In this document: positions 1-64,000 of the stretch, piece by piece | How the letters are laid out: each line of letters opens with the position of its first letter | How positions within the stretch are numbered: position 1 is the first letter of the stretch | Sequence record: MH460460.1 | Length of the DNA stretch: 64,000 nucleotides | Direction: 5' to 3' (one strand) | The notes under the pieces: model-generated | What the model saw: the letters and a program-made list of their open reading frames with translations, nothing else | Told to the model about the DNA's origin: nothing | The model's database searches: none | Translations under genes and position numbers: made by a program

Positions 1-931
1 AGTTGATGTGGTTGTTTGCAGCCAACACCATGCCACGGTGAACGATATGATCGTCCAGACCACCAGACACCAAAAGAGTTACGCGCACTTCTTCCGGATC
101 ACCGAAATAATCCTGATAGGCTTGCGCCATCATATCGGAAGTAATTGCATCGCCATCACTTGCGCCAGCCATAAAAGCAAAATCGCTAGTGAGGAAATCA
201 ATATCGTGCGTGAAATATTCGTTGCGAATAAAACGAATGTTTACGCTTTCATCGCGCAGCGCCGTTTCGAAACGGTACTGGCGACCCATATCATCAGCGT
301 AATCGTTCAGAGTACATTGAATCTGTTCGATAGGCGCACTGCCTTGCTGATAGTTTTGGAAAACTTCCACATAGAAAATTTTCGCATTGTAGAGTTTGCG
401 GTCACGAACGGCATCCAAACCTTTTGGAACCGCAGGACGAATTTGAACGCTGATTTCATTGTTCCATTCGCCGGGGTTTTCACAAATGATATAACCAATA
501 ACGTTATCATTGAGAACATCATTAGGCAGGAAACCTAGCAGGTTCGGATCGTCAACACCGACAATATTTCCATCAGCATCCACGTAAGGAGTGATACTGA
601 TTTTTGGAACTACTGCATCAGGATCATCAACAGAAACAACCAGTACCGCATATTTTGCGTTTTTTGTCAGACGCACATAATACAGTTGGTTCGTTTGTTT
701 TGATACTTGACGCGCGATGTAAAGACCCAATCCATATTTCGGATCGCGTTTACCGAAAGTATTGCTGAGAACAGAAGGTTCAAGAATCGGAACGCGTTGA
801 TTAACGGGGCCGCGTCTTGCACCACCTACGATCCCAACAATAGACGTTGACAGTGTTACACCTTCACCCGCAGAAAGATCTTTGGTTGCAGTATAAACGC
901 CAGCCGACGTATGCGTACTGTTAGTGGGCAT
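1..931 (-). CDS. Tail sheath protein, N-terminal part (runs off the left edge; absent from the ORF track)
   Basis: Hand translation from ATG 931 (RBS AAGGAG upstream): MPTNSTHTSAGVYTATKDLS...IVGIVGGARRGPVNQRVPI...FGKRDP...YYVRL. This matches the GVY / GP.N..V.I / Y.VR signature of contractile tail sheath N-termini. Confidence 0.8.
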   Translation of the reverse strand, partial: MPTNSTHTSAGVYTATKDLSAGEGVTLSTSIVGIVGGARRGPVNQRVPILEPSVLSNTFGKRDPKYGLGLYIARQVSKQTNQLYYVRLTKNAKYAVLVVSVDDPDAVVPKISITPYVDADGNIVGVDDPNLLGFLPNDVLNDNVIGYIICENPGEWNNEISVQIRPAVPKGLDAVRDRKLYNAKIFYVEVFQNYQQGSAPIEQIQCTLNDYADDMGRQYRFETALRDESVNIRFIRNEYFTHDIDFLTSDFAFMAGASDGDAITSDMMAQAYQDYFGDPEEVRVTLLVSGGLDDHIVHRGMVLAANNHIN

Positions 932-1018
932 CTTCATTTCTCCTTATTAGGACTAATGAAAATTATTGAGATCGCAGTAGAAATGAAAAAGGGCAGCATA
1001 TTTGCCACCCTTTTAGGA

Positions 1019-2065
1019 TCATACAGTGATTTGTTTATAATCCGGATTGATTTCAGGATAAAACGTATCAAAAGTTTTTCGAGACATAACACAACCAGCA
1101 GCATTAACGTGACCGTCACCGCCAAAGCTGTTTGCCACTGAACGCGCACTGATTGGACTATCTGCATCGCTTCGCACGCTACAGAAAACTTTTTCAGGTT
1201 CCGCATTATCTGGAGCGCAACGAACAATCAACACCAGTTTAACGCCGGGATTGTTATCACGAATCCACTGAGCAGCATCGGAACCAATTGCGCGGGATGT
1301 GCTCATAATCGCGTGACGTTGAGCAATGATATCGTTCGGTTCGTAAATCTTTCCGTTTGCTTTGAAAAGTTTTTCGATGTGCTCATTACGTTCTTTAATG
1401 CGCTGTTCGCCAAGAGAAATAATCTCTTCGACATTTCCATTCATCACAATATTGCGAGCGTTTGCAATAGTGCTAGGAACAGAAGAATGCAGCACGCCAG
1501 TTTCTTCTTTGTCTGCGAACATTTCGCGAGAATATCCTTCATAAAAGGCAAAGGCGCGTTTGTTTTGCAACTGCCACGTATCACGATCACTGACCAACTG
1601 AACAATACGCATCAGATTGCCAATCATCGACATGACACGCGGGGAGCCGTTACTGAACTGAGTAATCACTCCAAAGTAACTGAGCATAGCGCCAGAATGT
1701 TGAGAAGAAAACACAACGTTAGTGCTAGGCTGAATACCCAACGCTTCACATTCTGTTTTATACTTCTCCATACTGCGCGTATCGTGATGATCAAACACGT
1801 ACAGATCGTTTTTGTAAAATGCAGTTAAGTCTGCCAACTGTCTTTCGTTGATAGCGATATCAACAAAATAGATGCGATCATACGAGCGAATTTCCGGCAA
1901 TAAATGCAGCGGAACATTATCAGATGTTACAGCATCAGCTTCATCCGGATGAGCATGATCCAAAGCCAGATAATGAATAACATCCATTGGGAACGCTAAC
2001 GATACTGTCGCAGCAGCGAACGATCCGTCAGAGCACGCGTTATGATAAACAATTAAGATTCGCAT
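1019..2065 (-). CDS. DHH/DHHA1 family phosphoesterase
   Basis: Motifs YHNACSDG, FVD, FDHHD and C-terminal FGGDGHVNAAG. Confidence 0.85.
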   Translation of the reverse strand: MRILIVYHNACSDGSFAAATVSLAFPMDVIHYLALDHAHPDEADAVTSDNVPLHLLPEIRSYDRIYFVDIAINERQLADLTAFYKNDLYVFDHHDTRSMEKYKTECEALGIQPSTNVVFSSQHSGAMLSYFGVITQFSNGSPRVMSMIGNLMRIVQLVSDRDTWQLQNKRAFAFYEGYSREMFADKEETGVLHSSVPSTIANARNIVMNGNVEEIISLGEQRIKERNEHIEKLFKANGKIYEPNDIIAQRHAIMSTSRAIGSDAAQWIRDNNPGVKLVLIVRCAPDNAEPEKVFCSVRSDADSPISARSVANSFGGDGHVNAAGCVMSRKTFDTFYPEINPDYKQITV

Positions 2066-2907
2066 TGAGAAAAATCGCCTTTTAATAATGCAAGCAATTG
2101 AGAGCGTTTGCGCCTCAACGCAGCTTCGAACTGTTGAGCCGCTTTTTCACGACCTTCTTCAATTTCAAGAAGATGAAGCACCCAACTCGTCGTCTGTTTA
2201 ATTTCCAAAATCTCTTCTTGCAGTTGACGCTTGCGTAAACGTAATGCCAGTACACGCTCAAAAAGATTTTGCTTACCGTATGGTTTTCCGAAAACCTTAA
2301 TATAGATTTTCTCCAACCACTCCAAATTAAGACTTTCGACCGCTTGCACTGCTTGACGGAATAAATGAACTTTGCTTGTATTGCCACAACGATCCGGATG
2401 AGTGCGAGAGGCGATTGCGAAATAAATTTTGCGGCATTTTTTGGATACCGACATTTTCTCTTCTGCTTGCTGGCGAAGTTCGTTGTCATGACTATTAAAG
2501 CCATCATCGTCTTCGTCAATATCCGGGCGATCATCGTCGTCGCGAGAAGAGTTGAATTCTAAATCGGCTTTTGCATCAGGATCATCTTCGTCTTCGTTTT
2601 CTAAATCAACATCATCTTCGTCAACAACTTCGTTTTCCTTTTCATACTTTTCTTCAACCTGAATGAGAAGTTCTTCAACTTCGTCAACCAGATCTTGAAA
2701 GCGATTCTCCATGTACTTGCGAGTGGATGTTGCGCGAGATTCTGTCATTTCTTTTTCAAATTCCAGACGCTCTATTTCATGCTCAAGTTCAACATATTCT
2801 GACTGCGCACTTGCTTCGCGTTCAGCAATTGTTTCTGGATTGTCTTCGTCGATTTCTTCAATCGGTGCAGGAAGAGAAACAGGAACAAGGCTAAAAGATT
2901 TTTGCAT
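2053..2907 (-). CDS. Acidic coiled-coil protein with a J-domain-like (HPD) segment
   Basis: CRKIYFAIASRTHPDR resembles J-domain helix II plus the HPD motif; long D/E-rich linker before it. Confidence 0.6.
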   Translation of the reverse strand: MQKSFSLVPVSLPAPIEEIDEDNPETIAEREASAQSEYVELEHEIERLEFEKEMTESRATSTRKYMENRFQDLVDEVEELLIQVEEKYEKENEVVDEDDVDLENEDEDDPDAKADLEFNSSRDDDDRPDIDEDDDGFNSHDNELRQQAEEKMSVSKKCRKIYFAIASRTHPDRCGNTSKVHLFRQAVQAVESLNLEWLEKIYIKVFGKPYGKQNLFERVLALRLRKRQLQEEILEIKQTTSWVLHLLEIEEGREKAAQQFEAALRRKRSQLLALLKGDFSQCES

Positions 2908-2911
2908 GGCA

Positions 2912-3121
2912 TTAGCTCGCTTCGGAAGGAGAAGAGATCAACGCCGCCATAGGCATCGCAACAAGTTGTTTGATGCGATCCGGGCAGCTTGGATGACGCT
3001 TGAGATTCTTCTCAAGCCATTGTTTATTCTGACCAGAACGAGAAACGTTGCAGCGGAAAGAAGGCAAATTCAATTCGGAGTTTGCCAACAAAGTATTCAA
3101 TTCATCAAGCAGTGTTTTCAA
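2912..3121 (-). CDS. Hypothetical protein
   Basis: 69-aa ORF tightly packed in a minus-strand operon. Confidence 0.6.
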   Translation of the reverse strand: MKTLLDELNTLLANSELNLPSFRCNVSRSGQNKQWLEKNLKRHPSCPDRIKQLVAMPMAALISSPSEAS

Positions 3122-3756
3122 TTTGCCCCACCTATAAAAAGTTCAAGTAAATTTGTCACAACGTTTTCTGGCCCGATACTCAAAGCAGAATCGCATTCCA
3201 GATAAAGTCGGTTATTAAACATTTCAGTCGGATCAATCGTGCCGCCAGTTACAACGACGCGAGGAATATCACTAAACATAGAAAGCAAATCGCGAAGACG
3301 TTCCATCTTATATTGCGTGCTGTCCACCACAACGTTAGTGATAACTAAAAAGTTTGGACGCTGATTTCTAACGCGCTCGTAATCAAGTTTGTCGCCGTAC
3401 AACGTAACCCAACGAGGCTTACGCGTTATGCTTATTGAATCAGTATACGCGTTGCGGAATACGTGAAGTGCAAAAAGTTTCGCCCGTGTATCGTTCGGAA
3501 AACTACTCACAACATGAATGCCGTGCGCATCAAGCGGAGTGTCTAAAAGTTTTGCTGCAAGGTTAAGTTGTTTACGCTTGCTCACAAGTTTGGTTTTGAA
3601 ATACGGAGAGATTGTTTTGAAATCTTGCACCGCTTCCATCAAATCATATTCACGTTTTTCACCAAACAAAAGCCCGGCATCCACACCGAGCGTTCTCAAT
3701 TTATTAGATACTTCTGTTTTGAATGAGAAATCCAAAAGTTTTCCAGACATAATCAA
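3118..3756 (-). CDS. Hypothetical protein (possibly a degenerate P-loop/DnaC-like fold)
   Basis: 212-aa ORF; AATCTGTAAA motif ~30 nt upstream; no intact Walker A. Confidence 0.6.
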   Translation of the reverse strand: MIMSGKLLDFSFKTEVSNKLRTLGVDAGLLFGEKREYDLMEAVQDFKTISPYFKTKLVSKRKQLNLAAKLLDTPLDAHGIHVVSSFPNDTRAKLFALHVFRNAYTDSISITRKPRWVTLYGDKLDYERVRNQRPNFLVITNVVVDSTQYKMERLRDLLSMFSDIPRVVVTGGTIDPTEMFNNRLYLECDSALSIGPENVVTNLLELFIGGAN

Positions 3757-3786
3757 AATCCAATTTAAAGAGCTTATGCCTATAGT

Positions 3787-4068
3787 TTACAGATTTGGGA
3801 ATAGACGCACTACTTCCAGAGTAAGAGTTGCCTCGCCAGAAGATTGACCTAGAAAACTGGAATTAGCGTGATAGAAAACCTCACTCCCATCGTAGGATAC
3901 CGAGCGGAGTTCGAGAACGTTAGGGATACTAATAATCCCTTCAATTTCGAAAGTTGCAGGTTCAGCAGTACGAGAGAAAACACGCTTAACCGTATCATCA
4001 TAGATCTGTTTGATAAGGCGAGGTGGAATTTCAACAACGACTTTTGAAGTTCTGATATTTTGGGACAT
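3787..4068 (-). CDS. Hypothetical protein (start revised to ATG 4068, MSQNIR)
   Basis: Revised start removes the overlap with the upstream gene. Confidence 0.55.
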   Translation of the reverse strand: MSQNIRTSKVVVEIPPRLIKQIYDDTVKRVFSRTAEPATFEIEGIISIPNVLELRSVSYDGSEVFYHANSSFLGQSSGEATLTLEVVRLFPNL

Positions 4069-4084
4069 GAAGGGAATCTCTCTG

Positions 4085-4468
4085 TTACCAGTAAGGAAGA
4101 TCGAATTGGATGAAGGAGTAACTAAATACCACACGCCATCCGGAAGTTGATTTTTCAGACGGGAAAATCTGATAATCGTGAATTACCATTCGGCCTTGCT
4201 GCCCTTCCTGCAAAGCATCGTTGTACTCTGTATAATAAGGGCCAGCTTTGATCGCGTCTGCAATTTCTTGTGCGTTCAAACCTTGAACACGCGCCTCTTC
4301 CGGAATTTCATACGTCACTTTATGACGTTCAGGAACGTGCGCGAAATATGCGTCAACGTCTTTTGAAATCCAATCGTAATGATTGTATCCCAACACGCGA
4401 CAAACTGCGTGATTGAGATCTGGAAATTCGCTTTTACTGAACAGGTGTAGAGCTTGATCCTGTCTCAT
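4085..4468 (-). CDS. Hypothetical protein (start revised to ATG 4468, MRQDQ)
   Basis: Revised start minimises the overlap with 4434..4772. Confidence 0.55.
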   Translation of the reverse strand: MRQDQALHLFSKSEFPDLNHAVCRVLGYNHYDWISKDVDAYFAHVPERHKVTYEIPEEARVQGLNAQEIADAIKAGPYYTEYNDALQEGQQGRMVIHDYQIFPSEKSTSGWRVVFSYSFIQFDLPYW

Positions 4469-4772
4469 CAGTTTCCTCCAAATCTTTGCGAATAGTAATA
4501 CTGTCCGGATCAACGCTGTAGTTAAGAAACGCATCATACGCTTCGCTATCATCACGTTTGCGAATCTGGATATCGCCAAAGATTGTAACCTTATCACCAG
4601 CGTCAAACAGTTCGCTCACAATCGAACGAACTACAGATTGCTTGTGGCAATACTGATTGTAGGTTACGGTCACTTGACGATCCCCGTTGAATCCGGGAGT
4701 GGACTCAACGGAAATTCGCATACTTTGATCACGTCCAGTACGAATAATATCTTCAAGAGTGATATCGTACAT
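4434..4772 (-). CDS. Hypothetical protein
   Basis: 112-aa ORF directly downstream of the helicase. Confidence 0.6.
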   Translation of the reverse strand: MYDITLEDIIRTGRDQSMRISVESTPGFNGDRQVTVTYNQYCHKQSVVRSIVSELFDAGDKVTIFGDIQIRKRDDSEAYDAFLNYSVDPDSITIRKDLEETDETGSSSTPVQ

Positions 4773-4777
4773 GGTTT

Positions 4778-6388
4778 TTATCCAAATAGATTTTTACGCG
4801 ATTGCTCGTCGTTCGGAGTAAAGTAATCAGGCAATCCATCACCCAACACATCGTTGCGATCAGTTACGCCGAAATACTTCTCCAGTTTCGCCGGAGTGCG
4901 TTTAGCTTTTTCATAACCAAACTTCCAGCACATCTTCAACACAGAACGAGCGCACTGCATTGATTTTTCCATTCGCGGATCAATGAACATTCGAATGACA
5001 GGAGTTTTCTTTCCCTCCATCGGCGTTAGAATACGGCACGATTCCTGTTTCCAGTTCGGTTCGTTATTCATCGGCATGATGTAATAAAGCGTATCCCATT
5101 TAGGAATGTTGATGCCGCGCTGCATCAGTTTACGCATACCAACAATGCAACGAATCTTACCTTCACGCGCTGCATCAATTACTGGTTTACGTTTCTTAGC
5201 CTCACGCGCCCCACCTAAGAACACTGCCGCAACTTCTTCGCAGTAATGCTCATTGATTCGACGCACAAGTTTATGCGCTTGATCCGTGAAGTTAATCGGA
5301 ATAGCAAGCGAGCGGCCTGCATCCAGATCTTTAATAATCCAACGGAAAATTTCTTCATTACGATCCGGATGTGCTGCGAGGAATTTATTGAAATAAACCC
5401 AACCAGCTTTGCCGTTATACTTCTGGCGGTTGTAGACTTTGTTCGACGTTTTATGAATCGTGATCTTCGGAACCATTTCTTCAACAAACGCTTCGGCAAC
5501 AACTGGGCCAAATGTACTTTCGACTCGATAGTGAAGTGCGTCCTTACGTTTCGGTGTAGCTGTCAGACCGTAACGATATTTCATCTTCACGCTTGCGAGA
5601 ATCTTCGTATATGTCGGAGCACCCGCTGCGTGAATTTCATCGACGATGATCGTACCAAAATGTTTGTTGAGAAGTTTCAATCGCTTCTTCGCAACTTTAC
5701 TTTTCTCAAGTAACGACTGATACGTTACCAAAACAATCTGGAAGTTCTCATAGTCTTCAAGTTTCTTCGGAAAACCATAAAGTTTCTTTCCGTGCTTCTC
5801 TTCCAGTTCCGGAAGATTAGTCATCTTCTCAATGGTTTCATAAAAACCATCAAGGAAATCTTTTTGGTCAGCCATGATTACGGTTTTATATCCGTGCGCA
5901 CACGCGATGTAAGTTCCGCAAACTGTTTTACCTGAACGTGGCGGCGCTTTAAACAAGCCGCACAATTCCTCCATGATATCGTCTACAGGTTTCTTTTGGT
6001 ACTCGCGCAGACTGCCCGTGAATTTCACTTTATAGTCATACGGCACGCGAGTTGTTTTATTCACAAAGCGCACACGATCAAGCGGCAATCCGGTCAGCTT
6101 CGGAAAGCGGTGCATTTCCCCATAAGGAATAGACACAACTTTTTTACCGTCAACCGTATCAAGTTTTCCTAATACCGTAACGCCGACTAGACCGCCAGTT
6201 TCGCAAACATTACATTCCGTGCTAGGCCGTTGAGAACGAAACTCACAATTTTTGCATATCGAATCTTCAAACTGATAGCGAGTGAGTTTCTTGATTATCT
6301 TCGGCGCGTCTACAACCTTAACCGGAATATGCAAGCGACTATCGACAACCACATTAATGCGATCATCGTCTTTACTTTTCTTAGCCAC
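4778..6388 (-). CDS. Superfamily II (UvsW/DEAD-like) DNA helicase
   Basis: LREYQ Q-motif, APPRSGKT Walker A, DEIH, TAT motif III, QRGINIP motif V; N-terminal CxxC...CxxC. Confidence 0.9.
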   Translation of the reverse strand: MAKKSKDDDRINVVVDSRLHIPVKVVDAPKIIKKLTRYQFEDSICKNCEFRSQRPSTECNVCETGGLVGVTVLGKLDTVDGKKVVSIPYGEMHRFPKLTGLPLDRVRFVNKTTRVPYDYKVKFTGSLREYQKKPVDDIMEELCGLFKAPPRSGKTVCGTYIACAHGYKTVIMADQKDFLDGFYETIEKMTNLPELEEKHGKKLYGFPKKLEDYENFQIVLVTYQSLLEKSKVAKKRLKLLNKHFGTIIVDEIHAAGAPTYTKILASVKMKYRYGLTATPKRKDALHYRVESTFGPVVAEAFVEEMVPKITIHKTSNKVYNRQKYNGKAGWVYFNKFLAAHPDRNEEIFRWIIKDLDAGRSLAIPINFTDQAHKLVRRINEHYCEEVAAVFLGGAREAKKRKPVIDAAREGKIRCIVGMRKLMQRGINIPKWDTLYYIMPMNNEPNWKQESCRILTPMEGKKTPVIRMFIDPRMEKSMQCARSVLKMCWKFGYEKAKRTPAKLEKYFGVTDRNDVLGDGLPDYFTPNDEQSRKNLFG

Positions 6389-6390
6389 GT

Positions 6391-6975
6391 TTATTTCCTA
6401 GTATTTGGGATTCCATATTCACGCTGATTAATCAGGCCGAGAGTATCGACTAGAGTTTTGAAAGAGTAACCTGCTTTATCAATGTCTTTGATATACAGTT
6501 CAATCTTCGCTATCAACGAACTTAAATTATCGCAATAGCGGTAATACTCAGCCATAATATTTTTTACAGCACGCTCACGTTCTTTGGCAGCACCAACGGC
6601 TTTTAAATCGTTACCGTATGCCACCGTAACGTAATCCTGAAAACGGCTCAACAAATCAGAAAGTGTTTTATAGCTTTCGCTAAGTGTCGCCAGAATTTCA
6701 GTCATGCGCGAACGGTAACTCTGATCTTGCACAACACTTTCAGCAAGTTTATCCAATGCTTTAGGTGAGTTTACAGAGAGTGATCGTACTTTACGCATCG
6801 CAAAAAGATCGTCTACCTCTTGTGCGTATTGCGCGAGAGGCAGTTGGAATAGATCTTCGGTTTTGAACAATGCACGAATCTTTTTATAACGCTTATCATC
6901 TTTTACTTTCAGACGAATACGCGTCAGATCATCCGTCGGCGTTCTCTTTGACATGTTAATCCTTATCCGTGACAA
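6391..6975 (-). CDS. Helical hypothetical protein (possible UvsY-like mediator)
   Basis: 194 aa, coiled-coil character, next to the helicase; function inferred from context only. Confidence 0.45.
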   Translation of the reverse strand: MSRIRINMSKRTPTDDLTRIRLKVKDDKRYKKIRALFKTEDLFQLPLAQYAQEVDDLFAMRKVRSLSVNSPKALDKLAESVVQDQSYRSRMTEILATLSESYKTLSDLLSRFQDYVTVAYGNDLKAVGAAKERERAVKNIMAEYYRYCDNLSSLIAKIELYIKDIDKAGYSFKTLVDTLGLINQREYGIPNTRK

Positions 6976-7384
6976 GCAGACTGCTTTCCGGAACCTTCGC
7001 AGGCATCGCGAAAAAACTTCCGCTGTTGTCGTGGAATACTAACAGCCCGCCGGATTGCGCTTCCGTAGGGCATGTGTATGTATGCAGCACTTCGTTAGGT
7101 GGCGTATAGGCAACCGTCAAGCGATTGAACTTACACCAACGCGCAGTGACTTCTAAAAGCGATCCGACAATCGTATCACTCAATCTTAAATAAGACTGTT
7201 TGAAATTATTGCCATGCTGCAAAGGAGCGGCGCTATCACAATCAATTGTAGTTCCGTACACAGGCTTTGTGATAATGATGAACCTGCGAATGCCACGACT
7301 ACCTTCGATTTCAAAAAGAATATCGCGGGGAACTTCGGAAATGGGGCCAACAATTTGACCCCGACGAAATGAGATATTGCTCAT
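6956..7384 (-). CDS. Hypothetical protein (start revised to ATG 7384)
   Basis: ATGA overlap with the stop of the upstream gene. Confidence 0.6.
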   Translation of the reverse strand: MSNISFRRGQIVGPISEVPRDILFEIEGSRGIRRFIIITKPVYGTTIDCDSAAPLQHGNNFKQSYLRLSDTIVGSLLEVTARWCKFNRLTVAYTPPNEVLHTYTCPTEAQSGGLLVFHDNSGSFFAMPAKVPESSLLVTDKD

Positions 7385-8556
7385 GCTGGAATGAATCCAT
7401 AGTAAGTCAACTGACAATCTTTCAGTTGATAATACAAACTCATCGCTTTGAACTTTTTAAGCGTGCCGTGGAAACCTAACAGGTGTTCTTTTTCGCGCCC
7501 GATGTTGCGGAGCATTTCTCGTAAGATACGAATATCAAACTGAGATTCAAACGGACGCTCAACCGCAGATTCAAGAATAAGACTATCGCGCACGCTACCG
7601 CTGTCGTTATCAAAACCGATGTGCATAGTTTTCTTTTCAACGCTCACATTCACACGCGTATTCGCTTTCACGTCAACGAGCGTATAAATGTTTTCAAACG
7701 GTGCCGACATATCGCCTTTGATTTTTAAACTCATCAGCGCTTTGCCCATCGCGTTTTCCATTACGTCGATGTACTGATAATCCTGATCGGTACTTTGAAT
7801 TGGAGGTAATGTCAGAACAAAATCTTCTGCCTCTGCCGCAAAGCTGTTCGTGTCTGCGAAGAAACTGATTTTGTTTTTGCCGCAGAACTTCATTACCAGA
7901 TCGAACATTTCAACCGACAAACTGAAACGGAACGAATCAACTTTGTCTTCCAGTTTGGTAACGTATTTGGAACTTGCCCAATTCGACACCGATGCGACGC
8001 GCATGTTTTTGCCTTCGCATTCGATACGACAAATAACACTGGCCTGCGTGATTGTATCTTTGATACGGCAAAGGCGAACACCTTCAACCATCTTATCAAT
8101 AACTTCTTGCGACATTTCGTTGCCGCCGGATAAGTGGTGACGCAGACCTTCATTCACCATCGGGATCTGTTCCGGAGAAATAGGACGAACTTTAAACTTA
8201 CTGGAGTAGCGCCCTTTCACTTCCTGCATTTCAACTTCGCGCCCGGTGTACATCGCAGTCATAGAACTACGCTTTGCAATCAGGCCATCAATCTGAGCGG
8301 GATCAATGTTAAACACGGTATCGCCATCGGCAATCGCATTCGGAACCAGATGAGCAACAAACGTGTCCGGAGTACGACCGATCACAAACACGTTTGACTT
8401 GTAGCTACAAATCAAATGAATGTGAGTTAGCTTATCGTTACTCTGAGAAAACTTAGTTACGCTATCGACCTTCTTTAAGATCGCAGAGAGTTCTTTTGCG
8501 TCGAACTTAAATCCGACGTTGGTAATAGGACGATCCGGTAACTTACACTTTTTCAT
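7381..8556 (-). CDS. Putative DNA polymerase sliding clamp (beta-clamp-like)
   Basis: ~390 aa with three repeated alpha/beta segments; beta-clamp-like N-terminus (F.F...EL...L.KV..V); downstream of the DNA polymerase; DnaX-like loader present in the window. Confidence 0.6.
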   Translation of the reverse strand: MKKCKLPDRPITNVGFKFDAKELSAILKKVDSVTKFSQSNDKLTHIHLICSYKSNVFVIGRTPDTFVAHLVPNAIADGDTVFNIDPAQIDGLIAKRSSMTAMYTGREVEMQEVKGRYSSKFKVRPISPEQIPMVNEGLRHHLSGGNEMSQEVIDKMVEGVRLCRIKDTITQASVICRIECEGKNMRVASVSNWASSKYVTKLEDKVDSFRFSLSVEMFDLVMKFCGKNKISFFADTNSFAAEAEDFVLTLPPIQSTDQDYQYIDVMENAMGKALMSLKIKGDMSAPFENIYTLVDVKANTRVNVSVEKKTMHIGFDNDSGSVRDSLILESAVERPFESQFDIRILREMLRNIGREKEHLLGFHGTLKKFKAMSLYYQLKDCQLTYYGFIPA

Positions 8557-8812
8557 TCGACTCCACCACAAATTGAATTTGGTTGTTAACTCGCACCGAC
8601 GCGATTCTCTTTCCTGATTTACAGAAAAGACCGTTCAAGATCCCCACAAGATCTGTAACGTGACTACCAGACGTAGCCGCGTAAACTTCAATGTCATCCG
8701 GAATGTCATTCGGATTTAGGTGCCACAAAGTTCGTAGCACCGCATTGAAAGTTTCTGAACGTTCGACGAGGTTTCTGTTTAAGAATGTGCAAACGTCTTC
8801 GATACTAATCAT
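8543..8812 (-). CDS. Hypothetical protein
   Basis: 89-aa ORF coupled between polymerase and clamp. Confidence 0.6.
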   Translation of the reverse strand: MISIEDVCTFLNRNLVERSETFNAVLRTLWHLNPNDIPDDIEVYAATSGSHVTDLVGILNGLFCKSGKRIASVRVNNQIQFVVESNEKV

Positions 8813-11800
8813 TTCATCGCAAGCCTCTTCATCGCACGGCCTAGCTTTTTAGAACTGATTTTGATTTTCTCTTTGACTGGAACTTCTGCTTTCGCTTGAG
8901 ATTTCTTCCACTCTTCGAGAAGTTTAAGGTTTTCAGGAATCTCTTTTTTCCATTTCTCAATGTTTTTCGTATCCTCATTGGTCAACGGACATTTCTTTGG
9001 CTTACTGCGCATTTCAATATCGTTCGCCCATATCTGTTTTTGCATCCACGTAGACATGAGGTGATATTGATCGTTCATGATGCTGTCGAGAGTTTTCTTA
9101 ACATCAAGATCTTTCTCGCCGAGTTCATCACGTTTGATTTCCAGACCTTTCTCCAGAATATCAAACAGCGCCTGATAGCTGAAATCCCAACCCTTAACAT
9201 CTTTTTCCGTTGCACCGATTTCAAAGTCGATTTCCGGAATGGATGTGAATTCAAAACCTTCGTGACGTTTCTGAACTACTTCAACTACTGCGCTTGTCAT
9301 CGCACGTTCAATCATATCCAGTGCAAGGAAGAACCAATCGTAATGACAGTCAACGGTTAAGGAGTCATGCACCGAAACGTTGAGAACGAAATCAGGATAC
9401 ACGCCGTTCGCTTCCCAATATTCGTACTTCATGCGATCAAGAATTCGAATAGCACTCATCATCAAGTCAGAACCAAAACCCTGAACAGGTGAGTTTACTG
9501 CGCGACGATCACACGACGCATAAACGTTATCCGCATCGCTATGCTGTTTAGGCAGCATGAATCCCCACAAGTGGCGGCGACGACCGACCGGAGATTCCAC
9601 GAAAAAGTTTTTGTGCGCGAATCGTTTGATTGCATCGAACCATTTCAGACCAACCGGGAAACGTTTAAGGAACTTGCCTTTGATTTCCACGATCTCATCA
9701 ACTTCGCGTCCGGTACTCTTCGCCAGACCTTTATCCCCTTGCTGATAAATCAGACCAAAGATAACTGTCTTAACTGCGTTACGAATTGATTTCGTAACTT
9801 CCATGATATCAATACCAAAGAAGTATGCAGCGTTGATTTTATGAACGTCACCTTCAACTTCGATTCGGTGTGCAATCCATTTATCCGGAACAGTACGATA
9901 ACGACGACGCAATATCGCGCCCTGTTCAAATACATCAGCAACACCCTGATCGCCAGATATAATTGACCAGCCGCGAACTTCGTGCGCAGAGTAGTCCACC
10001 TTAATGAGCATACGATTTTTACGCGCAATCAAAATACGCTTAATCAGTTTACCCATTTCAGAACGACTAGGTACTTGCTGCAAGTTTGGATCTTTCGCAG
10101 AAGTACGTCCGGTTACAACTCCGAGATAACCATATGACGGACGAATTGATCTGTCATGTTTGAAGTCATCGCTTTCGCCCCACAATTTAAGCAGGCTGTT
10201 AACGTAAGCGTTTCGGAGTTTGTACGCCTTATTAAGTTTCGTGAACAGCGCAACCATCGGATTATCAGCGTATGCTGCTTGGAAATCTTTATCCAGTTTA
10301 CCAAATGGTTTTCCGTTCGGACGAATCTTGTCGCTCTCCTTCAACGGCTTGAGTTTCATCACGTCGAAGAAAAGAATCTGCTTGTGCTCTTGCGAACTCA
10401 AATCAAATTTTTGAACATGCACTTCGCCCATCAATCCAAACTTCGGAATGTTGGAATCCTTCAAAATGATTTTGTTTGCTTTCGCTACTTCCGGACTGTC
10501 TAAGAATTCACGCTCAACGTTTTTGATTTCTTGGTTGATTGGACTGTTCGGAAGATTCAGTTTAAACAGATAATCAATGTCAGCGCCTGCGCCTGTACTT
10601 TCCAGAATACTAAACGCATGGATCTGATCGCTAATCTGTTGACTGACCATCGACTCATATTTGTCGTAGCCGATATCTTTCGCACGTTGAATTTGTTTCT
10701 CATGAATCAAGAACGGAATGATAACGTCAGCGCCTGCGTATTCCTGAACCTGTTCATCAAGATCTACGTCAGCAATTGTTGCACGTTGCGCTTTACCAAA
10801 CGCAAGATCCAAATACAACTCACAACCGTATTGCATCGTGAGGTTAGCTAAGTTGTAATAACCTTTGCCTGTTACCAGTTGGAGTGATTTCGCATTCTCA
10901 TCGAAAGCAAACTCACCCGCCTGAACATCCCACACATCAGATTTAAAACTGCGTACACCGAAGTTACTACGGATAACGTTTAAGTCGAACTTTGCGTTAG
11001 CGTAGATCTGATATTTGTTTTCGTTCTTCTCGAAGTAATCACGGAAGTCGCGCGAAATCTTTTTCAATTCTTTTGGACTGAAAGGACTGTCGCGATGGAA
11101 CACCGGAATCACATACGCCGTCTTGCCGTCCATACAAAACTGAACAGTAAGAACTTTGTTTACGATGCGATTAAGGTTTTCCGTTTCGGTATCCACTGCA
11201 ACCTTTTCGGCTACAGCCAATTCCTTCATCAGCTTTTTAAACTTGCTGTACTTCGTGATGTACTTGAGATTCCAGTTACGATCTTTTCCGCTCGTTACTT
11301 TACGAATCTTGTACGGCATTTCACAATCGTTGAACCACGGCAACATCCAACGCGCCATGTAACCCAACGTGTAACTGGTTCCCACAATACTACGTGGATG
11401 CAGAACGCTGTTATAACTTACGTTCGGCAGATGTTTAAATTTGTGCGATACTCCATTCATTTTTATTCGTGAAGGAATGATCACACCGTACCAGTTACTG
11501 ATATCACCTTTCGCATCATACGCACGCTGAATCTTTTCTTTGTTCAAACAGTGGAACGGTGCGCTACCAAAAGTCAAAACGATTTCTGGTTTGTACTCAA
11601 CGATGATTTCTTTGATACGTTTACCAAACGCTTCTTCGGCGTCTGCTTTATACTGATCTGACTTGTCGTAAGTTTTAAACATGTTGAAACTAACAACAAG
11701 GAAGTTCCAATCGTCAAGCGTAGTTTTTAACGGGAACGTATCTTCCAGATACTGAATCTGATTCAAAAATGTTTGACCAGTTACACCGCTAAAAATCTTT

Positions 11801-11964
11801 CCGTTTTCCAGATCTTCGGAAGGCATATGGTCAACAACAATCAGGGCTTTGCGTGCAGACTTTTTATCGGCGACACCTTTAAGGACACGGACGAAATCAT
11901 ACGTCTGTTGATCCTCGAATTCCTTCGGTGCGTCATAGTCGAGAGTTAAATGTTTTGTTTTCAT
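8809..11964 (-). CDS. polA: Family A DNA polymerase with N-terminal UDG-like domain and 3'-5' exonuclease
   Basis: Exo I DTETE; TGRTSAKDPNLQQVP; motif A DYSAHEVR; motif B RNAVKTVIFGLIY; motif C VHDS; N-terminal UDG-like segment (IFSGVTG...LHP). The track start is TTG 11973; ATG 11964 is more likely. Confidence 0.95.
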   Translation of the reverse strand: MKTKHLTLDYDAPKEFEDQQTYDFVRVLKGVADKKSARKALIVVDHMPSEDLENGKIFSGVTGQTFLNQIQYLEDTFPLKTTLDDWNFLVVSFNMFKTYDKSDQYKADAEEAFGKRIKEIIVEYKPEIVLTFGSAPFHCLNKEKIQRAYDAKGDISNWYGVIIPSRIKMNGVSHKFKHLPNVSYNSVLHPRSIVGTSYTLGYMARWMLPWFNDCEMPYKIRKVTSGKDRNWNLKYITKYSKFKKLMKELAVAEKVAVDTETENLNRIVNKVLTVQFCMDGKTAYVIPVFHRDSPFSPKELKKISRDFRDYFEKNENKYQIYANAKFDLNVIRSNFGVRSFKSDVWDVQAGEFAFDENAKSLQLVTGKGYYNLANLTMQYGCELYLDLAFGKAQRATIADVDLDEQVQEYAGADVIIPFLIHEKQIQRAKDIGYDKYESMVSQQISDQIHAFSILESTGAGADIDYLFKLNLPNSPINQEIKNVEREFLDSPEVAKANKIILKDSNIPKFGLMGEVHVQKFDLSSQEHKQILFFDVMKLKPLKESDKIRPNGKPFGKLDKDFQAAYADNPMVALFTKLNKAYKLRNAYVNSLLKLWGESDDFKHDRSIRPSYGYLGVVTGRTSAKDPNLQQVPSRSEMGKLIKRILIARKNRMLIKVDYSAHEVRGWSIISGDQGVADVFEQGAILRRRYRTVPDKWIAHRIEVEGDVHKINAAYFFGIDIMEVTKSIRNAVKTVIFGLIYQQGDKGLAKSTGREVDEIVEIKGKFLKRFPVGLKWFDAIKRFAHKNFFVESPVGRRRHLWGFMLPKQHSDADNVYASCDRRAVNSPVQGFGSDLMMSAIRILDRMKYEYWEANGVYPDFVLNVSVHDSLTVDCHYDWFFLALDMIERAMTSAVVEVVQKRHEGFEFTSIPEIDFEIGATEKDVKGWDFSYQALFDILEKGLEIKRDELGEKDLDVKKTLDSIMNDQYHLMSTWMQKQIWANDIEMRSKPKKCPLTNEDTKNIEKWKKEIPENLKLLEEWKKSQAKAEVPVKEKIKISSKKLGRAMKRLAMK

Positions 11965-12028
11965 ATCGCCCAATGGTCAAATAGACAATCACCCTAGTTA
12001 TTTACAGATTTCCAGACCAACTTAAAAT

Positions 12029-12053
12029 GAAAAAGGGGCGCAAAATGCACCCC
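12029..12053 (-). terminator. Rho-independent terminator
   Basis: Minus strand GGGTGCA-TTT-TGCGCCC followed by a U-run. Confidence 0.7.
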
Positions 12054-12059
12054 AATTTG

Positions 12060-12377
12060 TTAGGCAAAGCCTTTCGGAATTTTCACTTTCGCTACCACTT
12101 CAACGGCCTGCAAAAGAGTTTTCGCTTTGAGCAAAAGTTTCAGTGTCGCCACATTCTTTTTGCCTCCAGCACTAGCGCCATATTTGACAGTAGCTTCTTC
12201 GCTTTTTAAAACATCCAGAACGTGCGAAAGTTTCGAGGTATCAAGCTCTTTAGCTTTAACCAAAGTTTCGATACTGGATAGCAGAGACTCACCACGCGCA
12301 CCAAAAAGAATTTTGGCATTCGAGGACTGACTCTTTGTTGCCGAAACTGAATCAACCTTTAAGGAAATCGTCGTCAT
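12060..12377 (-). CDS. Small basic hypothetical protein
   Basis: 105-aa K-rich ORF with RBS. Confidence 0.65.
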   Translation of the reverse strand: MTTISLKVDSVSATKSQSSNAKILFGARGESLLSSIETLVKAKELDTSKLSHVLDVLKSEEATVKYGASAGGKKNVATLKLLLKAKTLLQAVEVVAKVKIPKGFA

Positions 12378-12379
12378 AC

Positions 12380-12934
12380 TTATTTCCTCTTCTGTTGAGT
12401 CCAGTCACGTTTCTGGTTTTGATTCTGAACAGGTTTTACTTCTTCAACCGGAGAAGAATTTTCTTCCTCTTCTTCCTGTTCGGTTTCAATTTCCGGTTCA
12501 GGTTCCGCAGGTTTCTCTTCCGGTTTAACGTCAATCGGCGCTTCGATGTGAGAAGAAACCACAGGCGCAGGCGCATCAGCAATTTTAGCCATAGGCTTTG
12601 CTTGAACTTCCGGAACAGAAAAATGTTCGTCCAGATGTGCGCGAGTAATCAGATTGCCCTTATCAGCCAGAATTTTTTCTTTCTCTTCTGCCGACATTTT
12701 CATGCAGGCGATTTCCAAAGTTTTCCCGCGCATATACGTTAAACCTTTCGGCAAACGATCACGACCAGTAAAGGGCAGACCGTTCGACGGAACAGCGGGT
12801 TCGAAACTATCATCGAATTCCCACTGGCGTTTTGCCGCGATACACTTTGGCCCCCACACGCCATCACACACGCCATCGTACCAGCCGAGGAATGTCATGA
12901 TAACCTGAATCTGTTGATAGAAATCACTGAGCAT
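12380..12934 (-). CDS. Peptidoglycan-binding (PG_binding_1-like) domain protein with acidic/Pro-rich tail
   Basis: QIQVIMTFLGWYDGVCDGVWGPKCIAA matches the LGyy.g..DG.fG..T..A pattern. Confidence 0.7.
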   Translation of the reverse strand: MLSDFYQQIQVIMTFLGWYDGVCDGVWGPKCIAAKRQWEFDDSFEPAVPSNGLPFTGRDRLPKGLTYMRGKTLEIACMKMSAEEKEKILADKGNLITRAHLDEHFSVPEVQAKPMAKIADAPAPVVSSHIEAPIDVKPEEKPAEPEPEIETEQEEEEENSSPVEEVKPVQNQNQKRDWTQQKRK

Positions 12935-12947
12935 AAATTTCTCCTGA

Positions 12948-12970
12948 AAGAAAAGGAGGCCGAAGCCTCC
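12948..12970 (-). terminator. Rho-independent terminator
   Basis: GGAGGC-TTCG-GCCTCC plus U-run. Confidence 0.85.
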
Positions 12971-12977
12971 CTAACTT

Positions 12978-15900
12978 TTACGCGGATTTAGATTTGTCTT
13001 TTGTCGCCTTGATTTTATCAAGAGCAGCAACGCATTTCTTCAAGTTCGAAACAGTGTAACCTGCTTTGATGATCTTGTTGATTTTCGCTTTTGCTTTTGC
13101 GACGGACGGTAAGAAACCGATCCACATACCATCAGCTTTCTCGAACGTACCAAACTTACGAGTGTTTGGAATTTTCTTGCCAGCAAATTTGGTAGCCATC
13201 GGGTTCGTTGCAACGTCGATCATGATGCGCAGACGATCTTCCATTACCATCGGATAAGCCTTAACGTGTTTCTTATCGGACGCAGCGCGGTGACGTACAA
13301 GGAAGAACTGACGAAGTTCTGATTGCAATTTCACTGCCTGTTTCTGATTGAAACTCATGCGGCCTGTCGAAGCGAATACGTCGAGAACATATTCCAAACG
13401 TTTTGCTGTCGCGTTGTCGAATTCGTATTTCTTCTCGATGAAATCCAAGAATTTCTCGAAGTCTTCGTAGTAATAGAAATCCACGTAGACATAAGAACCG
13501 AACTCCACAAACTCTTGCTCTTTCAGCATTTTCGTATCCGGATCGGTAACGTCAGCATACAGAGCAATGAATCCGTTATACACGGTAGGCGTTAAGGTGA
13601 AAGCCATATCGGTTTTCGATTCCTTAACAGCTTCGCGAACAGAAATCGTTGCAGGCTTAACTTTGTTATCCAGCGGTTTCAGCGGTTTCGGTGCAGGACG
13701 AACCTTGCCAGCCGCTTCTTTCACGCCTTCATTGATCGGCTTATCTGCGCGTTTGTTTTCCGCACGTTTATTCTGGCGAGCAGCTTCACGTTCGATTTTC
13801 GGCAGACGCTCACGCGTAGCTTCTTTATCTTGCGTTTCTTTCTCATCCTGAATCTGATCTTTCGCACGCTTGTTGTTAGACATGCGCTCAACGCGTTTAC
13901 GATCAGTTTCCGTCGCCCACGGTTTGTTAGTCTTGAAAAATTCTTCAAGCTGTTTATCCGTTACTTTGGTTGCGACGTGAATTTTCGCAGCGGAAATAGT
14001 CATCAACTCATCGGTGCCGTGGAGACGAACACGCACGGTACTGATTGGATCATCAGCACGCAGGCGAGTTGTTCCCGGTTCATTACGAACCGAAATACCC
14101 ACGATTTGACCGTTGCCGAATTCTGTTACAACTGGCATCAGATACAATGCGCGTTTCAGAATTTCACCGTCGATAAACTCATTCTCTTTCGTCCAGTCAC
14201 GCAGACGAGTTAAACCATAGCCGTGGCGATCCGGAATCTTTTGGTTGTTCACAATCGGGCACTGTTCCATGATACCAAAACCACGGAGCGGTTCAGCAGG
14301 AGTAAGCGGAATCATCTGCGCAACCGTAGTTTTACGCATATCAGCAAACTCTTTTTGTTCGATTGAGTTCAACTCTGCTTTCGCAGCGAAGTAATCTTCG
14401 AAATCTTCCATTTCGTTATTGGCGATCAGAAGTTCCGCGTTCATACGAATCGGACGCAAATCATATTTGTCCAGAGGCTCGTAAAGTTCGTTGCCTTTTT
14501 CGTCGAACTGCGTTTTCTGCAAAGTCTTCCACATCAAGCGAGCGACTTTACCTACTTCCAAAGTTTTGTTCGTCATGATCCAGTCGATGAACACAACTTC
14601 ACGCGCCATATCACCCGGCTTGCCGTTTTCGTCCAGAACAGCAGCAGAAACATCAGGACGGAAAATACGTGCAGTGGATTGATCGTAAACACCCGGCGAC
14701 CACGGAGTATCGCAACGAATGATACGGCTACCCATCTGCATGTTGTGGCCTTCGGAGATCGCTTGCTCGTTCGCAATCAGAATCTGAATCGTCGGATCAG
14801 TTTTGAATGCGTCGAGGTTTGCGCCTTTGTCCTGACCAAGTTTGCTAACTTCACCGTGATAAAGTACAGCAATCTTTTTGTAGTTAGGAGGCAACGCGTT
14901 ATAGATTGCGTTTGCAGAACGTGTGTAACGAGTAAACACGATCAGCTTACCAACTTTCTCTTCTTTCCAGTAGTCCGGATCTTGCGGAGGTGGAACCATT
15001 GACGGAGGAAGATCCGCACGCCCATAACCATCGCTATGTTTACGCGCCAGATATTTTTTGCCATCGTAAACTGCGATATCCAATTCACGCGGCTCTACGC
15101 CCGGTTTCCATTCAAAGATCTGGTGAGTACGGTTCGCAGGATCACGCTGCGCCTGAACTTCGAAGTGTTGTTTGATGCGATCAATAATCGTCGTTACTTT
15201 TACGGACACAAAGTTTTTCACTCCGGCCTGTTCGAAAGTTTCGCGAGCGATATCATCACCCATCGGATCGGTAAGCATCATTTCCATGCGCTGAAAATAC
15301 ACGTTCAACTCAACGTTGTTCGCCAGCAAGGAACCTAATACATCACCTTCCTCTTCGTTGTTATCTTCCGGATCGATATCTGGATTCGAATCGTTTTCGT
15401 CAGCGCTACCGCCTTCGTCATCGTCCGAGTTACCGCCTTTCTTCTTCGCGTTTTCCGCAGCTTCGTTAAGCATGTCGAAAAGTTGCTGATACATCGCATC
15501 GTAAACTTGTTTGTGCAAGTCTGAATGCGGAACAGAAGAATCGTCGATATTTACCGGGAAGAAAGTATCAATCGGCGACGGCAGCATAAACGCCCAATGC
15601 TTACGTTTATAAGCAATGAATGCGGTGTGGTTAGACAAACGAGAATGCGCACGACGAATCGCGGCAAGTTCGCCATCACCTTTATCCAGCGTATCGAGAT
15701 CGCTACCGAAAATTGTCGGAGACATTAACGCAGCCTGACCTACAACGTCAGTCACGATATCAGTTACCAACGTACCAGTTGCGATACGCGCATAGCGAAC
15801 AGAAGGAACAGTGAATACAGCTTTCGTATTCAAGTGAACCGCAGAACCGCCAGCCATGTTTTTCGCTTTGTGACTTTCATCGAGCAGCACGTAACTAAAG

Positions 15901-18812
15901 TTGAAACGTTTTACGAATTCAACCGCGCCACGAATACGAACACGCACGCCGCCAATATCAACGTCAAGCGTACCCGTTGACAGGAAAGAAAGACCAGCAA
16001 CAAAGATCGTGTTTTTCGGTGCCTGCATGATTACGTCATAGAGACGTTCTTGCGTCCACACGCCGACTGTATCGGAAGTGATCGGCACTGCGTTCCAACC
16101 ATCGGCAATTTTGTGCAGGTCATCGCACCAGTTTGCAACGAGGTTTGTCGGACACAAAATCAACGGACGAATTTGTTCCTGTCCGAGATCCTCAAGCTCT
16201 TTCATCATACAGCCGATATCAGTCAGACCGATAATCGTTTTACCACCACCCGGCGCAATAAAGATCGTTGCGTAACGAGGACGGCGACGCAGAGTTTGGT
16301 GTGCGCCCAATTGGTGAGGCATTAACGCTGTACCCTGTTTCAATCCGGGGAATTGAATATTTTCCGCAGTGATAGAGGTATCAGGTTTCAGTTTTTCAAC
16401 TTCTTCTTCCGCAGCAGAGAAAATTTCCAATGCGTTTGGAGCGCAACGTGCGTAGATAGTTGCGAACGGCAGCGTCACATGTTGCAGACGGTTACTGTTC
16501 GGCGCGTCGGCAGATTCAGCCAGCAGCGCATAAAGTTTTTTGCGATCATATTTCAGAATCGCTTCGCACGCTTCACGGAAAATTGCGCCGCCGAGGTAGT
16601 TAACCAGACGACCCATATCCGCAAGTTTTGCTTCGGTTCCGATTTTGAAATAATGCGGATCTTCTTCCATCGCTTCGGCAGCGGCGGCAATCGAACCAGT
16701 TTCATTAATCAGAGTTGCGAGCAGGTTACTTCCGCGCAGGCCAGCAGCATCGTTAAGAGTACGAACCATGATGCGGAACAACGCACGATCAATCAGAATG
16801 TTTTCGTTAACGGAAAGATCGTTTTCGACAATGCCGTTATACAATCCGCGATCATAGTTGGAATCTGCGAGGTTAGAACCTTCATCATATCCCAAAGAGG
16901 CAGCAGCGTTTTTAACGAGCGCAGACAGTTTCGGCATCTTACCGACGCGTGCCATGTAGCCGTATGTTGCGCAGATATCAGCAACCAATTTCAAAAGCTG
17001 TTCGGTGCCGCTATTGCTCGCGCCGTTGATCGTGATCGAAGTTGAAGACGAACCGCTAATGATTTTTCCGGAAGCGGCTTCCATAGAACCGGAATCCGAG
17101 AACAGAATGTTCGCAGCGGTGTGACCTTCTGACGCAGACGTTGAAAGCAAACGAACGATTTCCGCAGCGCTACGGAAGTTCGGAGACTCGCCCGGTTCGG
17201 CAAAATCAAAACCGAGAATATCCGCAGTGTCGAGAGCCGTTGGCGCTTTCGCACCGATGATACGCGAACTTGCAATACCGATACTCTGACTTGCAGAGCG
17301 AACGATAGTTGCGAAATCCGGATCAACGCCCAAACAAATGCCGCGATATTTTGCCAGCGAGTTTGCACGGTCTTGCGTTGTGCGGTCGATATCCAGATCA
17401 TTTTCTTTTACGGAGAAAACATCGGAACGTAACGTGTTGTGAGATTCACTGAACGGAATACCTTTTTCATACAGGTCTTCCAGCACGCTGTTAAATTCAC
17501 TTTCGAATTTCGCAACGGTATCCAGATCGATATCTTCACGCTTAGGCAGAACCGCAGGCATACCATTCGGCATCATCGTCAGACCATTTTCATCTGACTG
17601 AGTATCAGTTACCTGATAGCCACACTCTTTGCGCACATCCTGCAAACGAGGAATCGAAGTTGCAGAAGTAACGTAACGAGGAATCTGCGAAATTTTCGTG
17701 TAGAGACGAATCGCACCAGTTGTACCTTTTTTCTTTTTGGTACGCCCTGCCGTCATGTAGTAGCTGGCCCAGCCAGAATACCAACGATAAAGGCAAAGAG
17801 TTTTCAGTGCGCTATCGCCTTGTGAAATGTATTCCACAAATTCTTTACGCAGAGAAAGAATCAGGCCGGATTCAATTTCAACACTGAGCGCGTGTGCAAC
17901 CGGGTTAACGTCTACGTCACCCTGATCAGCACGCATGTTCTGCAACTGGCGATAAGTGATCTGGCGAGACGGCATCGCACGCAGACCAATCGACATAAAG
18001 TTAGTAGCAGCTTTCACCAACTTCGTATCAACGTCGCGGAAAATTTCAACGCCAACTTGTGCCATCAACGGATGAATTGCATCGAAGATCGCATTCAGTT
18101 GTGACCATTTGAAATTCAGCGGAATTGTGTGAAGATCGGTATCGAACATCGCACGACCGACTGGACGTTTCTTTCCGAAAATCGCTTCATACAATTGTTG
18201 AGCAGCACGCAACGCACCCTGCGCAATTTCCGCAGAATAAATTCGCGTGTTATTGCTTTCGAATGCTTCGTCCTGTTTGCTGTCAATCAGATTGAGCGGA
18301 GGACGGCGCATGATCACAAAATTCCCGCTTTGAGCGAGATCGCTGTTACCTGACGGAATACCTGAGTTAACGATATCGCTACCGCCAGCAAAACGCTTAG
18401 ATGGGCGAATTGTCAGACCGGAAGGATACTGTAAGTTTTGCGCCAGTTTTTCCATCGTTGCGGAAGAAGGACTCGCAACAATAGATTCGATTGTTGAAAT
18501 ACCATCAGCCAACATGCGGCGAACTTCCGCAACAAACTGATCAGGTTCAACATCGATCATATCTTCAAAATCAGCGCCGCGTGCAACCAATACTTGAAGA
18601 ACGTTGAAGGCCAATTGAGTGCGAGCGCAATATTCCGACGCCAGCAAACCAAGTTGTGCGAAAACTTTTTTGTTTGCAGCGGAAACGTATAGCTCTTTAT
18701 ATTTCTCTTCGTCGGACGCCGACAATTCGTGAATGCTTAACGTCTTATTGACGGCATCGACGAGTTGCGTAGAACCGGACGGTTGTGCAGCAGAAGTGCT
18801 AAAAATTTGCAT
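12978..18812 (-). CDS. Giant SNF2-family helicase/translocase (1944 aa) with large unknown N- and C-terminal regions
   Basis: LMPHQ, APGGGKT, LDESH, IATGT, ISEGHN, QSTARIFRP motifs. Confidence 0.85.
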   Translation of the reverse strand: MQIFSTSAAQPSGSTQLVDAVNKTLSIHELSASDEEKYKELYVSAANKKVFAQLGLLASEYCARTQLAFNVLQVLVARGADFEDMIDVEPDQFVAEVRRMLADGISTIESIVASPSSATMEKLAQNLQYPSGLTIRPSKRFAGGSDIVNSGIPSGNSDLAQSGNFVIMRRPPLNLIDSKQDEAFESNNTRIYSAEIAQGALRAAQQLYEAIFGKKRPVGRAMFDTDLHTIPLNFKWSQLNAIFDAIHPLMAQVGVEIFRDVDTKLVKAATNFMSIGLRAMPSRQITYRQLQNMRADQGDVDVNPVAHALSVEIESGLILSLRKEFVEYISQGDSALKTLCLYRWYSGWASYYMTAGRTKKKKGTTGAIRLYTKISQIPRYVTSATSIPRLQDVRKECGYQVTDTQSDENGLTMMPNGMPAVLPKREDIDLDTVAKFESEFNSVLEDLYEKGIPFSESHNTLRSDVFSVKENDLDIDRTTQDRANSLAKYRGICLGVDPDFATIVRSASQSIGIASSRIIGAKAPTALDTADILGFDFAEPGESPNFRSAAEIVRLLSTSASEGHTAANILFSDSGSMEAASGKIISGSSSTSITINGASNSGTEQLLKLVADICATYGYMARVGKMPKLSALVKNAAASLGYDEGSNLADSNYDRGLYNGIVENDLSVNENILIDRALFRIMVRTLNDAAGLRGSNLLATLINETGSIAAAAEAMEEDPHYFKIGTEAKLADMGRLVNYLGGAIFREACEAILKYDRKKLYALLAESADAPNSNRLQHVTLPFATIYARCAPNALEIFSAAEEEVEKLKPDTSITAENIQFPGLKQGTALMPHQLGAHQTLRRRPRYATIFIAPGGGKTIIGLTDIGCMMKELEDLGQEQIRPLILCPTNLVANWCDDLHKIADGWNAVPITSDTVGVWTQERLYDVIMQAPKNTIFVAGLSFLSTGTLDVDIGGVRVRIRGAVEFVKRFNFSYVLLDESHKAKNMAGGSAVHLNTKAVFTVPSVRYARIATGTLVTDIVTDVVGQAALMSPTIFGSDLDTLDKGDGELAAIRRAHSRLSNHTAFIAYKRKHWAFMLPSPIDTFFPVNIDDSSVPHSDLHKQVYDAMYQQLFDMLNEAAENAKKKGGNSDDDEGGSADENDSNPDIDPEDNNEEEGDVLGSLLANNVELNVYFQRMEMMLTDPMGDDIARETFEQAGVKNFVSVKVTTIIDRIKQHFEVQAQRDPANRTHQIFEWKPGVEPRELDIAVYDGKKYLARKHSDGYGRADLPPSMVPPPQDPDYWKEEKVGKLIVFTRYTRSANAIYNALPPNYKKIAVLYHGEVSKLGQDKGANLDAFKTDPTIQILIANEQAISEGHNMQMGSRIIRCDTPWSPGVYDQSTARIFRPDVSAAVLDENGKPGDMAREVVFIDWIMTNKTLEVGKVARLMWKTLQKTQFDEKGNELYEPLDKYDLRPIRMNAELLIANNEMEDFEDYFAAKAELNSIEQKEFADMRKTTVAQMIPLTPAEPLRGFGIMEQCPIVNNQKIPDRHGYGLTRLRDWTKENEFIDGEILKRALYLMPVVTEFGNGQIVGISVRNEPGTTRLRADDPISTVRVRLHGTDELMTISAAKIHVATKVTDKQLEEFFKTNKPWATETDRKRVERMSNNKRAKDQIQDEKETQDKEATRERLPKIEREAARQNKRAENKRADKPINEGVKEAAGKVRPAPKPLKPLDNKVKPATISVREAVKESKTDMAFTLTPTVYNGFIALYADVTDPDTKMLKEQEFVEFGSYVYVDFYYYEDFEKFLDFIEKKYEFDNATAKRLEYVLDVFASTGRMSFNQKQAVKLQSELRQFFLVRHRAASDKKHVKAYPMVMEDRLRIMIDVATNPMATKFAGKKIPNTRKFGTFEKADGMWIGFLPSVAKAKAKINKIIKAGYTVSNLKKCVAALDKIKATKDKSKSA

Positions 18813-18822
18813 CTTTTATTCC

Positions 18823-19323
18823 CTACAGTTTCCCGCTATTGTTGAGAATGGTGCGCCAGATATACGGCTTATTTACAATTTTGCGATCCGTTGCCAAATC
18901 GTCGAGCACCATCGCTAAAGCCAAACGTTCTGCATCAGAGCCGCAGGCAACAAACGGATCTTTCAAATCATAGGAAAGCAGTTCTGCATTCGTTTTGAGA
19001 GAAAGAGTTTCCTGATAGTGAGCGATATGATCTGCGAGAGACAGATCATGATCACCCTCAACTTCGGAAGCAGATTTAATTGCCACCAAAATTCGTGAAG
19101 TGCTGGAGAGAATTGCCAGCAAATCTTCTTGCGTGAATGCCACTTTGCTGTCAATCACACCCATTTCCATGAGTTGAATAACAGCATCAGGAAGAACAAT
19201 CGGAGGAAGATCTGCCGAAACAGATTCCTGAATGTTCCCGGCAATCACACTATAACTTCTGTTCGAGCGAGCCAACTCGCCTAACAGATTGCGCAGTGTG
19301 GATTGAAAGTCTTTATGAGACAC
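18823..19323 (-). CDS. Hypothetical protein
   Basis: 166-aa ORF, RBS AGGAGA. Confidence 0.65.
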   Translation of the reverse strand: MSHKDFQSTLRNLLGELARSNRSYSVIAGNIQESVSADLPPIVLPDAVIQLMEMGVIDSKVAFTQEDLLAILSSTSRILVAIKSASEVEGDHDLSLADHIAHYQETLSLKTNAELLSYDLKDPFVACGSDAERLALAMVLDDLATDRKIVNKPYIWRTILNNSGKL

Positions 19324-19335
19324 AGTGAAATTCTC

Positions 19336-20103
19336 CTAAATGAAGACTTGTTTAATGCTCCGATTTATCAGGCGTTCCATTTCAGACTTTTTGTGTTTGC
19401 CTAAAAAGAAAATCTGACGCTCCAAGCGAATTCTTACGGTGAATGAATTTCCTTTCGTGCGGCAACAATGAATGCCTAACGATTGGTTCCATTCAGCCAT
19501 GTATTTGCGTTTGCCAATAACTGAAACTAAACTCGGATAAGTATCAGGAACATTTTGCAAAGCCGATTTAGCTAATAACTTTGTTAAATTATCAGTTTTG
19601 AATACAGACGGAGGCATTTTTCCGGAAAACCACAACTGTTTGTTGAGATTTAGCACTTCACCCACTTTCTGTTTTGCAGAAATAGGGATGAACGTCATGT
19701 AAACTTCGGCCTGAACAATAATGCAATTGGCTACTTGATTGTAGTTGGATTGAATACGAGTTCGCACATCAGCAACGCGCATGTATTTTCTGAGAAGCAT
19801 TCGATTGAAAAATTCGTTTACTTCTCTATAGCGCGTGCGAAGGAATTTTAAATAGCGATCTCGCGATGTAACTGCAACACCGGGAATACTTCTGATTTGA
19901 GGTTTCGCAATAGTCTTGTTAAGGCCACTAACGAAACCTTGCACCGCGAGAAGCATTCCATCCTTCCCGCTATTGAAAAGATCTTCCGCAGTTTGAGTAT
20001 CAACATAAGCCGCCCACGCTTCGAAATATTCCGGCGCAATTGCATCCGGAAAAGAATTTACGTGAAGCGTATCGCCTGCGCCATAATCACTAGGCTTAAT
20101 CAT
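19336..20103 (-). CDS. Hypothetical protein
   Basis: 255-aa ORF in operon. Confidence 0.65.
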   Translation of the reverse strand: MIKPSDYGAGDTLHVNSFPDAIAPEYFEAWAAYVDTQTAEDLFNSGKDGMLLAVQGFVSGLNKTIAKPQIRSIPGVAVTSRDRYLKFLRTRYREVNEFFNRMLLRKYMRVADVRTRIQSNYNQVANCIIVQAEVYMTFIPISAKQKVGEVLNLNKQLWFSGKMPPSVFKTDNLTKLLAKSALQNVPDTYPSLVSVIGKRKYMAEWNQSLGIHCCRTKGNSFTVRIRLERQIFFLGKHKKSEMERLINRSIKQVFI

Positions 20104-20462
20104 TAACGTCTCCCATGAAGCAAACGAGAACCGCGACGGTTAGCGCTTCCGATTGAATTGTTGTCGCAACGTTCGCAAAGCAATTTTAAATTACGCGGGT
20201 TAATGCTACCGCCTTTTGCATGAGCAATCGTGTGAGCAAGAATTAAAGTTGAAGTTGCTTTGCCGCAGTTCTGACAGTACGCCCCGCGTTCTTCAATCAA
20301 ACGCAGTTTCAACGAATACCAATCAGAACGTTCCGGACGTGCATTTGTTCCGGCACGCAGACGATCCAGATTTGAAACGCCTGCAATTCGTTGCGCTGTA
20401 GAGCGCTTTCCGAAGCCGCCATTTTGACGAGCAGCAATACCGCCGCGAGGTTTATAGGTCAT
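20103..20462 (-). CDS. HNH endonuclease family protein
   Basis: CQNCG...HTIAHAKGGSINPRNLKLLCERCD. Confidence 0.85.
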   Translation of the reverse strand: MTYKPRGGIAARQNGGFGKRSTAQRIAGVSNLDRLRAGTNARPERSDWYSLKLRLIEERGAYCQNCGKATSTLILAHTIAHAKGGSINPRNLKLLCERCDNNSIGSANRRGSRLLHGRR

Positions 20463-20468
20463 AAGAGA

Positions 20469-21227
20469 TTACCCGAATACTTCAACAGTTTTATTCAGTG
20501 CCGCCTCATAGGAGATTTGGAAATCCTTAGCAGCACGCCGCAAAATTCCATCTATAGCTTCTTTACTGTTTTCGATCAGTGAAAGATCATCGCAGTTAGA
20601 TTTAATCCACGCATTAATTTCCTGCGCCATTTTAACCATAGAGTTACCGCCCAACTGAGCGAAAGGCGTAACTACTTCGCTACTGATTACTTCGCCTAAC
20701 TGACCAACATCACGCAGCGCACGCAGATCCGCAATCAGTTCACGCATTTGATTATAAACCTGCATGAGCGGATACAAGTCACGACCTTGCCCGGTATCCA
20801 GATAACGATCTTCTGCTTTACGCACAATGACTTTCAACTGATCGAACATGCGAATGTATTCGTCAATCTGTTCGTTTTCCTGACGAACAATATCAGGAAT
20901 AGCTTCAATAAGAACCTGCGCTTGATCTTCCATTTCCGCAGTGTTAAGCAAAGCAGGAAGTTTTTTCTTTTTCTTTTCCTTCTTCGCTTTCTTCTCGTTA
21001 GCTTTTTTACCCGCAGCAGCCGCTTCGGAATAAAGCACTTCCGGATCGAGTGCGACTTTTAAATCTTCGAGACGCTCGCTCTTACCCGTTTTCTTTTTCT
21101 TCTTTGTCTTTACTGCCGAAACAACCTTAGCTTTTTTCGCAGTAGATTTCGCTTTGATTTTTATTCCAGATTTTTTCTTCTTAGCGGTATGCTCCGCACC
21201 GAAATCATCCAAAGAAATTGCAGGCAT
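20469..21227 (-). CDS. Hypothetical protein, K-rich N-terminus and helical C-terminus
   Basis: 252-aa ORF. Confidence 0.65.
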   Translation of the reverse strand: MPAISLDDFGAEHTAKKKKSGIKIKAKSTAKKAKVVSAVKTKKKKKTGKSERLEDLKVALDPEVLYSEAAAAGKKANEKKAKKEKKKKKLPALLNTAEMEDQAQVLIEAIPDIVRQENEQIDEYIRMFDQLKVIVRKAEDRYLDTGQGRDLYPLMQVYNQMRELIADLRALRDVGQLGEVISSEVVTPFAQLGGNSMVKMAQEINAWIKSNCDDLSLIENSKEAIDGILRRAAKDFQISYEAALNKTVEVFG

Positions 21228-21247
21228 ATAAATTTACCCCTAAATGC

Positions 21248-21274
21248 AAAAAGGGGAACCAGTTTGGCTCCCCT
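21248..21274 (-). terminator. Rho-independent terminator
   Basis: AGGGGAGCC-AAACT-GGTTCCCCT plus U-run. Confidence 0.8.
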
Positions 21275-21287
21275 ATTTCGAACAGGC

Positions 21288-22091
21288 TTAGAAGCCGTGA
21301 TTGCGGATAATGGTTTCCAGACGCTGCATGTATTCCGGCGAGTAGCTGAACACCTGACGATAATAGTTCACCAGTTTTTCAACGGTGGCATTACCAGCAG
21401 CAGAAACAGAATCCATTTCCGGGAAGTGACGATCTTCGATGTTGTCGCCATCAAACACGGCAACCATCGACATAGAAGAAATAACTTCTGCGTTACCTTC
21501 TTTGTCAACAACCTGATAACCGATCTCGTCGTTGTCCTGAATCTGAGCAACAACGAAACCAACGCGCAGAGCACCGGATTCAGAAACGTAACTGATCATA
21601 TCGCCGCCCTGAGTGCCTGCGATATCCAGATTGAATTTGTCCAGTGCTTTTGCAACGTCCGGATTAACGCTACGAAGACCAGCAGCATTCACGTTAGAAA
21701 CTGAACGGATCATATCCATCAGTTCTTCGGTGTCGTTCATATCGCTAGTGCGAACCAGAATATCCTGACCGCTTTCGCTATGACGAACCGCCCACATGCG
21801 TTTGGATTTATCCATGTACATGTTAGCAGACAGCGCCTGCATTTCGCGAGCGTCTTCCATCGGAAGAATATCTTTCGCACGCTGCATGATAGTGCGCACG
21901 TAACTCTGAGTACGACCGCCGTGAATTACGACAGAAGATCCGGCAACCGGAATAAATTCGCGCTGCGCAGATTCAGAAAGAACGGCACCGTAATTATCAG
22001 CAATGTTTTCGCCATCTGCGTGAACAACATGAGCGAGAACAACACACTGATTCTGATTGATCGAATCAATCTGTTTAATAGAAGTTTGCAT
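21288..22091 (-). CDS. Putative virion/head-assembly protein (start revised to ATG 22091, MQTSIK)
   Basis: RBS GGGAG before 22091; removes the overlap with 22144..23304; function inferred from context. Confidence 0.55.
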   Translation of the reverse strand: MQTSIKQIDSINQNQCVVLAHVVHADGENIADNYGAVLSESAQREFIPVAGSSVVIHGGRTQSYVRTIMQRAKDILPMEDAREMQALSANMYMDKSKRMWAVRHSESGQDILVRTSDMNDTEELMDMIRSVSNVNAAGLRSVNPDVAKALDKFNLDIAGTQGGDMISYVSESGALRVGFVVAQIQDNDEIGYQVVDKEGNAEVISSMSMVAVFDGDNIEDRHFPEMDSVSAAGNATVEKLVNYYRQVFSYSPEYMQRLETIIRNHGF

Positions 22092-22143
22092 CTTTAAAAC
22101 TCTCCCAATTGGATTCGTATTCAAAATTAGTATTTGCGTTCGC

Positions 22144-23304
22144 TTAGTTAATACGATAGCGAGTGTTGACCCAAATACTACGGTTCCCAACAGTCGCCCA
22201 TTTCGTTGTCGGACTGTTTGTAACACCGAGTTTACCGAGACTGCGAGCACCATCAATAGCGCTACCGCCTTGAGATCCGTCGCCGTCATTAATACCTGCT
22301 TTCGAAAGCAAACGTTTTAAGTTTGTGATTGGCCCTTGAATCTGAGTTTCGATTCTTCCTAATGCAGCTTCAATACTAGGAGTTCGATCCATATTCAAGT
22401 TAACAACCTGACCAGTAAAATCGAAAGCCATCTGTCCTTCTGCCTGCAACTGAGCGGATAGCGCATAATAACAAGCGCACGTAACCCAACCATCTAAAAT
22501 CGTGCCTTGCATATTGGTTCCCCAAAAACCTGTAACGCGAGGGCCAATCTGATTGAACAAAGCAAGACCACGAAAAAGATAAGTTAGAATATCTGCCGTT
22601 GTGTATTCCAATTCAGGAATAACATTCTTTGCGCGTGCCTTATCAATATGATCTTCGACGAGGCTTGCAGCAATAAGAATTTGCGGAGTGACAGCCCACA
22701 ACTTAAACGTATACAAACGCTCGCGCTTGCGTTTATCGTTGTAGTGTTTCGCAATGAACGACATAGGTTCCAGACGATAACTTGCAGCCCACAAAGGAAT
22801 TCGAAACGCACAAGTTTTAGCACGGTTCGCCGTCATTTGGATTCCAGCAGTTTTGTGATTAACGTTATCAATAAGAATTTCGTTGTTCACAGAAATCTGA
22901 AACTTCAACGTGTCTTTTTGCACGTTCAAATGGAAAGGCAACGTAACGTCAAACATTGTGTCTTCGCCGAGCAAACAAATAATATCTGTAGCACGGTTTT
23001 CCTGAGCAGGTTCAACGATGAGTTCTGATTTAGAACGAACCGGGCCTTCTTCGGAATCATAACGCCAGTTGATGACAAGTTTTTTATCATCAACCAATCC
23101 GAGATCCGGAATCGCTAAATCCGCAGTCCATCCACCGGGCGTTTCGGAAGTGGTAGCAACTACTTCCGCAAGAACGTATCCATCAGACGGATCAACGAGA
23201 GTTACAATTGGCCCCATGCCATCAGCAAGGGGATAAAGTGGTTCGTTGAAATCATCGAGAAAGACTTCATCGACAGAGACAACGTTACCTTCAACAACGC
23301 GCAT
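22144..23304 (-). CDS. Putative virion structural protein
   Basis: 386-aa ORF with beta-rich N-terminus and helical C-terminus; role is inference. Confidence 0.5.
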   Translation of the reverse strand: MRVVEGNVVSVDEVFLDDFNEPLYPLADGMGPIVTLVDPSDGYVLAEVVATTSETPGGWTADLAIPDLGLVDDKKLVINWRYDSEEGPVRSKSELIVEPAQENRATDIICLLGEDTMFDVTLPFHLNVQKDTLKFQISVNNEILIDNVNHKTAGIQMTANRAKTCAFRIPLWAASYRLEPMSFIAKHYNDKRKRERLYTFKLWAVTPQILIAASLVEDHIDKARAKNVIPELEYTTADILTYLFRGLALFNQIGPRVTGFWGTNMQGTILDGWVTCACYYALSAQLQAEGQMAFDFTGQVVNLNMDRTPSIEAALGRIETQIQGPITNLKRLLSKAGINDGDGSQGGSAIDGARSLGKLGVTNSPTTKWATVGNRSIWVNTRYRIN

Positions 23305-23306
23305 TG

Positions 23307-24404
23307 TTATACCTCTGTCAGATTAATATAAGCAATCAAGTTTTTTAATTGCTCATTATACGAACCGGTAACGAACGCTTTCGCCATCGCGTTATGATTC
23401 GAAGAAAGATATTGCACGATCTTCGATTGATACTCCGGAAGGTTTTGGAAGTTCTGCATCAGTTTGTAGAAGAATGCGCGAGTAAAGTTTACACGGCCTA
23501 CCTGATTCGCTTCCATTTCCGAAGCATCTTGCGCTTCACCTACAAGCGCATAAAGCGCGGCGTAAAGTTCTGCGCTGTCTTCCGGATATCCAGTTGCGAG
23601 AGTTGCGCTCATTTTCATGAAGCCTCGCGAGAGGAAATCAACAACTTTCGTTTCCACATATTCAGTTGCAGTCTTACCGAGATCCGGCAAGTACAAACTA
23701 TTGCTCAAATACATGAGATAGTAGAGCGGAAAGTTTTTATCCAGAAGATCAGGCGAAAGACAAACAGAGTGGCGTTTCCAAATTTCCAAACTGTATTGCC
23801 ATTCGTTGTAAGGAATATTTCGCACGACATGTTGAGCAGTTTGATCGCGGAGCATATCTGCCATCGTACTGATATCATGCGAGACGTAAGCAGGAGTGAA
23901 AGCAGGAGACGTAACTGTTTGCACATAGTTGCGCGTTACCATTCCGATTGTGTTGTACAACACATTCAGAAATTCAATCCCGTTTCCATTCAAAGCAAAC
24001 GCGTAGGAACGAGGAACGCAAATAGTTAAATATTCATTCGCATTTTTCTCGCCCCACAATCTCCAGTACCGAGCCATTCCGATTGACTGTACTGGCGCAG
24101 GCAACGTTCTGTTCTGCCGTGCTTTCAAGCAGAACGTAAACACCAGACCGCTATCAATCATTATGAGAGAAGGATCTGGAATGCCTGAATATCCCATAGA
24201 CATTTCATTGTCGGGTGAATAGACGTTCACTAAACAGAAGTTTTGTTGCAAACGAAAAGGCGCTTTCGCCTCAATCATTTCTTCGATAACTTTTTTCAGA
24301 ATCGGAGCAACAATATAAGGCGACGCGTTTTTCATTTGGTTCGGTCTGTACTGACCGACATAAGCACCTTCTTTGAACGTCCGATCTACTTTTTGGTAGA
24401 GCAT
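23307..24404 (-). CDS. Hypothetical protein
   Basis: 365-aa ORF in operon. Confidence 0.65.
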   Translation of the reverse strand: MLYQKVDRTFKEGAYVGQYRPNQMKNASPYIVAPILKKVIEEMIEAKAPFRLQQNFCLVNVYSPDNEMSMGYSGIPDPSLIMIDSGLVFTFCLKARQNRTLPAPVQSIGMARYWRLWGEKNANEYLTICVPRSYAFALNGNGIEFLNVLYNTIGMVTRNYVQTVTSPAFTPAYVSHDISTMADMLRDQTAQHVVRNIPYNEWQYSLEIWKRHSVCLSPDLLDKNFPLYYLMYLSNSLYLPDLGKTATEYVETKVVDFLSRGFMKMSATLATGYPEDSAELYAALYALVGEAQDASEMEANQVGRVNFTRAFFYKLMQNFQNLPEYQSKIVQYLSSNHNAMAKAFVTGSYNEQLKNLIAYINLTEV

Positions 24405-25681
24405 TATTTCACGGACTGACGCAGGAGACGTTTCTGATCGTTAGTAAGACCTAACGATTCCGCAAGCTGATCAATTTTCGCAAGAGTCAGCGCACCTTTT
24501 GCAGCGCCACCGCTCGCAGTCAAAGCGATTTCCATAAATTCACGACCGCCACGACCTTTAACGAAACGATGAATCAAACTGTTTTTGCTGGACATGCCAG
24601 TACGCAGAACCGTACTTGCTTGCGCCAAAATTTCTTCCGCAGCAATCTGACGTTCAGCTTTCGATAAGCCCGGAACCAGACGCACATAAAGTTTGTCGTT
24701 TTGCACACGGATGTTATCGAAGATTTCCATCGGCTTACCTTTCACCATTACGGTGCCGCCGCCCAACATCGTTGTGTTGCGCAGAGTTGAAGTGCCTTTA
24801 GTAATCGGTTTACGTTCGCTGAAATTCAGGAAGCCATCAATCGACAGAAGTGTGTTGATTGCTTTCTTCATTTGCGATGCGGTGTCAACAGAACGACCTA
24901 ACGGGAAACTGCCCGGAACTTTATCATCAACCAGAGTGGTGATGTAATTGGCAGAAATACCAGAAGCAACTGCAACGCTAGTTGAAAGCACAACCGCGTA
25001 ATTCTGATAATGAATGCCGTCACTGTTAACGAAGTTATCTACAAACACATAGGTCTGGAAGATAATAGGATCGGTCGCAGACGCAATGAAAGTACGAATG
25101 CGAATATTGCTGTATTGCTCTTTGCTCAAAATTGTTTTGAGGTAGTTAGCAATACTGCCAGCGAGTTTGGTGTGTTCCGGCGGCGCATCTTTCTTAACGT
25201 CAATGCTCATCACACGAACGAGATTGGTGCGCAGATCAGTCGCCTCTTTAACAACCGACAGTAAACTTTTCGCTGCGTTGGTTTGATCTTTAAACGCCGA
25301 GAATGCTTTACTGTTCAGAATAGTGTAAGCGATATTCAGTTCGGCAATCGCCTGAGAAAGCTGATTAACCTGACGATTATATTTCGCTTTATCTTTAACG
25401 TTGTTGAGATCGATTTTCGAAATATCAATAACGTTATTCAGGTCGAGAGTTTTGGTCTGAGACTTTTTAACTGTACCTGTTTTGATATCCGACAGTTCGA
25501 TTGCTTTGGCAGAAAGCGAAAGCAAATTGCGAGGAACTTTAACGGACGAAACAGAATCAACAACATCTTCCAGAATCTTTTTAAACTCCGTCGCAGTACG
25601 CGCATTACGGAGTGCGTTCATATTCTTGGAGTTATAATCTACAGAAGCACTGAGTTGCGCCTCATTGGTAGAAGTTTTCAT
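24404..25681 (-). CDS. Hypothetical (probable virion) protein
   Basis: 425-aa ORF, RBS GAGGA. Confidence 0.65.
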   Translation of the reverse strand: MKTSTNEAQLSASVDYNSKNMNALRNARTATEFKKILEDVVDSVSSVKVPRNLLSLSAKAIELSDIKTGTVKKSQTKTLDLNNVIDISKIDLNNVKDKAKYNRQVNQLSQAIAELNIAYTILNSKAFSAFKDQTNAAKSLLSVVKEATDLRTNLVRVMSIDVKKDAPPEHTKLAGSIANYLKTILSKEQYSNIRIRTFIASATDPIIFQTYVFVDNFVNSDGIHYQNYAVVLSTSVAVASGISANYITTLVDDKVPGSFPLGRSVDTASQMKKAINTLLSIDGFLNFSERKPITKGTSTLRNTTMLGGGTVMVKGKPMEIFDNIRVQNDKLYVRLVPGLSKAERQIAAEEILAQASTVLRTGMSSKNSLIHRFVKGRGGREFMEIALTASGGAAKGALTLAKIDQLAESLGLTNDQKRLLRQSVK

Positions 25682-25773
25682 ATTTTTCCTCTACGAATGG
25701 AATACGGTATGTACCCAATCAAATTACTGTCTAAATAGACTTTACAGAAAATAAAAAATTCGCAGCAGAAATG

Positions 25774-25800
25774 AAAAAGGGCAGGCCGAAGCCTACCCTT
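25774..25800 (-). terminator. Rho-independent terminator
   Basis: AAGGGTAGGC-TTCG-GCCTGCCCTT plus U-run. Confidence 0.85.
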
Positions 25801-25821
25801 TAGGAGAAGTCACGTTGAAGA

Positions 25822-26484
25822 TTAAACTTCTACGGTGCCTTTTTTCTTGGTTTTAGCAGCCTGCTTAGAACCGGTTTTCTGAGCGGCGGTGCCTTTCTTG
25901 TGCTTCGTTTTGGAAGTCACAATTTTACCATCTTTCAGGTGCGGCATCGGTTTCAGATTCGGTTTGACCAGACGTACTTTGGTCGCTTTCGCTTTCGGCG
26001 TAACCAGTTTGTTACCCTTGATCACCGGCTTACGTGCCAGACGCTGTTCCATACGTGCCTTCTGTTTTGCAGCAAGGTTGGTACGAGCAGCGGCCTGTTT
26101 AGCAGCGAGGTTGCCGCGAGCAACTTTCTGGCGAGCAACCAGCAGTTTACGAACGGTAGCCTGAGATTTTTTCGCTTTTTTCAGACCAGCGGTGTAAACA
26201 GACAGGCGTTTTTTCAGACGACTTTCCAGAGAAGAAGTTTTATCTTTCTTCTTCTGATCGCGCAGGTGTTTAGCGCGTTTGTTGTCGAACTCTTTATCCG
26301 CTTTGTCTTTTTTGGTAGAAGCCTTTTTATTGGTCTTCGTGGTTGCCGGTTTGGTAGAAGCCTTTTTGGTGGAGGCTTTTTTGGTTGCCGGTTTGGTGGT
26401 CGCAGGCTTGGTGCTTGCTTTTTTCTTGCTACCGCCTTTCTTCGGGTCTTCCGGAGAAGTCAGTTTACGATTTACTTTAGCCAT
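25822..26484 (-). CDS. Histone H1-like highly basic K/A-rich protein
   Basis: Repeats KKASTK / KPATTK; very few acidic residues. Confidence 0.7.
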   Translation of the reverse strand: MAKVNRKLTSPEDPKKGGSKKKASTKPATTKPATKKASTKKASTKPATTKTNKKASTKKDKADKEFDNKRAKHLRDQKKKDKTSSLESRLKKRLSVYTAGLKKAKKSQATVRKLLVARQKVARGNLAAKQAAARTNLAAKQKARMEQRLARKPVIKGNKLVTPKAKATKVRLVKPNLKPMPHLKDGKIVTSKTKHKKGTAAQKTGSKQAAKTKKKGTVEV

Positions 26485-26619
26485 TGTTAAATCCTCATTT
26501 CAAGTAAAAACATTTTTCTCTATGCACAAAGAAATTATTATTTCAAATTCAAAATTGAAAAATAAATCTCTTACCAATAAATTAGTATTCGAATTCAGAT
26601 TTCTCTTAGAATTTTTTCT

Positions 26620-27750
26620 CTATGCAGTATATCCGATCTCCGACAGTATCGTATCGACTTCATTCATTGCTTCGATACGCAGAGATTTTTTTATCCCCGA
26701 CGCTTTGAGAAACTTCTTCAAACCATCTTTAGGATGTATGTCGGAAAGAACTTTTTCCGAAATATCTACTTCCATTATATTATTGAGATCTGCGTTTTTA
26801 TTTGCAGATAACAAAAGAGAAATGTTAGGTACTCGAACACGGATATCAGAGGGAATTTGAACTCCGTCTGCCACAACAACACGATAACGAATCGCTGGAT
26901 TCACTTCTAGCTTAGACCATTCTTTCTGATCTTCAATTGCAACAGTCTGTAAACGGAAACCCGGCTTACTGTCAACGAACTTGTGTTTGACAATAAGTTT
27001 CTTCCCTTTGTATCCGGCCTTGATGTGAATGAATCCTTTCGGTAACGCTTCACCAAATGTTTTCTGATAAGGTGAACCGCAGTACAGGAAACGTTTTGAT
27101 TCTAAGTCCTGATACAAATGAATGTGACCACTGATTGTATAATCGCGTGGATCAACTTTGATATCCTTTTTAGTTTTGAGTGGACGACCGTTATCGCCCA
27201 ACGCGCCGATAGCTTCGACGTGACAGAAATTCAAACATGGTTTTTTATGTTTGATACTTTCTTCTGCCGGATGTGGAAGGAAGTTAACAACCACACCATC
27301 GAGAATCATTTGTTCAGGACGCAAAATGATCTTGAGAGTCTTTAAAAAATTCCATTCACAAAAACTCTTAATCAGATCCATACTGGTCTGAGTCTTGTCG
27401 CCCCAATCGTGGTTGCCGCCGCAGTAGTACGTCCAGATAATTCCATCGTACTTCATAAAGAATTTCATCAGCAGATATTTTGTGTCGTCGGTCATGCGAT
27501 ACTTATCCGTGATATCGCCCGGAACAATCACAATGCTGATTCCATTTTCAATCGCGTATTGATAAACACGATCAAGCGTTTCGAGTTGCCGCTCTACGCT
27601 ATCCGTAGGAAAGTGTTTATCCAATCCTTCCAGATGCCAGTCAGAACATACAATCGCCTCCAACATTTTCTTGTCAGAGTCTACAGGGTTATAAACAGAT
27701 TCAGTGGAGTAAGCCGACTCAATCGAATCAGCGATGCGTTTCTTTTTCAT
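26620..27750 (-). CDS. sbcD: SbcD/Mre11-like metallophosphoesterase nuclease
   Basis: SDWHL, PGDITD, GGNHD, SGHIH, CGSPYQ motifs; Rad50-like partner at 36585..38885. Confidence 0.9.
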   Translation of the reverse strand: MKKKRIADSIESAYSTESVYNPVDSDKKMLEAIVCSDWHLEGLDKHFPTDSVERQLETLDRVYQYAIENGISIVIVPGDITDKYRMTDDTKYLLMKFFMKYDGIIWTYYCGGNHDWGDKTQTSMDLIKSFCEWNFLKTLKIILRPEQMILDGVVVNFLPHPAEESIKHKKPCLNFCHVEAIGALGDNGRPLKTKKDIKVDPRDYTISGHIHLYQDLESKRFLYCGSPYQKTFGEALPKGFIHIKAGYKGKKLIVKHKFVDSKPGFRLQTVAIEDQKEWSKLEVNPAIRYRVVVADGVQIPSDIRVRVPNISLLLSANKNADLNNIMEVDISEKVLSDIHPKDGLKKFLKASGIKKSLRIEAMNEVDTILSEIGYTA

Positions 27751-27833
27751 AATGCGTCCGGAAGTTTCTTTTGTTTTTCTTTACAGATTTGCGTGTTAGA
27801 TTATTTCGATTTGAGCAAATTAATTCAGAAATG

Positions 27834-27861
27834 AAAATGGGCAGCACAAAGGCCACCCATT
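27834..27861 (-). terminator. Rho-independent terminator (repeated family)
   Basis: ATGGGTGGC-CTTTGT-GCTGCCCAT plus U-run. Confidence 0.8.
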
Positions 27862-27864
27862 TAT

Positions 27865-28389
27865 TTATTTACGATTTGTAGCAAACTTTCCGGTTTCTTT
27901 AAACGACAACCAATCACGCCATAAATACACAACACGTTTGTTTTGCCTTAAAGCATAATCCACGCAGTTCTGAGTTCCAGACGGCGCACCGCAAGCAAGA
28001 GCAAACAGCGTATCAGCTTCATCAACTATTTTCTCATTTCGAAAATTAAGTGCGAAAGCAGGGTTATCGATCAACTCAAAAGTTTCTTTGTCGATGCACA
28101 CACGAACTTCACTACTACGATTTAAGATACCGTCGAGTTCGAAAACACTTTCAACAGGCCATCGCGCATTAAAACCCAAATACGGAATCATGCTGATTAC
28201 CTTGTGTCCTTGCTCAATCGCAGCGGTCGCTATCGCCTGATCGAATCCAAGAGCGCATCCTTGCACTATCGTTACATCGGTATCCAACTTCAATAAAATT
28301 CTATGCGCGAACCGATACAGCTTTTTCTTAGCGCATGGAGTAAACCCTCCAAGTCTGTTTGGTCGGTGTCCAGTAAATCCGAGAATCAT
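27865..28389 (-). CDS. YspA/DUF1273-like SLOG family protein
   Basis: GFTGHRP, QGCALGFDQ, RNEKIVD, SGTQNCV motifs. Confidence 0.8.
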   Translation of the reverse strand: MILGFTGHRPNRLGGFTPCAKKKLYRFAHRILLKLDTDVTIVQGCALGFDQAIATAAIEQGHKVISMIPYLGFNARWPVESVFELDGILNRSSEVRVCIDKETFELIDNPAFALNFRNEKIVDEADTLFALACGAPSGTQNCVDYALRQNKRVVYLWRDWLSFKETGKFATNRK

Positions 28390-28435
28390 TTCTAAATCCT
28401 CTTAATAAGCACTAACCATTTACAGATTTGGAAAA

Positions 28436-30400
28436 TTACAGGTAGCGTTTCAGCATTTTAATCGTAAAGTCTACGTCGCCCTCTTCACCGATGAAAGTTG
28501 CAATCGGCACATTGGTTTTCGGATCTTCTGAAACCTCTGCGCGAACGTCATAATCGCGAGCGAATTCATAGACACTATACCATTCACCATCTTCTTCAAA
28601 TTCAATGTCGTCACGTTTGCTTGTGAAGCGCCCATTAGGAATTTCAATTGATTTGGTGGTAGGCGGTGCGGGTTCCGCTTTCTTTTTCAAATACTGAATA
28701 AATGAATCTGCCGATGTGGTTTTATCAAAGCAAACAAACATAGGAGTGTTGCCGCCTGCCTCAAGAGAGGAAACCAAAAGAACAGGATTCGGATTATATT
28801 CATCCATCCAATCGAAAAGATCTGACTGCATCGAACGACGCTCGCTATAAGTATCAGCGCCTAGATCGTAGAACGTGAATTCCGCAATTGTTTTATCCGT
28901 AGGTTTAACTAAGAATTCCCAAATGGCATAAAACGTTTTAGGAACAAATTTCTTCGCCTTCTTGAGAGAAGCCAGAGTTGCATACTTGCCATGCAATTTC
29001 GACATTGCATAGTATATTTTGAAATAATAAACACTGGTTTCATCAGCAGACTCTAAAACTTCACTCCTGCTATCTTCGCTACAAGTGCGAGCAAGAATCA
29101 TCCAGAAAGTTACTTCCGGATCATTTGAAAAATCTGCCAACTCTGTAGCGATGTTCAAAACCTTCGCCGCATTCTTCTCTTTATCCAGAAGACGTTCGAT
29201 AAGATAATCTGTTTCGCCTGACTGCAAAAACTCTTCAACAGGAATCGCTTCATGCGCTGTCCGGATGGATTTAAAATCCTGACGTGCTGCAAGAGTTTTC
29301 ATAATCTCATAGGCAAGATACTTATACTTTTGTTTTTTGAATTTAGAGAAAGCGTCACGCAACAAAGAATCTTTTTGCGGATTCTCTTCTATCGCCCTGA
29401 CCCAAAACTCATAGGCTCTAGGAACCAGCTTAGAGATATTCTTATATGAAATTGCCGCAGGAATCTTTTTAAAGAGTTCCATTGCAGAATCATCAGTTGC
29501 GTGCATACCTCCAACGCGAGAGTTACGCGCTTTAGCCGCTTTCTCTTTCGCATCATAAAGTTTATCCAGCGCCGCATCCAGTTTGTCCATTCCAAGCAAG
29601 GCGAGTTTTGCGATACCTGTAATTGCAAAATCCCCATCGCCGTCATGATACAAATCTTTCTTGCGTGTGATGATTGAAGGAGAAGACGATTTATCGGTAA
29701 TAACGTTGATGTTTTCGTCTACCCACTCCTGAACTTTTCGCACAAACAGAGTATCTTTCGCGTCCGGATACGCAACTTCGGCAACGTAGCGGAACGAAGA
29801 TCCGTTTGAGTTCACGAATTTTTTCATCAGCAAACGCATGATAGGTTTGTTGATGTTCTTATCGTCGGCGTTTACCAGATAAGCAATCAGCGTATTGGCT
29901 TTAACGTCCTTAACGATATACTTCTTATTGCTTCCATCAACAAGGTTCATGCAGCTTGTCCAGCCGCGATCCGTACTCATACCAGCCACATCATAGGGGT
30001 GCATGGAAAGGCAAACGAGTTTATCACCTTTCGCAGCCGTAACAATCTGACGGCGATTCGCATCGTTATCAAAAAGTTTTTTCAGTTCAGGCTGTTTAGA
30101 TAAAACTTTGCCGAGACGTTGCACACGATCATGGCGATCTTTTACCGTACCTGCCGCATAGTCCAGAAGTTCGAAATTGTTTTCACGAAGGAAAGCGGCA
30201 ATAGGTGACGGCACATGAGAATCAGGAACGCGAATATTACGCTCAACCGCATAGTCAAAATAAATGCGGTACGCTTTCTTGCCGCGCTTATGAGATTGCT
30301 GTTCGAATATCTCCAGCAATCTCTGATCAGGTTTCCAGCCACGCATATAGTTTCGATACTGCGAAGGCTGCAAGGCACTAATGCTGACTACTGTTTTCAT
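28436..30400 (-). CDS. Hypothetical protein, paralog A (HPYD..GMST.RGWTSCM domain)
   Basis: First ~200 aa clearly homologous to 30397..32184. Confidence 0.7.
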   Translation of the reverse strand: MKTVVSISALQPSQYRNYMRGWKPDQRLLEIFEQQSHKRGKKAYRIYFDYAVERNIRVPDSHVPSPIAAFLRENNFELLDYAAGTVKDRHDRVQRLGKVLSKQPELKKLFDNDANRRQIVTAAKGDKLVCLSMHPYDVAGMSTDRGWTSCMNLVDGSNKKYIVKDVKANTLIAYLVNADDKNINKPIMRLLMKKFVNSNGSSFRYVAEVAYPDAKDTLFVRKVQEWVDENINVITDKSSSPSIITRKKDLYHDGDGDFAITGIAKLALLGMDKLDAALDKLYDAKEKAAKARNSRVGGMHATDDSAMELFKKIPAAISYKNISKLVPRAYEFWVRAIEENPQKDSLLRDAFSKFKKQKYKYLAYEIMKTLAARQDFKSIRTAHEAIPVEEFLQSGETDYLIERLLDKEKNAAKVLNIATELADFSNDPEVTFWMILARTCSEDSRSEVLESADETSVYYFKIYYAMSKLHGKYATLASLKKAKKFVPKTFYAIWEFLVKPTDKTIAEFTFYDLGADTYSERRSMQSDLFDWMDEYNPNPVLLVSSLEAGGNTPMFVCFDKTTSADSFIQYLKKKAEPAPPTTKSIEIPNGRFTSKRDDIEFEEDGEWYSVYEFARDYDVRAEVSEDPKTNVPIATFIGEEGDVDFTIKMLKRYL

Positions 30401-32184
30401 TGTTCATCATCCATCATAACTAATGCAGCATCAAGAATACTTTCTTCCACTCCGAATCTCAGATCTTTTTCGGTTTGAGGAATCGTAGGGTAGAAAATCA
30501 TTTTGCCGTGTCCGTCTTCGGTATAACCAAAGTTGAACACATCTGCGCCCTCTTTGAGAAGTGAAGGGAAACGCGGATCATCGGCAACACGACTGCCTGC
30601 ATTGAATTCGTTATCCACTTCAAAGTAAGCCGCGAGTTTCTTACGCGACTCTTCCGACATTTTGCGCATGATTACCGTAATAACATACGAGCCGATACTA
30701 ACCTCGTAGTTGGAATCAGGTGACTTAGATAAGTACAGCGCTTTTAATTGGTACTCACTGCGACGGAAACTAACGGCATGATCGATAACATATGCCATAG
30801 GGATCACGTCTTCGAATTCTTTCATTGCTTCCATGAAAGATTGATCGGTCTTCGCGCTATAACCTTCACCAGCCATATCTGCAATTGCTTCCAAAGCAAC
30901 TTCGGGATCGCGAATGTAGTTTTTGCGAATAAACAAATCAACAAACATTTTCACAATGCGATAGCGAGAAGAAAGTTTCTCGCGAGCAAAAGGTGCCCAC
31001 ACGCCAAGCGAACGAGACAGACGGCGAACCATACTGCCGATAGATTTATTCATGCCGAATACTTTCGCGCCCATTTCAGATTGCTGCAAAATAACTTGCT
31101 GCAATACGATGGATGCAAATACTTCACGCTCACTGCGAATAGCAAAAGCGGCAATGCGTGCCATCATAAGTTCAAAATCACGCGCACTGAACACTTCTTT
31201 AAATGCTTCGAGGATGGTAGCCAGAACTTCTGAATTAAGTTCGTGTGGGCTTTCCATTCTTTCTTGCGTGAAGATCATTCCAAACAGTTCATCTTTAAAG
31301 CGACGAGCCAGAAGTGACCACTGCATATCGCTAACGACGGAAAGAGGATGTGTAGAAAGAATATTTTTAACCTCAACCGGATTGCTTTCTGCGTAGCTCA
31401 ACTGAGGGAAAATACTTTCGCGAGTATCGGAATAAAGATCTTCGTGGATACGATAACGATACTCCAGCGACTCGCCTCCGAGAAGTTCTTTATTGATTTT
31501 CTCGTCAACGAAACTCTGAACACTCTCGATGAACGGAAGGTTAGGTGCCGGATAAACACGCTCAACGTGATAAATGAATTTGGATTTTGTTTGTTCAGAA
31601 TAGAAACGTTTAATCAGAACACGACTCAACGGACGTTTGATATCACGGTCGGTTGTGTCAACGAGATATGCAATCAGCGTATGCTGTTTTACATCGTCAC
31701 GCACAAACGCTTTGTTGATGCCATCGACTAGATTCATGCAGCTAGTCCAACCGCGCCCGGTACTCATTCCCGCAACGTCATACGGGTGCATACTCAAGCA
31801 GATAGATTTCTTTCCGCGAGTAACTTCAACCAGAGCTTTACGTGATGGATCAGTTTCGAAAATCTTTTTCAGTTCCGGATCTTTTAAAACTTTACCCAAG
31901 CGCATGATGCGATTGTGTTTGTCCTTCACCGTGCCTGAAAGATAGTCCTCAAGCACAAAACCCTTCTCAATCAAATAATCTTTGATTTCAGAAGGGCATT
32001 CAGGCGCGAAAGTTTTAATCAATTTGTCAGACTGAAAATCGAAGTACAGTCGCATAGCTTTTCTGCCAGTACGACCGCTGATTTTCTGAAAGAGTTGCAG
32101 CATTTTAGGATCAGGCCGCCACATCTGCATGAACGGTCGATACTGCGAAGGAGTCAATGCACTTAAACTGACTTCGATTTCCAT
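30397..32184 (-). CDS. Hypothetical protein, paralog B (HPYD..GMST.RGWTSCM domain)
   Basis: First ~200 aa clearly homologous to 28436..30400. Confidence 0.7.
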   Translation of the reverse strand: MEIEVSLSALTPSQYRPFMQMWRPDPKMLQLFQKISGRTGRKAMRLYFDFQSDKLIKTFAPECPSEIKDYLIEKGFVLEDYLSGTVKDKHNRIMRLGKVLKDPELKKIFETDPSRKALVEVTRGKKSICLSMHPYDVAGMSTGRGWTSCMNLVDGINKAFVRDDVKQHTLIAYLVDTTDRDIKRPLSRVLIKRFYSEQTKSKFIYHVERVYPAPNLPFIESVQSFVDEKINKELLGGESLEYRYRIHEDLYSDTRESIFPQLSYAESNPVEVKNILSTHPLSVVSDMQWSLLARRFKDELFGMIFTQERMESPHELNSEVLATILEAFKEVFSARDFELMMARIAAFAIRSEREVFASIVLQQVILQQSEMGAKVFGMNKSIGSMVRRLSRSLGVWAPFAREKLSSRYRIVKMFVDLFIRKNYIRDPEVALEAIADMAGEGYSAKTDQSFMEAMKEFEDVIPMAYVIDHAVSFRRSEYQLKALYLSKSPDSNYEVSIGSYVITVIMRKMSEESRKKLAAYFEVDNEFNAGSRVADDPRFPSLLKEGADVFNFGYTEDGHGKMIFYPTIPQTEKDLRFGVEESILDAALVMMDDEQ

Positions 32185-32194
32185 GATTAACCTC

Positions 32195-32566
32195 TTACGC
32201 TTTCACTTCCAGTTCGTGATCGCCGCTGTTCCAAATAAGTTCGCGAATATTGCGCGGCATAATAATGCAACCGCTCGAAGCGGTTCCGGGATTCTTGACG
32301 CTATCGCCGTGAATCTGGAAAGCACTACGACCGAACATTTGATTTTCTTTCGCCGGAGAAAGATCCATCGCATACGGGCCAGTCTTCTGACTTGTGCGCG
32401 GAGCGTTAATTGTGTAGCGACCAATCGGAAGTGGCCCTTCACCAACAACAGCAGTATCGGCAACAACATTTTTGTGTTTACCTTTTCCGCTATAACCAGT
32501 CGCAACGCGCTTCCCGTTTTTATCCAGCATTTCACCGGACGTAATATGATAAGTCCACATCAACAT
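32195..32566 (-). CDS. Tlde1/DUF2778-like L,D-transpeptidase-fold protein
   Basis: GYSGKG...GEGPLPIGRY...FGRSAFQIHGD...ASSGCII, with the H...SxGC catalytic motif. Confidence 0.8.
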   Translation of the reverse strand: MLMWTYHITSGEMLDKNGKRVATGYSGKGKHKNVVADTAVVGEGPLPIGRYTINAPRTSQKTGPYAMDLSPAKENQMFGRSAFQIHGDSVKNPGTASSGCIIMPRNIRELIWNSGDHELEVKA

Positions 32567-33129
32567 TTACCTCTATAGCGAAGATAGTTTTGCAGACAGC
32601 AAAAAACTGTCTCTTTAAGTTTATGTTCCATCTGCGCATCTTTTTGGGAAGGATCTCGCAAGCAAACTTCTACTGTTTCACGCGCCCAATCTACCGAAGC
32701 CCAATCCACATCAAACATCCAACCGAATCTTTCATGCCAATCGCGAAGAATGTCATCCAGATCTGGAGTACGATCAACGCCTAAATCAGAAAGAGGATAA
32801 ATCAGAGAATAAAGTGGAGGGGGTGCAGATAGGCTAGTGCCTGCGCCGTCGAATTTATCGAAAGCCTTTTGCACATGCCAGAGAGTTTCTTCGGTGGAGA
32901 GTGGTTCAACTTTTCGCAGCACATATTTATTTGCCGACAAACCAGCTTGCGCAAGAGTAGCACGGCAAACAACATTGTCGCCTTCATCATTTATGTACGC
33001 GAAAAGATATTGCGTGTTGCCGATCTTTCGAGAAGCAACAACACGCACATCCAGCTTTCCACGATTCAAAACTTCTTGCAAGGCACGGTTGCTTAATGCC
33101 GCCGAGATAGAAACTAAAATCTCCATCAT
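32560..33129 (-). CDS. Hypothetical protein with N-terminal ILVSISA tag
   Basis: 189-aa ORF in operon. Confidence 0.65.
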   Translation of the reverse strand: MMEILVSISAALSNRALQEVLNRGKLDVRVVASRKIGNTQYLFAYINDEGDNVVCRATLAQAGLSANKYVLRKVEPLSTEETLWHVQKAFDKFDGAGTSLSAPPPLYSLIYPLSDLGVDRTPDLDDILRDWHERFGWMFDVDWASVDWARETVEVCLRDPSQKDAQMEHKLKETVFCCLQNYLRYRGKC

Positions 33130-33144
33130 TGCCTCGCAATAGTT

Positions 33145-34173
33145 TTATTTACCTGCGTTGGCTGTGATGCCTTTCGCCGCTTTCAGGTAGTTGCCTGTAG
33201 AGAGTTTGGAACCTTTGACAGCTTCGATGGATTTAACTGCTTTCGCAAGTTTCGCCGCCAGAGATTTCAGAGTTCCGCGAATGGTTCCGCGACCAGCACC
33301 GGGAGCGCTATGAGTCAGTTTGTATTCGCTGCCTTCTCGTTTCAGAGTTGCTTTGAAACCTTTAGACTCAAACTGAATTTTATCGCCAGCCGCTTTCAGA
33401 GTGGAGTTTTTGCCAGTCACGTTTTTAGCAATCGCGTTGATTGCCTTCATATGAGATTCCGGAACAGATTTAGAAATCTTCACATTTTTATTTGCGGTAG
33501 CAGCTTTCTTCGCACGGTCAGCGGCTTCCGTTGCGCGACCACGTTTAGAAAGTTCGTCTTCAACGTCAGTCAACCAACCGCTGTCTTCGTCTTTCTTATC
33601 AGCGGCTTTGCCTTTACCTTTTCCTTTGATGGCTTCGCGTGCTTTAGCGATTTCGCCACCAGTGGAATTTTTGGCTTTTTTGGTTTTGGTTTTGCTGGCA
33701 AGCTGATCAAAAACAGACTGGCTTGGAGCACGAACCAAAGTAACAGGTTTCGCAACGCCTTTAACTTTCAGAGTTGAGCCAACAGAAATTTTTGCAAATT
33801 TCTTCGCATCAAAAAGATCCGGAGCGCTGAAACCAAACGTAGCTTTGATGCCGAAAACTTTACGCAGAGCTTTGGATGCAGCAGACATTGCCTGAGTAGC
33901 CGCAGTTTTGCAACGGCGCACTTCCGGCTGCATTGTAGCAATGCGAGTTTTGCGTGCATCAGAAGGTTTCGCTTTCTGAGCTTCGCGCAGTTTTTCGAGA
34001 TTGGCTTTGGTTTTGTGATACTTGCTCGCTTCTTTATAAGCGGTTTTAGCCAGCTTAAAAGCAGCAGCAATATCCGGGCGCAGTTTGGACAAAAACATGA
34101 TCTTCGTGTTAGCGCCTTTACCGATAACTTGCCACGACGGAGCGACAGCAGACAGGCTGAGAATCACTTTCAT
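33145..34173 (-). CDS. Basic K/A-rich protein with N-terminal VILSLSA tag
   Basis: 342 aa, strongly Lys/Ala-biased. Confidence 0.7.
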   Translation of the reverse strand: MKVILSLSAVAPSWQVIGKGANTKIMFLSKLRPDIAAAFKLAKTAYKEASKYHKTKANLEKLREAQKAKPSDARKTRIATMQPEVRRCKTAATQAMSAASKALRKVFGIKATFGFSAPDLFDAKKFAKISVGSTLKVKGVAKPVTLVRAPSQSVFDQLASKTKTKKAKNSTGGEIAKAREAIKGKGKGKAADKKDEDSGWLTDVEDELSKRGRATEAADRAKKAATANKNVKISKSVPESHMKAINAIAKNVTGKNSTLKAAGDKIQFESKGFKATLKREGSEYKLTHSAPGAGRGTIRGTLKSLAAKLAKAVKSIEAVKGSKLSTGNYLKAAKGITANAGK

Positions 34174-34175
34174 TT

Positions 34176-34643
34176 TTATTTTACCTTAACAGCTTTTGCT
34201 GCATCGAATTTTTCCTGAGAGACAAACTTGAACGCAACCAGTTTGCCCAATTTCCCAACGCGTGCCGTAGGTTTACCCGGCTTGTTGATAACCGAATAGG
34301 AAAGACCAGCAACTTTGCGTGCAGCGGAAACTTCGGACTTCAAATGCGCAAGTTTTTTATTGTCTTCCTGAATTTCTGCTTTCAGTTTAGCGCGGCGGGT
34401 TTTCAAACTCTGCTTACCGTCCGGAGTTTTAGCGGCTTTGATTTGTGCCGCCATTTTAGCATAGCGCTCTTTTTTAGTTTTCAGGGCGTTGAATGCTTTG
34501 TTACTTTCGGTACGCGCTTTCAGATAGGCTTCAAACATTGTTTTAACCAAAGGGCTTACCAGAATGCTTTTGCCGTCGAATTTGTATTTCGAACTAGCGG
34601 AAGTCGATTGCTGTTCAACCGACAGATCAATTTCTACAATCAT
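34176..34643 (-). CDS. Basic K/A-rich coiled-coil protein
   Basis: 155 aa; N-terminus MIVEIDLS...STSA. Confidence 0.65.
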   Translation of the reverse strand: MIVEIDLSVEQQSTSASSKYKFDGKSILVSPLVKTMFEAYLKARTESNKAFNALKTKKERYAKMAAQIKAAKTPDGKQSLKTRRAKLKAEIQEDNKKLAHLKSEVSAARKVAGLSYSVINKPGKPTARVGKLGKLVAFKFVSQEKFDAAKAVKVK

Positions 34644-35215
34644 TTTGTTACTCCAACATTAGCAGTGATATTAACAACACGGTTGAACCAACCATAAATA
34701 TTAGATTCTTGCGACTCATCTTTAACAGCGATGTTGTACAGGAAAGCAAGACGCAATCCATTATACACACGCGCAAGGATTTTAACGTCACGCACTTTGC
34801 AATACGATTCCAAAGCGGCAAGAGTCTTTGGCCCGATGTTAGCGGCGGGTGCAAAATCCGGATAAAGTTTCTGGCGGTCATTCAGAACGTTCAGCAAACC
34901 TTGAAGCGGTTCGATTGCATTTGCGGGAGACGAGTTAACAGCGAAATCGAAAACCCATACAGCAAGTTCTTCGCTGAACTTAGCAAGCTGATCGCATTTG
35001 CACATATCCCAAAAGTTTTTACGATAGATTGCTACCGCTGTTTCTTTCGGTAAAGTTTCCATGCTTCCAGTGTAGCCAAAATCACGCGCAGTTTTCTCGA
35101 TGATTCCCCACCGAGTTGCTTTGCCCCGATCCGTGGCACGGTTCGTAAACTTACTGCCGCCTTCACGTCCAATAACTTCTTCAATTGCCTTTTCAGCAAG
35201 ATTTGCAGTAGCCAT
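34640..35215 (-). CDS. Endolysin, glycoside hydrolase family 108 with PG_binding_3 domain
   Basis: REGG...DRGKATRWGI catalytic motif; AIYRKNFW; C-terminal GWFNRV. Confidence 0.9.
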   Translation of the reverse strand: MATANLAEKAIEEVIGREGGSKFTNRATDRGKATRWGIIEKTARDFGYTGSMETLPKETAVAIYRKNFWDMCKCDQLAKFSEELAVWVFDFAVNSSPANAIEPLQGLLNVLNDRQKLYPDFAPAANIGPKTLAALESYCKVRDVKILARVYNGLRLAFLYNIAVKDESQESNIYGWFNRVVNITANVGVTK

Positions 35216-35263
35216 AATATTTTCCTCTCCTTGCAGGATAGAAGAAAATTAGCATTAGAATAG

Positions 35264-35290
35264 AAAAAGGGCAGCACAAGGCCACCCTTT
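35264..35290 (-). terminator. Rho-independent terminator (repeated family)
   Basis: AAGGGTGGC-CTTGT-GCTGCCCTT plus U-run. Confidence 0.8.
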
Positions 35291-35294
35291 TAAA

Positions 35295-35618
35295 CTAAAT
35301 GAACTTATAGATTGCCAGTGCTGTAGCGCCTTGAAATAAACCGATATCCAACACATAAAACTTTTTATAGTGCGAAGGCATGTCGTCACACAAATACGCG
35401 TACAGATAGAATAGCCCAATATTCAACAGCGCAGACACAACGTAAAAAATCATTTCCTGCGATTGTGTGTTGAATGCCGGAACATAACTCAACGACAGCA
35501 GAAAACTTATTGCGAGCGCAATTGAAATTTTTGGATTGTTGCGAAAGTCAGACAACTCACATCCGATAACCACAACAATGACAGCCATCCAAATAAAATA
35601 CTCTGTTTCGAGAGTCAT
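35295..35618 (-). CDS. Small multi-pass membrane protein (holin candidate)
   Basis: 107 aa with 3-4 hydrophobic segments next to the endolysin; separated from it by a terminator. Confidence 0.5.
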   Translation of the reverse strand: MTLETEYFIWMAVIVVVIGCELSDFRNNPKISIALAISFLLSLSYVPAFNTQSQEMIFYVVSALLNIGLFYLYAYLCDDMPSHYKKFYVLDIGLFQGATALAIYKFI

Positions 35619-36331
35619 TAGATTCCCTGATTGGCGACCAACTCATCAGTGACGTTAGCAATTTTCTCAACGTTACCTTTGATGTATCCAAGTTCAAAAA
35701 TCTGAACACGATGTTTGATAACCGCCTGCCCCATCGTCATACACGTTCCATTATTCAAATCAATAAAGGCATCGCGCAGACGATATGTAACAGGTTTTTC
35801 CAGAATAGAAATTAGCTTCGCCATTGTACTATTGCTGATTCTCAATTCAAGAGCTTCAATCTCTTCCCGAATGTCAGTAACGCAGCCGCTGTAAATCCAT
35901 TTGCAAATCGTGTTAGTGATAGGCTTTTGGTGAGTTTTACTTGGCATAGTATAAATGAAAGTCATCAGGCTATAGAACAAACTTCCTTCTATCGCACGCT
36001 GTTTTAAATCTTTCAGATACGATCCAACGGGAACAACTCTAGGCCGAGTAGGTTCGATTTCCTGAACAGGCTTATCGACTTCCAGACCGTATTTTTCCAG
36101 CAGCGTGCTATGACCAAACACAAAGAAAATGTGTTGAGGCATTTGACGAATACTCACCGCGTTACGGTCAAATTCTTTTGTCCCGACAACAAAAATATGT
36201 TTGCGGTATTGCTTATCAGGATCGAGTGCAATTCCTTGAGGGCAATATGTCACACGAACTTTAGGATCTTGCGAACGCAACCACGCAAACACCTGTTCCG
36301 GACTTTGCTGAGTTACAGCAATCACTGGCAT
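35618..36331 (-). CDS. Hypothetical protein
   Basis: 237-aa ORF. Confidence 0.65.
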   Translation of the reverse strand: MPVIAVTQQSPEQVFAWLRSQDPKVRVTYCPQGIALDPDKQYRKHIFVVGTKEFDRNAVSIRQMPQHIFFVFGHSTLLEKYGLEVDKPVQEIEPTRPRVVPVGSYLKDLKQRAIEGSLFYSLMTFIYTMPSKTHQKPITNTICKWIYSGCVTDIREEIEALELRISNSTMAKLISILEKPVTYRLRDAFIDLNNGTCMTMGQAVIKHRVQIFELGYIKGNVEKIANVTDELVANQGI

Positions 36332-36333
36332 TT

Positions 36334-36585
36334 TTATTTCCCCAACGCATTCTTGATTTTAACAACCATTTCCGGATGAGCGATAATAACGTCATGCACC
36401 ATATAAACTTTATCCGATGGAACACTGACAGTATTAGAAGTTTTCAGCCGGAATATTTTCGCAACGATTTGCATAAAGCGATTGCGCTGTACAGGAACAA
36501 CTTTGCTTTCAGTGAGCAAGGGATCAGAAATGATCCGATAACCCTTAAACAGAACAGGGTTATCAAGAATGCTTTGAACGCTCAT
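36334..36585 (-). CDS. Hypothetical protein
   Basis: 83-aa ORF coupled to sbcC. Confidence 0.6.
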   Translation of the reverse strand: MSVQSILDNPVLFKGYRIISDPLLTESKVVPVQRNRFMQIVAKIFRLKTSNTVSVPSDKVYMVHDVIIAHPEMVVKIKNALGK

Positions 36586-38885
36586 CAGATTTCCTTCTTA
36601 GTAAGGACTGAAATGCCTTTGGTCTTTTCGACTGTCCACTGCTTGTCAGAAAATTCTTCAACAGGCTGCGGAGTAAGCCAATAGATGTTAGGCACTACAC
36701 GTTTCAAAATTGGTAAGAAGTTTTCGATCAAGTGATCGCGAACAGCAGGACTACAGTTTGATTCCGGCTCATCCAGCACAATGAAATCAGGTCGGCGGTT
36801 TTCCGGAACAAACGGAAGAATACTTATCGCCCACAACAAACGGAAGCAGTTTGTTTCTGCGCCGCTCATAATACTGAAATCAGTTGTGGTTCCATTACTC
36901 AAACGAGTTACTTCCGCACCGATACCTTGAGGACAAGTGAACAAGCGCCACTGCATAGGTTCCGGATAAACAAGGTGGCTGTTCTCGTTTAGTTTATCAC
37001 TGATCAATTGGAGACGACCTTCCATCGCTTCAAGTTTCAACGCGGTGCCACTGTATGCTTTATAAAGCGTTTCGTACAGCACGCGCTTATCAATCAACGG
37101 TTGGAGTTTTGAAAGTTTGGTACGCAGATCAACAAGCGTATCTTCGTAGTGATCGTATTCCTGAACTTTTGAAATAACTTTCTGCGCACTGCGCTCAAGT
37201 TCGCCGATCTGCGAAGTGAGTTCTTTAATCTGCGCATCAACGCTATTGTATTCCTTTTCAATTTCCTTCGCGCTTTTCGAAGGTTTCTTGAATGCTTTCA
37301 ACGACTGATTAAGATCGCGGAATTCTTCGAGTCGGGCAATACGCTTCTCGATATTCTTGCACGGTCTTTTCGGTTCGTGAACTTGTTCCGGCTTCTCCAG
37401 AGATTCCAGCTTAACAAGAATAGCGTCGCGCTTCTTGATAGTCTCAAACTCTTCGGCGATAGCATCAATCTTCGCACTGACTTTCTTCAAGCGCTTTTTC
37501 AATTCGTCTTTGTCGTGTTCTGGTTTAGAAACTTTGTTCTTTTCCAGATCGCGCAATTCAGATTTGATTTCGTAATACTCTTGCTGAGAGCGAATATCTT
37601 TAATCAGAGTTTCCGCTTTATCGGCAGCGCGTTTCATTGCACGCAGGTCAACGTCCTGTCCACACGTAGGGCAAGTTTTGCCGTCAACCTTATGAGAAAG
37701 TTTTTCGTAAGCACGAATGATACTCTGCGCTTCTGCCAATTCCTCATCCAGTTCTTCGGATTTTTTCTTTGGCTTTTTCAGTTTGGAAAGTGATTTGGTT
37801 AAACGCTTAACGTCGTCCTTCCATTCCTGATACGCTTCGAGTTCTTCTTCGATGGTGTTTAGAAGTTCTTCAATCTCTTCCTCTTCATCAACAAGCTTCG
37901 AATGCTTTTTAGAAAGCGCTTTCGGATCAGCTTCGGATTTTGGAAGTTCTTTTAGTTCTTCTCTCAGTGCTGCATGACGCTTGCGATATTTTTTGAGTTC
38001 AGCTTGATAGTCTTCAAACTTCTCAATCTTACGCAGGATACCTTCGAGATTTTTCAATTCCTTTTTCGGATTATCAGAAACAACACCGAGCTTTTCAATC
38101 TCAGAAAGAATGTCGTAATAACGACGAGCATCTTTTCGTTCGGACGTAAGTTCTGCGAAACGTTCATACAGTTCGTTGCGCTTCTCTTTAAGTTCGTCGC
38201 TTTTCTTCACAAACTTTTTCGCTTTCTTGCGCGTGTCGTCTGTTACTTTCAATGCTTCTTGTTTTCGCGCAGTCACATCATAGATATCTGCTACGCCTTT
38301 GCTTTCCTTCTCCGCATCTTTGGCAGCGTCCAGTTTCAATTTGACTGCGGCACGAATACGATCATAAACATCCAGACCAAACAACTCTGTCAGATATTTA
38401 AGACGTTCAGCAGGCTTCGCACGCTGGAAAGGGTGAGGCACTTGCGTTTGAATATAGCAGTAACTATAAAACTCATCCGGAGAAAGAGGAAAGTGTTTTT
38501 TGATCCACGTCTTCGCAACGTCCTGACGATCAACTTTCTGGTCTTCGCCGTTCAGATAAACTTTATATTTGCTTGCCGTCTGTTCAACACGCACCAGACC
38601 ACCAAGCGGAGATTGCCACTCAAGAGTTATCGAACTTCCTTTCTTGAGCATGTTTGTTTTGCTGCGCTTTGTAAGAGCAAGTGGATCTGCTTCGTACAAT
38701 AAATTCGGCAGCGTGCCAAACATCAAACTTTTACCGACGCCGTTTTTATTATCTCTTACGTTCGGGCTATCGTTGTTGATTCCTGAAACAGTTACGAAAC
38801 CTTGTTTGTCCAGATTTTTGAGTTCCAGTTCCTGATACACAACAACGTTTTTTAACTCAATACTCTTTAGCGAGATACCGGGCAT
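36585..38885 (-). CDS. sbcC: SbcC/Rad50-like SMC ATPase
   Basis: Walker A NGVGKS, zinc hook CPTCG in a coiled coil, signature MSGAE, Walker B VLDEP. Confidence 0.92.
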   Translation of the reverse strand: MPGISLKSIELKNVVVYQELELKNLDKQGFVTVSGINNDSPNVRDNKNGVGKSLMFGTLPNLLYEADPLALTKRSKTNMLKKGSSITLEWQSPLGGLVRVEQTASKYKVYLNGEDQKVDRQDVAKTWIKKHFPLSPDEFYSYCYIQTQVPHPFQRAKPAERLKYLTELFGLDVYDRIRAAVKLKLDAAKDAEKESKGVADIYDVTARKQEALKVTDDTRKKAKKFVKKSDELKEKRNELYERFAELTSERKDARRYYDILSEIEKLGVVSDNPKKELKNLEGILRKIEKFEDYQAELKKYRKRHAALREELKELPKSEADPKALSKKHSKLVDEEEEIEELLNTIEEELEAYQEWKDDVKRLTKSLSKLKKPKKKSEELDEELAEAQSIIRAYEKLSHKVDGKTCPTCGQDVDLRAMKRAADKAETLIKDIRSQQEYYEIKSELRDLEKNKVSKPEHDKDELKKRLKKVSAKIDAIAEEFETIKKRDAILVKLESLEKPEQVHEPKRPCKNIEKRIARLEEFRDLNQSLKAFKKPSKSAKEIEKEYNSVDAQIKELTSQIGELERSAQKVISKVQEYDHYEDTLVDLRTKLSKLQPLIDKRVLYETLYKAYSGTALKLEAMEGRLQLISDKLNENSHLVYPEPMQWRLFTCPQGIGAEVTRLSNGTTTDFSIMSGAETNCFRLLWAISILPFVPENRRPDFIVLDEPESNCSPAVRDHLIENFLPILKRVVPNIYWLTPQPVEEFSDKQWTVEKTKGISVLTKKEI

Positions 38886-38887
38886 AG

Positions 38888-39088
38888 TTACATCCAGACG
38901 TGAGCAGGTTCGTACCAGAGATTATCGTTCGGATAATCCTTCGCAAGTTTTTCCAATTCCTTTTCCGGATCGGCAAACACCTGACTTACGATTTCTTTTT
39001 CGTGTTCAGGTTCATGCGTGTAAGGATTGATATCAATCGCATGGCGGCAGATGTGAAAGCAGGGGATTTGTCGTGTAAGTGAAAACAT
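38888..39088 (-). CDS. Hypothetical protein
   Basis: 66-aa ORF; AAACTGTAAA motif variant upstream. Confidence 0.55.
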   Translation of the reverse strand: MFSLTRQIPCFHICRHAIDINPYTHEPEHEKEIVSQVFADPEKELEKLAKDYPNDNLWYEPAHVWM

Positions 39089-39143
39089 AATGAATACCAG
39101 AGTTAATTAAACCTATATCCATATTTTTACAGTTTTAAACGTG

Positions 39144-39170
39144 AAAAAGGGCAGCAAGTGCCACCCTTTT
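39144..39170 (-). terminator. Rho-independent terminator (repeated family variant)
   Basis: AAGGGTGGC-ACTT-GCTGCCCTT plus U-run. Confidence 0.8.
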
Positions 39171-39408
39171 ATTTCGGAAGTTCCGTGAAAAATTCATCGC
39201 CGTTATAATAGCCATCAAAAAGAAATGGCCCGGTTACTGCTTCGAGTTTAAGTTTCTCTTTTAAAAGTTTCATATAGCGTTCGCCATATGCACCTAAGTC
39301 AGCAGGCCATTTACGCGCCGTATCATCGACGTAACAGAGGAATGTATAATCCCAATTTTGTTGTGCGAGATTAGGCGCGTTGGAAAGCGAAACAAGAATT
39401 TGCATCAT
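39169..39408 (-). CDS. Small protein with N-terminal ILVSLS tag
   Basis: 79-aa ORF, RBS AAGGTG. Confidence 0.6.
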   Translation of the reverse strand: MMQILVSLSNAPNLAQQNWDYTFLCYVDDTARKWPADLGAYGERYMKLLKEKLKLEAVTGPFLFDGYYNGDEFFTELPK

Positions 39409-39421
39409 TCACCTTCATATT

Positions 39422-39856
39422 TTATCGACGGCGCTTTTTCCGCTTGATGGTGGATTTAGGCAATTTGATTTTCTTCATTGCCTCGCGTGCATCGGAGATT
39501 TGTTTACGCAAACTAGCTCGACGTTCTTCGATAGCTTTTTTGTTTGCATCGGTGACTTCCGTTTTCTCCAGTCGCTCAAGTTCATTGATCAAACGATCAA
39601 CTACTCCAGCGCGTCCGACTTTTTGTTGCTGGATGCGTGCAATATCAGTAGCGCGACGGCGAACCTTTCCACGCTCTGCCAATTCCTTTCTAGCGCCTTG
39701 CACATTACGCTGATTTTCAGTGGCGTCCTGTAGATTATCACGCGCCAACTTTTCACTGCGCTGCGCCTTCTTCACGTTGTCCTTAGCATTTTCCAAAACC
39801 ACTTTCTGTTCTTCGAGAGGGCTTTTCATTTTGCTCAGACTAATGAGAACTTGCAT
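39422..39856 (-). CDS. Basic coiled-coil protein with N-terminal VLISLS tag
   Basis: 144 aa, R/K-rich, C-terminus KRKKRRR. Confidence 0.65.
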   Translation of the reverse strand: MQVLISLSKMKSPLEEQKVVLENAKDNVKKAQRSEKLARDNLQDATENQRNVQGARKELAERGKVRRRATDIARIQQQKVGRAGVVDRLINELERLEKTEVTDANKKAIEERRASLRKQISDAREAMKKIKLPKSTIKRKKRRR

Positions 39857-39858
39857 AG

Positions 39859-40536
39859 TTACTCCAGAATATTTTCGGTACGCGGTTTAAACGTTCCTTT
39901 GTTTCCGATTGCAGATTTGATTTGCGTAGGAGAGAACACAACATAGAAAAAGTGTTCGCCACGTTTCGCAATGATTCCATCTTTCCCGGTTGCGGCTGCA
40001 AACACTTCCGGGAAGCGCCACGATTCCGGCTCACCTGCGTAGATATCATGAAACAGATTATTGCCAGCGGTAATAACATCCATGCCAACAAAGTTATCGA
40101 GATATTCTTTCTTCGCGTTCGCCAAACCTTGATATTCAATATCGTAGTTTTGTGCGAGAAACTCATTGAAGTGAGGACGAGTTAAACCGTTTGCGATTTT
40201 GAAAGCCTGCGTGTAAGTAAGGCGCGGCGGCTTTTCGAAAATGATCGGCTTCGTGATTTTCAAATAGACGGGCATTGTGCTTCCGCTATCTTTGGTATAG
40301 TACCGAGCGAATTCAGGACTATCCGTGAAATAAAATCCAATGCCGTATTCGTCGTTGCCTCCACCCAAACGCTTTTTATCGAAGGTGTCGAAATTTCCCG
40401 GCGTGCCATGATAGACAACGAGCGGATTACCTTGCGGATCTTTGACAACTGATTTTCCAAACCACTTGTCGAAGGCTGCTTGATCTTTTGAAGTGAAGGC
40501 CGAAATAGGCTTCGACAAACTTATTAGAAGTTCCAT
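39859..40536 (-). CDS. ART-PolyVal-like ADP-ribosyltransferase-fold protein (start revised to ATG 40536, MELLISLS)
   Basis: FDKWFGKSVVKDPQGNPLVVYHGT...GIGFYFT...PVYL...DGI...VVFSPTQIKSA matches the ART domain of phage polyvalent proteins. Confidence 0.75.
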   Translation of the reverse strand: MELLISLSKPISAFTSKDQAAFDKWFGKSVVKDPQGNPLVVYHGTPGNFDTFDKKRLGGGNDEYGIGFYFTDSPEFARYYTKDSGSTMPVYLKITKPIIFEKPPRLTYTQAFKIANGLTRPHFNEFLAQNYDIEYQGLANAKKEYLDNFVGMDVITAGNNLFHDIYAGEPESWRFPEVFAAATGKDGIIAKRGEHFFYVVFSPTQIKSAIGNKGTFKPRTENILE

Positions 40537-40555
40537 CGCTAAATCCTTAAAAGAG

Positions 40556-40578
40556 AAAAGCGGGAGCAATCCCGCTTT
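40556..40578 (-). terminator. Rho-independent terminator
   Basis: AAAGCGGGA-TTGC-TCCCGCTTT plus pyrimidine run. Confidence 0.75.
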
Positions 40579-40656
40579 GGAATAAAGTTTCGGTAGCTCG
40601 TACCTACCGCCGAAGTTTTACTTCTTGGCGGTAAAGAAGAGATAAGGATCACCTCC

Positions 40657-41136
40657 TTACTGACCGTAGATCCTACGGCTTGGATACGACTTCATGCGAT
40701 CAACGCCGGGAGTAACTGCCAGCGTTTGATAATAATCTTCCAACGCATCAACGTTAGGAAAGAACACCAGTTGATCTTTCATCTTACTCCAAACAAGATA
40801 CGAAAGTTTTCGGTTATCACCTTCAATCGCCAGATAGAAATCACCTGCGCCGAAAGGCGTTTTAACAGGCATAGGCTTCATGAAGTTTACGAAATCGCTC
40901 GCTTGTTTGAGGACACGATCATTGTAGATACAGATTACCCCATCCTCGCCGGAAGGAACAAAATGCAACTCACCAGTGCGCGATTTAAGCATTCCAATTG
41001 GAGATTTTGACGTGTCAACATCTGCACCGAAAATCTTCTTACACATATGCTTGATTTCAAGCGGATTCAGGTGCTCAGAATAACGCGTCCACAATAAGTC
41101 TTCCGAGACTTTTGAAAGGGAAAAGACGATTTGCAT
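40657..41136 (-). CDS. Hypothetical protein with N-terminal IVFSLS tag
   Basis: 159-aa ORF. Confidence 0.65.
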   Translation of the reverse strand: MQIVFSLSKVSEDLLWTRYSEHLNPLEIKHMCKKIFGADVDTSKSPIGMLKSRTGELHFVPSGEDGVICIYNDRVLKQASDFVNFMKPMPVKTPFGAGDFYLAIEGDNRKLSYLVWSKMKDQLVFFPNVDALEDYYQTLAVTPGVDRMKSYPSRRIYGQ

Positions 41137-41183
41137 TGCAGATTTCCTATAGTGGTCTGTGGTACAAAATTAGCGTCAAAATG

Positions 41184-41211
41184 AAAAATGGGCAGCACAA
41201 GGCCACCCATT
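41184..41211 (-). terminator. Rho-independent terminator (repeated family)
   Basis: ATGGGTGGC-CTTGT-GCTGCCCAT plus U-run. Confidence 0.8.
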
Positions 41212-41215
41212 AAAA

Positions 41216-42436
41216 TTACTTCAACTTGATTGAAAGTTTCCCGGAATAGATATCCGACATTAAACCAGTGATCGTACTTTCAAACATCACCTCAACCGGA
41301 ATACTGGAAGAGTTGATCGCCAATTCGATATCACACAACGCTTTCTGCAAATAGATGATTGCGATTGGTTCGATATTGAATTTTGCTTTCTTGCGGTTAT
41401 CGTTGAACTTACGCAGTTCCGCAGTTTGGAACTTGTTAGTCTTCGCGATATCGCCGAGAATGTAATGCAAAAGCCAACGCGACTTATGAAGCAGGCCACG
41501 AATATCGGCAGCGTTACGCACGGTACGAATGATTTCGATGAGATCCATTTTGAGATAACCAGTAATGAAATCTACCGCCATATCTCCTAAGTTGATTTCC
41601 GGATCGCTTGCCGCCATATCCAGAACCAAATCAGTATTGAATTCTTCACCGCCTTTAACCGCAGAATAAACGGTCTGGAATAAACCGATTGCACCGCGCA
41701 ACTGACCGCCAGAATATTCAGCGATGGTGCGAATCGCAGCACGCGCTTCTTTGAGTTCCTTTTTGTCCTTCGGCAGAATCTTTTCTGCTTTGGCAATAAA
41801 CTCAATGCGCTCTGCAATCACGTCCGGATCAATCGGATTGATTGGCAACTTAACGCAACGAGAAAGAATCGTGCTCTTAATCTTTTGCGGATCAGTTGAG
41901 ATTAAAACCCAAATGGTATGCGGTGCTGGATTCTCAAGAGGAATAAGGAATTTACTTTCCGCTTGTGAAGTCATCAAGTGCGCTTCATCGAGAATGTATA
42001 CGCGACGGCGATACATCGGGCTTAACGTGCTGCTTTCGATGATGCGTTGCGAGCCTTCAACTTTACCGCTATCGTTGCCCATATCGTAGGTAAGAATATC
42101 CGGATGGAAACCGCTATCAAACGCTTTGCACGATGGACATTCACCGCACGCGTTTAGCGTATCGCAGTTCACCGTTTTACCGATGATGTTACCGAACGTT
42201 GTTTTACCGGAACCCAAATGCCCGCTGATCAAAACAACACTTGGGAAAGTTTTAGTTTTCAACCAACCGCGATATTGTTTGTGGATGTGTTCTTGCCCGA
42301 TGAAATCTTCGATGTTCTTCGGACGATATTTGTTTGCGAAGTTAATCGTGTTGAGATCGAGCAACTCACTTGTTTTCTTTTTCTTCTTTTTCTTTGTGTC
42401 TTTGTCTTCAATGATACGGCGCTTTGCTTTGGTCAT
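41216..42436 (-). CDS. dnaX: DnaX-like clamp loader AAA+ ATPase (gamma/tau-like)
   Basis: KYRPK, GHLGSGKTT, C...CGECPSC zinc module, ILDEAH, SRC motif. Confidence 0.9.
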   Translation of the reverse strand: MTKAKRRIIEDKDTKKKKKKKTSELLDLNTINFANKYRPKNIEDFIGQEHIHKQYRGWLKTKTFPSVVLISGHLGSGKTTFGNIIGKTVNCDTLNACGECPSCKAFDSGFHPDILTYDMGNDSGKVEGSQRIIESSTLSPMYRRRVYILDEAHLMTSQAESKFLIPLENPAPHTIWVLISTDPQKIKSTILSRCVKLPINPIDPDVIAERIEFIAKAEKILPKDKKELKEARAAIRTIAEYSGGQLRGAIGLFQTVYSAVKGGEEFNTDLVLDMAASDPEINLGDMAVDFITGYLKMDLIEIIRTVRNAADIRGLLHKSRWLLHYILGDIAKTNKFQTAELRKFNDNRKKAKFNIEPIAIIYLQKALCDIELAINSSSIPVEVMFESTITGLMSDIYSGKLSIKLK

Positions 42437-42472
42437 TTCTGAATTCCAGTTTGAGGGATCGTATACAGGGAA

Positions 42473-42482
42473 TTTACAGATT
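42473..42482 (-). promoter_or_regulatory. Phage promoter motif AATCTGTAAA (representative copy; others listed in findings)
   Basis: Exact 10-mer recurring 9 times, always on the sense strand shortly upstream of a gene. Confidence 0.75.
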
Positions 42483-42487
42483 TGATC

Positions 42488-42532
42488 AAAAAAAAAGGAA
42501 GAACCGCCGTAGCCTTCGGTTCCTCCTTACAG
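42488..42532 (-). terminator. Rho-independent terminator closing the structured element
   Basis: AGGAGGAACCG...CGGTTCTTCCT followed by a long U-run. Confidence 0.8.
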
Positions 42533-42778
42533 GGTAATAATGAATCGCTCTTTATAGTTATGGGTAAACTCCAAAGAAACCTTTTCGAGTCTCTTTGGAG
42601 TTTACCCGCCGGGCTGTCGGAACCCATTAGATAAACTCCCCCGCAGATTAAAGTGCGATAGCGGGATACGCACCGGGCGAGTCTTACTGTCAGTGACCTG
42701 CCCGTGTCATTCACAAGGCCAATGCACGCTCGCCGCTCCACAACGAACCTTCCTGCGAAAAGTTCTTGTAGCGTGAGT
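42530..42778 (-). ncRNA. Candidate structured non-coding RNA of unknown class
   Basis: Gap between genes with a 16-bp perfect hairpin, two further long stems and a predicted H-type pseudoknot; several mismatches are G-U wobbles only on the minus strand. Confidence 0.5.
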
Positions 42779-43354
42779 TTATAAATTAGAAAAAATTTCC
42801 AGTTTCTTATCCAAAGTCTGAATAAAGTTTTCGTCAAAATCAAACACACGGTCGAACGGAAGATTCTTGTTCCACGGCTGATCGAAAAGAATAATGTGTT
42901 CTGCATCTTCTTCGCTGTTCTGACAAGAGAAGTGTGGACGGTCATCGAAAAGAATAAAATCGTCGCCATCGAAAACTTCTTGCAGAAACTCAACCTTGTT
43001 TGGCGTAGTCATCGGATCAAGGAAGTAGTGATCGGAAAACAAATTCCATTCTTCTTCGGTGAAAAGTTTGCGAGTAAGAACCGCACCGAGTTTGTGATAA
43101 CCACGATGAGAGCACGAATAAATATCGTGTCCTTCCGCAATCAGACGGCGCACTATCGGAATGAAGCCTTCACGGATTTCAACTTTATCCATGAAGTGCG
43201 CAGATTCCATCAGGCCGAGGAAACCGCTACCGCCGTTATCTTCTGTGCAATACTCATCAAGCGGAATATCGTCGCCGTGATTTTCTTTCAGATACTTGAC
43301 GTAGAAAGGATGCGTGCGTAATGCAGTATCATCCCAATCAAAAACGATTTTCAT
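42779..43354 (-). CDS. HAD-family 5'(3')-deoxyribonucleotidase-like protein
   Basis: FDWDDT motif I, SHR, K..., FDDRP, FDQPWN. Confidence 0.85.
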   Translation of the reverse strand: MKIVFDWDDTALRTHPFYVKYLKENHGDDIPLDEYCTEDNGGSGFLGLMESAHFMDKVEIREGFIPIVRRLIAEGHDIYSCSHRGYHKLGAVLTRKLFTEEEWNLFSDHYFLDPMTTPNKVEFLQEVFDGDDFILFDDRPHFSCQNSEEDAEHIILFDQPWNKNLPFDRVFDFDENFIQTLDKKLEIFSNL

Positions 43355-43686
43355 TAATGAATCCTTGTAGGGAAAACAAACGGAATGCCAGAAATCATTC
43401 CGAGATTAAAATTGGCAGTCTTCGCATGGTGGCGAATCGTATCCGAGTTTGTAACTTTGTGAATATCTTCACCGTTAGTAAACTTGAACGAGATTTTTAC
43501 CGGAGAGTAAGTATCGGTTTCCGTGTTGTATAGATGAGGATCTAAAATCCAGATTCCATCACCATAATCAGCAAGGCAACCAACGAAAATCATTCCCTCC
43601 GCTTCGTACATTGCGAGAGGACTATCCAGCGTAATAGGGAAGACTTGATTATCTTCCCCTTTCCGATTCAGTTCGTCAATCAACAT
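43354..43686 (-). CDS. Hypothetical protein (start revised to ATG 43686)
   Basis: Short overlap with the upstream stop. Confidence 0.55.
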   Translation of the reverse strand: MLIDELNRKGEDNQVFPITLDSPLAMYEAEGMIFVGCLADYGDGIWILDPHLYNTETDTYSPVKISFKFTNGEDIHKVTNSDTIRHHAKTANFNLGMISGIPFVFPTRIH

Positions 43687-44653
43687 CCCCGCGAAACTCC
43701 TTGACTGTAAGGCGAACCGCTTTGTTGAGAGTTTTACCCAAATCAATTCCTTGAGCGAATCGACTGAAACTATAGGCGAATAACGCACGCGCACTTTTCA
43801 TCGCCGACTTATCAATGTCCGGACGCGCATCACTCACTTCAAGTTCCGCAGGCCAGAATTTTGCAATTGCTTCGCTATCGTTCTGCGCAAGCAATTCCAG
43901 TTCTTTTACGCTCATTACTCGCTGGCGTGCAATGCTACGCAAAATGATATCAGTGAATGGAAGAAGATCTTCCGACACTAAATTTTTCACGTCCTTTGCA
44001 TCGCCTGCTTTCAGGAAGTCATCGAGAAAACCGATAAGCGTTTCTTGATCCAGTTTCTGAACGTTACGCAATTTGTTCAGCAAAAGAATCCATTTGATTT
44101 TGCGCTTGGTGGGAACCAAATGCTGATAAATACTTTCGCCCAATGCCAGCAACATATTGTTGGTAACGTCTTGCGAAAGACTATCTTTGTTCACGCAAAT
44201 GTTGAATGAATCGTGCCATTCTTCTTTTGCGAATTTGGTTTTGAAGTCATGTGTTTTACTGCCGCCGGAAACCTGATTGAAATTGATTTCTTTGCAGCGA
44301 CGCAGCGCTTCACCAACTCCATACTTCTCAACGTAGGAAGGAAACTTTTTGCAGGCAATACGAATAGCCTTGCCTACTTGTTCTTCACGTCCGTAAAGAT
44401 TTAAAGCAGGCATACCAGAAATTTGTTTCAATGCGACGTAAGGAGTAATGCCTACGCCGAAAACTTTTTGCCCCGGTTCCGGATCTTTGCCGAGAATCGC
44501 GAGTATGTCATACTTGGCGCTGAATTTAATTGTTGTTGGTTCCTCTGACGAAAGTGTATTCACCAGATAGCCAACAGTTTTTCCAGTCGCCAGAACAAGA
44601 ACATTTTTGTTGCCGCTGCGAACAACAATATATTCACCTGCACGATGTTTCAT
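43676..44653 (-). CDS. Hypothetical protein
   Basis: 325-aa ORF. Confidence 0.65.
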   Translation of the reverse strand: MKHRAGEYIVVRSGNKNVLVLATGKTVGYLVNTLSSEEPTTIKFSAKYDILAILGKDPEPGQKVFGVGITPYVALKQISGMPALNLYGREEQVGKAIRIACKKFPSYVEKYGVGEALRRCKEINFNQVSGGSKTHDFKTKFAKEEWHDSFNICVNKDSLSQDVTNNMLLALGESIYQHLVPTKRKIKWILLLNKLRNVQKLDQETLIGFLDDFLKAGDAKDVKNLVSEDLLPFTDIILRSIARQRVMSVKELELLAQNDSEAIAKFWPAELEVSDARPDIDKSAMKSARALFAYSFSRFAQGIDLGKTLNKAVRLTVKEFRGDVD

Positions 44654-44695
44654 AACTCAGTCCATTAGAATGCGCGAGTTTCCCCGCGCAGAATT

Positions 44696-45163
44696 TTAAT
44701 CAGAGCCGCCACCGCCGCAATCGGAAGATCCAGAATCAGACGAAGGAGAGCACGTATCAGGAACGTGATGCGATTCAACTCGACCTTCATAGGTGGAGTG
44801 CGAAAGCATACCATCGTAAACAATTTGATTCGGAACATCAGAGCGAGGCGGTGCGCTGAAAGTTTTATGCGTACCGCGAGTGCGTCCAGTAGTCACGCCT
44901 GTTTTGAGGAAAGCAGTTTTACGATGTTTGAAATCTGATACAACCATTTCCAAACAACGAAGAGAATCAGGAGACGGAACAACGTTGCGCACTTTATTTA
45001 AAAACGCGCTGTCTTCTTTCGGCATCAGGTGAACTTTCATATCCTGATACAGCGATTCTACTTTGTAGCTTACAACATTAAAGCGAGACTTGCGTTCATC
45101 GAAAGACTGAACTTGAAACACACGATCCAGATCTTCGAGAATCTCTTCGATAGTTACGCTCAT
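44696..45163 (-). CDS. Hypothetical protein with Gly/Ser-rich tail
   Basis: 155-aa ORF, RBS GAGG. Confidence 0.6.
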   Translation of the reverse strand: MSVTIEEILEDLDRVFQVQSFDERKSRFNVVSYKVESLYQDMKVHLMPKEDSAFLNKVRNVVPSPDSLRCLEMVVSDFKHRKTAFLKTGVTTGRTRGTHKTFSAPPRSDVPNQIVYDGMLSHSTYEGRVESHHVPDTCSPSSDSGSSDCGGGGSD

Positions 45164-45169
45164 AGTGCC

Positions 45170-45664
45170 TCACGTTGACAGGTTAATCAGATATTGATCA
45201 TCAACACCGACGCGGAACATATCTTCCGAAAGTTTTTCGAAGCGGTTGTCTTGACCGCAAATCCATTCGGACTGATCGACGATAACGAAAGAATATTTCT
45301 TTTCGCTTTCACGAATGCGTTGACGAGCGCGACCGTAATCGGCTGGAGTTTCAACGCGAATAAAATCAATACGCGGTTCGATGGAGTCACCGTAAACGCG
45401 TTCTTCTTTTCCCAAACGGATAATGTTCGCGTCCGGGAATTTTTCTAACAGATACTCTGCCAGAAATTGTGACAGCACACTTACGCCAGCGCGTTGCGGA
45501 ACAGTAACAGCAATGCGGCAGTAGTCGCTGATAACGCGCCAGTCAGTGAAGCCTTTCGGCGCAGTGATTTGGCGAATTGATTTCGAGTAGTTCATACTCG
45601 TTTCGATCACATTCAAAATGGAACGTTGAACGGGATTTAACTGCTCAATGGTAAGATCAGACAT
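45170..45664 (-). CDS. Small degenerate P-loop-like protein
   Basis: IAVTVPQRAGVS (Walker A-like) and FVIVDQ (Walker B-like). Confidence 0.5.
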   Translation of the reverse strand: MSDLTIEQLNPVQRSILNVIETSMNYSKSIRQITAPKGFTDWRVISDYCRIAVTVPQRAGVSVLSQFLAEYLLEKFPDANIIRLGKEERVYGDSIEPRIDFIRVETPADYGRARQRIRESEKKYSFVIVDQSEWICGQDNRFEKLSEDMFRVGVDDQYLINLST

Positions 45665-45675
45665 TTAATGTCTCC

Positions 45676-46140
45676 TTAGTTTAGAAGCACAAAGCGAAGC
45701 TGCTGAATGTACGCCTCACCTAAAACGTCGCGGAACTTAATGAGTCTGTATTGGAGAGATTCAATCCGTCCACCAAACTGATAAGCATCGTCAATAACGA
45801 AAAGGGTAGGCTTATCACCAGATTCAAAAACTTTGTGGTATAACTCACGCAGACGATTATGAGTGAAACAAAATTCACCATCAACCGCCTCGTGATCCAT
45901 AGTTAAAAGAAAGGCATTGTATTTCGCTGCCAACTCTTTTGCGAACGTTGAGTGACCGGTTCCCTTTCCCACGCGTATAGAGATAGTGCGCTGATAATAA
46001 AGCCAGTCAGCATTAGGGAAGAAAGGATCATTAAGAATAACGAAAGACTTTTCGAAAGCATTAAATATATCCCAAAAAGTTTTATTCATAAGCGCATAGC
46101 GCTCTTGCTGCAACGCTGCCAGACGTTCGTTGCTACTCAT
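45676..46140 (-). CDS. Small degenerate P-loop-like protein
   Basis: ISIRVGKGTGHS and LFVIDD. Confidence 0.5.
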   Translation of the reverse strand: MSSNERLAALQQERYALMNKTFWDIFNAFEKSFVILNDPFFPNADWLYYQRTISIRVGKGTGHSTFAKELAAKYNAFLLTMDHEAVDGEFCFTHNRLRELYHKVFESGDKPTLFVIDDAYQFGGRIESLQYRLIKFRDVLGEAYIQQLRFVLLN

Positions 46141-46169
46141 AATTATCTTTCCCGAAAAGTGAAGAGAAG

Positions 46170-46191
46170 AAAAAGCCTCCGAAGAGGCTTA
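46170..46191 (-). terminator. Rho-independent terminator
   Basis: AAGCCTC-TTCG-GAGGCTT plus U-run. Confidence 0.85.
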
Positions 46192-47346
46192 ATCCGTGCC
46201 GAATTTCACATCAAGAAATTCCATCCTATCGTATTGAACAGTAACACCGTAAACCAACGGAGATATACGAACGAACGAAATTCCTCGAATAGTCAGATCG
46301 TGACGCACACCGCCAATAACTTTCCGTATGGCGATATCTTTGGCTTTACCGACAGTCAATGAATTCTCATGCAGTTTAAAAGAGTCTTTCACATAGAACC
46401 GACCGAGATCTCTTTTAAAACTTAGGTCATTATCGAACTTTAGTTTTTGCGTGTAGCCATTCAACGCACTAACAATCAGACTGCGCGGAACATCAGTGAA
46501 CTTTTGATCTGCGCGAATCTGCGTGGCAAGTTTGCCACTGATTTTATCTATGCGTTTCGGCGCACGATTGCCGAGGGATTTGAGATAGTCGCGACAAGCG
46601 ATTAAGGTTCCGTGAAATGCTGCACAATATCTTTCTAAGATAATAGCTTGTTCCGCGTTACACTCTATCTCAACGCAAAAATCGCCTTCCTGCACGGTTG
46701 CAGCATGGCGAGATTTTTCGTTACCCTTTTTCCTGCGTCTTTCGATCATGATCTTGATGTATGCCGACCACGCATAAGATAGCGTAAGCATAACAGGATC
46801 ATCTTCTTCGATTTTGAAATGTTCAATGAACAGAGGAATACTCATGCCAATGAAAATTTCTTTCTCGATGACTGCGTTTCGAAACTCACGCAAATCGTCA
46901 TATCCGTATTTGACGATTTTGTACTTCTTCCTTTCATCCTCAGAAATAGAATCTTTTTGAGGATTGTTATGATACATATCTGCCACTTGAGGCCACGAAT
47001 TAATTTCGTCAACGTTGACCTGCTTAACGATTTCGCGGGCTTCGGCAATTGTGATATCAGGCCAAGTGCGATAACTATTTGTTACGGTGTCGCGATGAAA
47101 AAATTCATACAGCGCCGCAAGTTCATAGATCTCAAGAGGCTTCTCAACTTTTTCGGACTTAGGTTGTTTAGCTTTCGGCTTCGGTTTTGGCTTCTTCGCT
47201 GCAAGAACAGGAGAAACTTTATCCGGCTTTGCTTTGACCTTTTTACTGCGAGTCGAAGCAGGCAGGACTTCTAGCAACTCCTTTTCAAGATCCTCCAACG
47301 CTTTCGTCCGTGCTGTTTTCTTCGGCACGATTAAAATCTCCAACAC
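46189..47346 (-). CDS. Hypothetical protein
   Basis: 385-aa ORF; AATCTGTAAA 19 nt upstream. Confidence 0.65.
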   Translation of the reverse strand: MLEILIVPKKTARTKALEDLEKELLEVLPASTRSKKVKAKPDKVSPVLAAKKPKPKPKAKQPKSEKVEKPLEIYELAALYEFFHRDTVTNSYRTWPDITIAEAREIVKQVNVDEINSWPQVADMYHNNPQKDSISEDERKKYKIVKYGYDDLREFRNAVIEKEIFIGMSIPLFIEHFKIEEDDPVMLTLSYAWSAYIKIMIERRRKKGNEKSRHAATVQEGDFCVEIECNAEQAIILERYCAAFHGTLIACRDYLKSLGNRAPKRIDKISGKLATQIRADQKFTDVPRSLIVSALNGYTQKLKFDNDLSFKRDLGRFYVKDSFKLHENSLTVGKAKDIAIRKVIGGVRHDLTIRGISFVRISPLVYGVTVQYDRMEFLDVKFGTD

Positions 47347-47365
47347 TCTGGTTTACTCTGAATAT

Positions 47366-49003
47366 TTACAGATTTGTCACCAATTGTTTGGCAGAAGAGT
47401 CGAAAGGTTTTTTCACAAACTTAATTCTATCGCTCCGCAATCTTGCGCTGGAAAGTAACGCGCCGTCATGCTCGAATGAATAAACGTGCTTAACACGATT
47501 TTCTTCAATCGCAGAGAACAGAAGATCAGTTTCGATTCCAGTGATCATATGGCTTAAAATTCTCTTCCGTATTTCAGAAGTTATTTCGCCAGACCAACTA
47601 TATCGTGCGCCCACTGCATTTGTGAGAACAAAACCGTCACCACTTTTTCTTGCGCTTTTAATATACGCTTCACACAACGCTTCAAGACTGACAACGATTG
47701 AATGTGTTTCGCGCTCCCAGCGTTCACGAATTCTTTCACACTCCGACGAAATAAGTTTTTCTGTCAAGTGTTCCAGATCTTCGAAACGGACTTTACCTGC
47801 GCGACTTAATCGCCTTAACGCTCGCGAACGACATTCCTTTCGAACACTTGCGCGAATAGATTTCATCGCTTGAGAATCAGCAATAGCAGAACGGCGCATT
47901 GTTCCACCTATACTGAACATCATACCATAAAAACAAATCTTTGTGATTTCTTTAGGTAGATTAAACTGATTAGCGAAATCTGAAATCGAATTTGTTTCAT
48001 TAAGCATTCGGCAGTGAATTTTATGGCGCTGCAACTCCATTTTTAAAATGTTGAGTTGGCTGCTTTGCATATCGACGTTATGACCTACGCAATACGCACG
48101 TTGCTTCAAAGCGCGAGGCAAGTTTTGAAAACCGCCGGACTCTTCGAATAAACGACCACCTAAACCACTGGCACGATATGTCGGATAATATTTGATGATC
48201 AAACGCGAACGTTCAACCAAAATAAAATCCTGCGACAAAAACGATAACAAATTGCTTTGCAGTAAAATAACCCGCGCTCTAATCGATTTCCGTGTATAGT
48301 GACTGTACTTTGCAATTTCGTCAACGACTGGTCGCAAAGAAATAGTGTTTGGACTAAGTTTCGATAGCACATCACGATAACGCTTTATTGCGGTACGCGA
48401 GGTATTGCGATCAAATGATCTTAAATCGTGTTTAGGTGGAGTTAAAGTTTCTTTCCCACGTTGAACACAAATTTTCTCAATCGTTTTTCCAAACAAATCG
48501 CCCTTTGTGAAGTGCGGAGTACAATAACGAATTTTGGTAAGAATATCCTGCGCGGATCTAGGCCGCACCGGGTACATCTTTTCAAATATCTCTTCCTTGA
48601 GTTTAAAACGTCTGCACTGACCATCGCTACCAAAGAAATATGGCGAGGCAATGAAAACATTTTCAATTAACCAATCTAATGCGCGAGAAAAACCTTTCCC
48701 TTTTTTAGCATACGTTCCCTTTGCGCTATAATCCCCGCTTGCGCCAAAAACATGAGGCAATTCCTTTCGACCTAATATTGTTGGAACAGGGATAAAAGGC
48801 ATTTCATTGTTATCGCGAAACGTAGCGCTATACAACGAACAATGAACGATATGCCAAAAGAATATTGATATCTGCTTTCGAAACTCTAACTCCTTATGTT
48901 CTGGCCCGTCATACGGACAAGCTAAAATGACATGTTGATTGACCCAAAATACAGTGTCATATTCCTGTAGCATGGGATTTTTGACTAGAAATGCGGTTTG
49001 CAT
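47366..49003 (-). CDS. Divergent PolA-superfamily (TV-Pol-like) polymerase lacking an exonuclease domain (start revised to ATG 49003)
   Basis: GGRLF...FQNLP, motif A VDMQSSQLNIL, motif B KICFYGMMF, motif C FEHDG; RBS GGAG before 49003 and promoter variant GATCTGTAAA at 49040-49049. Confidence 0.6.
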   Translation of the reverse strand: MQTAFLVKNPMLQEYDTVFWVNQHVILACPYDGPEHKELEFRKQISIFFWHIVHCSLYSATFRDNNEMPFIPVPTILGRKELPHVFGASGDYSAKGTYAKKGKGFSRALDWLIENVFIASPYFFGSDGQCRRFKLKEEIFEKMYPVRPRSAQDILTKIRYCTPHFTKGDLFGKTIEKICVQRGKETLTPPKHDLRSFDRNTSRTAIKRYRDVLSKLSPNTISLRPVVDEIAKYSHYTRKSIRARVILLQSNLLSFLSQDFILVERSRLIIKYYPTYRASGLGGRLFEESGGFQNLPRALKQRAYCVGHNVDMQSSQLNILKMELQRHKIHCRMLNETNSISDFANQFNLPKEITKICFYGMMFSIGGTMRRSAIADSQAMKSIRASVRKECRSRALRRLSRAGKVRFEDLEHLTEKLISSECERIRERWERETHSIVVSLEALCEAYIKSARKSGDGFVLTNAVGARYSWSGEITSEIRKRILSHMITGIETDLLFSAIEENRVKHVYSFEHDGALLSSARLRSDRIKFVKKPFDSSAKQLVTNL

Positions 49004-49463
49004 CCGACTTCTCCAGAAATTCCATCCTCGCCCTTCCAATTTACAGATCTTTTTCCCGAACCCCCGTCGATCCCCAAATTTTTTCTTCACCTTGAAAACT
49101 TACACAACAAACACATACACCCATACAGCATACAGAGCTACCCTAGCGCTAACAACGCAATAGGATATTCAATATAGATAACCGGGGCCCGGATATACAT
49201 GGTAGGAGCGTTAAGTGATCACTATTATAATATGCAGAAATTCATATACCCCACTCTAGGCACTATCTACTGCCTTAGAATGCGATTCTACTCGATCTGC
49301 CAAAAAAGTTTCGGAAGTTTCGAATTCCGGAAAGTGTGTAAAATTTTAGGTAGGTGTTCGTAAGTCATTGATATGTAACAGGAATATTTTTTGCATTGAA
49401 AAACAGAATGAGTAGATCACCATCAAAACTGCGTATAGACAGCGATCTACTCAATGGAATGCG

Positions 49464-50015
49464 TCACTTTCTGTTTTTCATGTTCAGGCGTTTCTGCAAT
49501 TTCTTGCCGATCTGCGTCATAATAGCGGCTACAGCGTCTCCGTCGTTGTTTCCAACGGCTTCTGCGAGTTTGTCGCCTGTTTCGCGGCTCAGTTCCGGCA
49601 TAATCATTTTCAACATTTTGCTGCGAGCATTCGCGCTTTTGGATCTTGAAACGCTAACTCCGGCATTCAAATTGAATTTGCGATCAACACTCTGCTGTGT
49701 AATCGCTTGGAGATCCCGTGCGAGTCCAGCGAACAATCTCTGAATAGGAGAAATTTCGCCGCCTTCCGGAATCTTATAGAGCGAACGCAGTTCCGCATCT
49801 TCTTTTTCACACGCAACTGCACGCACGCTGGTTTCGCGCACGTCAACGGCATCGGCCTGTTTAACGTGTGGAGTTTCGCGCAATACAATTGTTGAAGATC
49901 CTTCATTCGAATCATCTGCGATTGGTGCCTCGTTAGTTGTTTCTTTACGAGCTTCCCAACCGAGAGGAATATCTTGTGAAGGATCTGCGCTTCCGAAAAT
50001 GATTTCAGTTTGCAT
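49464..50015 (-). CDS. Hypothetical protein
   Basis: 183-aa ORF, RBS GAGG. Confidence 0.65.
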   Translation of the reverse strand: MQTEIIFGSADPSQDIPLGWEARKETTNEAPIADDSNEGSSTIVLRETPHVKQADAVDVRETSVRAVACEKEDAELRSLYKIPEGGEISPIQRLFAGLARDLQAITQQSVDRKFNLNAGVSVSRSKSANARSKMLKMIMPELSRETGDKLAEAVGNNDGDAVAAIMTQIGKKLQKRLNMKNRK

Positions 50016-50017
50016 GA

Positions 50018-51136
50018 TTACCTCAGTTCGTACCCTTTGTTAATGTTGTACTGCAATTCCTTTCGCTGTACCGGACGTGTTGTGACAACCCATTCCCACG
50101 ACTGATTTTTTGCCGTGCGTTTTTTCGGTGCCTCTGTTACTTTCAAAACATAACGCTTGAACGGCAGAACAAGAATATCTTCCGGCTCAATCATTCCACT
50201 TCGCGCCGGAAGAACTACAGTGATATTACCAACTGTCAGTTCCTGATCGTAGTTCAAAATGTTTTGTTCTTCGCTGATATTGCCATTAATGTCATCAACG
50301 CCCAAATCAAAAATCAAAAGGGCATGAGTGAACGCGTCAATATTTTTTACGCGAACCGTGATGTGCTGGCCTTTGTATTTGCTCAACAACGCCAGACTCA
50401 ATTCTGTTTCCGTTCCATTGATAACAGCGAAAAGTTTATTGCGTGGTTCCAACACTCTATCATTTACGCGAATGCTGTATTTCGCTGTTTTGAAATATTT
50501 CGGAATCAACGTATCGAAATCAACGTAACCAACTTTTCTTTCCAGACGGAAAGTTGTTGGCGCAGTTGATTGATCTTTCGTGTAGCCTGAGAGTTTTTGA
50601 ACGTGGTGATGCGTCATTACGTTATAGATATATCCGGTCGCTTGAAAGCCCGGTTGAAAACCTTGACGATAACAAATGCCACAATTCACTACGTTGCCTG
50701 CATTCCAGCGATCATCCGTATCGCCTCCATCGCTCAACATATCCGCTGCATCAATAACAGCGTGCGCATTTCCAACATCAAACATATCGTCTAATGCAAT
50801 CGCGCCTTTCCCTTTCCCGCCGAACATTGTGTTGCCCATCGGCTTGATATCAATTCCGTTTCCGCGTGCCTCTCCATCGCTTTCACCCATCACGCTTTTC
50901 AAACCGCCTTCGAGAAAATCGTCGGCATCATTTTCTACTTTGTTGCAACTGCACACCAAACCAAACTTAGCCTTTTTGAAAATGATCACTTTGGTGCTGT
51001 CTACCGACAACGCCTGCTCAACTTTCGATTGGACAACTTCAATGACACTATCCAATCTTTTTTGAACGCGCTCATGCTCATAAGTTTTATGTCGTTTGTA
51101 TGTGTTTCGAGTTTTACCTCCGGTCAACCAACTCAT
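50018..51136 (-). CDS. Putative virion structural (neck/head-completion-like) protein
   Basis: 372 aa with CSC and CGIC motifs and a beta-rich C-terminus; role is inference. Confidence 0.45.
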   Translation of the reverse strand: MSWLTGGKTRNTYKRHKTYEHERVQKRLDSVIEVVQSKVEQALSVDSTKVIIFKKAKFGLVCSCNKVENDADDFLEGGLKSVMGESDGEARGNGIDIKPMGNTMFGGKGKGAIALDDMFDVGNAHAVIDAADMLSDGGDTDDRWNAGNVVNCGICYRQGFQPGFQATGYIYNVMTHHHVQKLSGYTKDQSTAPTTFRLERKVGYVDFDTLIPKYFKTAKYSIRVNDRVLEPRNKLFAVINGTETELSLALLSKYKGQHITVRVKNIDAFTHALLIFDLGVDDINGNISEEQNILNYDQELTVGNITVVLPARSGMIEPEDILVLPFKRYVLKVTEAPKKRTAKNQSWEWVVTTRPVQRKELQYNINKGYELR

Positions 51137-51279
51137 AAAATTTCTCCGGTTAGTTTTACTCTAATAGCACGCTATAGACACACTCTATCTCCAACAAGGC
51201 AAAATTACTGATAATACTTTTATTCTACCTTTTGCGATACGAATGATTATTTATATAGACAAAATAAAAGGAGTTTCAT

Positions 51280-51828
51280 ATGCGCATTTTATCGGGCGAT
51301 CCCGGTAAAGTGAACTTTGCGCTTACTGTTCTCGATGTGCAAGGCAAGAGACTTGATATCATGGGAACCAGAATGTTTGGTAGCCCGATTCAGAATCTTA
51401 CTGGTGATCTTGGAAACGTGACGAAAAAGTTCATTGATGAGATCGCAAAAATTGATAAGCAATATGGCCCGTTCGACGCAATGTGTTTTGAACGGTTCCA
51501 GTCGCGAGGCTTGGGCGGTAATACCATTGAAGCAATCAGTATCATGATTGGTGTCATGGCGTTTTACTGCCACAAGAAAAAAATTCCCTTCTTTGCAATC
51601 ACTGCATCGCAATGGAAAAATGCGTTTAACCGCCACGCCGATCTCAAAGGATTGTATAAGGAATTTAATCTTACTTCCAAAAAGAGTAAGAAAGCGATTC
51701 ACGAATTCGATTCAATGTTGATTGGCATTTATACGTTCTATAAACTCAATGAACTCACACCCTTTGCCGGAATTCAGAAGATGATCTATCCAATAATTGA
51801 TCGCTTCCTCAATTCCCCCAAACTATAA
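51280..51828 (+). CDS. ruvC: RuvC-like Holliday junction resolvase
   Basis: ILSGDPG, CFERF, HEFDSMLIG acidic catalytic positions. Confidence 0.85.
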   Translation: MRILSGDPGKVNFALTVLDVQGKRLDIMGTRMFGSPIQNLTGDLGNVTKKFIDEIAKIDKQYGPFDAMCFERFQSRGLGGNTIEAISIMIGVMAFYCHKKKIPFFAITASQWKNAFNRHADLKGLYKEFNLTSKKSKKAIHEFDSMLIGIYTFYKLNELTPFAGIQKMIYPIIDRFLNSPKL

Positions 51829-51840
51829 GCGAGAGAAAAA

Positions 51841-52536
51841 ATGACTGACCTTTCTACAAATCCACTTCAAAGCAACATTCTGATCGAGGCTTTGCTTGAA
51901 GCACTTTTCAACGCAAAACTTTCCCACACGCATATCGGAAGTTTGCCGAAAACTGCCGAAGGAAAACAACTCGAAGAATTCCAATTCTGTTCTATGTGGG
52001 TAACATACAACAAACTCGTTAAAGACATTCATGAAAATGTTGGCAAACAAGTTTGGCCTATTGTTAATCCTAGTACCGGATGCCGACTCTGCATTCGCGA
52101 AATCAGCACTCAGGAAGTGGACGGTAAACATTTCACGTCATTTATTTTTGCTGTTGATCCTTTGGGCTATGACGCAAATGCCACTCCCGATCCGGTATTA
52201 AAAGAGCAAGTTAGAAAACTGTTTGACTCTATCGAAGAGAAAACTTTTTCTCCGGATGCGGTGTTTGAAGCGCTGGTTGAAAATTTGGGTCTGTCTACTT
52301 TGCGTGTTCCGGAAGGTTCAACTCCAACTGATGCCGCAGGCGCTCCGCTGGATGTTGTTGAATTAAGTCTTCCGTGGTTTGGTCTTACTGAACTAATCAG
52401 GCAAATCAATATTAATTTGGAGAGTCTGACTAATGGCGTGCGAGAAGGAAAAGTTTATATTCTTTCTCTCAAAACAAGTTATGGATCTAAGACCGAACGT
52501 AGCATGACAACTGCAATTGTTGCGTGCGATCTTTGA
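51841..52536 (+). CDS. Hypothetical protein
   Basis: 231-aa ORF. Confidence 0.65.
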   Translation: MTDLSTNPLQSNILIEALLEALFNAKLSHTHIGSLPKTAEGKQLEEFQFCSMWVTYNKLVKDIHENVGKQVWPIVNPSTGCRLCIREISTQEVDGKHFTSFIFAVDPLGYDANATPDPVLKEQVRKLFDSIEEKTFSPDAVFEALVENLGLSTLRVPEGSTPTDAAGAPLDVVELSLPWFGLTELIRQININLESLTNGVREGKVYILSLKTSYGSKTERSMTTAIVACDL

Positions 52537-52597
52537 AAGTTTCGAAATCAAAGCTGTAAATAGATAGTAAGCAAAATCTGTATACAGGATTCGAAAA

Positions 52598-53215
52598 ATG
52601 GCAACTGTAGTAAAAGCGAAACGCAAAAAAGAAATCTCCGTAAAAGTTGATACGCGTCCGATCAATCTGTGTCCTGAACTTGAAGAGTCTGCAACGCCGT
52701 TCCGTTTTCGCGGTATGTGTCCGATGACTCGCTGCCAGTATTGCACGACTGCAACTGAAACAGGTTGCCTTGCTCTGGACAGAAAAGAAAGTTCAGATCG
52801 ACCGATCAGTAGCAAAGAGATCGCTTACTATAAGCGCGGTTTATTTCCGGAACTTGGTGAGTTTGATCAGAAGCAACTGGAAGCAACGGTGCGCAGATCG
52901 ATCACGCGTGTTCGTCTCACAATTTGTTTGAGCACGTACATTAACGCTTTGGATATTTCCTGCAAAGAAAGAGATTTCTCTTACAACGTTGGAACTGTTC
53001 CCTCGGTTGATTTCGTCCATGCTTTCTTAGAGCAAACATTTCCTGAATATCAGATCTGGATGCTTCAACATATGGGCGACGAACAGCGTTTCGCGGAGTT
53101 AAGTTCTTCGCTGGCACAAACAGAATATTCGCTTGGCGCTGCGTTGGGCTTAACGCCAAAGAAATTTAAAATTTTCTGTTTCGCCTTAAACTCTCTTCTG
53201 GAGAAAAATAAATGA
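52598..53215 (+). CDS. Hypothetical Cys-containing protein
   Basis: CPMTRCQYC...C cluster; promoter-like motifs at 52551 and 52575. Confidence 0.65.
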   Translation: MATVVKAKRKKEISVKVDTRPINLCPELEESATPFRFRGMCPMTRCQYCTTATETGCLALDRKESSDRPISSKEIAYYKRGLFPELGEFDQKQLEATVRRSITRVRLTICLSTYINALDISCKERDFSYNVGTVPSVDFVHAFLEQTFPEYQIWMLQHMGDEQRFAELSSSLAQTEYSLGAALGLTPKKFKIFCFALNSLLEKNK

Positions 53216-55197
53216 GTACACTGACACTCGAACAGTTTGAACAGTTGCTTGAAACCAACGTTCTTACTGATCCGCCGATGTATGTGCGTAACACGTCTTT
53301 TCCAAAAGGGCAGGTTTCGTTTAACGTACTCGGAAGTGATTTCCGTATGCGTAACGTGATTATTCCGGTAAGCGGAAGCGCAATCGATCTTACGCAATAC
53401 GCGCCGCTGAAAAATCTTCTGGCAAGTGCTGAACTGCGTGAAGTTTTCGCGTCGCGTCATTTAGTTCTGGTTAATCAGGACGACATGCCTGAACCGAACA
53501 ATCAAAAATTCCCGGACTACACCAACGTAACAACTCCGGTTACGGAAGGTGATGCAAACATTGATGGCCTTGCTCCGGCAGGTACTCAGGTGCAAGCGGT
53601 TCATTCAGGAAACATCGCGGCAGTGTTTGCCGAAAGCAATAACACTTTCGAACTGCCTGTACCTAATATGGTTGCTGGCGATCAGATCGAAGTTTCTTTC
53701 ATCAAAGATAAATTCGAAACGAAGAAAGTTTCTGTTGTCGTTGCAGAAAAACCTGCGCAGCCTTATCCGCAGCCGACTGTTAATGAATACACGAATTTCG
53801 ATTCTGAAATTTCCGGAACCACAATTCAGGGCGCAACTGTTGTTCTGAAAAATGATGGCGCGGTTGTGGATACTCAAACTGTCGGTTCCGATGGAACATT
53901 TTCTCTGACTGTTCCGTATCCGCACGGTGTTCTGGAAGTGTCTTTCAGTGCTGATGGTTACACGCCTACTACTGTAACTCCTGCTCCGAAAGATCGCGAA
54001 GTGAATGTGACGGTGAACACTCCGAAATATTTGGATGAAGAGATCACCCTGAACATTAATCCTGCGCAGCCTGTTCCTGTTCACGTTGAAATTGAAATCG
54101 ACGGACAGGCGCTGATCACTGACACCATTCCGGAAAACGTTCAATCGTTTGATGTGATTTGTGGCCCGATTAAAGGTGATGTTAAAGTTACCGTTAAATC
54201 TACTGGCTACAAAGAAACTTCTTTCACACGCACGCCGACTAAAAATGCTTTCGGTGATGTGACAGTGAATGCTGTTCACGCAGAAGAGAGTGTAGTGGCT
54301 GGTAGTGTTGTGATGCGCAGCGCCGATGATGTGAAAGTCGAACTCGTAACGCTGGAGAAAACTTACAACGCTAACGTGAATGCTGATGGTACTTTCAGCA
54401 TTAATACAGATGCGTTGAATGCTGGCGATGCTTCTGTTCACTTCACCAGTAACTACTTCGATCCGAAAACTCAGGACTTCGATATTCTGGCGAAAGAAAT
54501 TTCTACAGCAACTGTCGATGAAGTTTACGCAGGCGATACGGTTATCACTGGTACAACTCTCGCAGGCGTTAAAGTTGTTTCCGGCACACACCAGACAACT
54601 GCTGGTACTGATGGCAAATTCAGTCTGACTGTTGATGCTCTGGAAGCCGGTAATTCCACTCTGGAATTCAGCAAAACGAATTACACAACAAAAACTGTTC
54701 CGTTTACGATTATGCCTCTGCGTATGCAGGCTACTCCAACGGCGCAAACAGTTTACGTTGGTGAAACCGATATTACTGGTACTGCTGAACCTGATGCGCA
54801 GATCTTTATCGACGGCAACAAAGTCGGTGATGTTGAACCGGATGGAAACTTTACTCTGTCTGGCCCTGCGATGAGCGCGGCTGAAACTCTGACGTTTAAG
54901 AAACTGCATTATCGCGATGAAACTCTTGTAGTTACTCCGCAAGCACTTTCTAACTTCACGAAACCTGCGCTGACAGTTACCGAAGGTGACACAACAATTT
55001 CTGGAACAACCACTGCTGGAACTCTGGTTACTTCCACAAGCGCAACTGATTCTGTAACTGCTAATGGTTCCGGCGCATTTACTCTGACGCTGAAATCTGC
55101 TGCTGTTGCGAATGATACAATCGAAATCGGTCTGGCAAAACGTGGTTATGCTAACGCAAGTTTCGACTATACTGTTGCGGCAAATCCGGCTCCTTAA
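53212..55197 (+). CDS. Ig-like (Big) repeat virion protein, Hoc-like decoration candidate
   Basis: About 7 T/V/G-rich repeats such as I.GTT.AG..V and A...G.F.LT...L.AG..; N-terminal domain shared with the next gene. Confidence 0.75.
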   Translation: MSTLTLEQFEQLLETNVLTDPPMYVRNTSFPKGQVSFNVLGSDFRMRNVIIPVSGSAIDLTQYAPLKNLLASAELREVFASRHLVLVNQDDMPEPNNQKFPDYTNVTTPVTEGDANIDGLAPAGTQVQAVHSGNIAAVFAESNNTFELPVPNMVAGDQIEVSFIKDKFETKKVSVVVAEKPAQPYPQPTVNEYTNFDSEISGTTIQGATVVLKNDGAVVDTQTVGSDGTFSLTVPYPHGVLEVSFSADGYTPTTVTPAPKDREVNVTVNTPKYLDEEITLNINPAQPVPVHVEIEIDGQALITDTIPENVQSFDVICGPIKGDVKVTVKSTGYKETSFTRTPTKNAFGDVTVNAVHAEESVVAGSVVMRSADDVKVELVTLEKTYNANVNADGTFSINTDALNAGDASVHFTSNYFDPKTQDFDILAKEISTATVDEVYAGDTVITGTTLAGVKVVSGTHQTTAGTDGKFSLTVDALEAGNSTLEFSKTNYTTKTVPFTIMPLRMQATPTAQTVYVGETDITGTAEPDAQIFIDGNKVGDVEPDGNFTLSGPAMSAAETLTFKKLHYRDETLVVTPQALSNFTKPALTVTEGDTTISGTTTAGTLVTSTSATDSVTANGSGAFTLTLKSAAVANDTIEIGLAKRGYANASFDYTVAANPAP

Positions 55198-55318
55198 TCC
55201 AATCTAATATTTTTCAGATCTCACTCTGAATATACTAATGTTAGCTTGTGTTTAAAAACCCTCGGCACACGGACGTGCGCCACTGAAAAAATCCTTTGCC
55301 TATATTGGAGTAACCCAA

Positions 55319-55996
55319 ATGAAAATCCGTCCCATCACTTTGACGCAGTTTAATCAGGAATACGGAAAAGATCCCGTCGCATCCCTGTATGTGTTGAACC
55401 GTTCTAATCCTAATGGTCAGATCGCTTTCAACTGCATTAACGAACTCAACGTCACTATTCCGGTACTGGTCCCCTCGACATTTATTCCTGTGGATCTTAC
55501 TACGATGGCACCGCTGGAAAACCTGCTGAAAAGTTCGGTCTTCCGTCAGATCCTCGCAAAAGGCCAACTGGTTATTGTTCGCAAAGAAGAAGCTGAACAG
55601 TATCTCGATTCGCCGCGTGCAAAATCTGAATACCAACGTATCAACAAAATCGTTGGTACTGTTGTTGAAAATGATCACTCCGAAGAGATCGAACTGGACA
55701 CCGGAAACGGCGGCGTGGAAACTCGTTCTAAAAAGAACAAGAAAAAAGCTCCGGGTTCCTCGAAATCTTCTGCTCATGAAGATTTCATTAGCGCTATGAT
55801 CGACCGCGCCAACGACAACGAAGAGACTGATGATGTTTTGCAGCGTGAATTCCTGACGCACCAAAACAACCTGACTCTGGCTGATCTGGAACGTATGCGC
55901 AAAGAAGTTAAGCGTGCGGCTCTGGTAGATTTGATTCTCGATGAACTCGAAGAACGTCGTGGTGAAGAGGAAGATGATGAGGAAGAAGAAGAGTAA
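55319..55996 (+). CDS. Acidic protein sharing the N-terminal domain of the Ig-repeat protein
   Basis: YV.N.S.P.GQ..FN ... DLT..APL.NLL.S shared; poly-Glu C-terminus. Confidence 0.7.
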   Translation: MKIRPITLTQFNQEYGKDPVASLYVLNRSNPNGQIAFNCINELNVTIPVLVPSTFIPVDLTTMAPLENLLKSSVFRQILAKGQLVIVRKEEAEQYLDSPRAKSEYQRINKIVGTVVENDHSEEIELDTGNGGVETRSKKNKKKAPGSSKSSAHEDFISAMIDRANDNEETDDVLQREFLTHQNNLTLADLERMRKEVKRAALVDLILDELEERRGEEEDDEEEEE

Positions 55997-56011
55997 TCTC
56001 TTCTGAAATGA

Positions 56012-56040
56012 TAAAGGGGGCTTTCGCCCCCTTATTTTTT
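56012..56040. terminator. Likely bidirectional terminator between convergent genes
   Basis: TAAAGGGGGC-TTTC-GCCCCCTTA with flanking A/T runs. Confidence 0.75.
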
Positions 56041-57120
56041 GCCTTTAACTTTTTTAATCTCGCGTTTCCATCCCAACTTCTTAGCCGGAATAAAACATTT
56101 ATCTCCGTGCGTCTCTTTCAGAAATCCTTTCACCTCTTTGATGATACTCAACGGCGCATTATCCGGATCGAGTTTAATCAACTTTCCTTTCTCGTCTTTC
56201 TCTCGCGGCAATTTAAAATGCTTGATGCGGATTAAAGATGACTTGCCAAACTCCGCTGCAATCTTATCTCGCAACAACTTCCCGCCGCCGTCATTATCTG
56301 TCATTGTGTATACGGTACTGACTCCCATCATTTCAACGATGCGTCGTTTCTCTTTGCCAAACTGTTCTGCACCTAAAACAGCTAACGCAGGAATTCCGTA
56401 ACTCAATAACGCAAGCGCGTCGCGTGGCCCTTCAACCAACACAACATACTTCAATTTATATTTCTTCAACATATCACGCACAAGTTGAATCGGGAATAAA
56501 CCTTTTGATTTAGCCCAATCGCCTTGCGAGTTAACATAGCTTGTTCCGTTGATTTGTTTCGTTAGATACGCAGCAACACCGCCGATGTATTTCGTTCCGA
56601 CCTTACATGGAAAGAAACAAACGTTTGTTCCTGTTCGTTGTGCATTCAACAACCCACCTGCTGCACGTACAAGCGATCCCGGATACGTGCGCCACTCAAC
56701 ATCTTCGGGCCATTCCATGTAACTATCACGACGCAGCGCTTTCATTAGCATTGCTACCGTTGAATATGTGCCGACCTTGTTCGCCATTTTATCGTAAGTC
56801 TGACGCAACGCACTGAGAGAGTTTTCTCCTGCGTCTTTCATGCGCCATTCTTTTATTTCCTGCAATCCTGCCTTGCGTGCAAGATCATTCCACGAACCTT
56901 TTTCACCGCAACCGAAGCAATGAAAAAATCCCAAAGGAATTTCCATGCCAACGGAAGTATAGATTCCGCAGCTTGGAGATTTATCGTCGTGGAATGGGCA
57001 ACATACAATGATAGATTCTGCCGCAAACTTTTTATCTCCGGGAAGTTTTGCGATTTCTTCCATTACTGTTTGATGCACGTCACTCATACAATAACCCCTG
57101 TTTGAAATACTAATTTTCAC
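56032..57120 (-). CDS. dnaG: DnaG-type DNA primase
   Basis: CPFHDDKSPS...FHCFGCG zinc finger; TOPRIM VEGPRDAL and DNDGGG. Confidence 0.92.
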   Translation of the reverse strand: MKISISNRGYCMSDVHQTVMEEIAKLPGDKKFAAESIIVCCPFHDDKSPSCGIYTSVGMEIPLGFFHCFGCGEKGSWNDLARKAGLQEIKEWRMKDAGENSLSALRQTYDKMANKVGTYSTVAMLMKALRRDSYMEWPEDVEWRTYPGSLVRAAGGLLNAQRTGTNVCFFPCKVGTKYIGGVAAYLTKQINGTSYVNSQGDWAKSKGLFPIQLVRDMLKKYKLKYVVLVEGPRDALALLSYGIPALAVLGAEQFGKEKRRIVEMMGVSTVYTMTDNDGGGKLLRDKIAAEFGKSSLIRIKHFKLPREKDEKGKLIKLDPDNAPLSIIKEVKGFLKETHGDKCFIPAKKLGWKREIKKVKGKK

Positions 57121-57152
57121 TATCGAATAACCTGAATTTACAGATTACGCTT

Positions 57153-57488
57153 ATGAACACAACGAACTATGCTTCCAATATTGTGCATCGAATTTATCCG
57201 GCTTTTTGGGTTCGATTCTGTAAATTGCTGGATATAGACGTGCGCGATTATGCTGTCTTCAAAGACGGATCACTTATCGGCCTGTCCATCCCAATTCCGG
57301 AAGAGAAAACAAAAGAATTCCATGCGGAATTTGAAGAGAAGTTTTTCAATCTGGAACGCATTAGCATTGAAACAGAACCAGTGCGGCACTATGTTGTTAA
57401 ACAAGGATCATTCTTTTTCGATGTTTATTTCTTCGAGAAGAACATTTCAATTGAGGTGAACAGTGCGACAAATCCGAAACTTGTATGA
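57153..57488 (+). CDS. Hypothetical protein
   Basis: 111-aa ORF. Confidence 0.55.
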   Translation: MNTTNYASNIVHRIYPAFWVRFCKLLDIDVRDYAVFKDGSLIGLSIPIPEEKTKEFHAEFEEKFFNLERISIETEPVRHYVVKQGSFFFDVYFFEKNISIEVNSATNPKLV

Positions 57489-58542
57489 CACTCGCCAGCT
57501 TTCGCGTGTCGGGCGATTAATTGATATGGCGCTTGATGTTACTGTTCCGGAAAAACGCTACCCAAAGAAACGCGTTAGTCCTAGTATGTTTCCGATTTGC
57601 AGCATTCAGGAATATGCTGCACGACTCTACGAAAAGCATAACAAACATCTTTCCGGTGAGTCTGGAACCATGCTAAATATTTTTGCCAAAGCGGGAACAG
57701 GAATGCACGAAAGCATTCAGAACGCATTAGGCAATACCGGGCAAATGGTTGGTCACTGGAAATGCAGTAACCCCGATTGCGAAGAACATCCGAAAACAAA
57801 AAGTGTTTACGAAAACGGCAAGCGTATTAAAAAAGGAAAACATACGCGCACGCACTCATGCGACAATATTTGTCCGAAGTGCAAAAAACCAATGGCGTAT
57901 AGTGAGCTAAAAGTTCTCTACAAAAGTTTGAAAGGATATGTAGATGGACTGATCGACAACCTTGATGGAACTTACAGTCTCATTGACTTGAAGAGTACCA
58001 CTGTCACGAAAGCGGCAGACGGAACTTTCTTTGTTAAGTATCATCGTTATCAGATCGCAACTTACGCATACATTCTGAAAAAACGTTACGGCTACAACAT
58101 CGTTGATTATACGCTGGTGTACGTTCCTCGCGACAACCCGAAAAAATTCGTTGAGAAGAGTTTTGTATTCGACGAAGCTGAATCTAAAATCGCATACAAG
58201 TTTATGATGAAACAGATTCGCGCATGGGATGCCGTGATGAAATCCGTTCGTAAAAAAGATCCTTCATACGCAATCGAAAAGAAACCGTGCAAATCTCCTG
58301 AATACTATTGGGATGAGTTTCATAAATATGATACTTGCCCGTTTGTGGATCACTGTTTCATTACGTCTCGCATGGTTGCGTTTCTGGGGGAAATGGAAAA
58401 ACGAATTATGGCAAACCCTTCTCTGTCTTTCGCCGAAGTGGTGAAAACAAATCCATCGGCTGTTAAGAAAATGGAAGGTGGCCTTTTGCCTAAGAAGCAA
58501 AAGAAAACAGAGAAGCGTATCGTAAAACAATTTGAACTTTGA
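57463..58542 (+). CDS. Cas4/RecB-like PD-(D/E)xK exonuclease
   Basis: SPS...C, GT.MH, GYVDG, IDLKS, QIATY and terminal C...CPF..HC; RBS GAGGTG. Confidence 0.8.
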   Translation: MRQIRNLYDTRQLSRVGRLIDMALDVTVPEKRYPKKRVSPSMFPICSIQEYAARLYEKHNKHLSGESGTMLNIFAKAGTGMHESIQNALGNTGQMVGHWKCSNPDCEEHPKTKSVYENGKRIKKGKHTRTHSCDNICPKCKKPMAYSELKVLYKSLKGYVDGLIDNLDGTYSLIDLKSTTVTKAADGTFFVKYHRYQIATYAYILKKRYGYNIVDYTLVYVPRDNPKKFVEKSFVFDEAESKIAYKFMMKQIRAWDAVMKSVRKKDPSYAIEKKPCKSPEYYWDEFHKYDTCPFVDHCFITSRMVAFLGEMEKRIMANPSLSFAEVVKTNPSAVKKMEGGLLPKKQKKTEKRIVKQFEL

Positions 58543-58549
58543 GGTAACT

Positions 58550-58951
58550 ATGAACGTACTTATTTCTTTGAGTGCCACCACTCAAGACAAAGGGCGCACT
58601 GCTCTGGACTCTCCTGAGTCAACCACAACCCACGCGGATCTTTCTGAATATTCTTCTCTGGAAAAACGTTTACGCCAGCACGAAGAAGAAAAACAGAAAA
58701 CCAAAGTGGCAGAAAAAGTCGCACCTAAGAAAACTGTAAAAAGTAAGAAAGGTGACGGCGAAGAATCTAAAGAAGATGATTCTGAGGGCTTCGGCGATGA
58801 TACAAATGATTTTGGATCTGACGATGGAGACGAAAGCGATGATTCAGGTGGAGGCAAAGGAAAGTCGAAAGATTCAGAGGATGAGGAATCCGGAGATTCG
58901 GATGACGAGTCTGGAGATTCTGACGAAGACTTTGCAGACGACGAAGAGTGA
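58550..58951 (+). CDS. Highly acidic protein with N-terminal VLISLSA tag (start revised to ATG 58550)
   Basis: RBS GAGGT; D/E/G/S-rich C-terminal half. Confidence 0.7.
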   Translation: MNVLISLSATTQDKGRTALDSPESTTTHADLSEYSSLEKRLRQHEEEKQKTKVAEKVAPKKTVKSKKGDGEESKEDDSEGFGDDTNDFGSDDGDESDDSGGGKGKSKDSEDEESGDSDDESGDSDEDFADDEE

Positions 58952-58973
58952 TCTTAATCCGTTTCATACGGGA

Positions 58974-59489
58974 ATGGGTGACTACGAAAGTTTAAGAGCG
59001 TGTTTGGTTGCGATTGATACGATCATGAAAAGCTCGCAGGTTTACCCGCGCATTGATTACGGCATGGTACGCAAGAATAACTTTCTTGTTATCAATCGCC
59101 TTTGGATGCAAGGTAAGCCTGACGCGCAGCATCGCTTGCGTGCGGAGATTGGCGCAGAAATAAATTGCGCTTGGTTACTTCGCGCCATTGAAGCCGTGGC
59201 AATCGAACACGATCTCATTCCTATTATTGTGGATAGCGGAAGCAACTACGAATTAATTTCCCGCGCCACAAAAAGAAACTTAATGCAGGGTGTTGGCATA
59301 TTCGATTACGTTCGTGTGCGGCATCCTGATTCTTTTGATGCGCTGAAATTTCTTTCTGATAAACCTCAAATGAAAATCATTGCGCCGAAGGAGATTATCT
59401 TCGAATGGCTAAATATAAATCATCAATTGCAAAGGCAGCCAAAAAGAGTCCTGCTGCTAAACAGGCCGAACAACGCCAGAAAGCATTGA
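58974..59489 (+). CDS. Hypothetical protein (start uncertain)
   Basis: Start moved downstream of the previous stop. Confidence 0.5.
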   Translation: MGDYESLRACLVAIDTIMKSSQVYPRIDYGMVRKNNFLVINRLWMQGKPDAQHRLRAEIGAEINCAWLLRAIEAVAIEHDLIPIIVDSGSNYELISRATKRNLMQGVGIFDYVRVRHPDSFDALKFLSDKPQMKIIAPKEIIFEWLNINHQLQRQPKRVLLLNRPNNARKH

Positions 59490-60067
59490 AGCAAATTCGC
59501 AACGGCAACTACAGCAAAGGAGTGAAAACTCTCAGCGCTGCAAAAGATAAATCGCGCCGTATGACGAGTGGAGAAAAACGAATTGCTACGGCAACTCCTT
59601 TCACTCCAAAAATTGTTCCGCAACCTCCGCGCACTGCGAAGATGGACAAAGGTGTAAACCTAACAACGTTACTTCGAAACACTCCGCGCTTGATGCGTGA
59701 GAATGCCGAAGAATGTTTAGTTCGCGGTTACAAGAAAACTAAAACCGGGAAAGCACTTCCTGTAGTAATGGCTAAAGTGCGTCACAAAGATCCTTTGCGT
59801 CCTTCAAAAGAAGTTCGTGATTACGAAGTTATGTTTGTGGGTCTGGACGATCCTAATAAACCGATTTCAAAACAAAAGCGCGTCATGGTTAGCTGTCCTT
59901 GTGCGAACTACGTTTTCATGTGGGAGTATGCTAACGCTGAACACGGCGCTGGTCGAATTATTTACGGTAACGGTGAACCACCCGATTACACAAACCCGGC
60001 TCACATTCCGGCTCTGTGTAAGCACGCTGCGGCGCTGGCTACTCGTATTAAAAACAACGGTGATTAA
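59405..60067 (+). CDS. SWIM zinc-finger protein with basic N-terminus
   Basis: VSCPC...LCKH (CxCx(n)CxH). Confidence 0.7.
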   Translation: MAKYKSSIAKAAKKSPAAKQAEQRQKALKQIRNGNYSKGVKTLSAAKDKSRRMTSGEKRIATATPFTPKIVPQPPRTAKMDKGVNLTTLLRNTPRLMRENAEECLVRGYKKTKTGKALPVVMAKVRHKDPLRPSKEVRDYEVMFVGLDDPNKPISKQKRVMVSCPCANYVFMWEYANAEHGAGRIIYGNGEPPDYTNPAHIPALCKHAAALATRIKNNGD

Positions 60068-60245
60068 AAATGCGTTTTGCTGTCTCTCCGGCATTTGATT
60101 TGAACAGGGAAGAAGAGAAACAACTGAAAGAAGTTGTGAGTGAAGTTTTCCTAAATAAACCGCGTGGGCGCAGTCGTGGACAAACACGCAGTCGTGTAAC
60201 CAAACGGCAAAAAGCAATTACCACTTTGTTCTAACAGGTGAAGCT

Positions 60246-60518
60246 ATGTCCGAAACTCAGGTGCATTCCGCTGTCAGACTTATCGAAATCTGGCAGGCGC
60301 TGGAACATAAAAACAAATGTTTCCATTCAGATATTCGCGTTGACGAAGAAGCAATTCAATTGTTGTCTCCGTTCTTTGACAAGATCGGACAGTACAAAGG
60401 AATGTATCTTTCCGGTTTCAACTTACACGTAACGTCTTCTGATAAGACAGACGTTGCATTCACTATTAGTTCAATGCCGCGTACTATCACACATACGCTA
60501 AGGGAAAATTTATCATGA
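60246..60518 (+). CDS. Hypothetical protein
   Basis: 90-aa ORF, RBS AGGTG. Confidence 0.6.
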   Translation: MSETQVHSAVRLIEIWQALEHKNKCFHSDIRVDEEAIQLLSPFFDKIGQYKGMYLSGFNLHVTSSDKTDVAFTISSMPRTITHTLRENLS

Positions 60519-60832
60519 CTTGCTCTCACATTCCGATCCCGCTCTCTGTTTCTCCTTTGGATTCATTTATGCGTAAGCACATCATCGAACGCATTCATCA
60601 ACATCTTGAGGAAATCAAAGAATACGATTCGATCCGGGATTGTGGTTTCTCCCATGAACCTGTCAAGTTCGCGGAGAATGTTTTGATTGATGATGACTTT
60701 CTTTCTCTGCTTCCGTCTGATGCAATCAAACAATTGACAGCCGAACAGATCGAAAACATTCGCGGTCGCATAGCGAAGCGAATTGTTGTTTCCAGCAATG
60801 GAAAAGAATTCGAGATCTCTATGGAGTTCTAA
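60515..60832 (+). CDS. Hypothetical protein
   Basis: ATGA-coupled 105-aa ORF. Confidence 0.6.
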   Translation: MTCSHIPIPLSVSPLDSFMRKHIIERIHQHLEEIKEYDSIRDCGFSHEPVKFAENVLIDDDFLSLLPSDAIKQLTAEQIENIRGRIAKRIVVSSNGKEFEISMEF

Positions 60833-61051
60833 ATGGCATGTGCAACGTGCGGGAATCGGCGGCGCAGATTAACGATGGGTAAAACTGTCGCGTTGCCTGA
60901 TCCGACTCCCATTTCAAATACAATGAGCGCTGCCCGACTTACACCTCATGGTTGGGTGCGCACTTGTACAAAATGCGGAAAAGTTTCTGAACCTTCCGCT
61001 TTCGCTGATACGGTTGTTCAACCGTGTGAGTGCGAAAACAATCCGGAATAA
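60833..61051 (+). CDS. Small Cys-rich (zinc-binding) protein
   Basis: CATCG, CTKCG, CECE. Confidence 0.6.
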   Translation: MACATCGNRRRRLTMGKTVALPDPTPISNTMSAARLTPHGWVRTCTKCGKVSEPSAFADTVVQPCECENNPE

Positions 61052-61575
61052 ATATGGACACTAATAAACTACACTCTCTCGGCATGTATGACTTTGTGAA
61101 AAATCACGCAAGTAAATATGGCCGATGGTGCAACTTTATAGACCGTTCTTCTGTCGTGATGCCATTCGAATTGTTGCGTGACCGAAAGGTTATTCATTAC
61201 AAGTGGCGGCAAAATGTTCCTGAAATTTTCATTCATCCTGTTGTGGATATTATTTTTAGTGCATTACCAGAACAGAACATTGAGAACTTTGGGAAAGAAG
61301 CCTCCGCTCTTTTCGAATGGCTTCGCCTCAATATCAAAGATCATGGTTTTCATTTCCGCTCTTTCGTCTTTAATAACGAAGAAGGCGAGCGTGTCGGTAT
61401 TGTTTATCGTATCTTTGCGAACGAGGATTTTCCGTGCTACATCCATCCCGAATACATCACACACGCAGAAGGCCGCGCACCGTGTCCGGCTTGTTATACT
61501 GCGGTGACTTTCGGAGAATTTCATCCACTGGAAATCAAACCTGTTGATTCCCGTCTCATGGAGAAAACAAAGTGA
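61030..61575 (+). CDS. Hypothetical protein
   Basis: 181-aa ORF (probable ATG at 61054). Confidence 0.6.
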   Translation: MRKQSGINMDTNKLHSLGMYDFVKNHASKYGRWCNFIDRSSVVMPFELLRDRKVIHYKWRQNVPEIFIHPVVDIIFSALPEQNIENFGKEASALFEWLRLNIKDHGFHFRSFVFNNEEGERVGIVYRIFANEDFPCYIHPEYITHAEGRAPCPACYTAVTFGEFHPLEIKPVDSRLMEKTK

Positions 61576-62021
61576 CTCCCGGCTACTGGAAAGTTGTTCC
61601 TAACGAACGTTCCACAACAATCATTCAGGCAATTTGTAGTGCAATAGTTTCTCCGGAAGATCTGGATGACCTGCACGTAACTCTCGCCTACGATAAAAAC
61701 AATCCGGATAACGATATTCCGTTGAGCAATGCGGAATTCAAAGCAACTATTTCCGGTGTTGAATTGTTTGGCGCGAATAACGATATTCTGGTTCTTACTT
61801 TGGAGTCAGAAGATCTACAGCTTGAGCACGCACGCATTCACGAAAACCCAAACGTGAAATTCGATTTCATTCCGTATCGACCGCATATCACTATCGCGAA
61901 AAATTCTACGGAAGCGGAACTCGAATGCCTGCATAATATCATTATGTCTCCGAACATTCCGGCACTGTCGATTGTGCTCGGCGACGAATCGCGAGAAGAC
62001 ATTGATGAAAGTAGAGATTGA
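61572..62021 (+). CDS. acb1: 2H phosphodiesterase, Acb1/T4 gp57B-like (anti-CBASS candidate)
   Basis: Two HxT motifs (LHVTL, PHITI) and LVLTLESEDL..EH...DF.PYRPHIT, which parallels T4 Acb1 as recalled. Confidence 0.7.
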   Translation: MTPGYWKVVPNERSTTIIQAICSAIVSPEDLDDLHVTLAYDKNNPDNDIPLSNAEFKATISGVELFGANNDILVLTLESEDLQLEHARIHENPNVKFDFIPYRPHITIAKNSTEAELECLHNIIMSPNIPALSIVLGDESREDIDESRD

Positions 62022-62286
62022 TCTCGGCAAAGATGCCGAACTAACTCCAAATGCGCAGCGTGCCGAAGACCGCGCTAAAGAACGTCGCCGTCTTAAAGAG
62101 TATGGCGATACTCCGGAAGATGAGATCGAACAGAAGGAAAAGGAAAAGGAAGATCAGGCGGAAGAAAAACGCAAAACTGATAATCCACCGCCTCCTGAAA
62201 ATCTCGGTCAATATAAACCGGAAACTTACGAAAGTCTGGATCAACAACTTTCCCATACGGACAGACAAATTTCTAAAAATCTGTAA
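62005..62286 (+). CDS. Charged E/K-rich hypothetical protein (start revised to ATG 62005)
   Basis: N-terminus MKVEIDLG, similar to MIVEIDLS of 34176..34643. Confidence 0.55.
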   Translation: MKVEIDLGKDAELTPNAQRAEDRAKERRRLKEYGDTPEDEIEQKEKEKEDQAEEKRKTDNPPPPENLGQYKPETYESLDQQLSHTDRQISKNL

Positions 62287-62309
62287 ATAGTGGGTAGGTT
62301 AATTTTTCT

Positions 62310-63359
62310 TTGGGTGCGATAATGTCGGACAAGTCCAATCTTACGGGCGGTCAGACTGAGGAAGTATTAGATACTCTGCTTTACGATTCATTACGCGAGA
62401 TTGTAGAAAATACAGACTTGTTTGATGTTCAGCTTGTCTATCTCCTTAGTTTGATCACTTCGAATAAAAAACGTAAGCCTTACAATGCTGAAACTCGCGA
62501 GCGTGCCATTAGTCTTGTGATCAAAACTCTGACTACTCCACGCGAAATGCGAATGCAGTATCTGGTCGAAGTGAAGATGGAGCGCAACTTCATCTATATC
62601 TTTTTGGAAAATGTTCTGAACAAGTATTATCGCACCTATGTTGATTTGTACCGCATGTTCATTTCAACAACGGATAGCGATAAGCGTGCGATATATGCAA
62701 AACGTTTGGATGTGATTGTTCGCGCCACTGGTGCAAGTTCGCGTTCAAAACTTTTTGTAGCGCTTGTTCGTTTGAATGATATGTTGCCTTTGTTCAAAGA
62801 CTACTTTCATTCTGTCGTTGCTGATTTCTATCGCCTGTGTCAGAAGCACGCGAAGTTTTATATCGACACGAACAAGGGGAAACAATTTGATAGCAAGGAT
62901 GTGAATCAAAATTTCCTGCGAAATGTGTTAATAGCAATAAACAAATACGATAGCGCGAAAGGTGCAATCGTAAGTTATGTTAAGTGGTGGATTCTCAACG
63001 CCCAAACGTGTAGTAGCAGTGATCACGAATATGGTATCGCCTACACAATTCCGCAAACGCAGAAGAAACGTTTGGCTACGAAAGAAGACACTACTTCCGT
63101 GAATTTTTCTGTCAGTCTTGATACTCCGACGAATGAAACTTCTGATGAGGGGATGGACGCATCCCTTCACAATAAAATGGGCAGCGAAAACCTTGAAGAT
63201 TCAGTTAACGGAACGAGACAGGCAGAGAAACTTGGCCTGTTGGTGAAACGTGTTGATCCATTCGGAATCGCTCGCCTGACTATGGATATTCGGGAAGCAT
63301 TCGAAAAGGAAGAATTGGATTTCATGCAAGCCTACATGCGCCGACAAGACTTGTCGTAA
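62310..63359 (+). CDS. Sigma70-like phage RNA polymerase sigma factor
   Basis: Region 2-like VLIAINKYDSAKGAIVSYVKWWI and region 3-like VSLDTP; likely ATG 62322. Confidence 0.75.
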   Translation: MGAIMSDKSNLTGGQTEEVLDTLLYDSLREIVENTDLFDVQLVYLLSLITSNKKRKPYNAETRERAISLVIKTLTTPREMRMQYLVEVKMERNFIYIFLENVLNKYYRTYVDLYRMFISTTDSDKRAIYAKRLDVIVRATGASSRSKLFVALVRLNDMLPLFKDYFHSVVADFYRLCQKHAKFYIDTNKGKQFDSKDVNQNFLRNVLIAINKYDSAKGAIVSYVKWWILNAQTCSSSDHEYGIAYTIPQTQKKRLATKEDTTSVNFSVSLDTPTNETSDEGMDASLHNKMGSENLEDSVNGTRQAEKLGLLVKRVDPFGIARLTMDIREAFEKEELDFMQAYMRRQDLS

Positions 63360-63419
63360 AACTAACACGAATCTGTAAACGTTAAGTATACCGATTCAAC
63401 TCAATATTGAGGATTAAAC

Positions 63420-64000
63420 ATGGCCCGTGGTTTTGATGCCGTTTCAGATAACTCCAGTCGCGATAACCTGCGTGAAAGCGATCTGTGGGAAATCTACCCG
63501 CTCGCAAAGAAAGCGGCTGGACAGTGGACAACACTTCGCATTTTATCGCTCGACTTCTTACCTATTAAGAAGCATTGGGTTCGTATTATGGCTGGCAAAG
63601 AAAAATCTAAGCTGGTTAAGATCCCGGTGATGTGCGTTAACTTCGATCCGGATAGCAAAGATCCTTTGCGCGGTATGAAGTGTCCGTGGTGTGCTCTGGA
63701 ACATGGTGACGATAAATCTGGCGCACCTGCGCAGTATGATTTCAAATGGTATGTTCAGGCGATTTCTCGCGACGAGCAAGAATCTAAGCCGCGCAAACTT
63801 CCGAAACATACTTCTCAGGAAAAGAAAACCGGGAAGAAAGATAAGGATTCCGATTCGTGGACTCCTGTTGTGGTTGTTCCGATTACTAACAGTCTCGCGA
63901 ACAAAATCAAACAACTCGGTGAGCGTAACTTCCATAAAGTGAAGGACAAAAAATCCGGGAAGAAAGTTGAAAAAGCATTCCCGATCAACGATCCGAAATA
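63420..64000 (+). CDS. gp32-like single-stranded DNA-binding protein, N-terminal part (runs off the right edge; absent from the ORF track)
   Basis: Hand translation MARGFDAV...TTLRIL...KHWV...CVNFDP...KCPWC...WYVQAISR; RBS GAGGA; LR.L / HW / CPxC layout as in gp32-like SSBs. Confidence 0.65.
   Translation, partial: MARGFDAVSDNSSRDNLRESDLWEIYPLAKKAAGQWTTLRILSLDFLPIKKHWVRIMAGKEKSKLVKIPVMCVNFDPDSKDPLRGMKCPWCALEHGDDKSGAPAQYDFKWYVQAISRDEQESKPRKLPKHTSQEKKTGKKDKDSDSWTPVVVVPITNSLANKIKQLGERNFHKVKDKKSGKKVEKAFPINDPK

Follow-up and report, generated by a model that had tools for sequence, protein, structure and literature searches.

The window, a 64,000-nucleotide stretch corresponding to bases 124001-188000 of Dickeya phage vB_DsoM_JA13 (MH460460.1), a jumbo phage with a genome of 254,061 bp, carries nine genes whose products begin with a common leader, M-x-[IVLT]-x-[IVLF]-S-[LI]-S. 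The leader-bearing starts coincide with the annotated CDS starts of JA13_176, 177, 179, 180, 188-191, and 211, and eight of the nine genes are packed into 12.7 kb. They are listed here with weaker members, in window coordinates (an arrow marks the boundary discussed below).

JA13_162, 12060..12377, minus strand: 105 aa; candidate long-form leader MTTISLKVDSVS↓A at 12342-12377
JA13_164, 12978..18812, minus strand: 1944 aa, SNF2-type helicase-like giant; short leader MQIFSTS↓A at 18792-18812
JA13_172, 24404..25681, minus strand: 425 aa; S-x-S sites L-S-A-S↓V (residues 10-13) and S-L-S↓A-K (residues 55-58)
JA13_176, 28436..30400, minus strand: 654 aa; leader MKTVVSIS at 30377-30400
JA13_177, 30397..32184, minus strand: 595 aa, gp176 paralog; leader MEIEVSLS at 32161-32184
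JA13_179, 32560..33126, minus strand: 188 aa; leader MEILVSIS at 33103-33126
JA13_180, 33145..34173, minus strand: 342 aa, Lys-rich, basic, pI 10.4; leader MKVILSLS at 34150-34173
JA13_181, 34176..34643, minus strand: 155 aa, basic, pI 10.2; candidate long-form leader MIVEIDLSVEQQSTS↓A at 34599-34643
JA13_188, 39169..39405, minus strand: 78 aa, acidic; leader MQILVSLS at 39382-39405
JA13_189, 39422..39856, minus strand: 144 aa, pI 10.8, 28% K+R; leader MQVLISLS at 39833-39856
JA13_190, 39859..40536, minus strand: 225 aa, ART-PolyVal ADP-ribosyltransferase; leader MELLISLS at 40513-40536
JA13_191, 40657..41136, minus strand: 159 aa; leader MQIVFSLS at 41113-41136
JA13_211, 58550..58951, plus strand: 133 aa, low-complexity, pI 4.2, 32% D+E; leader MNVLISLS at 58550-58573

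All nine N-termini reported in the first-pass annotation were found at these positions, as were the weaker variants that it quoted (gp181, gp164, and gp220) and its S-x-S-A sites in gp162, gp165, gp169, and gp172. gp181 is a weak member, with only 2.0 bits on the PSSM described below, and gp162 is a candidate with the pattern as its sole basis. gp180, which has a weak LPD3 match, aligned with the long-leader proteins Y3_194 and Y3_187 at the S-x-S↓A boundary. Both S-x-S sites of gp172 are kept in its Y3 and Yen9-02 orthologs; its gene lies just downstream (at lower coordinates) of the genes encoding gp174, an SbcD-like nuclease, and gp173, a basic protein; the head-to-tail joining protein gp170 is encoded two genes away. 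We consider gp172 a candidate processed head-associated protein. Another weak variant, gp122 (MLFFVSVSA), is flanked by tail-tube genes, a setting that counts against a capsid-targeting role of the motif.

The leader is strongly non-random. It starts exactly nine of the approximately 323 JA13 genes, all nine inside the window, and a six-frame scan of the entire genome with a relaxed leader pattern (ORFs of at least 40 aa) returned 11 matches, namely the nine known gene starts and two in non-coding frames. The leader 7-mer occurs about 33 times over 75,450 internal positions of the JA13 proteome; from this frequency, 0.15 leader starts are expected by chance at the approximately 327 N-termini, compared with nine observed, and the composition-based Poisson probability of at least nine is about 3e-13. 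The observation made in the first-pass annotation is confirmed. On a PSSM derived from the nine tags themselves, whose match to the matrix is by construction, the nine scored 18-23 bits and the next best JA13 start 5.8 bits. The S-x-S end by itself is a motif of low information, S-x-S-[ASTKN] being enriched only about 2-3-fold in the first 20 residues proteome-wide, and this was counted against a capsid-targeting reading.

As had been claimed, the nine proteins are unrelated beyond the leader: BLASTP detected no similarity among them past residues 1-9, except between gp176 and gp177 (52% identity over 233 aa). The range of protein types described earlier also held, gp190 matching ART-PolyVal (Pfam PF18760, E 2.4e-27, residues 33-216), gp180 and gp189 being basic, and gp211 acidic. 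Both AGY and TCN codons are used for Ser6 and Ser8, identical residues share identical codons in only 17% of pairs, and a ribosome-binding site is the sole element shared upstream of the nine genes. The codons vary freely; the leader is conserved and selected as protein, not as DNA.

In AlphaFold models the leader sits outside the predicted folds of gp176 (mean pLDDT 90.3; residues 1-7 below 50) and gp190 (residues 1-5 below 50); the gp176 model had no fold match in the PDB. The phrog_30142 alignment of gp211 starts at residue 1. This protein is acidic and of low complexity, so that an ordered domain containing the leader is unlikely. Among the best 150 homologs of gp190, 122 are at least 1000 aa long, and among the matches listed, the alignments inside giant proteins start at about query residue 6-29, whereas six of the eight standalone homologs carry the leader. 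The presence of the leader on standalone ART-PolyVal proteins and its absence from the ART core in giant polyvalent proteins argue that it is portable.

Orthologs with 27-47% identity still carry the leader. Orthologs of gp179 (Y3_195, MKIFVSLA; Yen9-02_089, MRISISLS) and gp191 (Y3_208, MEIFVSLS; Yen9-02_102, MRIFVSMS) begin with recognizable forms, and those of gp189 (Y3_205 and Yen9-02_100) retain it at 47% identity. Three metagenomic jumbo-phage contigs have similar leader clusters, carried by ART-PolyVal, SprT-like, topoisomerase I, and gp176-paralog proteins. In Pseudomonas phage Lu11, at least 14 genes start with MKIQLAVA, the same design with Ala replacing Ser, and its gp164 homolog (PLAAA↓V) and capsid protein (LSSA↓TGE) have comparable boundaries. 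The corresponding small-x-small boundaries in JA13 are VSLS↓A in the leader, FSTS↓A in gp164, and LSES↓TGE in the capsid protein, and that of the PaBG capsid protein is LSSS↓TGE. By tblastn, distant capsid proteins start matching at JA13 residues 32-34, that is, at the S-x-S↓TGE boundary. The form of the leader differs among lineages: JA13-like phages have S-x-S, Lu11 has A-x-A, and T4-like phages have [L/I]-x-E. The first-pass proposal of a portable tag on unrelated proteins is well supported, the tag lying outside predicted folds, being kept in orthologs, occurring on standalone ART-PolyVal proteins, and varying with lineage.

The Glu-type form was seen in the gp176 family, which is widespread in jumbo phages and has a conserved mature start, AL.PSQYR. 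Among 120 members of the family, the motif is S-x-S in 75 and x-x-E (mostly [L/I]-x-E) in 36, and in both groups it directly precedes the conserved AL.PS.YR. L/I-X-E is the cleavage motif of T4 gp21 (PMC9026906), and one Glu-type member adjoins Gp23, Peptidase_S77, and Portal_T4 genes. In these alignments, the S-x-S position of the gp176 family is that of the T4-type [L/I]-x-E prohead-protease site of distant homologs from T4-like phages. A gp176-family protein of phage RsoM2USA, ORF132 (computed 76.62 kDa), shares the leader MKTFKQFL..E with ORF89, and its authors assigned both to abundant virion bands, to which they "most likely correspond" (PMC8504454).

gp164 has SNF2 and Helicase_C domains, and its family retains S-x-S ahead of a conserved [AK]TATQQIA. 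The PaBG homolog of gp164 by tblastn (H205), gp202, begins MGSLFTLNSLS↓AA and is the Coomassie-visible virion band 1 (Table 1 of PMC7412058). The first-pass claim that the tagged set is packaged in the head and delivered with the DNA has only indirect support, from the virion bands of relatives; a virion proteome or N-terminal sequencing of JA13 or close relatives was not found in the searchable literature. Several observations speak against capsid targeting: the leader genes are situated among replication and lysis genes, outside the head module; PaBG, for which virion data exist, lacks a tag family; and the PaBG authors reported a mass loss of about 20% for the capsid protein (PMC7412058), as opposed to about 9% expected from the S-x-S↓TGE site. 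The candidate protease, JA13_132, had no protease match in Pfam (including Peptidase_S77) or NCBIfam, and matched only a PHROG family whose annotation is head maturation protease.

Comparison with relatives suggests that the JA13 leader is a T4-like signal for loading into the head and trimming there. We consider it reasonably probable that this leader serves as a propeptide for capsid targeting and that a divergent head protease encoded by the phage itself probably cuts it after S-x-S; targeting to the head, cutting at this position, the assignment of the protease, and ejection into host cells are all inferred. The leader, M-x-[I/V]-x-[I/V/L]-S-[L/I/M]-S, would act as a portable N-terminal propeptide like the capsid-targeting sequence (CTS) of T4 internal proteins, its hydrophobic M-x-hydrophobic-x-hydrophobic segment docking the new protein onto the prohead interior (scaffold or core). 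The small-x-small end (S-x-S, or A-x-A in Lu11) would be the cut site of JA13_132, and the cut after it would release the mature protein within the head.

The T4 CTS (IPI, IPII, IPIII, and the Alt propeptide) is likewise a short N-terminal leader (10-19 residues) common to otherwise unrelated proteins, with an ADP-ribosyltransferase and small basic proteins as cargo; the prohead protease cuts this leader off, and the cargo leaves the head along with the DNA on ejection (PMC9026906). At the equivalent position in the alignment, distant members of the gp176 family in T4-like phages carry a leader that ends in Glu. In contrast, the JA13 leader has eight residues, is beta-strand-like, and ends in S-x-S rather than L/I-x-E; the candidate protease lacks the Peptidase_S77 match; and its roles in packaging and cleavage are proposals. 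The capsid protein is small and HK97-like, not gp23-like, according to the PaBG authors, who also set the Lu11/PaBG/Dickeya/Erwinia group apart from phiKZ-like phages (PMC7412058), to which JA13 does not belong. In the phiKZ-like phages (phiKZ, 201phi2-1, SPN3US), one prohead protease with a three-residue motif processes many head-internal proteins that are ejected (PMC9026906), but the motif there, S/A-X-E, puts Glu at P1, and the long propeptides are not common to the different proteins. Polyvalent proteins, for which delivery alongside invading DNA is predicted (Iyer et al. 2017, PMC5512222), have in common with this set ART-PolyVal in JA13 and the SprT-like peptidase and SNF2 helicase in relatives or gp164. 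They are single giant polypeptides cut by an internal metallopeptidase, whereas in JA13 the domains come as individual small proteins that each bear a leader.

Phage P1 heads package the antirestriction proteins DarA, DarB, and DdrB. The presence of a giant helicase-type protein in that virion (PMC5512222) may be likened to PaBG gp202. P1 relies on a hierarchy of Dar proteins, and JA13 would rely on a shared short leader. In Staphylococcus phage 80alpha, the capsid protein, the scaffold protein, and one ejection protein share an N-terminal leader that mimics a host ribosomal-protein extension and is removed by the L27-specific protease Prp, a host cysteine protease of Firmicutes. This too is a short leader common to several head proteins and removed at a conserved site; however, the JA13-type motif shifts with phage lineage, that in the phage's own capsid protein included, which points to a phage-encoded reader.

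The leader could instead target the head uncleaved, or be cleaved by an enzyme other than gp132, with S-x-S as a binding surface. Targeting and processing determinants of the T4 leader are separable (PMC9026906), and one capsid-protein subclade has L-D-x-[K/R] at the aligned site, meaning that P1 is not universally small or that cleavage occurs elsewhere. We nevertheless regard this as unlikely, since conservation starts exactly after small-x-small in the gp176, gp164, and capsid protein families while upstream leader length varies, and long and short leaders within one family both finish in S-x-S.

In our estimate it is improbable that the leader controls protein stability or turnover, as an N-terminal degron or a tag recognized by a protease, and plays no part in packaging. 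On this reading, recognition of the leader by a host AAA+ protease or by the phage peptidase gp195 would time the cytoplasmic life of early effectors, in keeping with the position of the leader genes amid early- or middle-type replication genes, with the flexible, exposed leader in the models, and with the conserved gp195 gene (phrog_17197; PaBG ortholog annotated as a Zn-metalloprotease) about 2.5 kb from the cluster. PaBG, however, has the peptidase without the tag family, and turnover leaves unexplained the T4 head-protease motif at the equivalent position in T4-like phages, the virion bands of leader-bearing homologs, and the parallel lineage change at the capsid protein boundary.

Docking onto a non-capsid machine, such as the sliding clamp or replication factory, a membrane or export apparatus, or a chaperone, seems more doubtful still. 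The alternating hydrophobic residues fit beta-strand addition, the clamp loader gene (gp192) is directly upstream of gp188-191, and the small-x-small end superficially meets the signal peptidase -3/-1 rule. Yet a Sec signal is excluded by the lack of a hydrophobic core after the eight residues, only three of the nine tags contain the Gln that typifies clamp-binding motifs, the ART, basic, and acidic cargo types are not replication factors, and neither the virion evidence from relatives nor the T4-type site equivalence is explained. The notion of no functional tag at all (with the similarity due to chance, to recently duplicated gene 5' ends, or to an element acting as DNA or RNA, such as a translation enhancer or recombination site) could draw on the clustering of eight genes, but is highly improbable and already contradicted by the freely differing codons, upstream conservation confined to the ribosome-binding site, retention in diverged orthologs and on other protein families in separate genomes, and the excess of observed over expected starts.

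If the leader is a capsid-targeting propeptide, the cargo would comprise the ART-PolyVal ADP-ribosyltransferase, two large gp176-family proteins, basic DNA-binding-like proteins, and acidic proteins, with the 216-kDa SNF2-like gp164 as probable cargo too, and would exit the head together with the DNA at the next infection. By analogy, such a set resembles both that of T4, which packages an ADP-ribosyltransferase and small basic proteins (PMC9026906), and the domains predicted to be delivered with invading DNA (PMC5512222).

The window is identical (100%) to bases 124001-188000 of MH460460.1, the 254,061-bp genome of Dickeya phage vB_DsoM_JA13 (genus Salmondvirus). The first-pass annotation had singled out nine proteins that share the eight N-terminal residues M-x-I/V-x-I/V-S-L-S (the leader, or tag), and all nine N-termini were borne out as the annotated CDS starts of JA13_176, 177, 179, 180, 188, 189, 190, 191 and 211 (gp176 and so on below). 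When the complete genome was scanned in six frames, among ORFs of at least 40 aa, with a deliberately loose pattern (M.[IVLT].[IVFLM][ST][LIV][ST]), the matches were the nine tagged starts and two in non-coding frames; the remaining 190 kb of the genome gave no further match. Across 75,450 internal positions of the proteome, the tag 7-mer (Met excluded) was counted about 33 times, from which 0.15 occurrences are predicted at the roughly 327 N-termini. The proposed proteome-wide enrichment at N-termini was thus found, with nine tagged starts observed versus 0.15 predicted (P ~3e-13 for at least nine, by composition). A position matrix gave the nine tags 18-23 bits, scores that are high by construction because the matrix was built from the tags themselves, and the best other start 5.8 bits. 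Among the weaker variants listed earlier, gp220 (window 62005, MKVEIDLG) did not hold up; it was not counted as a member because it lacks S-x-S and scored only 5.4 bits. Two weak variants of uncertain membership lie outside the window: gp72 (JA13 record 42393-42632, minus strand), whose start, MKTVVALAA, is an Ala form of the leader, and gp122 (JA13 record 92292-92960, minus strand), which starts MLFFVSVSA and is located between the two tail-tube genes.

The tag is a protein-level and not a DNA-level signal. Ser6 and Ser8 are encoded by AGT, AGC, TCT, TCG, TCC and TCA, and Leu7 by CTG, CTT, TTG and TTA; where two tags have the same residue, the codon matches too in just 17% of comparisons. A repeat at the level of DNA or RNA was rejected because the codons differ so freely and because a ribosome-binding site is the sole feature common to the regions upstream of the tagged genes. 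An ordinary paralogous gene family was also rejected. All-against-all BLASTP among the cluster proteins (E up to 1) found homology along the proteins for gp176 and gp177 only (52% over 233 aa), and matches between all other pairs were confined to residues 1-9, in keeping with the earlier statement that, one paralog pair apart, the proteins are unrelated after about residue 9. A DNA-level element, a paralog family and chance are therefore all contradicted by the data.

The ART-fold, basic and acidic members described previously were recovered: gp190 (225 aa) is a single-domain ART-PolyVal ADP-ribosyltransferase (PF18760, E 2.4e-27), gp180 and gp189 are very basic, gp211 is very acidic, and gp188 is small and acidic. 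For gp176, no match was obtained to a Pfam family or in a PDB sequence search, and its AlphaFold model (63 homologs, mean pLDDT 90.3) had no fold match in the PDB, the structural matches being uncharacterised viral proteins only. In this model residues 1-7 have pLDDT values below 50 and the first helix begins at residue 12; in the gp190 model (pLDDT 82.4) residues 1-5 are below 50 and no secondary structure precedes residue 11. The models thus place the leader outside the predicted folds of gp176 and gp190. The tagged genes sit among replication and lysis genes, not in the head module.

Several neighboring genes merit separate mention. Within the tagged cluster, gp178 (window 32195-32560, minus strand) resembles an L,D-transpeptidase of the Tlde1/YkuD type (E 5e-17), and near it are gp182, a GH108 endolysin with a peptidoglycan-binding domain (34640-35215, minus strand), and gp183, a small hydrophobic protein (35295-35618, minus strand); gp178 is a T6SS-effector-like cell-wall enzyme paired with lysis genes. 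JA13_175 (window 27865-28389, minus strand), a putative ssDNA binding protein by annotation, has a match to DNA_processg_A, a DprA-like recombination mediator (E 1.3e-7). JA13_200 is annotated at window 47366-48220 (minus strand, 284 aa), and its ORF extends to 49090; within this longer reading frame, residues 31-563 align with Y3_219 (E 1e-98) and Yen9-02 117c (E 2e-96). The record probably lacks the N-terminal part of the gene product, whose true start is likely to be near window 49003.

Among relatives, the leader is present in orthologs from Erwinia phage Y3 and Yersinia phage fHe-Yen9-02 and in metagenomic contigs, and an Ala form in Pseudomonas phage Lu11. The Y3 and fHe-Yen9-02 orthologs of gp179, gp189 and gp191 retain M-x-I-x-[VI]-S-[LM]-[SA] at 27-47% overall identity. 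Three metagenomic jumbo-phage contigs, found via gp176 homologs, each have a cluster of leader-bearing genes; the tagged products include ART-PolyVal proteins (two in one contig), a SprT-like protein, a weak ATLF-like match, gp176 paralogs and topoisomerase I. In 35 pooled tags, Met at position 1 and Ser at position 6 are invariant (35/35 each), position 8 is Ser in 33, positions 3, 5 and 7 are aliphatic, and positions 2 and 4 are free. In Lu11, a more distant member of the JA13 phage group (PMC7412058), at least 14 genes, most of them adjacent, start M-K-I-Q-L-A-V-A, which is the JA13 leader architecture with Ala replacing Ser; the set includes three gp176 paralogs, topoisomerase I and one head-module gene. 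The topoisomerase I leaders read MNVHIAVA↓A in Lu11 (fetched stretch L014, 5481-7166) and MKSNLLSIS↓A in a metagenomic contig (L021, 6118-7788), where the arrow marks the proposed cleavage point. A lineage-type leader in both genomes suggests that topoisomerase may be packaged in some relatives. Phage PaBG has no tag family and only single look-alikes, so its virion list is no direct test of the short leader.

The boundary at which the leader ends was compared with the T4-type cleavage site by sorting 120 gp176-family proteins according to the three residues that precede their conserved mature start, AL.PS.YR. S-x-S is found there in 75 of the 120, mostly with an 8-residue leader, and x-x-E, mostly as [L/I]-x-E, in 36, with a leader of 8-9 residues. 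In a 333-kb T4-like contig, one gene of the Glu type adjoins those for Gp23, Peptidase_S77 and Portal_T4. The leader is longer in two family members, where it nonetheless ends in E-S-x-S ahead of ALKPS, indicating that leader length is variable while the boundary is fixed. The T4 prohead protease gp21 cleaves at L/I-X-E, and T4 internal proteins carry N-terminal capsid targeting sequences of 10-19 residues that end in this motif (PMC9026906). Leaders also vary in the family of gp164, a SNF2-type helicase-like giant (MQIFSTS, MNQMISTS, MFLSES, MSELSVS), and the conserved [AK]TATQQIA is always preceded by S-x-S; the Lu11 homolog reads ...PLAAA↓V.

In most of 120 homologs of the capsid protein, the N-terminal segment ends L-S-x-S and is followed by a conserved TGE[IVF]NA. 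The boundary is LSES↓TGE in JA13, LSSS↓TGE in PaBG and LSSA↓TGE in Lu11, and tblastn matches of distant capsid proteins (phiRSL1, Motura, BCSR5) start at JA13 residue 32-34, which is the S-x-S↓TGE boundary. The PaBG capsid protein was reported by its authors to be processed (PMC7412058). One subclade has L-D-x-[K/R] at the aligned site, so the small-residue rule is not universal at the capsid boundary. Conserved S-x-S sites are also present in gp172 (a scaffold candidate, as are gp129 and gp130) and in its orthologs from Y3 and the Yersinia phage, and the JA13 and PaBG head proteases themselves start M-x-hydrophobic-x-L-K...S-x-S. S-x-S is of low information, and its enrichment in the first 20 residues (about 1.5-3-fold in the JA13 proteome) does not suffice by itself to define cleavage sites. 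A contig of about 267 kb, listed as Salmonella enterica serovar Infantis, encodes a capsid protein (P0143) with 71% identity to the JA13 one, and that bacterial assembly probably contains a phage of the JA13 group.

Virion data were available for two comparison phages. In LC-MS/MS of purified virions of Ralstonia phage RsoM2USA, ORF132 (76.64 kDa) was assigned to one of about ten abundant bands, and ORF89 was another reported band (PMC8504454). ORF132 is a gp176 homolog with a computed mass of 76,624 Da, and its leader, MKTFKQFLNTLME↓AL, is common to ORF89 (MKTFKQFLSE↓S) and ORF81, which lie on fetched stretch L023:

L023 14031-14792: RsoM2USA ORF89, with the leader MKTFKQFL..E as in ORF132
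L023 5329-5868: RsoM2USA ORF81, with the leader MKTFKQFL..E as in ORF132

Because the three proteins share MKTFKQFL..E, this T4-like jumbo phage has a multi-protein leader family of its own. PaBG gp202, which is virion band 1 (PMC7412058, Table 1), starts MGSLFTLNSLS↓AA and is homologous to JA13 gp164 (tblastn). The JA-phage paper (Day et al. 2018) is without proteomics, a literature search for Y3 or Lu11 virion data found none, and a paper on fENko-Kae01 was set aside as a source since that phage is unrelated.

The T4 prohead protease gp21 belongs to the family defined by Pfam Peptidase_S77. JA13_132, the proposed divergent head-maturation protease, differs in having no such match; Pfam and NCBIfam gave no protease match with the E cutoff relaxed to 10, a search of PDB sequences was unproductive, and the protein matches phrog_18299 only, which is annotated as a head maturation protease. 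Ser193 and His136 are conserved residues of JA13_132. Two other genes are of interest. gp195 (window 43676-44653, minus strand) matches phrog_17197, a 'peptidase', and has no Pfam match. Gene order and annotation point to a counterpart in PaBG that is labelled a Zn-metalloprotease, and gp195 could be an alternative enzyme for leader processing. gp131 (JA13 record 100883-101929, minus strand, outside the window; L004 4883-5929) adjoins the head protease gene, has a KMPT-N domain (E 7.6e-11) and weakly matches an SpvD-like cysteine hydrolase (E ~1e-3); gp131 may act as the head module's second peptidase.

Like the T4 capsid targeting sequence, the JA13 leader is one short N-terminal sequence on proteins with unrelated mature parts, nine in JA13, and the tagged set includes an ADP-ribosyltransferase and basic proteins, as does the set packaged by T4 (PMC9026906). 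Unlike T4, JA13 leaders end in S-[LI]-S, and L/I-X-E is seen only in distant homologs from T4-like phages. The leader end also lacks the Glu found at P1 in the S/A-X-E cleavage motif of phiKZ-like head propeptides (PMC9026906). Within the literature searched, work on capsid targeting sequences dealt with T4, P1, P22 and SPN3US-type phages only, and none with the JA13 group. By analogy, the JA13 leader would work like the T4 sequence, with a different motif and protease family.

A second comparison concerns polyvalent proteins, which carry several (2-15) effector domains in a single polypeptide and are predicted to travel with the invading DNA; ART-PolyVal, SprT-like and SNF2 modules are part of their stock (Iyer et al. 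2017, PMC5512222). gp190 has their characteristic domain, ART-PolyVal (PF18760), but as a 225-aa single-domain protein, and the remaining tagged proteins are encoded by separate genes. We searched 1.8 billion representative proteins for gp190 homologs and analysed the best 150, of which 122 are polyvalent proteins of at least 1000 aa. Among the matches listed, those inside the giant proteins start at about gp190 residue 6-29, mostly 14-21, and six of eight standalone homologs of about 220 aa have the leader at their start. Polyvalent-type modules appear to be unbundled in the JA13 group, with one leader each.

Our preferred interpretation, also the simplest and in our view probable, makes the leader a capsid-targeting propeptide; small-x-small would be the site cut by the head protease of this clade, and the tagged proteins would be head-internal cargo ejected with the DNA. 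The kinds of cargo agree with this, given the packaged set of T4 and the stock of polyvalent proteins. A leader that marks proteins for turnover, with no packaging, is unlikely, and one that serves another docking function with no capsid role is slightly more so; neither accounts for the positional equivalence with the T4 site or for the virion bands, and both leave unexplained why the Ser/Ala exchange runs in parallel in the capsid protein and among homologs of gp164. Sec signal peptides have a positive n-region, a hydrophobic h-region of about 10-15 residues and small residues at -3/-1; this identity was rejected, since the leader has only eight residues followed by polar sequence and fits the -3/-1 pattern alone. 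A clamp-binding motif was dismissed as a poor fit with the wrong cargo.

Building on the capsid-targeting interpretation, we tentatively propose, at somewhat less than even confidence, that a large jumbo-phage clade uses leader-coded loading, that its head protease switched P1 from Glu to a small residue, and that its effectors are separate genes with 8-residue leaders. The clade in question comprises the Salmondvirus- and Sasquatchvirus-like phages of Dickeya, Erwinia and Yersinia, Lu11 and many uncultured relatives; the effectors would include the ADP-ribosyltransferase, SprT-like peptidase, topoisomerase I, SNF2 helicase and histone-like proteins, which elsewhere are fused into giant polyvalent proteins. 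If this is correct, the injected effector set of such phages would be readable directly from the genome, and the leader would offer a way to load foreign proteins into the heads of jumbo phages. Should the leader prove to signal head loading and cleavage, the proteins delivered with the DNA, the first to act against host defences, could be listed from sequence. For JA13 the list would hold an ADP-ribosyltransferase, two 70-kDa proteins of a fold for which no related structure has been solved, basic and acidic proteins, and the 216-kDa helicase-like protein as a probable addition; in relatives, a SprT-like peptidase and topoisomerase I would join it. A portable leader combined with the head protease, as in T4, would then exist beyond T4-like phages with a different motif, leaders and protease specificity would vary in step between lineages, and 'polyvalent protein' domains would be deliverable one by one. 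An 8-residue tag that loads large capsids would be a tool for phage biology in harmless hosts, for example with Lu11 on Pseudomonas putida.

Follow-up and report, generated by a model that had tools for sequence, protein, structure and literature searches.

Focusing on the 342-nt gap between the HAD-type phosphatase and clamp-loader genes of the Dickeya jumbo phage vB_DsoM_JA13 (Salmondvirus), we revealed that this interval encodes an uncatalogued, clade-specific structured non-coding RNA carried by the minus (gene) strand. This element, which is conserved across about 55 related phages of Erwinia, Dickeya and Yersinia, is almost certainly a genuine structured RNA of a new family. Coordinates refer to the window, i.e. 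the whole 64,000-nt stretch of record MH460460.1 that was analysed. A first-pass annotation, made from the letters alone, had located a highly structured minus-strand non-coding element at positions 42488-42778, and folding agrees with this proposal: the minus-strand RNA of 42480-42785 reached a minimum free energy of -116.9 kcal/mol against -87.2 ± 5.1 kcal/mol for shuffled sequences (z = -5.8), none of the 100 shuffles folding as well. The conserved body extends in JA13 from ~42771 to 42562 (~210 nt) and comprises, from 5′ to 3′, a P1 hairpin, a Px-closed domain with a UAAGA bulge, an H-type pseudoknot and a GGAG/CUCC/GGAG module. These parts and the surrounding signals are as follows.

42783-42789, minus strand: CTAATTT motif, preceding helix P1 by 6-11 nt in all lineages.
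42738-42771, minus strand: P1, a 15-bp hairpin capped by a GCA loop and containing a single bulged G, corresponding to hairpin (a) of the first-pass annotation minus its outer stem.
42676-42734, minus strand: domain closed by helix Px (42729-34 with 42676-81).
42694-42721, minus strand: hairpin b, covarying, inside the Px domain.
42682-42686, minus strand: conserved 5-nt UAAGA bulge, inside the Px domain.
42651-42675, minus strand: stem c hairpin (GUGCG/CGCAC, at 42652-42674), whose loop holds the pseudoknot 5′ strand CCCGC (42661-65).
42640-42644, minus strand: pseudoknot 3′ strand GCGGG, pairing with CCCGC 42661-65 (H-type) and directly next to GGAG.
42629-42639, minus strand: X1, GGAG (42636-39) plus 7 nt, GGAGUUUAUCU, with 11/11 pairs to X′ (conformer B).
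42611-42625, minus strand: small apical hairpin, whose loop is CCGACA here and CCGUCA in relatives.
42562-42607, minus strand: hairpin d (conformer A), X′ paired with X2, 19/19 pairs in JA13.
42597-42607, minus strand: X′, with invariant ACUCCAA.
42569-42572, minus strand: GGAG of X2, with invariant UUGGAGU.
42529-42561, minus strand: poorly conserved tail with a degenerate promoter-like copy, AACTATAAAG.
42488-42528, minus strand: intrinsic terminator T2, with a 12-bp stem and a U9 run.
42472-42483, minus strand: promoter-like motif AAATCTGTAAAT, outside the RNA and 43 nt upstream of the clamp-loader ATG.

All relatives tested have a homologue in the syntenic position, as a single copy per genome that is unannotated in nearly all of them, including the 46 of 46 Alexandra-type records that have no annotated feature at the RNA. 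The carriers include Salmondvirus, Yoloswag, pEa_SNUABM_5, Yersinia phage fHe-Yen9-02 and about 46 Alexandra/AD1/Y3-like genomes, with JA29 and the metagenomic L013 and L014 among the JA13-type comparators. The RNA core is conserved as well as, or better than, the flanking coding genes, with identities of 98.5/79.1/78.8% for the core versus 86-89/78-79/62-75% for these genes.

Covariation among homologues, proposed as a check in the first-pass annotation, was evaluated on 21 distinct sequences, using slid alignments and 500 shuffles as controls. In the structural alignment, 86.7% of the cells pair, compared with 41-46% in the slid alignments, and this value was reached by none of the 500 shuffles (0/500); changes on both sides affect 19 of the 28 pairs (76 cells). 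The pseudoknot, stem c, hairpin d and the alternative X1:X′ helix are all supported by this covariation. Furthermore, G·U cells outnumber A·C cells (57:10 and 30:4), and the 57:10 excess indicates that the RNA comes from the gene strand, in line with the RNA-level selection on this strand initially suspected from mismatches that are G-U only there. The element thus displays what is expected of a conserved structured non-coding RNA, i.e. compensatory changes above controls in a region that is not protein-coding.

On the 5′ side, the CTAATTT motif lies inside the last codons of the HAD gene in JA13 versus intergenic sequence in the relatives. It may represent a -10-like box or a 5′ leader, and shows no enrichment in the window (3 matches versus 2.9 expected), the box being not a general motif. 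The 15-bp inner part of hairpin (a) is conserved in P1, whereas the outer stem initially drawn around it (42770-75/42725-30) has 2-3 of its 6 pairs broken, without compensation, in both metagenomic relatives. Changes within P1 of JA29, L013 and L014 are one-sided and wobble-compatible, opposite an invariant 3′ strand. In relatives, two further hairpins are found within P1, one with a GGAGU loop and the other, T1, resembling a terminator, and the JA13 RNA is by comparison a trimmed version of their 330-430-nt RNA, a natural trimming that would mark the minimal functional core. Downstream of P1, helix Px was found as GGCGAG/CUCGCC in JA13, GAACGAG/CUCGUUC in L014 and GCGG/CCGC in the Alexandra type, and hairpin b as three unrelated complementary sequences (UGGCCU/AGGUCA, UGUGCG/CGCACA and UUGGUU/AACCAA). 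The hairpin first proposed for this region (42675-42703) does pair in JA13, but relatives have not retained it and it clashes with the covarying Px and hairpin b. The sequence (G/A)UAAGAC is nearly invariant, in 20 of the 21 sequences. Another helix, Y:X1 (AGACUC with GAGUUU), suggested by RNAalifold on six sequences, was rejected because Alexandra-type RNAs (GACC...) are unable to form it and because its CUC is part of the covarying Px.

The pseudoknot occurs as nine distinct complementary pairs across lineages, with both-side changes at six of its seven model pairs, and the mean number of contiguous Watson-Crick pairs is 6.1 for cognate strands versus 2.9 for non-cognate ones. The same test was uninformative for stem c (4.9 versus 4.2) because of the palindromic GCGC core common to most lineages; support for this stem therefore rests on its compensatory variants (GUGCG/CGCAC, GUGCC/GGCAC, GGCGCG/CGCGCC, GGCGCC/GGCGCC, GCGC/GUGC, ACGU/ACGU and AAGCGC/GCGCUU). 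Both had been drawn at these very positions in the first-pass annotation, as had hairpin d and the mutually exclusive pairing of GGAGUUUAUCU with its 5′ arm, and all of them covary in the relatives.

The 3′ module is organised around an invariant CUCC that can pair with either of two GGAG sequences, the first near-invariant and adjoining the pseudoknot, the second invariant. In X1, the third position of GGAG is A in 19 of 21 sequences and G in the other 2, and Y3 carries GGGA by inspection. The distal part of X1:X′, outside hairpin d, covaries in relatives (ACUCGG/CCGAGU, CCCAGU/ACUGGG, CCCUG/CAGGG and ACCUUC/GAGGGU), and Yen9-02 displays a triple change, U66A, A104U and U142A. For hairpin d, 82% of the cells pair versus 32-49% in slid controls, with both-side changes at 7 pairs. 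Such invariance of X′ and X2, and near-invariance of the X1 GGAG, amid covarying sequence is expected for a segment with two alternative partners. All four pairs of the apical hairpin changed on both sides, and in Yoloswag-type RNAs the hairpin with the CCGUCA hexaloop is placed in the 5′ domain instead. Conformer A is predicted to be more stable than conformer B by 4.9-10.9 kcal/mol, and leaves the pseudoknot-adjoining GGAG single-stranded, in 21 of 21 sequences. As this first GGAG continues the 3′ strand of the pseudoknot, X1:X′ pairing would stack on the knot. No U tract follows hairpin d, no start codon is sequestered by it, and no conserved start codon follows either GGAG.

Beyond the conserved body, T2 combines a stem and a U run, as in intrinsic terminators, and its structure is conserved, the stem being swapped compensatorily in JA29 and in both metagenomic relatives. 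The terminator proposed in the first-pass annotation thus stands, but the orphan Shine-Dalgarno sequence read in its 5′ arm, UAAGGAGG, is absent from JA29, L013 and L014, and is a chance resemblance within the terminator arm. Tail and terminator are only 57-65% identical to L013/L014 versus 79% for the core, and the tail is probably the remnant left by the loss of a small ORF kept by relatives. Its degenerate promoter-like copy scores 8.2 with the promoter-motif weight matrix versus 23.2 for the clamp-loader site. The latter, lying after a real terminator, agrees with the early proposal of a separate downstream promoter for the clamp loader, and a strong promoter-like site precedes this gene in 9 of the 10 lineages scanned, Y3 scoring only 10.6. 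The underlying motif, CTGTAAAT, occurs 11 times versus 2.4 expected, lying 34-47 nt upstream of many start codons. Upstream of the RNA itself, neither a sigma-70 consensus nor a CTGTAAAT-type site was found.

T2 and further terminators lie downstream of the RNA on the same strand in all genomes. T2 directly follows the RNA in JA13, and a promoter-like motif and a 65-aa ORF intervene in about 50 relatives; with no terminator following the RNA in these relatives, the transcripts that bear it must run on. The direct terminator, which had hinted at a standalone sRNA, appears from this distribution to be a derived Salmondvirus feature. The next gene is a clamp loader, the 65-aa ORF or a membrane protein depending on the lineage, which argues against translational control of one particular gene. 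A link between the RNA and the adjacent 65-aa protein, which matches no Pfam or PHROG family, was considered and rejected, as the protein is missing from every Salmondvirus genome. The RNA carries no conserved coding potential: for the ORFs annotated over it in Yoloswag and Yen9-02, even the closest relatives contain no homologue, and stops interrupt all frames, and a JA13 AUG located 8 nt past the X1 GGAG, opening a 65-codon frame that ends in ATGA on the clamp-loader start, is not conserved, the frame being lost in JA29 (through indels), L013 and L014 and the AUG being absent from L013, L014 and all other lineages.

No known family accounts for the element, and the first-pass annotation had likewise been unable to assign one. 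The whole window gave no match to the 4227 models of Rfam 15 at gathering thresholds, and with E values up to 10 the element retrieved only terminator-like or chance matches of at most 23 bits, against thresholds of 38-80 bits; the larger relatives likewise matched no family. ARAGORN predicted no tmRNA or tRNA gene in the window or in seven relatives (L003, L004, L013, L014, L016, L019 and L027), so that the tmRNA identity that had been named as removing the novelty was found by neither tool in the window and the relatives given to each. In IMG/VR, a pattern scan returned 35 matches, of which only clade members score with covariance models, and a scan of 185,579 bacterial and archaeal genomes returned 13 matches, all at or below 27 bits versus at least 53 bits for members; no cellular homologue was found in the bacterial genomes scanned. 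Metagenomic loci reached through the clamp loader yielded only further clade members, and there was no match in a 45-kb stretch of Pseudomonas phage PaBG that includes a candidate clamp-loader gene (gamma subunit according to its paper, beta in the record). Short resemblances to 16S rRNA, e.g. CGUAACAAG, are at chance level for their lengths, by estimate. Our literature search found no paper on an RNA at this locus; fragments of it could be present among the 8,495 unnamed viral RNA motifs (29-151 nt) catalogued in PMC10690425.

Regarding its role, the reading that we tentatively consider the most likely is a cis-acting co-transcriptional element setting read-through into the replication genes. 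Because no promoter of either recognisable class precedes it, the RNA would be made within a transcript from the upstream phosphatase operon. It would fold during synthesis, conformer B becoming possible first and hairpin d being able to displace it once the second GGAG is transcribed. By analogy with put/EAR antitermination, it would act in cis, on its own transcript or the polymerase bearing it, and determine the extent of read-through past T2 and subsequent terminators into the clamp-loader/replication block, before the block's own phage-type promoters fire. The RNA lies on the same strand as T2 and the clamp loader, at a fixed position ahead of them, in every genome. Pairing between the RNA and T2 as an anti-terminator, searched by eye, was limited to a 6-mer (GGUUCC/GGAACC) that is lost in L014, and this candidate was rejected.

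Several observations speak against such an action in cis. Known antitermination RNAs are several times smaller, and neither put nor EAR resembles the RNA in sequence or structure; T1 of the relatives, inside P1 and upstream of most of the RNA, would cut RNA synthesis, and the RNA would be unable to suppress it; and the hairpin d toggle, without a U tract, has no evident read-out. An unrecognised promoter, for instance one using the CTAATTT box, is moreover conceivable. In addition, the unpaired UAAGA and CCGUCA loop, together with the GCUACC and ACACCGC loops of relatives, are invariant, as would rather be expected of residues making protein or tertiary contacts in a stable RNP or ribozyme, and a strong terminator immediately after the RNA, as in JA13, is what discrete small RNAs or 3′-UTR-derived RNAs usually have. 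These features fit a stable trans-acting RNA or the RNA of an RNP (scaffold, decoy or sponge), which T2 in JA13, and processing in the relatives, would free from the phosphatase-operon transcript; this may be the case and seems nearly as likely as the cis element. Its pseudoknot and invariant loops would then offer binding surfaces, and the GGAG on the knot side, exposed in the favoured conformer A, a recognition element. The large multi-domain fold, the presence of a single copy no less conserved than the adjacent genes, the independence from the following gene (the RNA being kept in Salmondvirus despite the loss of the small ORF) and the structurally conserved terminator of JA13-type genomes all favour a trans-acting RNA. 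However, such an RNA lacks a recognisable promoter, the neighbourhood shows no evident partner protein, no Rfam or bacterial-genome homologue points to a mimicked host RNA, and the majority, probably ancestral, arrangement has no terminator after hairpin d, so that a processing step must be assumed.

Other explanations have a lower probability. It is rather unlikely, but would be of consequence, that the RNA founds a new class of large phage ribo-regulators or RNPs in which the pseudoknot-GGAG/CUCC/GGAG unit is a true switch timing the onset of replication genes; the holder of this switch would be a metabolite, a phage or host protein, or strand-swapped self-association, and the mechanism would be of a class not yet described for jumbo phages. 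A ligand riboswitch or classical attenuator, whose Px domain and pseudoknot would form an aptamer that, once occupied, holds GGAG:CUCC (conformer B), blocks hairpin d and alters expression of the downstream gene, is unlikely. The three-segment competition of X1, X′ and X2, with its invariant switch sequences next to a covarying pseudoknotted domain, suits this explanation, as does an energy gap within the range that ligand binding can offset, but mutually exclusive helices come here without any helix forming a terminator or hiding a ribosome-binding site, a terminator and a separate promoter-like motif stand between element and clamp loader in JA13, the gene controlled would vary by lineage, the JA13 AUG is unconserved, and no Rfam riboswitch matches the element even at E = 10. 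Size, pseudoknot and invariant bulges are of ribozyme-grade complexity and the location is an operon boundary, where a self-cleaving RNA or an RNase-directed processing module could part the upstream operon mRNA from downstream messages; this is nonetheless very unlikely, with no match to an Rfam ribozyme family, no evident candidate cleavage site and a plain H-type knot that, reasoning from helix order, is not the nested double knot of HDV-like ribozymes. Finally, the ACTCCAA...TTGGAGT half-sites are invariant in 21 of 21 sequences at a constant spacing of 20-22 bp, with a promoter-like motif 7-50 nt after this inverted repeat in relatives and a location in the replication gene block, as could be expected of a DNA element, either an operator for a dimeric protein or a replication origin. 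The spacer between the half-sites nevertheless covaries as a hairpin, the strand-specific G·U excess is better explained by an RNA read from this strand than by a DNA hairpin or by the other strand, nothing at the DNA level would call for the pseudoknot, Px and X1:X′ helices, and the cumulative GC skew runs straight through the locus without the turn of an origin, making a DNA element extremely improbable.

Erwinia and Dickeya jumbo phages are under development for the biocontrol of plant pathogens. To our knowledge, their gene regulation is almost unknown, and we know of no non-coding RNA described for this clade. The locus provides a well-defined, covariation-backed RNA of 210-430 nt with a two-state module at the entrance of the replication block. 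It offers a practical entry point for studying how early-to-middle genes are controlled in these phages, and is a candidate new Rfam family.

Compared with known systems, the RNA shares with tmRNA a pseudoknotted architecture of ~300 nt that is sometimes phage-encoded, but ARAGORN detected no tRNA-like domain in it. Like attenuator and riboswitch platforms (segments 1-4 of the trp leader), it combines consecutive mutually exclusive helices, an invariant switch sequence and covarying neighbours; unlike these, it has no leader peptide and no known ligand, and its hairpin d does not have the form of an intrinsic terminator and hides no ribosome-binding site. The leader of phage T4 gene 32 contains a small H-type pseudoknot operator just upstream of the gene, bound by the gene 32 product, and likewise places an H-type knot followed by AU-rich sequence in an RNA of a replication-gene region, whereas the JA13 knot belongs as a single module to a far larger RNA next to which no gene is constant. 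The T4 pseudoknot is also mentioned in PMC10690425. GOLLD and ROOL are also phage-borne, hundreds of nt long, rich in helices and pseudoknots, covariation-backed and of no known function; the JA13 RNA gave no Rfam match to either, is smaller, bounded to one clade of enterobacterial jumbo phages and not near tRNA genes. Among processive antitermination RNAs, put (HK022) and EAR (Bacillus) are structured RNAs (PMC9378689) that lie, as proposed for the JA13 RNA, within a same-strand transcription unit upstream of terminators, and that act in cis on their own polymerase whatever genes follow, EAR being pseudoknot-bearing and located between genes of an operon. They differ in sequence and fold and in length (~70-120 nt, against 210-430 nt for JA13-type RNAs), and the JA13-type RNA alone carries the GGAG/CUCC/GGAG toggle and, in the relatives, T1 inside its 5′ helix.

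The minus strand of 42480-42785 folds with a minimum free energy of -116.9 kcal/mol, vs -87.2 ± 5.1 kcal/mol in dinucleotide shuffles (z = -5.8). The 342-nt gap at 42437-42778 carries no annotated feature. It matches Dickeya phage vB_DsoM_JA13 (MH460460, Salmondvirus, 254 kb) at 100% identity, JA11 and JA33 at 99.7%, and JA29 at 94.7%. From the upstream to the downstream gene, JA13 is organized as follows:

42779-43354, minus: upstream gene, starting MKIVFDWDDT (DxDxT HAD motif)
42738-42771, minus: P1, the 5' hairpin
42729-34 with 42676-81, minus: Px, the domain-closing helix, enclosing hairpin b and a conserved UAAGA bulge (42682-86)
after the Px domain, minus: stem c and pseudoknot
42629-39, minus: X1, immediately adjoining the 3' strand of the pseudoknot
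42611-42625, minus: small hairpin with a CCGACA loop
42562-42607, minus: hairpin d, formed by X' and X2
between hairpin d and T2, minus: weakly conserved tail
42488-42528, minus: terminator T2
42472-83, minus: promoter-like AAATCTGTAAAT
41216-42436: DNA polymerase III delta'/clamp-loader homologue

The pseudoknot, the stem bearing it (c), hairpin d, its alternative pairing (e) and the terminator (f) proposed by the first-pass annotation pair in JA13 exactly as drawn. Its outer stem of hairpin (a) and its hairpin (b) also pair in JA13 but suffer uncompensated breaks in two metagenomic relatives (L013 and L014), and clash in position with the covarying Px and hairpin b listed here, while its orphan Shine-Dalgarno UAAGGAGG in the terminator is missing from JA29, L013 and L014.

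The first core matches (nhmmer) were Erwinia phage Yoloswag and Yersinia phage fHe-Yen9-02. Retrieval from IMG/VR guided by the clamp loader yielded the intermediates L009/L013 and L010/L014, sharing the JA13 gene order (clamp-loader identity to JA13 of 82% and 78%, respectively), and ~20 more distant loci. With covariance models R1 and R2, the core was recovered at full length (132-139 nt) in every one of these relatives, and blastn placed the Alexandra version in 46 GenBank records, at a single place per genome and under an annotated feature in none. In every case, the homologue is encoded on the gene strand, with the HAD gene on one side and the clamp loader on the other. Core conservation at least equals that of flanking coding sequence (98.5/79.1/78.8% vs 86-89/78-79/62-75% for JA29/L013/L014). 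Outside the clade, no homologue was found in IMG/VR, the metagenome loci or a 45-kb PaBG stretch, nor by a pattern scan, of limited sensitivity, of 185,579 prokaryotic genomes.

The relatives carry a larger RNA (330-430 nt), which makes the JA13 RNA a natural minimal version. In these larger RNAs, P1 encloses two hairpins, one with a GGAGU loop and one terminator-like and carrying a U run (T1). Another two hairpins come next, and the insert within Px is bigger, its GCUACC and ACACCGC loops being invariant. T1 is strong in the Alexandra-type RNA (L019:2346-2445), the same region of L018-L031 and Yoloswag (L003:1280-1365); an ACAAAA tract located upstream pairs with its U run (GUACAAAA/UUUUGUAC; CGUAA/UUACG in Yoloswag), and T1 may terminate, attenuate or play a purely structural part. 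A CCGUCA hexaloop hairpin (CCGACA in JA13), present in most RNAs examined and not evident in Yen9-02, sits in the 5' domain of Yoloswag-type RNAs (L003:~1500-1520, L016:~1980-2000); in Alexandra- and JA13-type RNAs it caps the X1:X' helix (L019:~2625-2640, window 42611-42625), as if the module had been relocated.

Covariation among homologues, which the first-pass annotation had called for, was evaluated on a model-guided alignment of 21 distinct sequences (A7), counting the pseudoknot, the X1:X' helix, its apical hairpin and upper d. Pairing was retained in 86.7% of cells vs 41-46% with partners slid by 1-3 columns, both sides changed in 19 of 28 pairs (76 cells), and none of 500 shuffles matched any covariation measure. 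The full hairpin d behaved likewise (82% vs 32-49% slid; both-side changes in 7 pairs), and stem c, Px and hairpin b keep their pairing through unrelated sequences. The pseudoknot occurs in nine complementary versions across lineages (CCCGC/GCGGG, CACGC/GCGUG, CCCAC/GUGGG, CCCUC/GAGGG, CCGUGCU/AGCACGG, CCGUGUC/GACACGG, CCGCAC/GUGCGG, CCUGCAC/GUGCAGG and CC(A)CCUCU/AGAGG(C)GG), with on average 6.1 contiguous Watson-Crick pairs between cognate loop and partner vs 2.9 for non-cognate combinations. G.U cells outnumber A.C cells (57:10 and 30:4), pointing, as proposed, to selection on the RNA of the gene (minus) strand. An AGACUC:X1 pairing proposed by RNAalifold was dropped, being impossible in Alexandra-type RNAs.

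Within these covarying helices lies a two-state module. All 21 sequences share ACUCCAA (X') and UUGGAGU (X2) without variation, and GGAG of X1 is nearly invariant (third position A in 19, G in 2), such that CUCC of X' is complementary to either GGAG, with X1 (conformer B) or with X2 (hairpin d, conformer A). X1:X' forms an unbroken 11-12-bp helix in JA13-type and Yen9-02 RNAs, the latter showing a three-way change (X1 U->A, X' A->U, X2 U->A); in Alexandra- and Yoloswag-type RNAs it comprises GGAG:CUCC, a small purine-rich internal loop and a distal helix of 6-7 bp, external to d and covarying independently. Nearest-neighbour energies, which exclude the pseudoknot and stacking on it, put hairpin d 4.9-10.9 kcal/mol ahead of conformer B in all sequences. 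As X2 is transcribed after X1 and X', conformer B could form first and later be displaced by hairpin d.

CTGTAAAT is enriched in the window (11 vs 2.4 expected), and the AAATCTGTAAAT/CTGTAAAT motif precedes many start codons, on either strand, by 34-47 nt, with AAATCTGTAAAT for example at

52554-52561, plus
49039-49046, minus
42472-42479, minus
28418-28425, minus
12000-12007, minus

The motif probably represents a promoter class of the phage itself, which may be read by a phage-encoded sigma factor; the literature places this group among jumbo phages encoding a sigma-70-family factor (described for PaBG gene 118). A weight matrix built from CTGTAAAT sites found a strong site ahead of the clamp loader in 9 of 10 lineages scanned (weak in Y3, 10.6), in line with the separate downstream promoter suggested initially. 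Most relatives also have a site, a weak one in Alexandra-type genomes, ahead of a small ORF. Upstream of the RNA, neither this matrix nor sigma-70 consensus scans returned a site; every lineage has a CTAATTT box 6-11 nt before P1, but across the window this box is not a general motif. Downstream of the RNA, relatives have the promoter-like motif, then a 65-aa ORF that fits no known family, then T2. All Salmondvirus genomes lack the ORF, and the JA13 tail retains only a degenerate motif copy; direct adjacency of the terminator in JA13 is therefore secondary. A conserved 65-67-aa protein is encoded between the RNA and the clamp loader in 51 records of Erwinia, Dickeya (AD1) and Yersinia phages (Yen9-02 L004:2154-2351; L003:2220-2423, unannotated in Yoloswag; L005:2180-2377; L006:2172-2369).

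No conserved ORF overlaps the RNA. A 65-codon JA13 frame (42433-42627, minus) starts with an AUG 8 nt past the pseudoknot-adjacent GGAG, crosses hairpin d, the terminator and then the promoter motif, and ends in an ATGA overlapping the start codon of the clamp loader; it was attributed to chance because AUG and frame are both lost in JA29, L013 and L014. Two annotated CDSs overlapping the RNA, Yoloswag gp204 (L003:1421-1585) and fHeYen902_106c (L004:1882-2088), lack homologues even in their nearest relatives, where stops occur in all frames, and are probably annotation artefacts.

Concerning the neighbouring genes, the earlier label 'nucleotidase' for the upstream gene is reasonable given its HAD motif, but unproven: Pfam and PDB gave no match, and its PHROG matches are unknown-function families plus one 'polynucleotide kinase' phosphatase (1.4e-7). 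As the latter is the only named match, the gene could equally well encode a polynucleotide 3'-phosphatase or a dNMP nucleotidase. An ORF located two genes beyond the clamp loader (39859-40569, minus), of 236 aa from TTG and annotated as a 225-aa CDS (JA13_190), encodes an ART-PolyVal ADP-ribosyltransferase domain (Pfam E = 2.9e-27).

Our evidence establishes a structure, from which we infer function. We tentatively favour a cis-acting, co-transcriptional element that would modulate terminator read-through ahead of the replication genes, because no recognisable promoter precedes the RNA, RNA-bearing transcripts must continue downstream in most genomes, the downstream gene varies and there are always terminators after the RNA. 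Nearly as likely, though itself doubtful, is a stable RNA or RNP released by processing, which would better fit the size of the RNA, the abundance of invariant unpaired residues and the JA13 terminator. Less likely than either are a ligand-sensing riboswitch, a ribozyme, and a DNA-level element; no GC-skew turn was found at the locus.

The RNA fits no catalogued family: the Rfam search gave no match, no tmRNA or tRNA was found, and the literature on this phage group does not mention an RNA at the HAD/clamp-loader locus. Its existence is solid, and it is likely to be wanted by specialists. Among phage structured regulatory or non-coding RNAs, it represents a new family whose pseudoknot-linked toggle is unusual and whose range is limited to a single clade of enterobacterial jumbo phages.

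Follow-up and report, generated by a model that had tools for sequence, protein, structure and literature searches.

TV-Pols and Related Polymerases of the PolA/T7 Superfamily

TV-Pols were predicted in 2008 as primase-polymerases standing near the root from which Pol I and T7 RNA polymerase descend, and were first defined in transposons and integrative elements (PMC2579912). Iyer et al. (2008) named the Microcystis phage Ma-LMM01 as a carrier of such an enzyme (PMC2579912). As of 2020, CcPol was the sole TV-Pol assayed (PMC7581432). CcPol-MP makes DNA primers from dNTPs, while CcPol on its own extends primers only (PMC7581432), its OB-fold partner being required (PMC7581432, PMC10061031). Among jumbo phages, those of group 3 are reported to be without RNAP subunits and sigma factors (PMC7824862).

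Dickeya phage JA13 (MH460460.1) is a jumbo phage of a potato pathogen with a 254-kb genome. The window analyzed here is a continuous stretch of 64,000 nucleotides of this record, for which a first-pass annotation had proposed a second polymerase, exonuclease-less and of the TV-Pol type, encoded besides the replicative PolA and a DnaG primase. The features needed to place it are the following.

47366..49003 (-): second polymerase gene, 545 aa plus stop (ORF list, homologue start, GGAG)
49039..49050 (-): promoter-like motif AGATCTGTAAAT, 36 nt before the start, with one mismatch to AAATCTGTAAAT
8809-11973 (-): true replicative PolA (Pfam DNA_pol_A 7.5e-53 and 3'-5' exonuclease)
56032-57087 (-): DnaG primase, indeed encoded in the window

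Gene Limits and Constraint

The open frame 47366..49090 (-) in the ORF list counts 574 codons. The start at 49003 is nevertheless the correct one, since the homologues begin at this ATG in the alignment, a GGAG is found at 49014-49011, 7 nt 5' of it, and the promoter-like motif would fall inside the longer reading; the limits first given to the gene are thus right. In GenBank, JA13_200 covers only the C-terminal 284 of the 545 aa, a shortened entry that the full-length reading corrects.

Synteny of the gene extends over 17 jumbo-phage loci, where its position is always the same (17/17), and it occurs in 41 phage records; no empty site was seen among these loci and records. With a dN/dS of 0.047 between JA13 and JA29, it is under strong purifying selection. 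The polymerase is fixed, syntenic and constrained across a whole clade of Erwinia, Dickeya and Yersinia jumbo phages.

Palm, Fingers and Catalytic Residues

No usable match to the polymerase was returned by Pfam, NCBIfam or PADLOC. The PDB sequence matches obtained with phmmer and two profiles were rejected as spurious, consisting of a weak transketolase and a designed helical repeat matching the fingers helix-turn-helix. Profile comparison depended on depth. With hhalign, a shallow 10-sequence profile aligned to the PolA of the window over the pre-motif-C helix only (E 0.61), whereas a deep profile of 150 family representatives, mostly 15-30% identical to the JA13 protein, aligned in local mode to a 3-sequence PolA alignment over 204 columns (E 2e-5).

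The AlphaFold model (pLDDT 80) gave 96 Foldseek matches in the PDB at E<=1e-3, the best 50 of which are all family-A DNA polymerases of the Taq/Bst/Klenow type, with probability 1.0. The viral library returned PolAs and virophage primase-polymerase-helicase proteins, and RNA polymerases are absent from the top 50 matches in both libraries. The structural comparison thus agrees with the family-A-like architecture proposed at first pass, and the model shows the right-hand family-A/T7-like polymerase fold, with a palm of RRM type and the fingers inserted behind its first strand. The five motifs quoted in support of that proposal all stand where they had been placed, in PolA order; their counterparts were located in the true PolA, and the pairing is the same in the profile-profile alignment. 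ORF 36585-38885, annotated as a 'putative exonuclease', was considered as PolA and rejected.

47369..48178 (-): palm and fingers, residues 276-545 (motifs, hhalign mapping, conservation, secondary structure)
48152-48154 (-): codon of the beta-hairpin Arg R284, aligned to Klenow R668 (E. coli Pol I)
48071-48073 (-): codon of the motif A Asp D311, aligned to Klenow D705
47939-47941 (-): codon of the O-helix Lys K355, aligned to Klenow K758
47465-47467 (-): codon of the motif C HDG Asp D513, aligned to Klenow D882

Across the 150 representatives, the motif residues are 90-100% conserved. Both catalytic Asp, whose loss in homologues would have spoken against a polymerase, are retained, D311 in 146/147 and D513 in 139/141 distant homologues, as are K355 (148/148) and the template-contacting R284 (145/146). 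In the model, D311 closes strand 308-312 and D513 lies within hairpin 507-517. The fold match, the profile-profile match and the conserved motif residues together exclude a chance resemblance. The only points that could favor such a resemblance, or an inactive relic, are the missing Pfam, NCBIfam and PDB sequence matches; against the same fold and profile matches, the near-invariance of the catalytic residues in 150 sequences and the low dN/dS, this explanation is effectively refuted.

N-Terminal Domain and Thumb

48524..49003 (-): N-terminal domain, residues 1-160, alpha/beta, family-specific (model, phage alignment, hhalign)
48179..48523 (-): helical region, residues about 161-275, putative thumb (model helices, Foldseek span)

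The part preceding the palm had been described as a basic N-terminal region of about 290 aa of unknown nature. It is not a single region, as the N-terminal domain accounts for only about 160 aa, and its basic character is common to the whole 545-aa protein (pI 9.7). Residues 1-160, modelled alone (pLDDT 78), match no solved fold in the PDB (Foldseek best E 0.31), while containing residues invariant in 15 phages and aligning by hhalign to the N-terminus of Ma-LMM01 gp030. A vestigial exonuclease or a known DNA-binding fold was rejected at this place, the same search giving faint PadR/KH-like matches only. With no exonuclease match in Pfam for the polymerase and none by fold for residues 1-160, the enzyme is rightly called exonuclease-less.

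Residues about 161-275, the most basic segment (pI 10.2), form helices 167-182, 203-213, 224-233 and 239-257 in the AlphaFold model. Because of these helices, and because the Foldseek alignments of the protein to Klenow-type fragments, 400-450 columns long, take them in, they are read as a putative thumb rather than as part of the uncharacterized region.

Relationship to the TV-Pol of Ma-LMM01

When the family HMM was run against the whole Ma-LMM01 genome, one ORF was matched, gp030 (E 4.2e-44), and hhalign extended this relationship to 402 columns (99.8%, E 2.3e-28). As Ma-LMM01 encodes no other non-canonical PolA-like protein, gp030 would be, by elimination, the published TV-Pol of this phage. 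The JA13 protein thus appears as a new member of the known TV-Pol family, on the branch bearing the N-terminal domain and homologous over its full length to gp030, so that the TV-Pol assignment made at first pass, beside PolA and DnaG, gains support to the extent that the elimination holds.

The minimal TV-Pol layout is found in JA13: thumb, Arg hairpin, two-Asp palm and fingers, with no fused or linked nuclease. Like gp030, the protein is a minimal A-family-type enzyme without nuclease, with the Arg hairpin, the two palm Asp, the fingers Lys and the common N-terminal domain, and in both cases relatives are encoded near integrases, IS elements or restriction-modification genes, neighborhoods already described for TV-Pols. 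PolA, DnaG, a clamp loader and a resolvase are present in each of the two phages. Differences exist as well. The Lys of the RxxxK signature is invariant, whereas its Arg is unconserved in the JA13 family, position 351 being variable (V49, K30, R20, E20) and occupied by Lys in JA13. For the N-terminal domain the model gives an alpha/beta structure, where an all-helical one had been predicted in 2008 (PMC2579912). The JA13 gene is fixed and syntenic in a jumbo-phage clade and has no adjacent recombinase or D5-type helicase; indeed, no D5-like helicase, integrase, resolvase or transposase was found in its neighborhood in the window. It is moreover linked to a non-coding region of about 450 nt and exists as two exchangeable alleles.

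Clustered at 50% identity, the family has at least 308 representatives at E<=1e-3. None of the 69 distant relatives tested matched a Pfam family, and neither did gp030. Neighbors of distant relatives include an integrase with ParA, an integrase with an HTH protein, IS605 and a DDE transposase, and some relatives are the apparent sole replication gene beside an integrase or ParA. Bacterial relatives adjoin transposases, toxins and restriction-modification genes. The gp030 gene itself adjoins IS200/IS605 genes, and this homologue is fixed in 9 Microcystis phage records.

Comparison with Pol I, CcPol and T7 RNA Polymerase

The fold and motif order are those of Pol I (Klenow, Taq, Bst, T7 gp5) and of the PolA of the window, and R668, D705, K758, Q849/G850, H881 and D882 all have JA13 equivalents. 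In contrast to Pol I, the JA13 enzyme has no 3'-5' exonuclease and a shorter thumb, its family replaces E710 by Gln or His, Y766 by Phe or Met and E883 by Gly, and the helix preceding motif C has an additional, invariant Glu (E491). Only profile-to-profile comparison reveals the sequence similarity: Pfam DNA_pol_A does not match the JA13 polymerase, whereas the PolA of the window scores 7.5e-53.

CcPol-MP of SCCmec (PMC7581432) and PolA-SSB (PMC10061031) resemble the JA13 protein in using an A-family domain outside normal replication. Here too a working proofreader is lacking and the starting of DNA chains is proposed or shown, and CcPol stands in the list of TV-Pols of the original paper. CcPol, however, resembles the Pol I of bacteria closely, retaining E710 and F762 where JA13 has Gln and Tyr; it also carries a partial exonuclease relic and has an OB-fold partner, MP, and an operon helicase. 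The JA13 protein, for its part, escapes the Pfam PolA model and has its own N-terminal domain, with no partner or helicase detected alongside; no SSB or helicase family match was found among the genes neighboring it.

T7-type RNA polymerases share with JA13 the superfamily, a motif C devoid of the third carboxylate and a fold able to start chains de novo. They differ in having a promoter-recognition domain, a specificity loop and Y639, none of which has a JA13 equivalent, and the family profile aligned by hhalign to T7 RNAP over motif C only (E 0.13, vs 2e-5 for PolA). The sugar-selecting positions of the JA13 family are Gln/His at E710, Tyr at F762 and Phe/Met at Y766, the last corresponding to T7 RNAP Y639. 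A Gln at the steric gate is not enough to tell whether dNTPs or NTPs are used; judged from these positions, which are unlike those of T7-type RNA polymerases, dNTPs are probably used.

A Promoter-Like Motif Common to Replication Genes

47364..47375 (-): exact AAATCTGTAAAT for the downstream gene, overlapping the end of the polymerase gene, its last codons and the stop (..T-N-L-stop)

PolA, the clamp loader, DnaG and other genes have AAATCTGTAAAT at 16-36 nt before their starts, as exact or one-mismatch copies (12000, 42472 and 57136, respectively, for the three named genes). With up to two mismatches allowed, 20 matches are observed in the face of 12 expected. The polymerase gene has its own variant, as the first-pass annotation had noticed, AGATCTGTAAAT being a one-mismatch copy; CTGTAAA precedes the gene in most related phages. 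Both AGATCTGTAAAT and AAATCTGTAAAT may act as promoters. At the other end of the gene, the C-terminal NL, whose codons overlap the exact copy preceding the downstream gene, is kept in close homologues. A RuvC-type resolvase and nucleases are also encoded near the polymerase gene.

An Exchange Cassette Including Upstream Non-Coding DNA

Lambdoid origin/initiator modules, like the T4 and T7 origins of the promoter type, are known systems pairing a cis-acting site, non-coding or intragenic, with a protein. Upstream of the JA13 polymerase gene, a non-coding gap belongs to a segment that has been exchanged between phages.

49004..49463 (-): non-coding gap, 460 nt, upstream of the polymerase gene (sequence, alignments)
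49409-49453: long hairpin and T-run after the upstream gene (terminator scan)
49360-49372: gap block ATCAATGACTTAC
49336-49347: gap block AAAATTTTACAC
49312-49329: short hairpin and T-run
46189-47328: downstream gene, not conserved beyond the genus
46903..49463 (.): exchange cassette, made up of the gap, the whole polymerase gene and ~142 codons at the start of the downstream gene

The gap is present in all 15 related loci measured (394-503 nt), and large non-coding stretches also precede distant members of the family (840 nt in locus L020, 850 nt in L024). All 3 GAGTAGA boxes of the window lie within it, as does a sigma-70-like element. Several assignments for its content found no support: the conserved blocks are not repeated promoters, each occurring once only in the window; a structured or known RNA finds no Rfam match and a fold z of only -1.1 on either strand; and no credible small ORF is present. 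The 98.4% identity of the proximal gap between JA13 and JA29 was discarded as a sign of constraint, since the stretch of low divergence continues into coding sequence and may therefore represent a recent recombination tract.

Between JA13 and JA11, the DNA is 96-98% identical on both flanks and the identity breaks across the cassette. In a second backbone (L045 vs L004), identity breaks in the same way and at an identical left edge. A cassette of two deep allelic types, formed by the gap, the polymerase gene and the beginning (5' end) of the following gene, has been swapped in two backbones, and this exchange is what is new here. Its right edge falls within that following gene, at a different place in each event, which is expected from homologous exchange and not from transposition. 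The co-transfer of gap and gene could reflect merely where recombination is tolerated. As in the lambdoid, T4 and T7 origins, a cis site and an acting protein would be swapped jointly between near-identical phages, with the difference that the JA13 protein is a polymerase and not an origin-binding helicase loader.

Possible Function of the JA13 Polymerase

As PolA, DnaG and a clamp loader are already present, the role of this polymerase must be specialized. The best explanation overall, to which about even confidence is given with both parts taken together, would be a minimal PolA/T7-superfamily polymerase, catalytically competent but without proofreading, which acts as a TV-Pol and begins or resumes DNA synthesis de novo at certain sites. 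The polymerase would be made alongside the replication proteins under one promoter class. Its N-terminal domain and basic thumb may hold the template without a primer; the enzyme would then start or restart DNA de novo and pass the chain to the replicative PolA, DnaG handling routine lagging-strand priming. Since the non-coding DNA always travels with the gene, as two allelic types, the site of enzyme action or regulation would lie in the gap, in an origin/initiator-like specificity pair, which is the most economical reading. For such a primase/initiator function, the replication-type motif and the exchange of gap and gene as a cassette offer circumstantial support, and CcPol-MP provides a precedent of an A-family enzyme that primes (PMC7581432). 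Going further, gap and polymerase might constitute an exchangeable origin-initiator module, in which the N-terminal domain would recognize the gap and DNA would start there, at about 173 kb of the record, firing genome replication, and the allelic cassettes would represent two incompatible specificities; this extended reading, taken as a whole, is tentative and rather unlikely.

A specialized primer-dependent DNA polymerase, acting in repair, gap filling, translesion or recombination-dependent synthesis without priming, in the manner of Pol theta or nu, would suit a protein whose closest matches, by fold and by profile, are DNA polymerases, which has no proofreading domain and which is encoded near a RuvC-type resolvase and nucleases; CcPol alone also merely extends primers (PMC7581432). 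Such a function leaves unexplained, however, the conserved N-terminal domain, the relatives that are apparently the sole replication gene beside an integrase or ParA and the linkage with the upstream non-coding DNA, and is doubtful. A less likely option is a minimal single-subunit RNA polymerase, transcribing from AAATCTGTAAAT or laying an RNA primer at the origin like the T7 and mitochondrial enzymes. The phage group is reported without RNAP subunits or sigma factors (PMC7824862), there is a promoter-like motif, short and specific to the phage, another residue stands in place of the steric-gate Glu, and motif C reads HDG without the Glu of the PolA 'HDE', comparable to the 'HDS' of T7 RNAP. 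Yet the top structural matches from both libraries include no RNA polymerase, the T7 RNAP profile matches far more poorly than that of PolA, and Y639, the Tyr reading the 2'-OH in T7 RNAP, is Phe or Met here. Furthermore, 545 aa are too few to accommodate what T7 RNAP has in addition, a promoter-binding N-terminal domain and a specificity loop, the motif precedes the polymerase's own gene, and the record includes a DksA/TraR-type factor, which points to use of the host enzyme (PMC6143709). These observations make the RNA polymerase improbable.

An equally low probability is assigned to the gap and gene being a selfish cassette, kept because it spreads itself and of little use to the phage. TV-Pols were defined in mobile elements (PMC2579912), the Ma-LMM01 homologue and the bacterial relatives have the IS, transposase, toxin and restriction-modification neighbors described above, and exchange has occurred in two backbones. 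Nevertheless, no integrase, transposase, resolvase or terminal repeats were found in or beside the cassette in the window, the position is constant in 17/17 loci and 41 phage records with no empty site seen, and the gene is under strong purifying selection. The right edge inside the next gene, differing between events, recalls homologous exchange, and the homologue is fixed in the 9 Microcystis phage records.

Implications for the TV-Pol Family

The branch to which the JA13 polymerase would belong is a divergent one of at least 308 clusters, without a Pfam model and annotated merely as 'hypothetical protein', and is now placed as a fixed gene in a culturable jumbo-phage clade. JA13 and JA11 are near-identical and differ essentially only in the polymerase gene and the non-coding DNA upstream of it, constituting a natural experiment, so that the role of a TV-Pol, and the DNA on which it acts, are directly testable. 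If true, de novo starting of DNA at the gap would make a polymerase the replication initiator in a tailed phage and would be the first function assigned to this TV-Pol branch.

Gene limits and annotation

The window matches Dickeya phage vB_DsoM_JA13 (MH460460.1, 254 kb, genus Salmondvirus) at 100% identity, record positions being window positions plus 124000. In the ORF list of the window, the second polymerase gene lies in a frame of 574 open codons (47366..49090, minus strand). The ATG at 49003 is the start in ten aligned homologues and has GGAG 7 nt upstream, and a promoter-like motif falls inside the longer reading; the gene is therefore set at 545 aa, which bears out the limits proposed in the first-pass annotation.

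Window 47366-49003 (MH460460.1 171366-173003), minus strand: second polymerase, 545 aa

The GenBank entry JA13_200 covers only the last 284 aa and leaves 1.2 kb unannotated. The homologues of the related phages JA11 and JA33 are annotated with 405 aa and that of JA29 with the full 545 aa. The short annotation is a start-codon call problem and involves no frameshift. The JA13 and JA29 genes differ by 80 synonymous and 16 non-synonymous changes (dN/dS 0.047) and, judged by its sequence, the second polymerase is a working gene along its entire length.

Polymerase fold and family conservation

No match for the second polymerase is found in Pfam, NCBIfam, PADLOC or, by sequence, the PDB, and PHROGs returns an unnamed family only. 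The five polymerase motifs previously reported to follow the PolA order were all recovered in that order, with counterparts in the replicative PolA (8809-11973, minus strand), which Pfam recognises together with a 3'-5' exonuclease. A 766-aa ORF annotated as 'putative exonuclease' (36585-38885, minus strand) has weak coiled-coil-type Pfam matches only and was rejected as a PolA.

An AlphaFold model based on ten homologues (mean pLDDT 80) gave 96 Foldseek matches in the PDB at E≤1e-3, the best 50 being exclusively Taq, Bst, Klenow-type or mycobacterial Pol I fragments with probability 1.0. The alignments to these family-A fragments span 300-480 columns with low TM-scores (~0.3), attributed to the extra N-terminal domain and a differing domain arrangement. 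Matches in a viral structure library comprise the protein's own relatives, many phage PolAs, virophage primase-polymerase-helicase proteins and a protein from Erwinia phage Yoloswag with 15% identity.

Searching 1.84 billion representatives with the profile retrieved 308 proteins at E≤1e-3, of which 67 reach E≤1e-10; most are 450-700 aa long. Ten members looked up all come from metagenome or read-archive collections, the sole name given being 'hypothetical protein', and none of 69 tested members matches a Pfam polymerase family. In an alignment of 150 members, most with 15-30% identity to the window protein, R284 (145/146), D311 (146/147), K355 (148/148), E491 (142/142) and D513 (139/141) are near-invariant, as are Q293, K300, N309, N462, G489 and G514. 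The initial identification depended on conserved Asp residues and a palm; D311 and D513 are indeed conserved and the predicted fold is that of family A. When this 150-sequence profile is aligned by hhalign with a small alignment comprising E. coli Pol I, T7 gp5 and the PolA of the window (E 2e-5, 204 columns), R284 pairs with R668, Q293 with Q677, D311 with D705, K355 with K758, Q/T488-G489 with Q849-G850, and H512-D513 with H881-D882.

Residues 1-160, modelled separately from 15 phage sequences (pLDDT 78), have no PDB match; with a best Foldseek E of 0.31 and faint PadR- and KH-like matches, an exonuclease or a recognisable DNA-binding fold is ruled out there. Residues ~161-275, the most basic segment of the protein, form four helices in the model and probably constitute the thumb.

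The active site departs from that of Pol I at several positions. The steric-gate E710 position is occupied by Gln (129/147) or His (15/147), the F762 position by Tyr in 103/148 sequences, and the Y766 position, equivalent to Y639 of T7 RNA polymerase, by Phe or Met. Gly occupies the E883 position, and the helix before it gains an invariant Glu (E491).

Membership of the TV-Pol family

In the original definition, TV-Pols are minimal A-family-like polymerases lacking nucleases; some carry an extra N-terminal domain and adjoin resolvases, integrases or IS605/IS630 transposases, and Microcystis phage Ma-LMM01 was named as a carrier (PMC2579912). Querying the whole Ma-LMM01 genome (all ORFs ≥80 aa) with the family profile yields a single match, gp030 (506 aa, E 4.2e-44), adjoined by IS200/IS605 tnpA and tnpB. 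The canonical split PolA (gp178 and gp180) and DnaG (gp134) of this phage are Pfam-recognised and not matched by the profile, and gp030 is taken by elimination to be its published TV-Pol. The hhalign alignment of gp030 with the window family (99.8%, 402 columns) begins at residue 4, so that the N-terminal domain is common to both.

Two distant family members have an integrase as neighbour, one together with ParA and the other with a Cro/cI-type repressor. A genome scan detected relatives at 14 loci in bacteria, among them Rhodothermales, Desulfobacterales and cyanobacteria. Neighbours were scanned at two of these loci: one has a DDE transposase and an AHH toxin nearby, the other a type I restriction subunit. 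Because the gp030 match and the relatives' neighbourhoods fit the 2008 description, the second polymerase is filed as a TV-Pol of the branch with an N-terminal domain. The fold, profile, Asp-conservation and Ma-LMM01 results together support its first identification as an exonuclease-less, TV-Pol-like enzyme.

A gp030 homologue occurs in Microcystis phage record L026 (22746-24266) and in eight more, at 96.8-99.8% identity and always annotated as hypothetical. Since none of the nine records found for this group of phages lacks it, the Ma-LMM01-type TV-Pol appears to be a resident phage gene and not a recent passenger of the neighbouring IS element.

Of the 'TV-Pols', CcPol from SCCmec alone has been assayed, and its priming depends on an OB-fold partner (PMC7581432, PMC10061031). 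CcPol is close to Pol I, keeps E710 and F762, and is a weak proxy for the function of this branch.

Genomic context and promoter-like motif

The second polymerase gene was found by tblastn in 41 phage records. One gene order is shared by 17 related loci: DnaG, resolvase, two conserved genes without known function, a gap of 394-503 nt, the polymerase, a variable stretch, a conserved gene labelled 'peptidase' in PHROGs, and the clamp loader. Just beyond the clamp loader, a conserved 225-aa gene carries an ART-PolyVal (ADP-ribosyltransferase-like) domain in precomputed Pfam annotation of two compared records (L045 16481-17158, L046 16013-16690), corresponding by synteny to ~39859-40536 of the window. 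None of the five polymerase types listed in a 2021 jumbo-phage survey is a TV-Pol, and the survey describes group 3 phages as having no RNA polymerase or sigma genes (PMC7824862).

The motif AAATCTGTAAAT has 20 matches with ≤2 mismatches in the window, against 12 expected. It stands 16-47 nt before many gene starts, frequently behind a terminator hairpin; for PolA, the clamp loader, DnaG and other genes the distance is 16-36 nt.

Window 12000, 27779, 28418, 42472, 47364, 49039, 57136, 62277 and others: sites of the AAATCTGTAAAT motif

No conserved -35-like partner accompanies it at the window sites, and it looks like a putative phage promoter class. The second polymerase has the variant AGATCTGTAAAT, ending 36 nt before its ATG, a candidate for the separate promoter variant first ascribed to this gene. 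The next gene has an exact AAATCTGTAAAT copy that lies across the last codons of the second polymerase, which accounts for the conserved C-terminal Asn-Leu.

An exchange cassette with its upstream gap

On either flank, JA13 and JA11 share 96-98% DNA identity; across 46903-49463 they show little or no similarity. Within this block the polymerases share 47% protein identity, the mid-gap is unalignable, and the next gene has diverged over its first ~142 codons.

Window 46903-49463, also in compared loci L016, L004 and L045: exchange cassette (gap, polymerase and 5' end of the next gene), two deep allelic types

A second, distinct backbone (L045 versus L004) has flanks 97.9% and 94.7% identical and the same kind of break between them, from the upstream gene's stop codon to ~150 nt into the downstream gene; this stop codon is the left cassette edge in both backbones. 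Given these breaks in two backbones and a divergence within one type that equals the backbone rate, two old alleles of gap and gene have been shuffled among backbones by homologous exchange. Between JA13 and JA29, only 8 of 500 positions differ at 48800-49299, a tract spanning the gap and the gene's 5' end, against 5-7% elsewhere, which suggests a recent recombination patch. Another swapped gene, without a family match (51841-52536, plus strand), shows 38-46% protein identity between phages with 96-100% identical flanks, the pairs including JA13 with JA11 and with JA29.

A hairpin and T-run follow the upstream gene in the gap, which further contains two blocks conserved in both types and a short hairpin with T-run; the block AAA(A/T)TTTACA is present in 10/10 aligned phages. 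No Rfam match, significant fold energy or credible ORF was found in it. All three GAGTAGA copies of the 64-kb window lie within the gap (49287-49455), two forming the arms of a long hairpin, and three TGAGTAGA copies occur in the gap of L004, a related phage; both repeats could be protein-binding boxes. At 49303-49372 (minus strand), an aTGACt-N16-TAAAAT-like element, with blocks conserved across both cassette types, is followed ~20 nt on by the short hairpin and T-run (49312-49329). Candidate readings are a host-type promoter coupled to an attenuator, a transcript of very small size, and a promoter of origin type. Two distant family members, one on a 135-kb phage contig and one on an integrase-bearing element, are likewise immediately preceded by ~850 nt of non-coding sequence (L020 7162-8001; L024 3071-3921).

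Possible function

The second polymerase belongs to the TV-Pol family: an A-family-type enzyme that lacks an exonuclease, is conserved and under constraint, and has a promoter motif of the replication type. It may start or restart DNA chains at particular sites and hand them over to PolA, while DnaG would serve the lagging strand. The upstream DNA, which in every case travels with the gene, would be its site of action or control.

The active-site residues read as DNA-polymerase-like with altered sugar selection, compatible with either dNTP or NTP use. A primer-dependent repair polymerase is an unlikely alternative to such site-specific initiation. A minimal RNA polymerase is still less probable: only motif C of T7 RNA polymerase aligns with the family profile (hhalign, E 0.13), and no RNA polymerase is among the top Foldseek matches in the PDB or the viral library. 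That the gene and its gap form a selfish cassette is just as improbable.

The second polymerase is thus a new, formerly unannotated member of a known, uncharacterised family, and the natural two-allele system makes its function testable.
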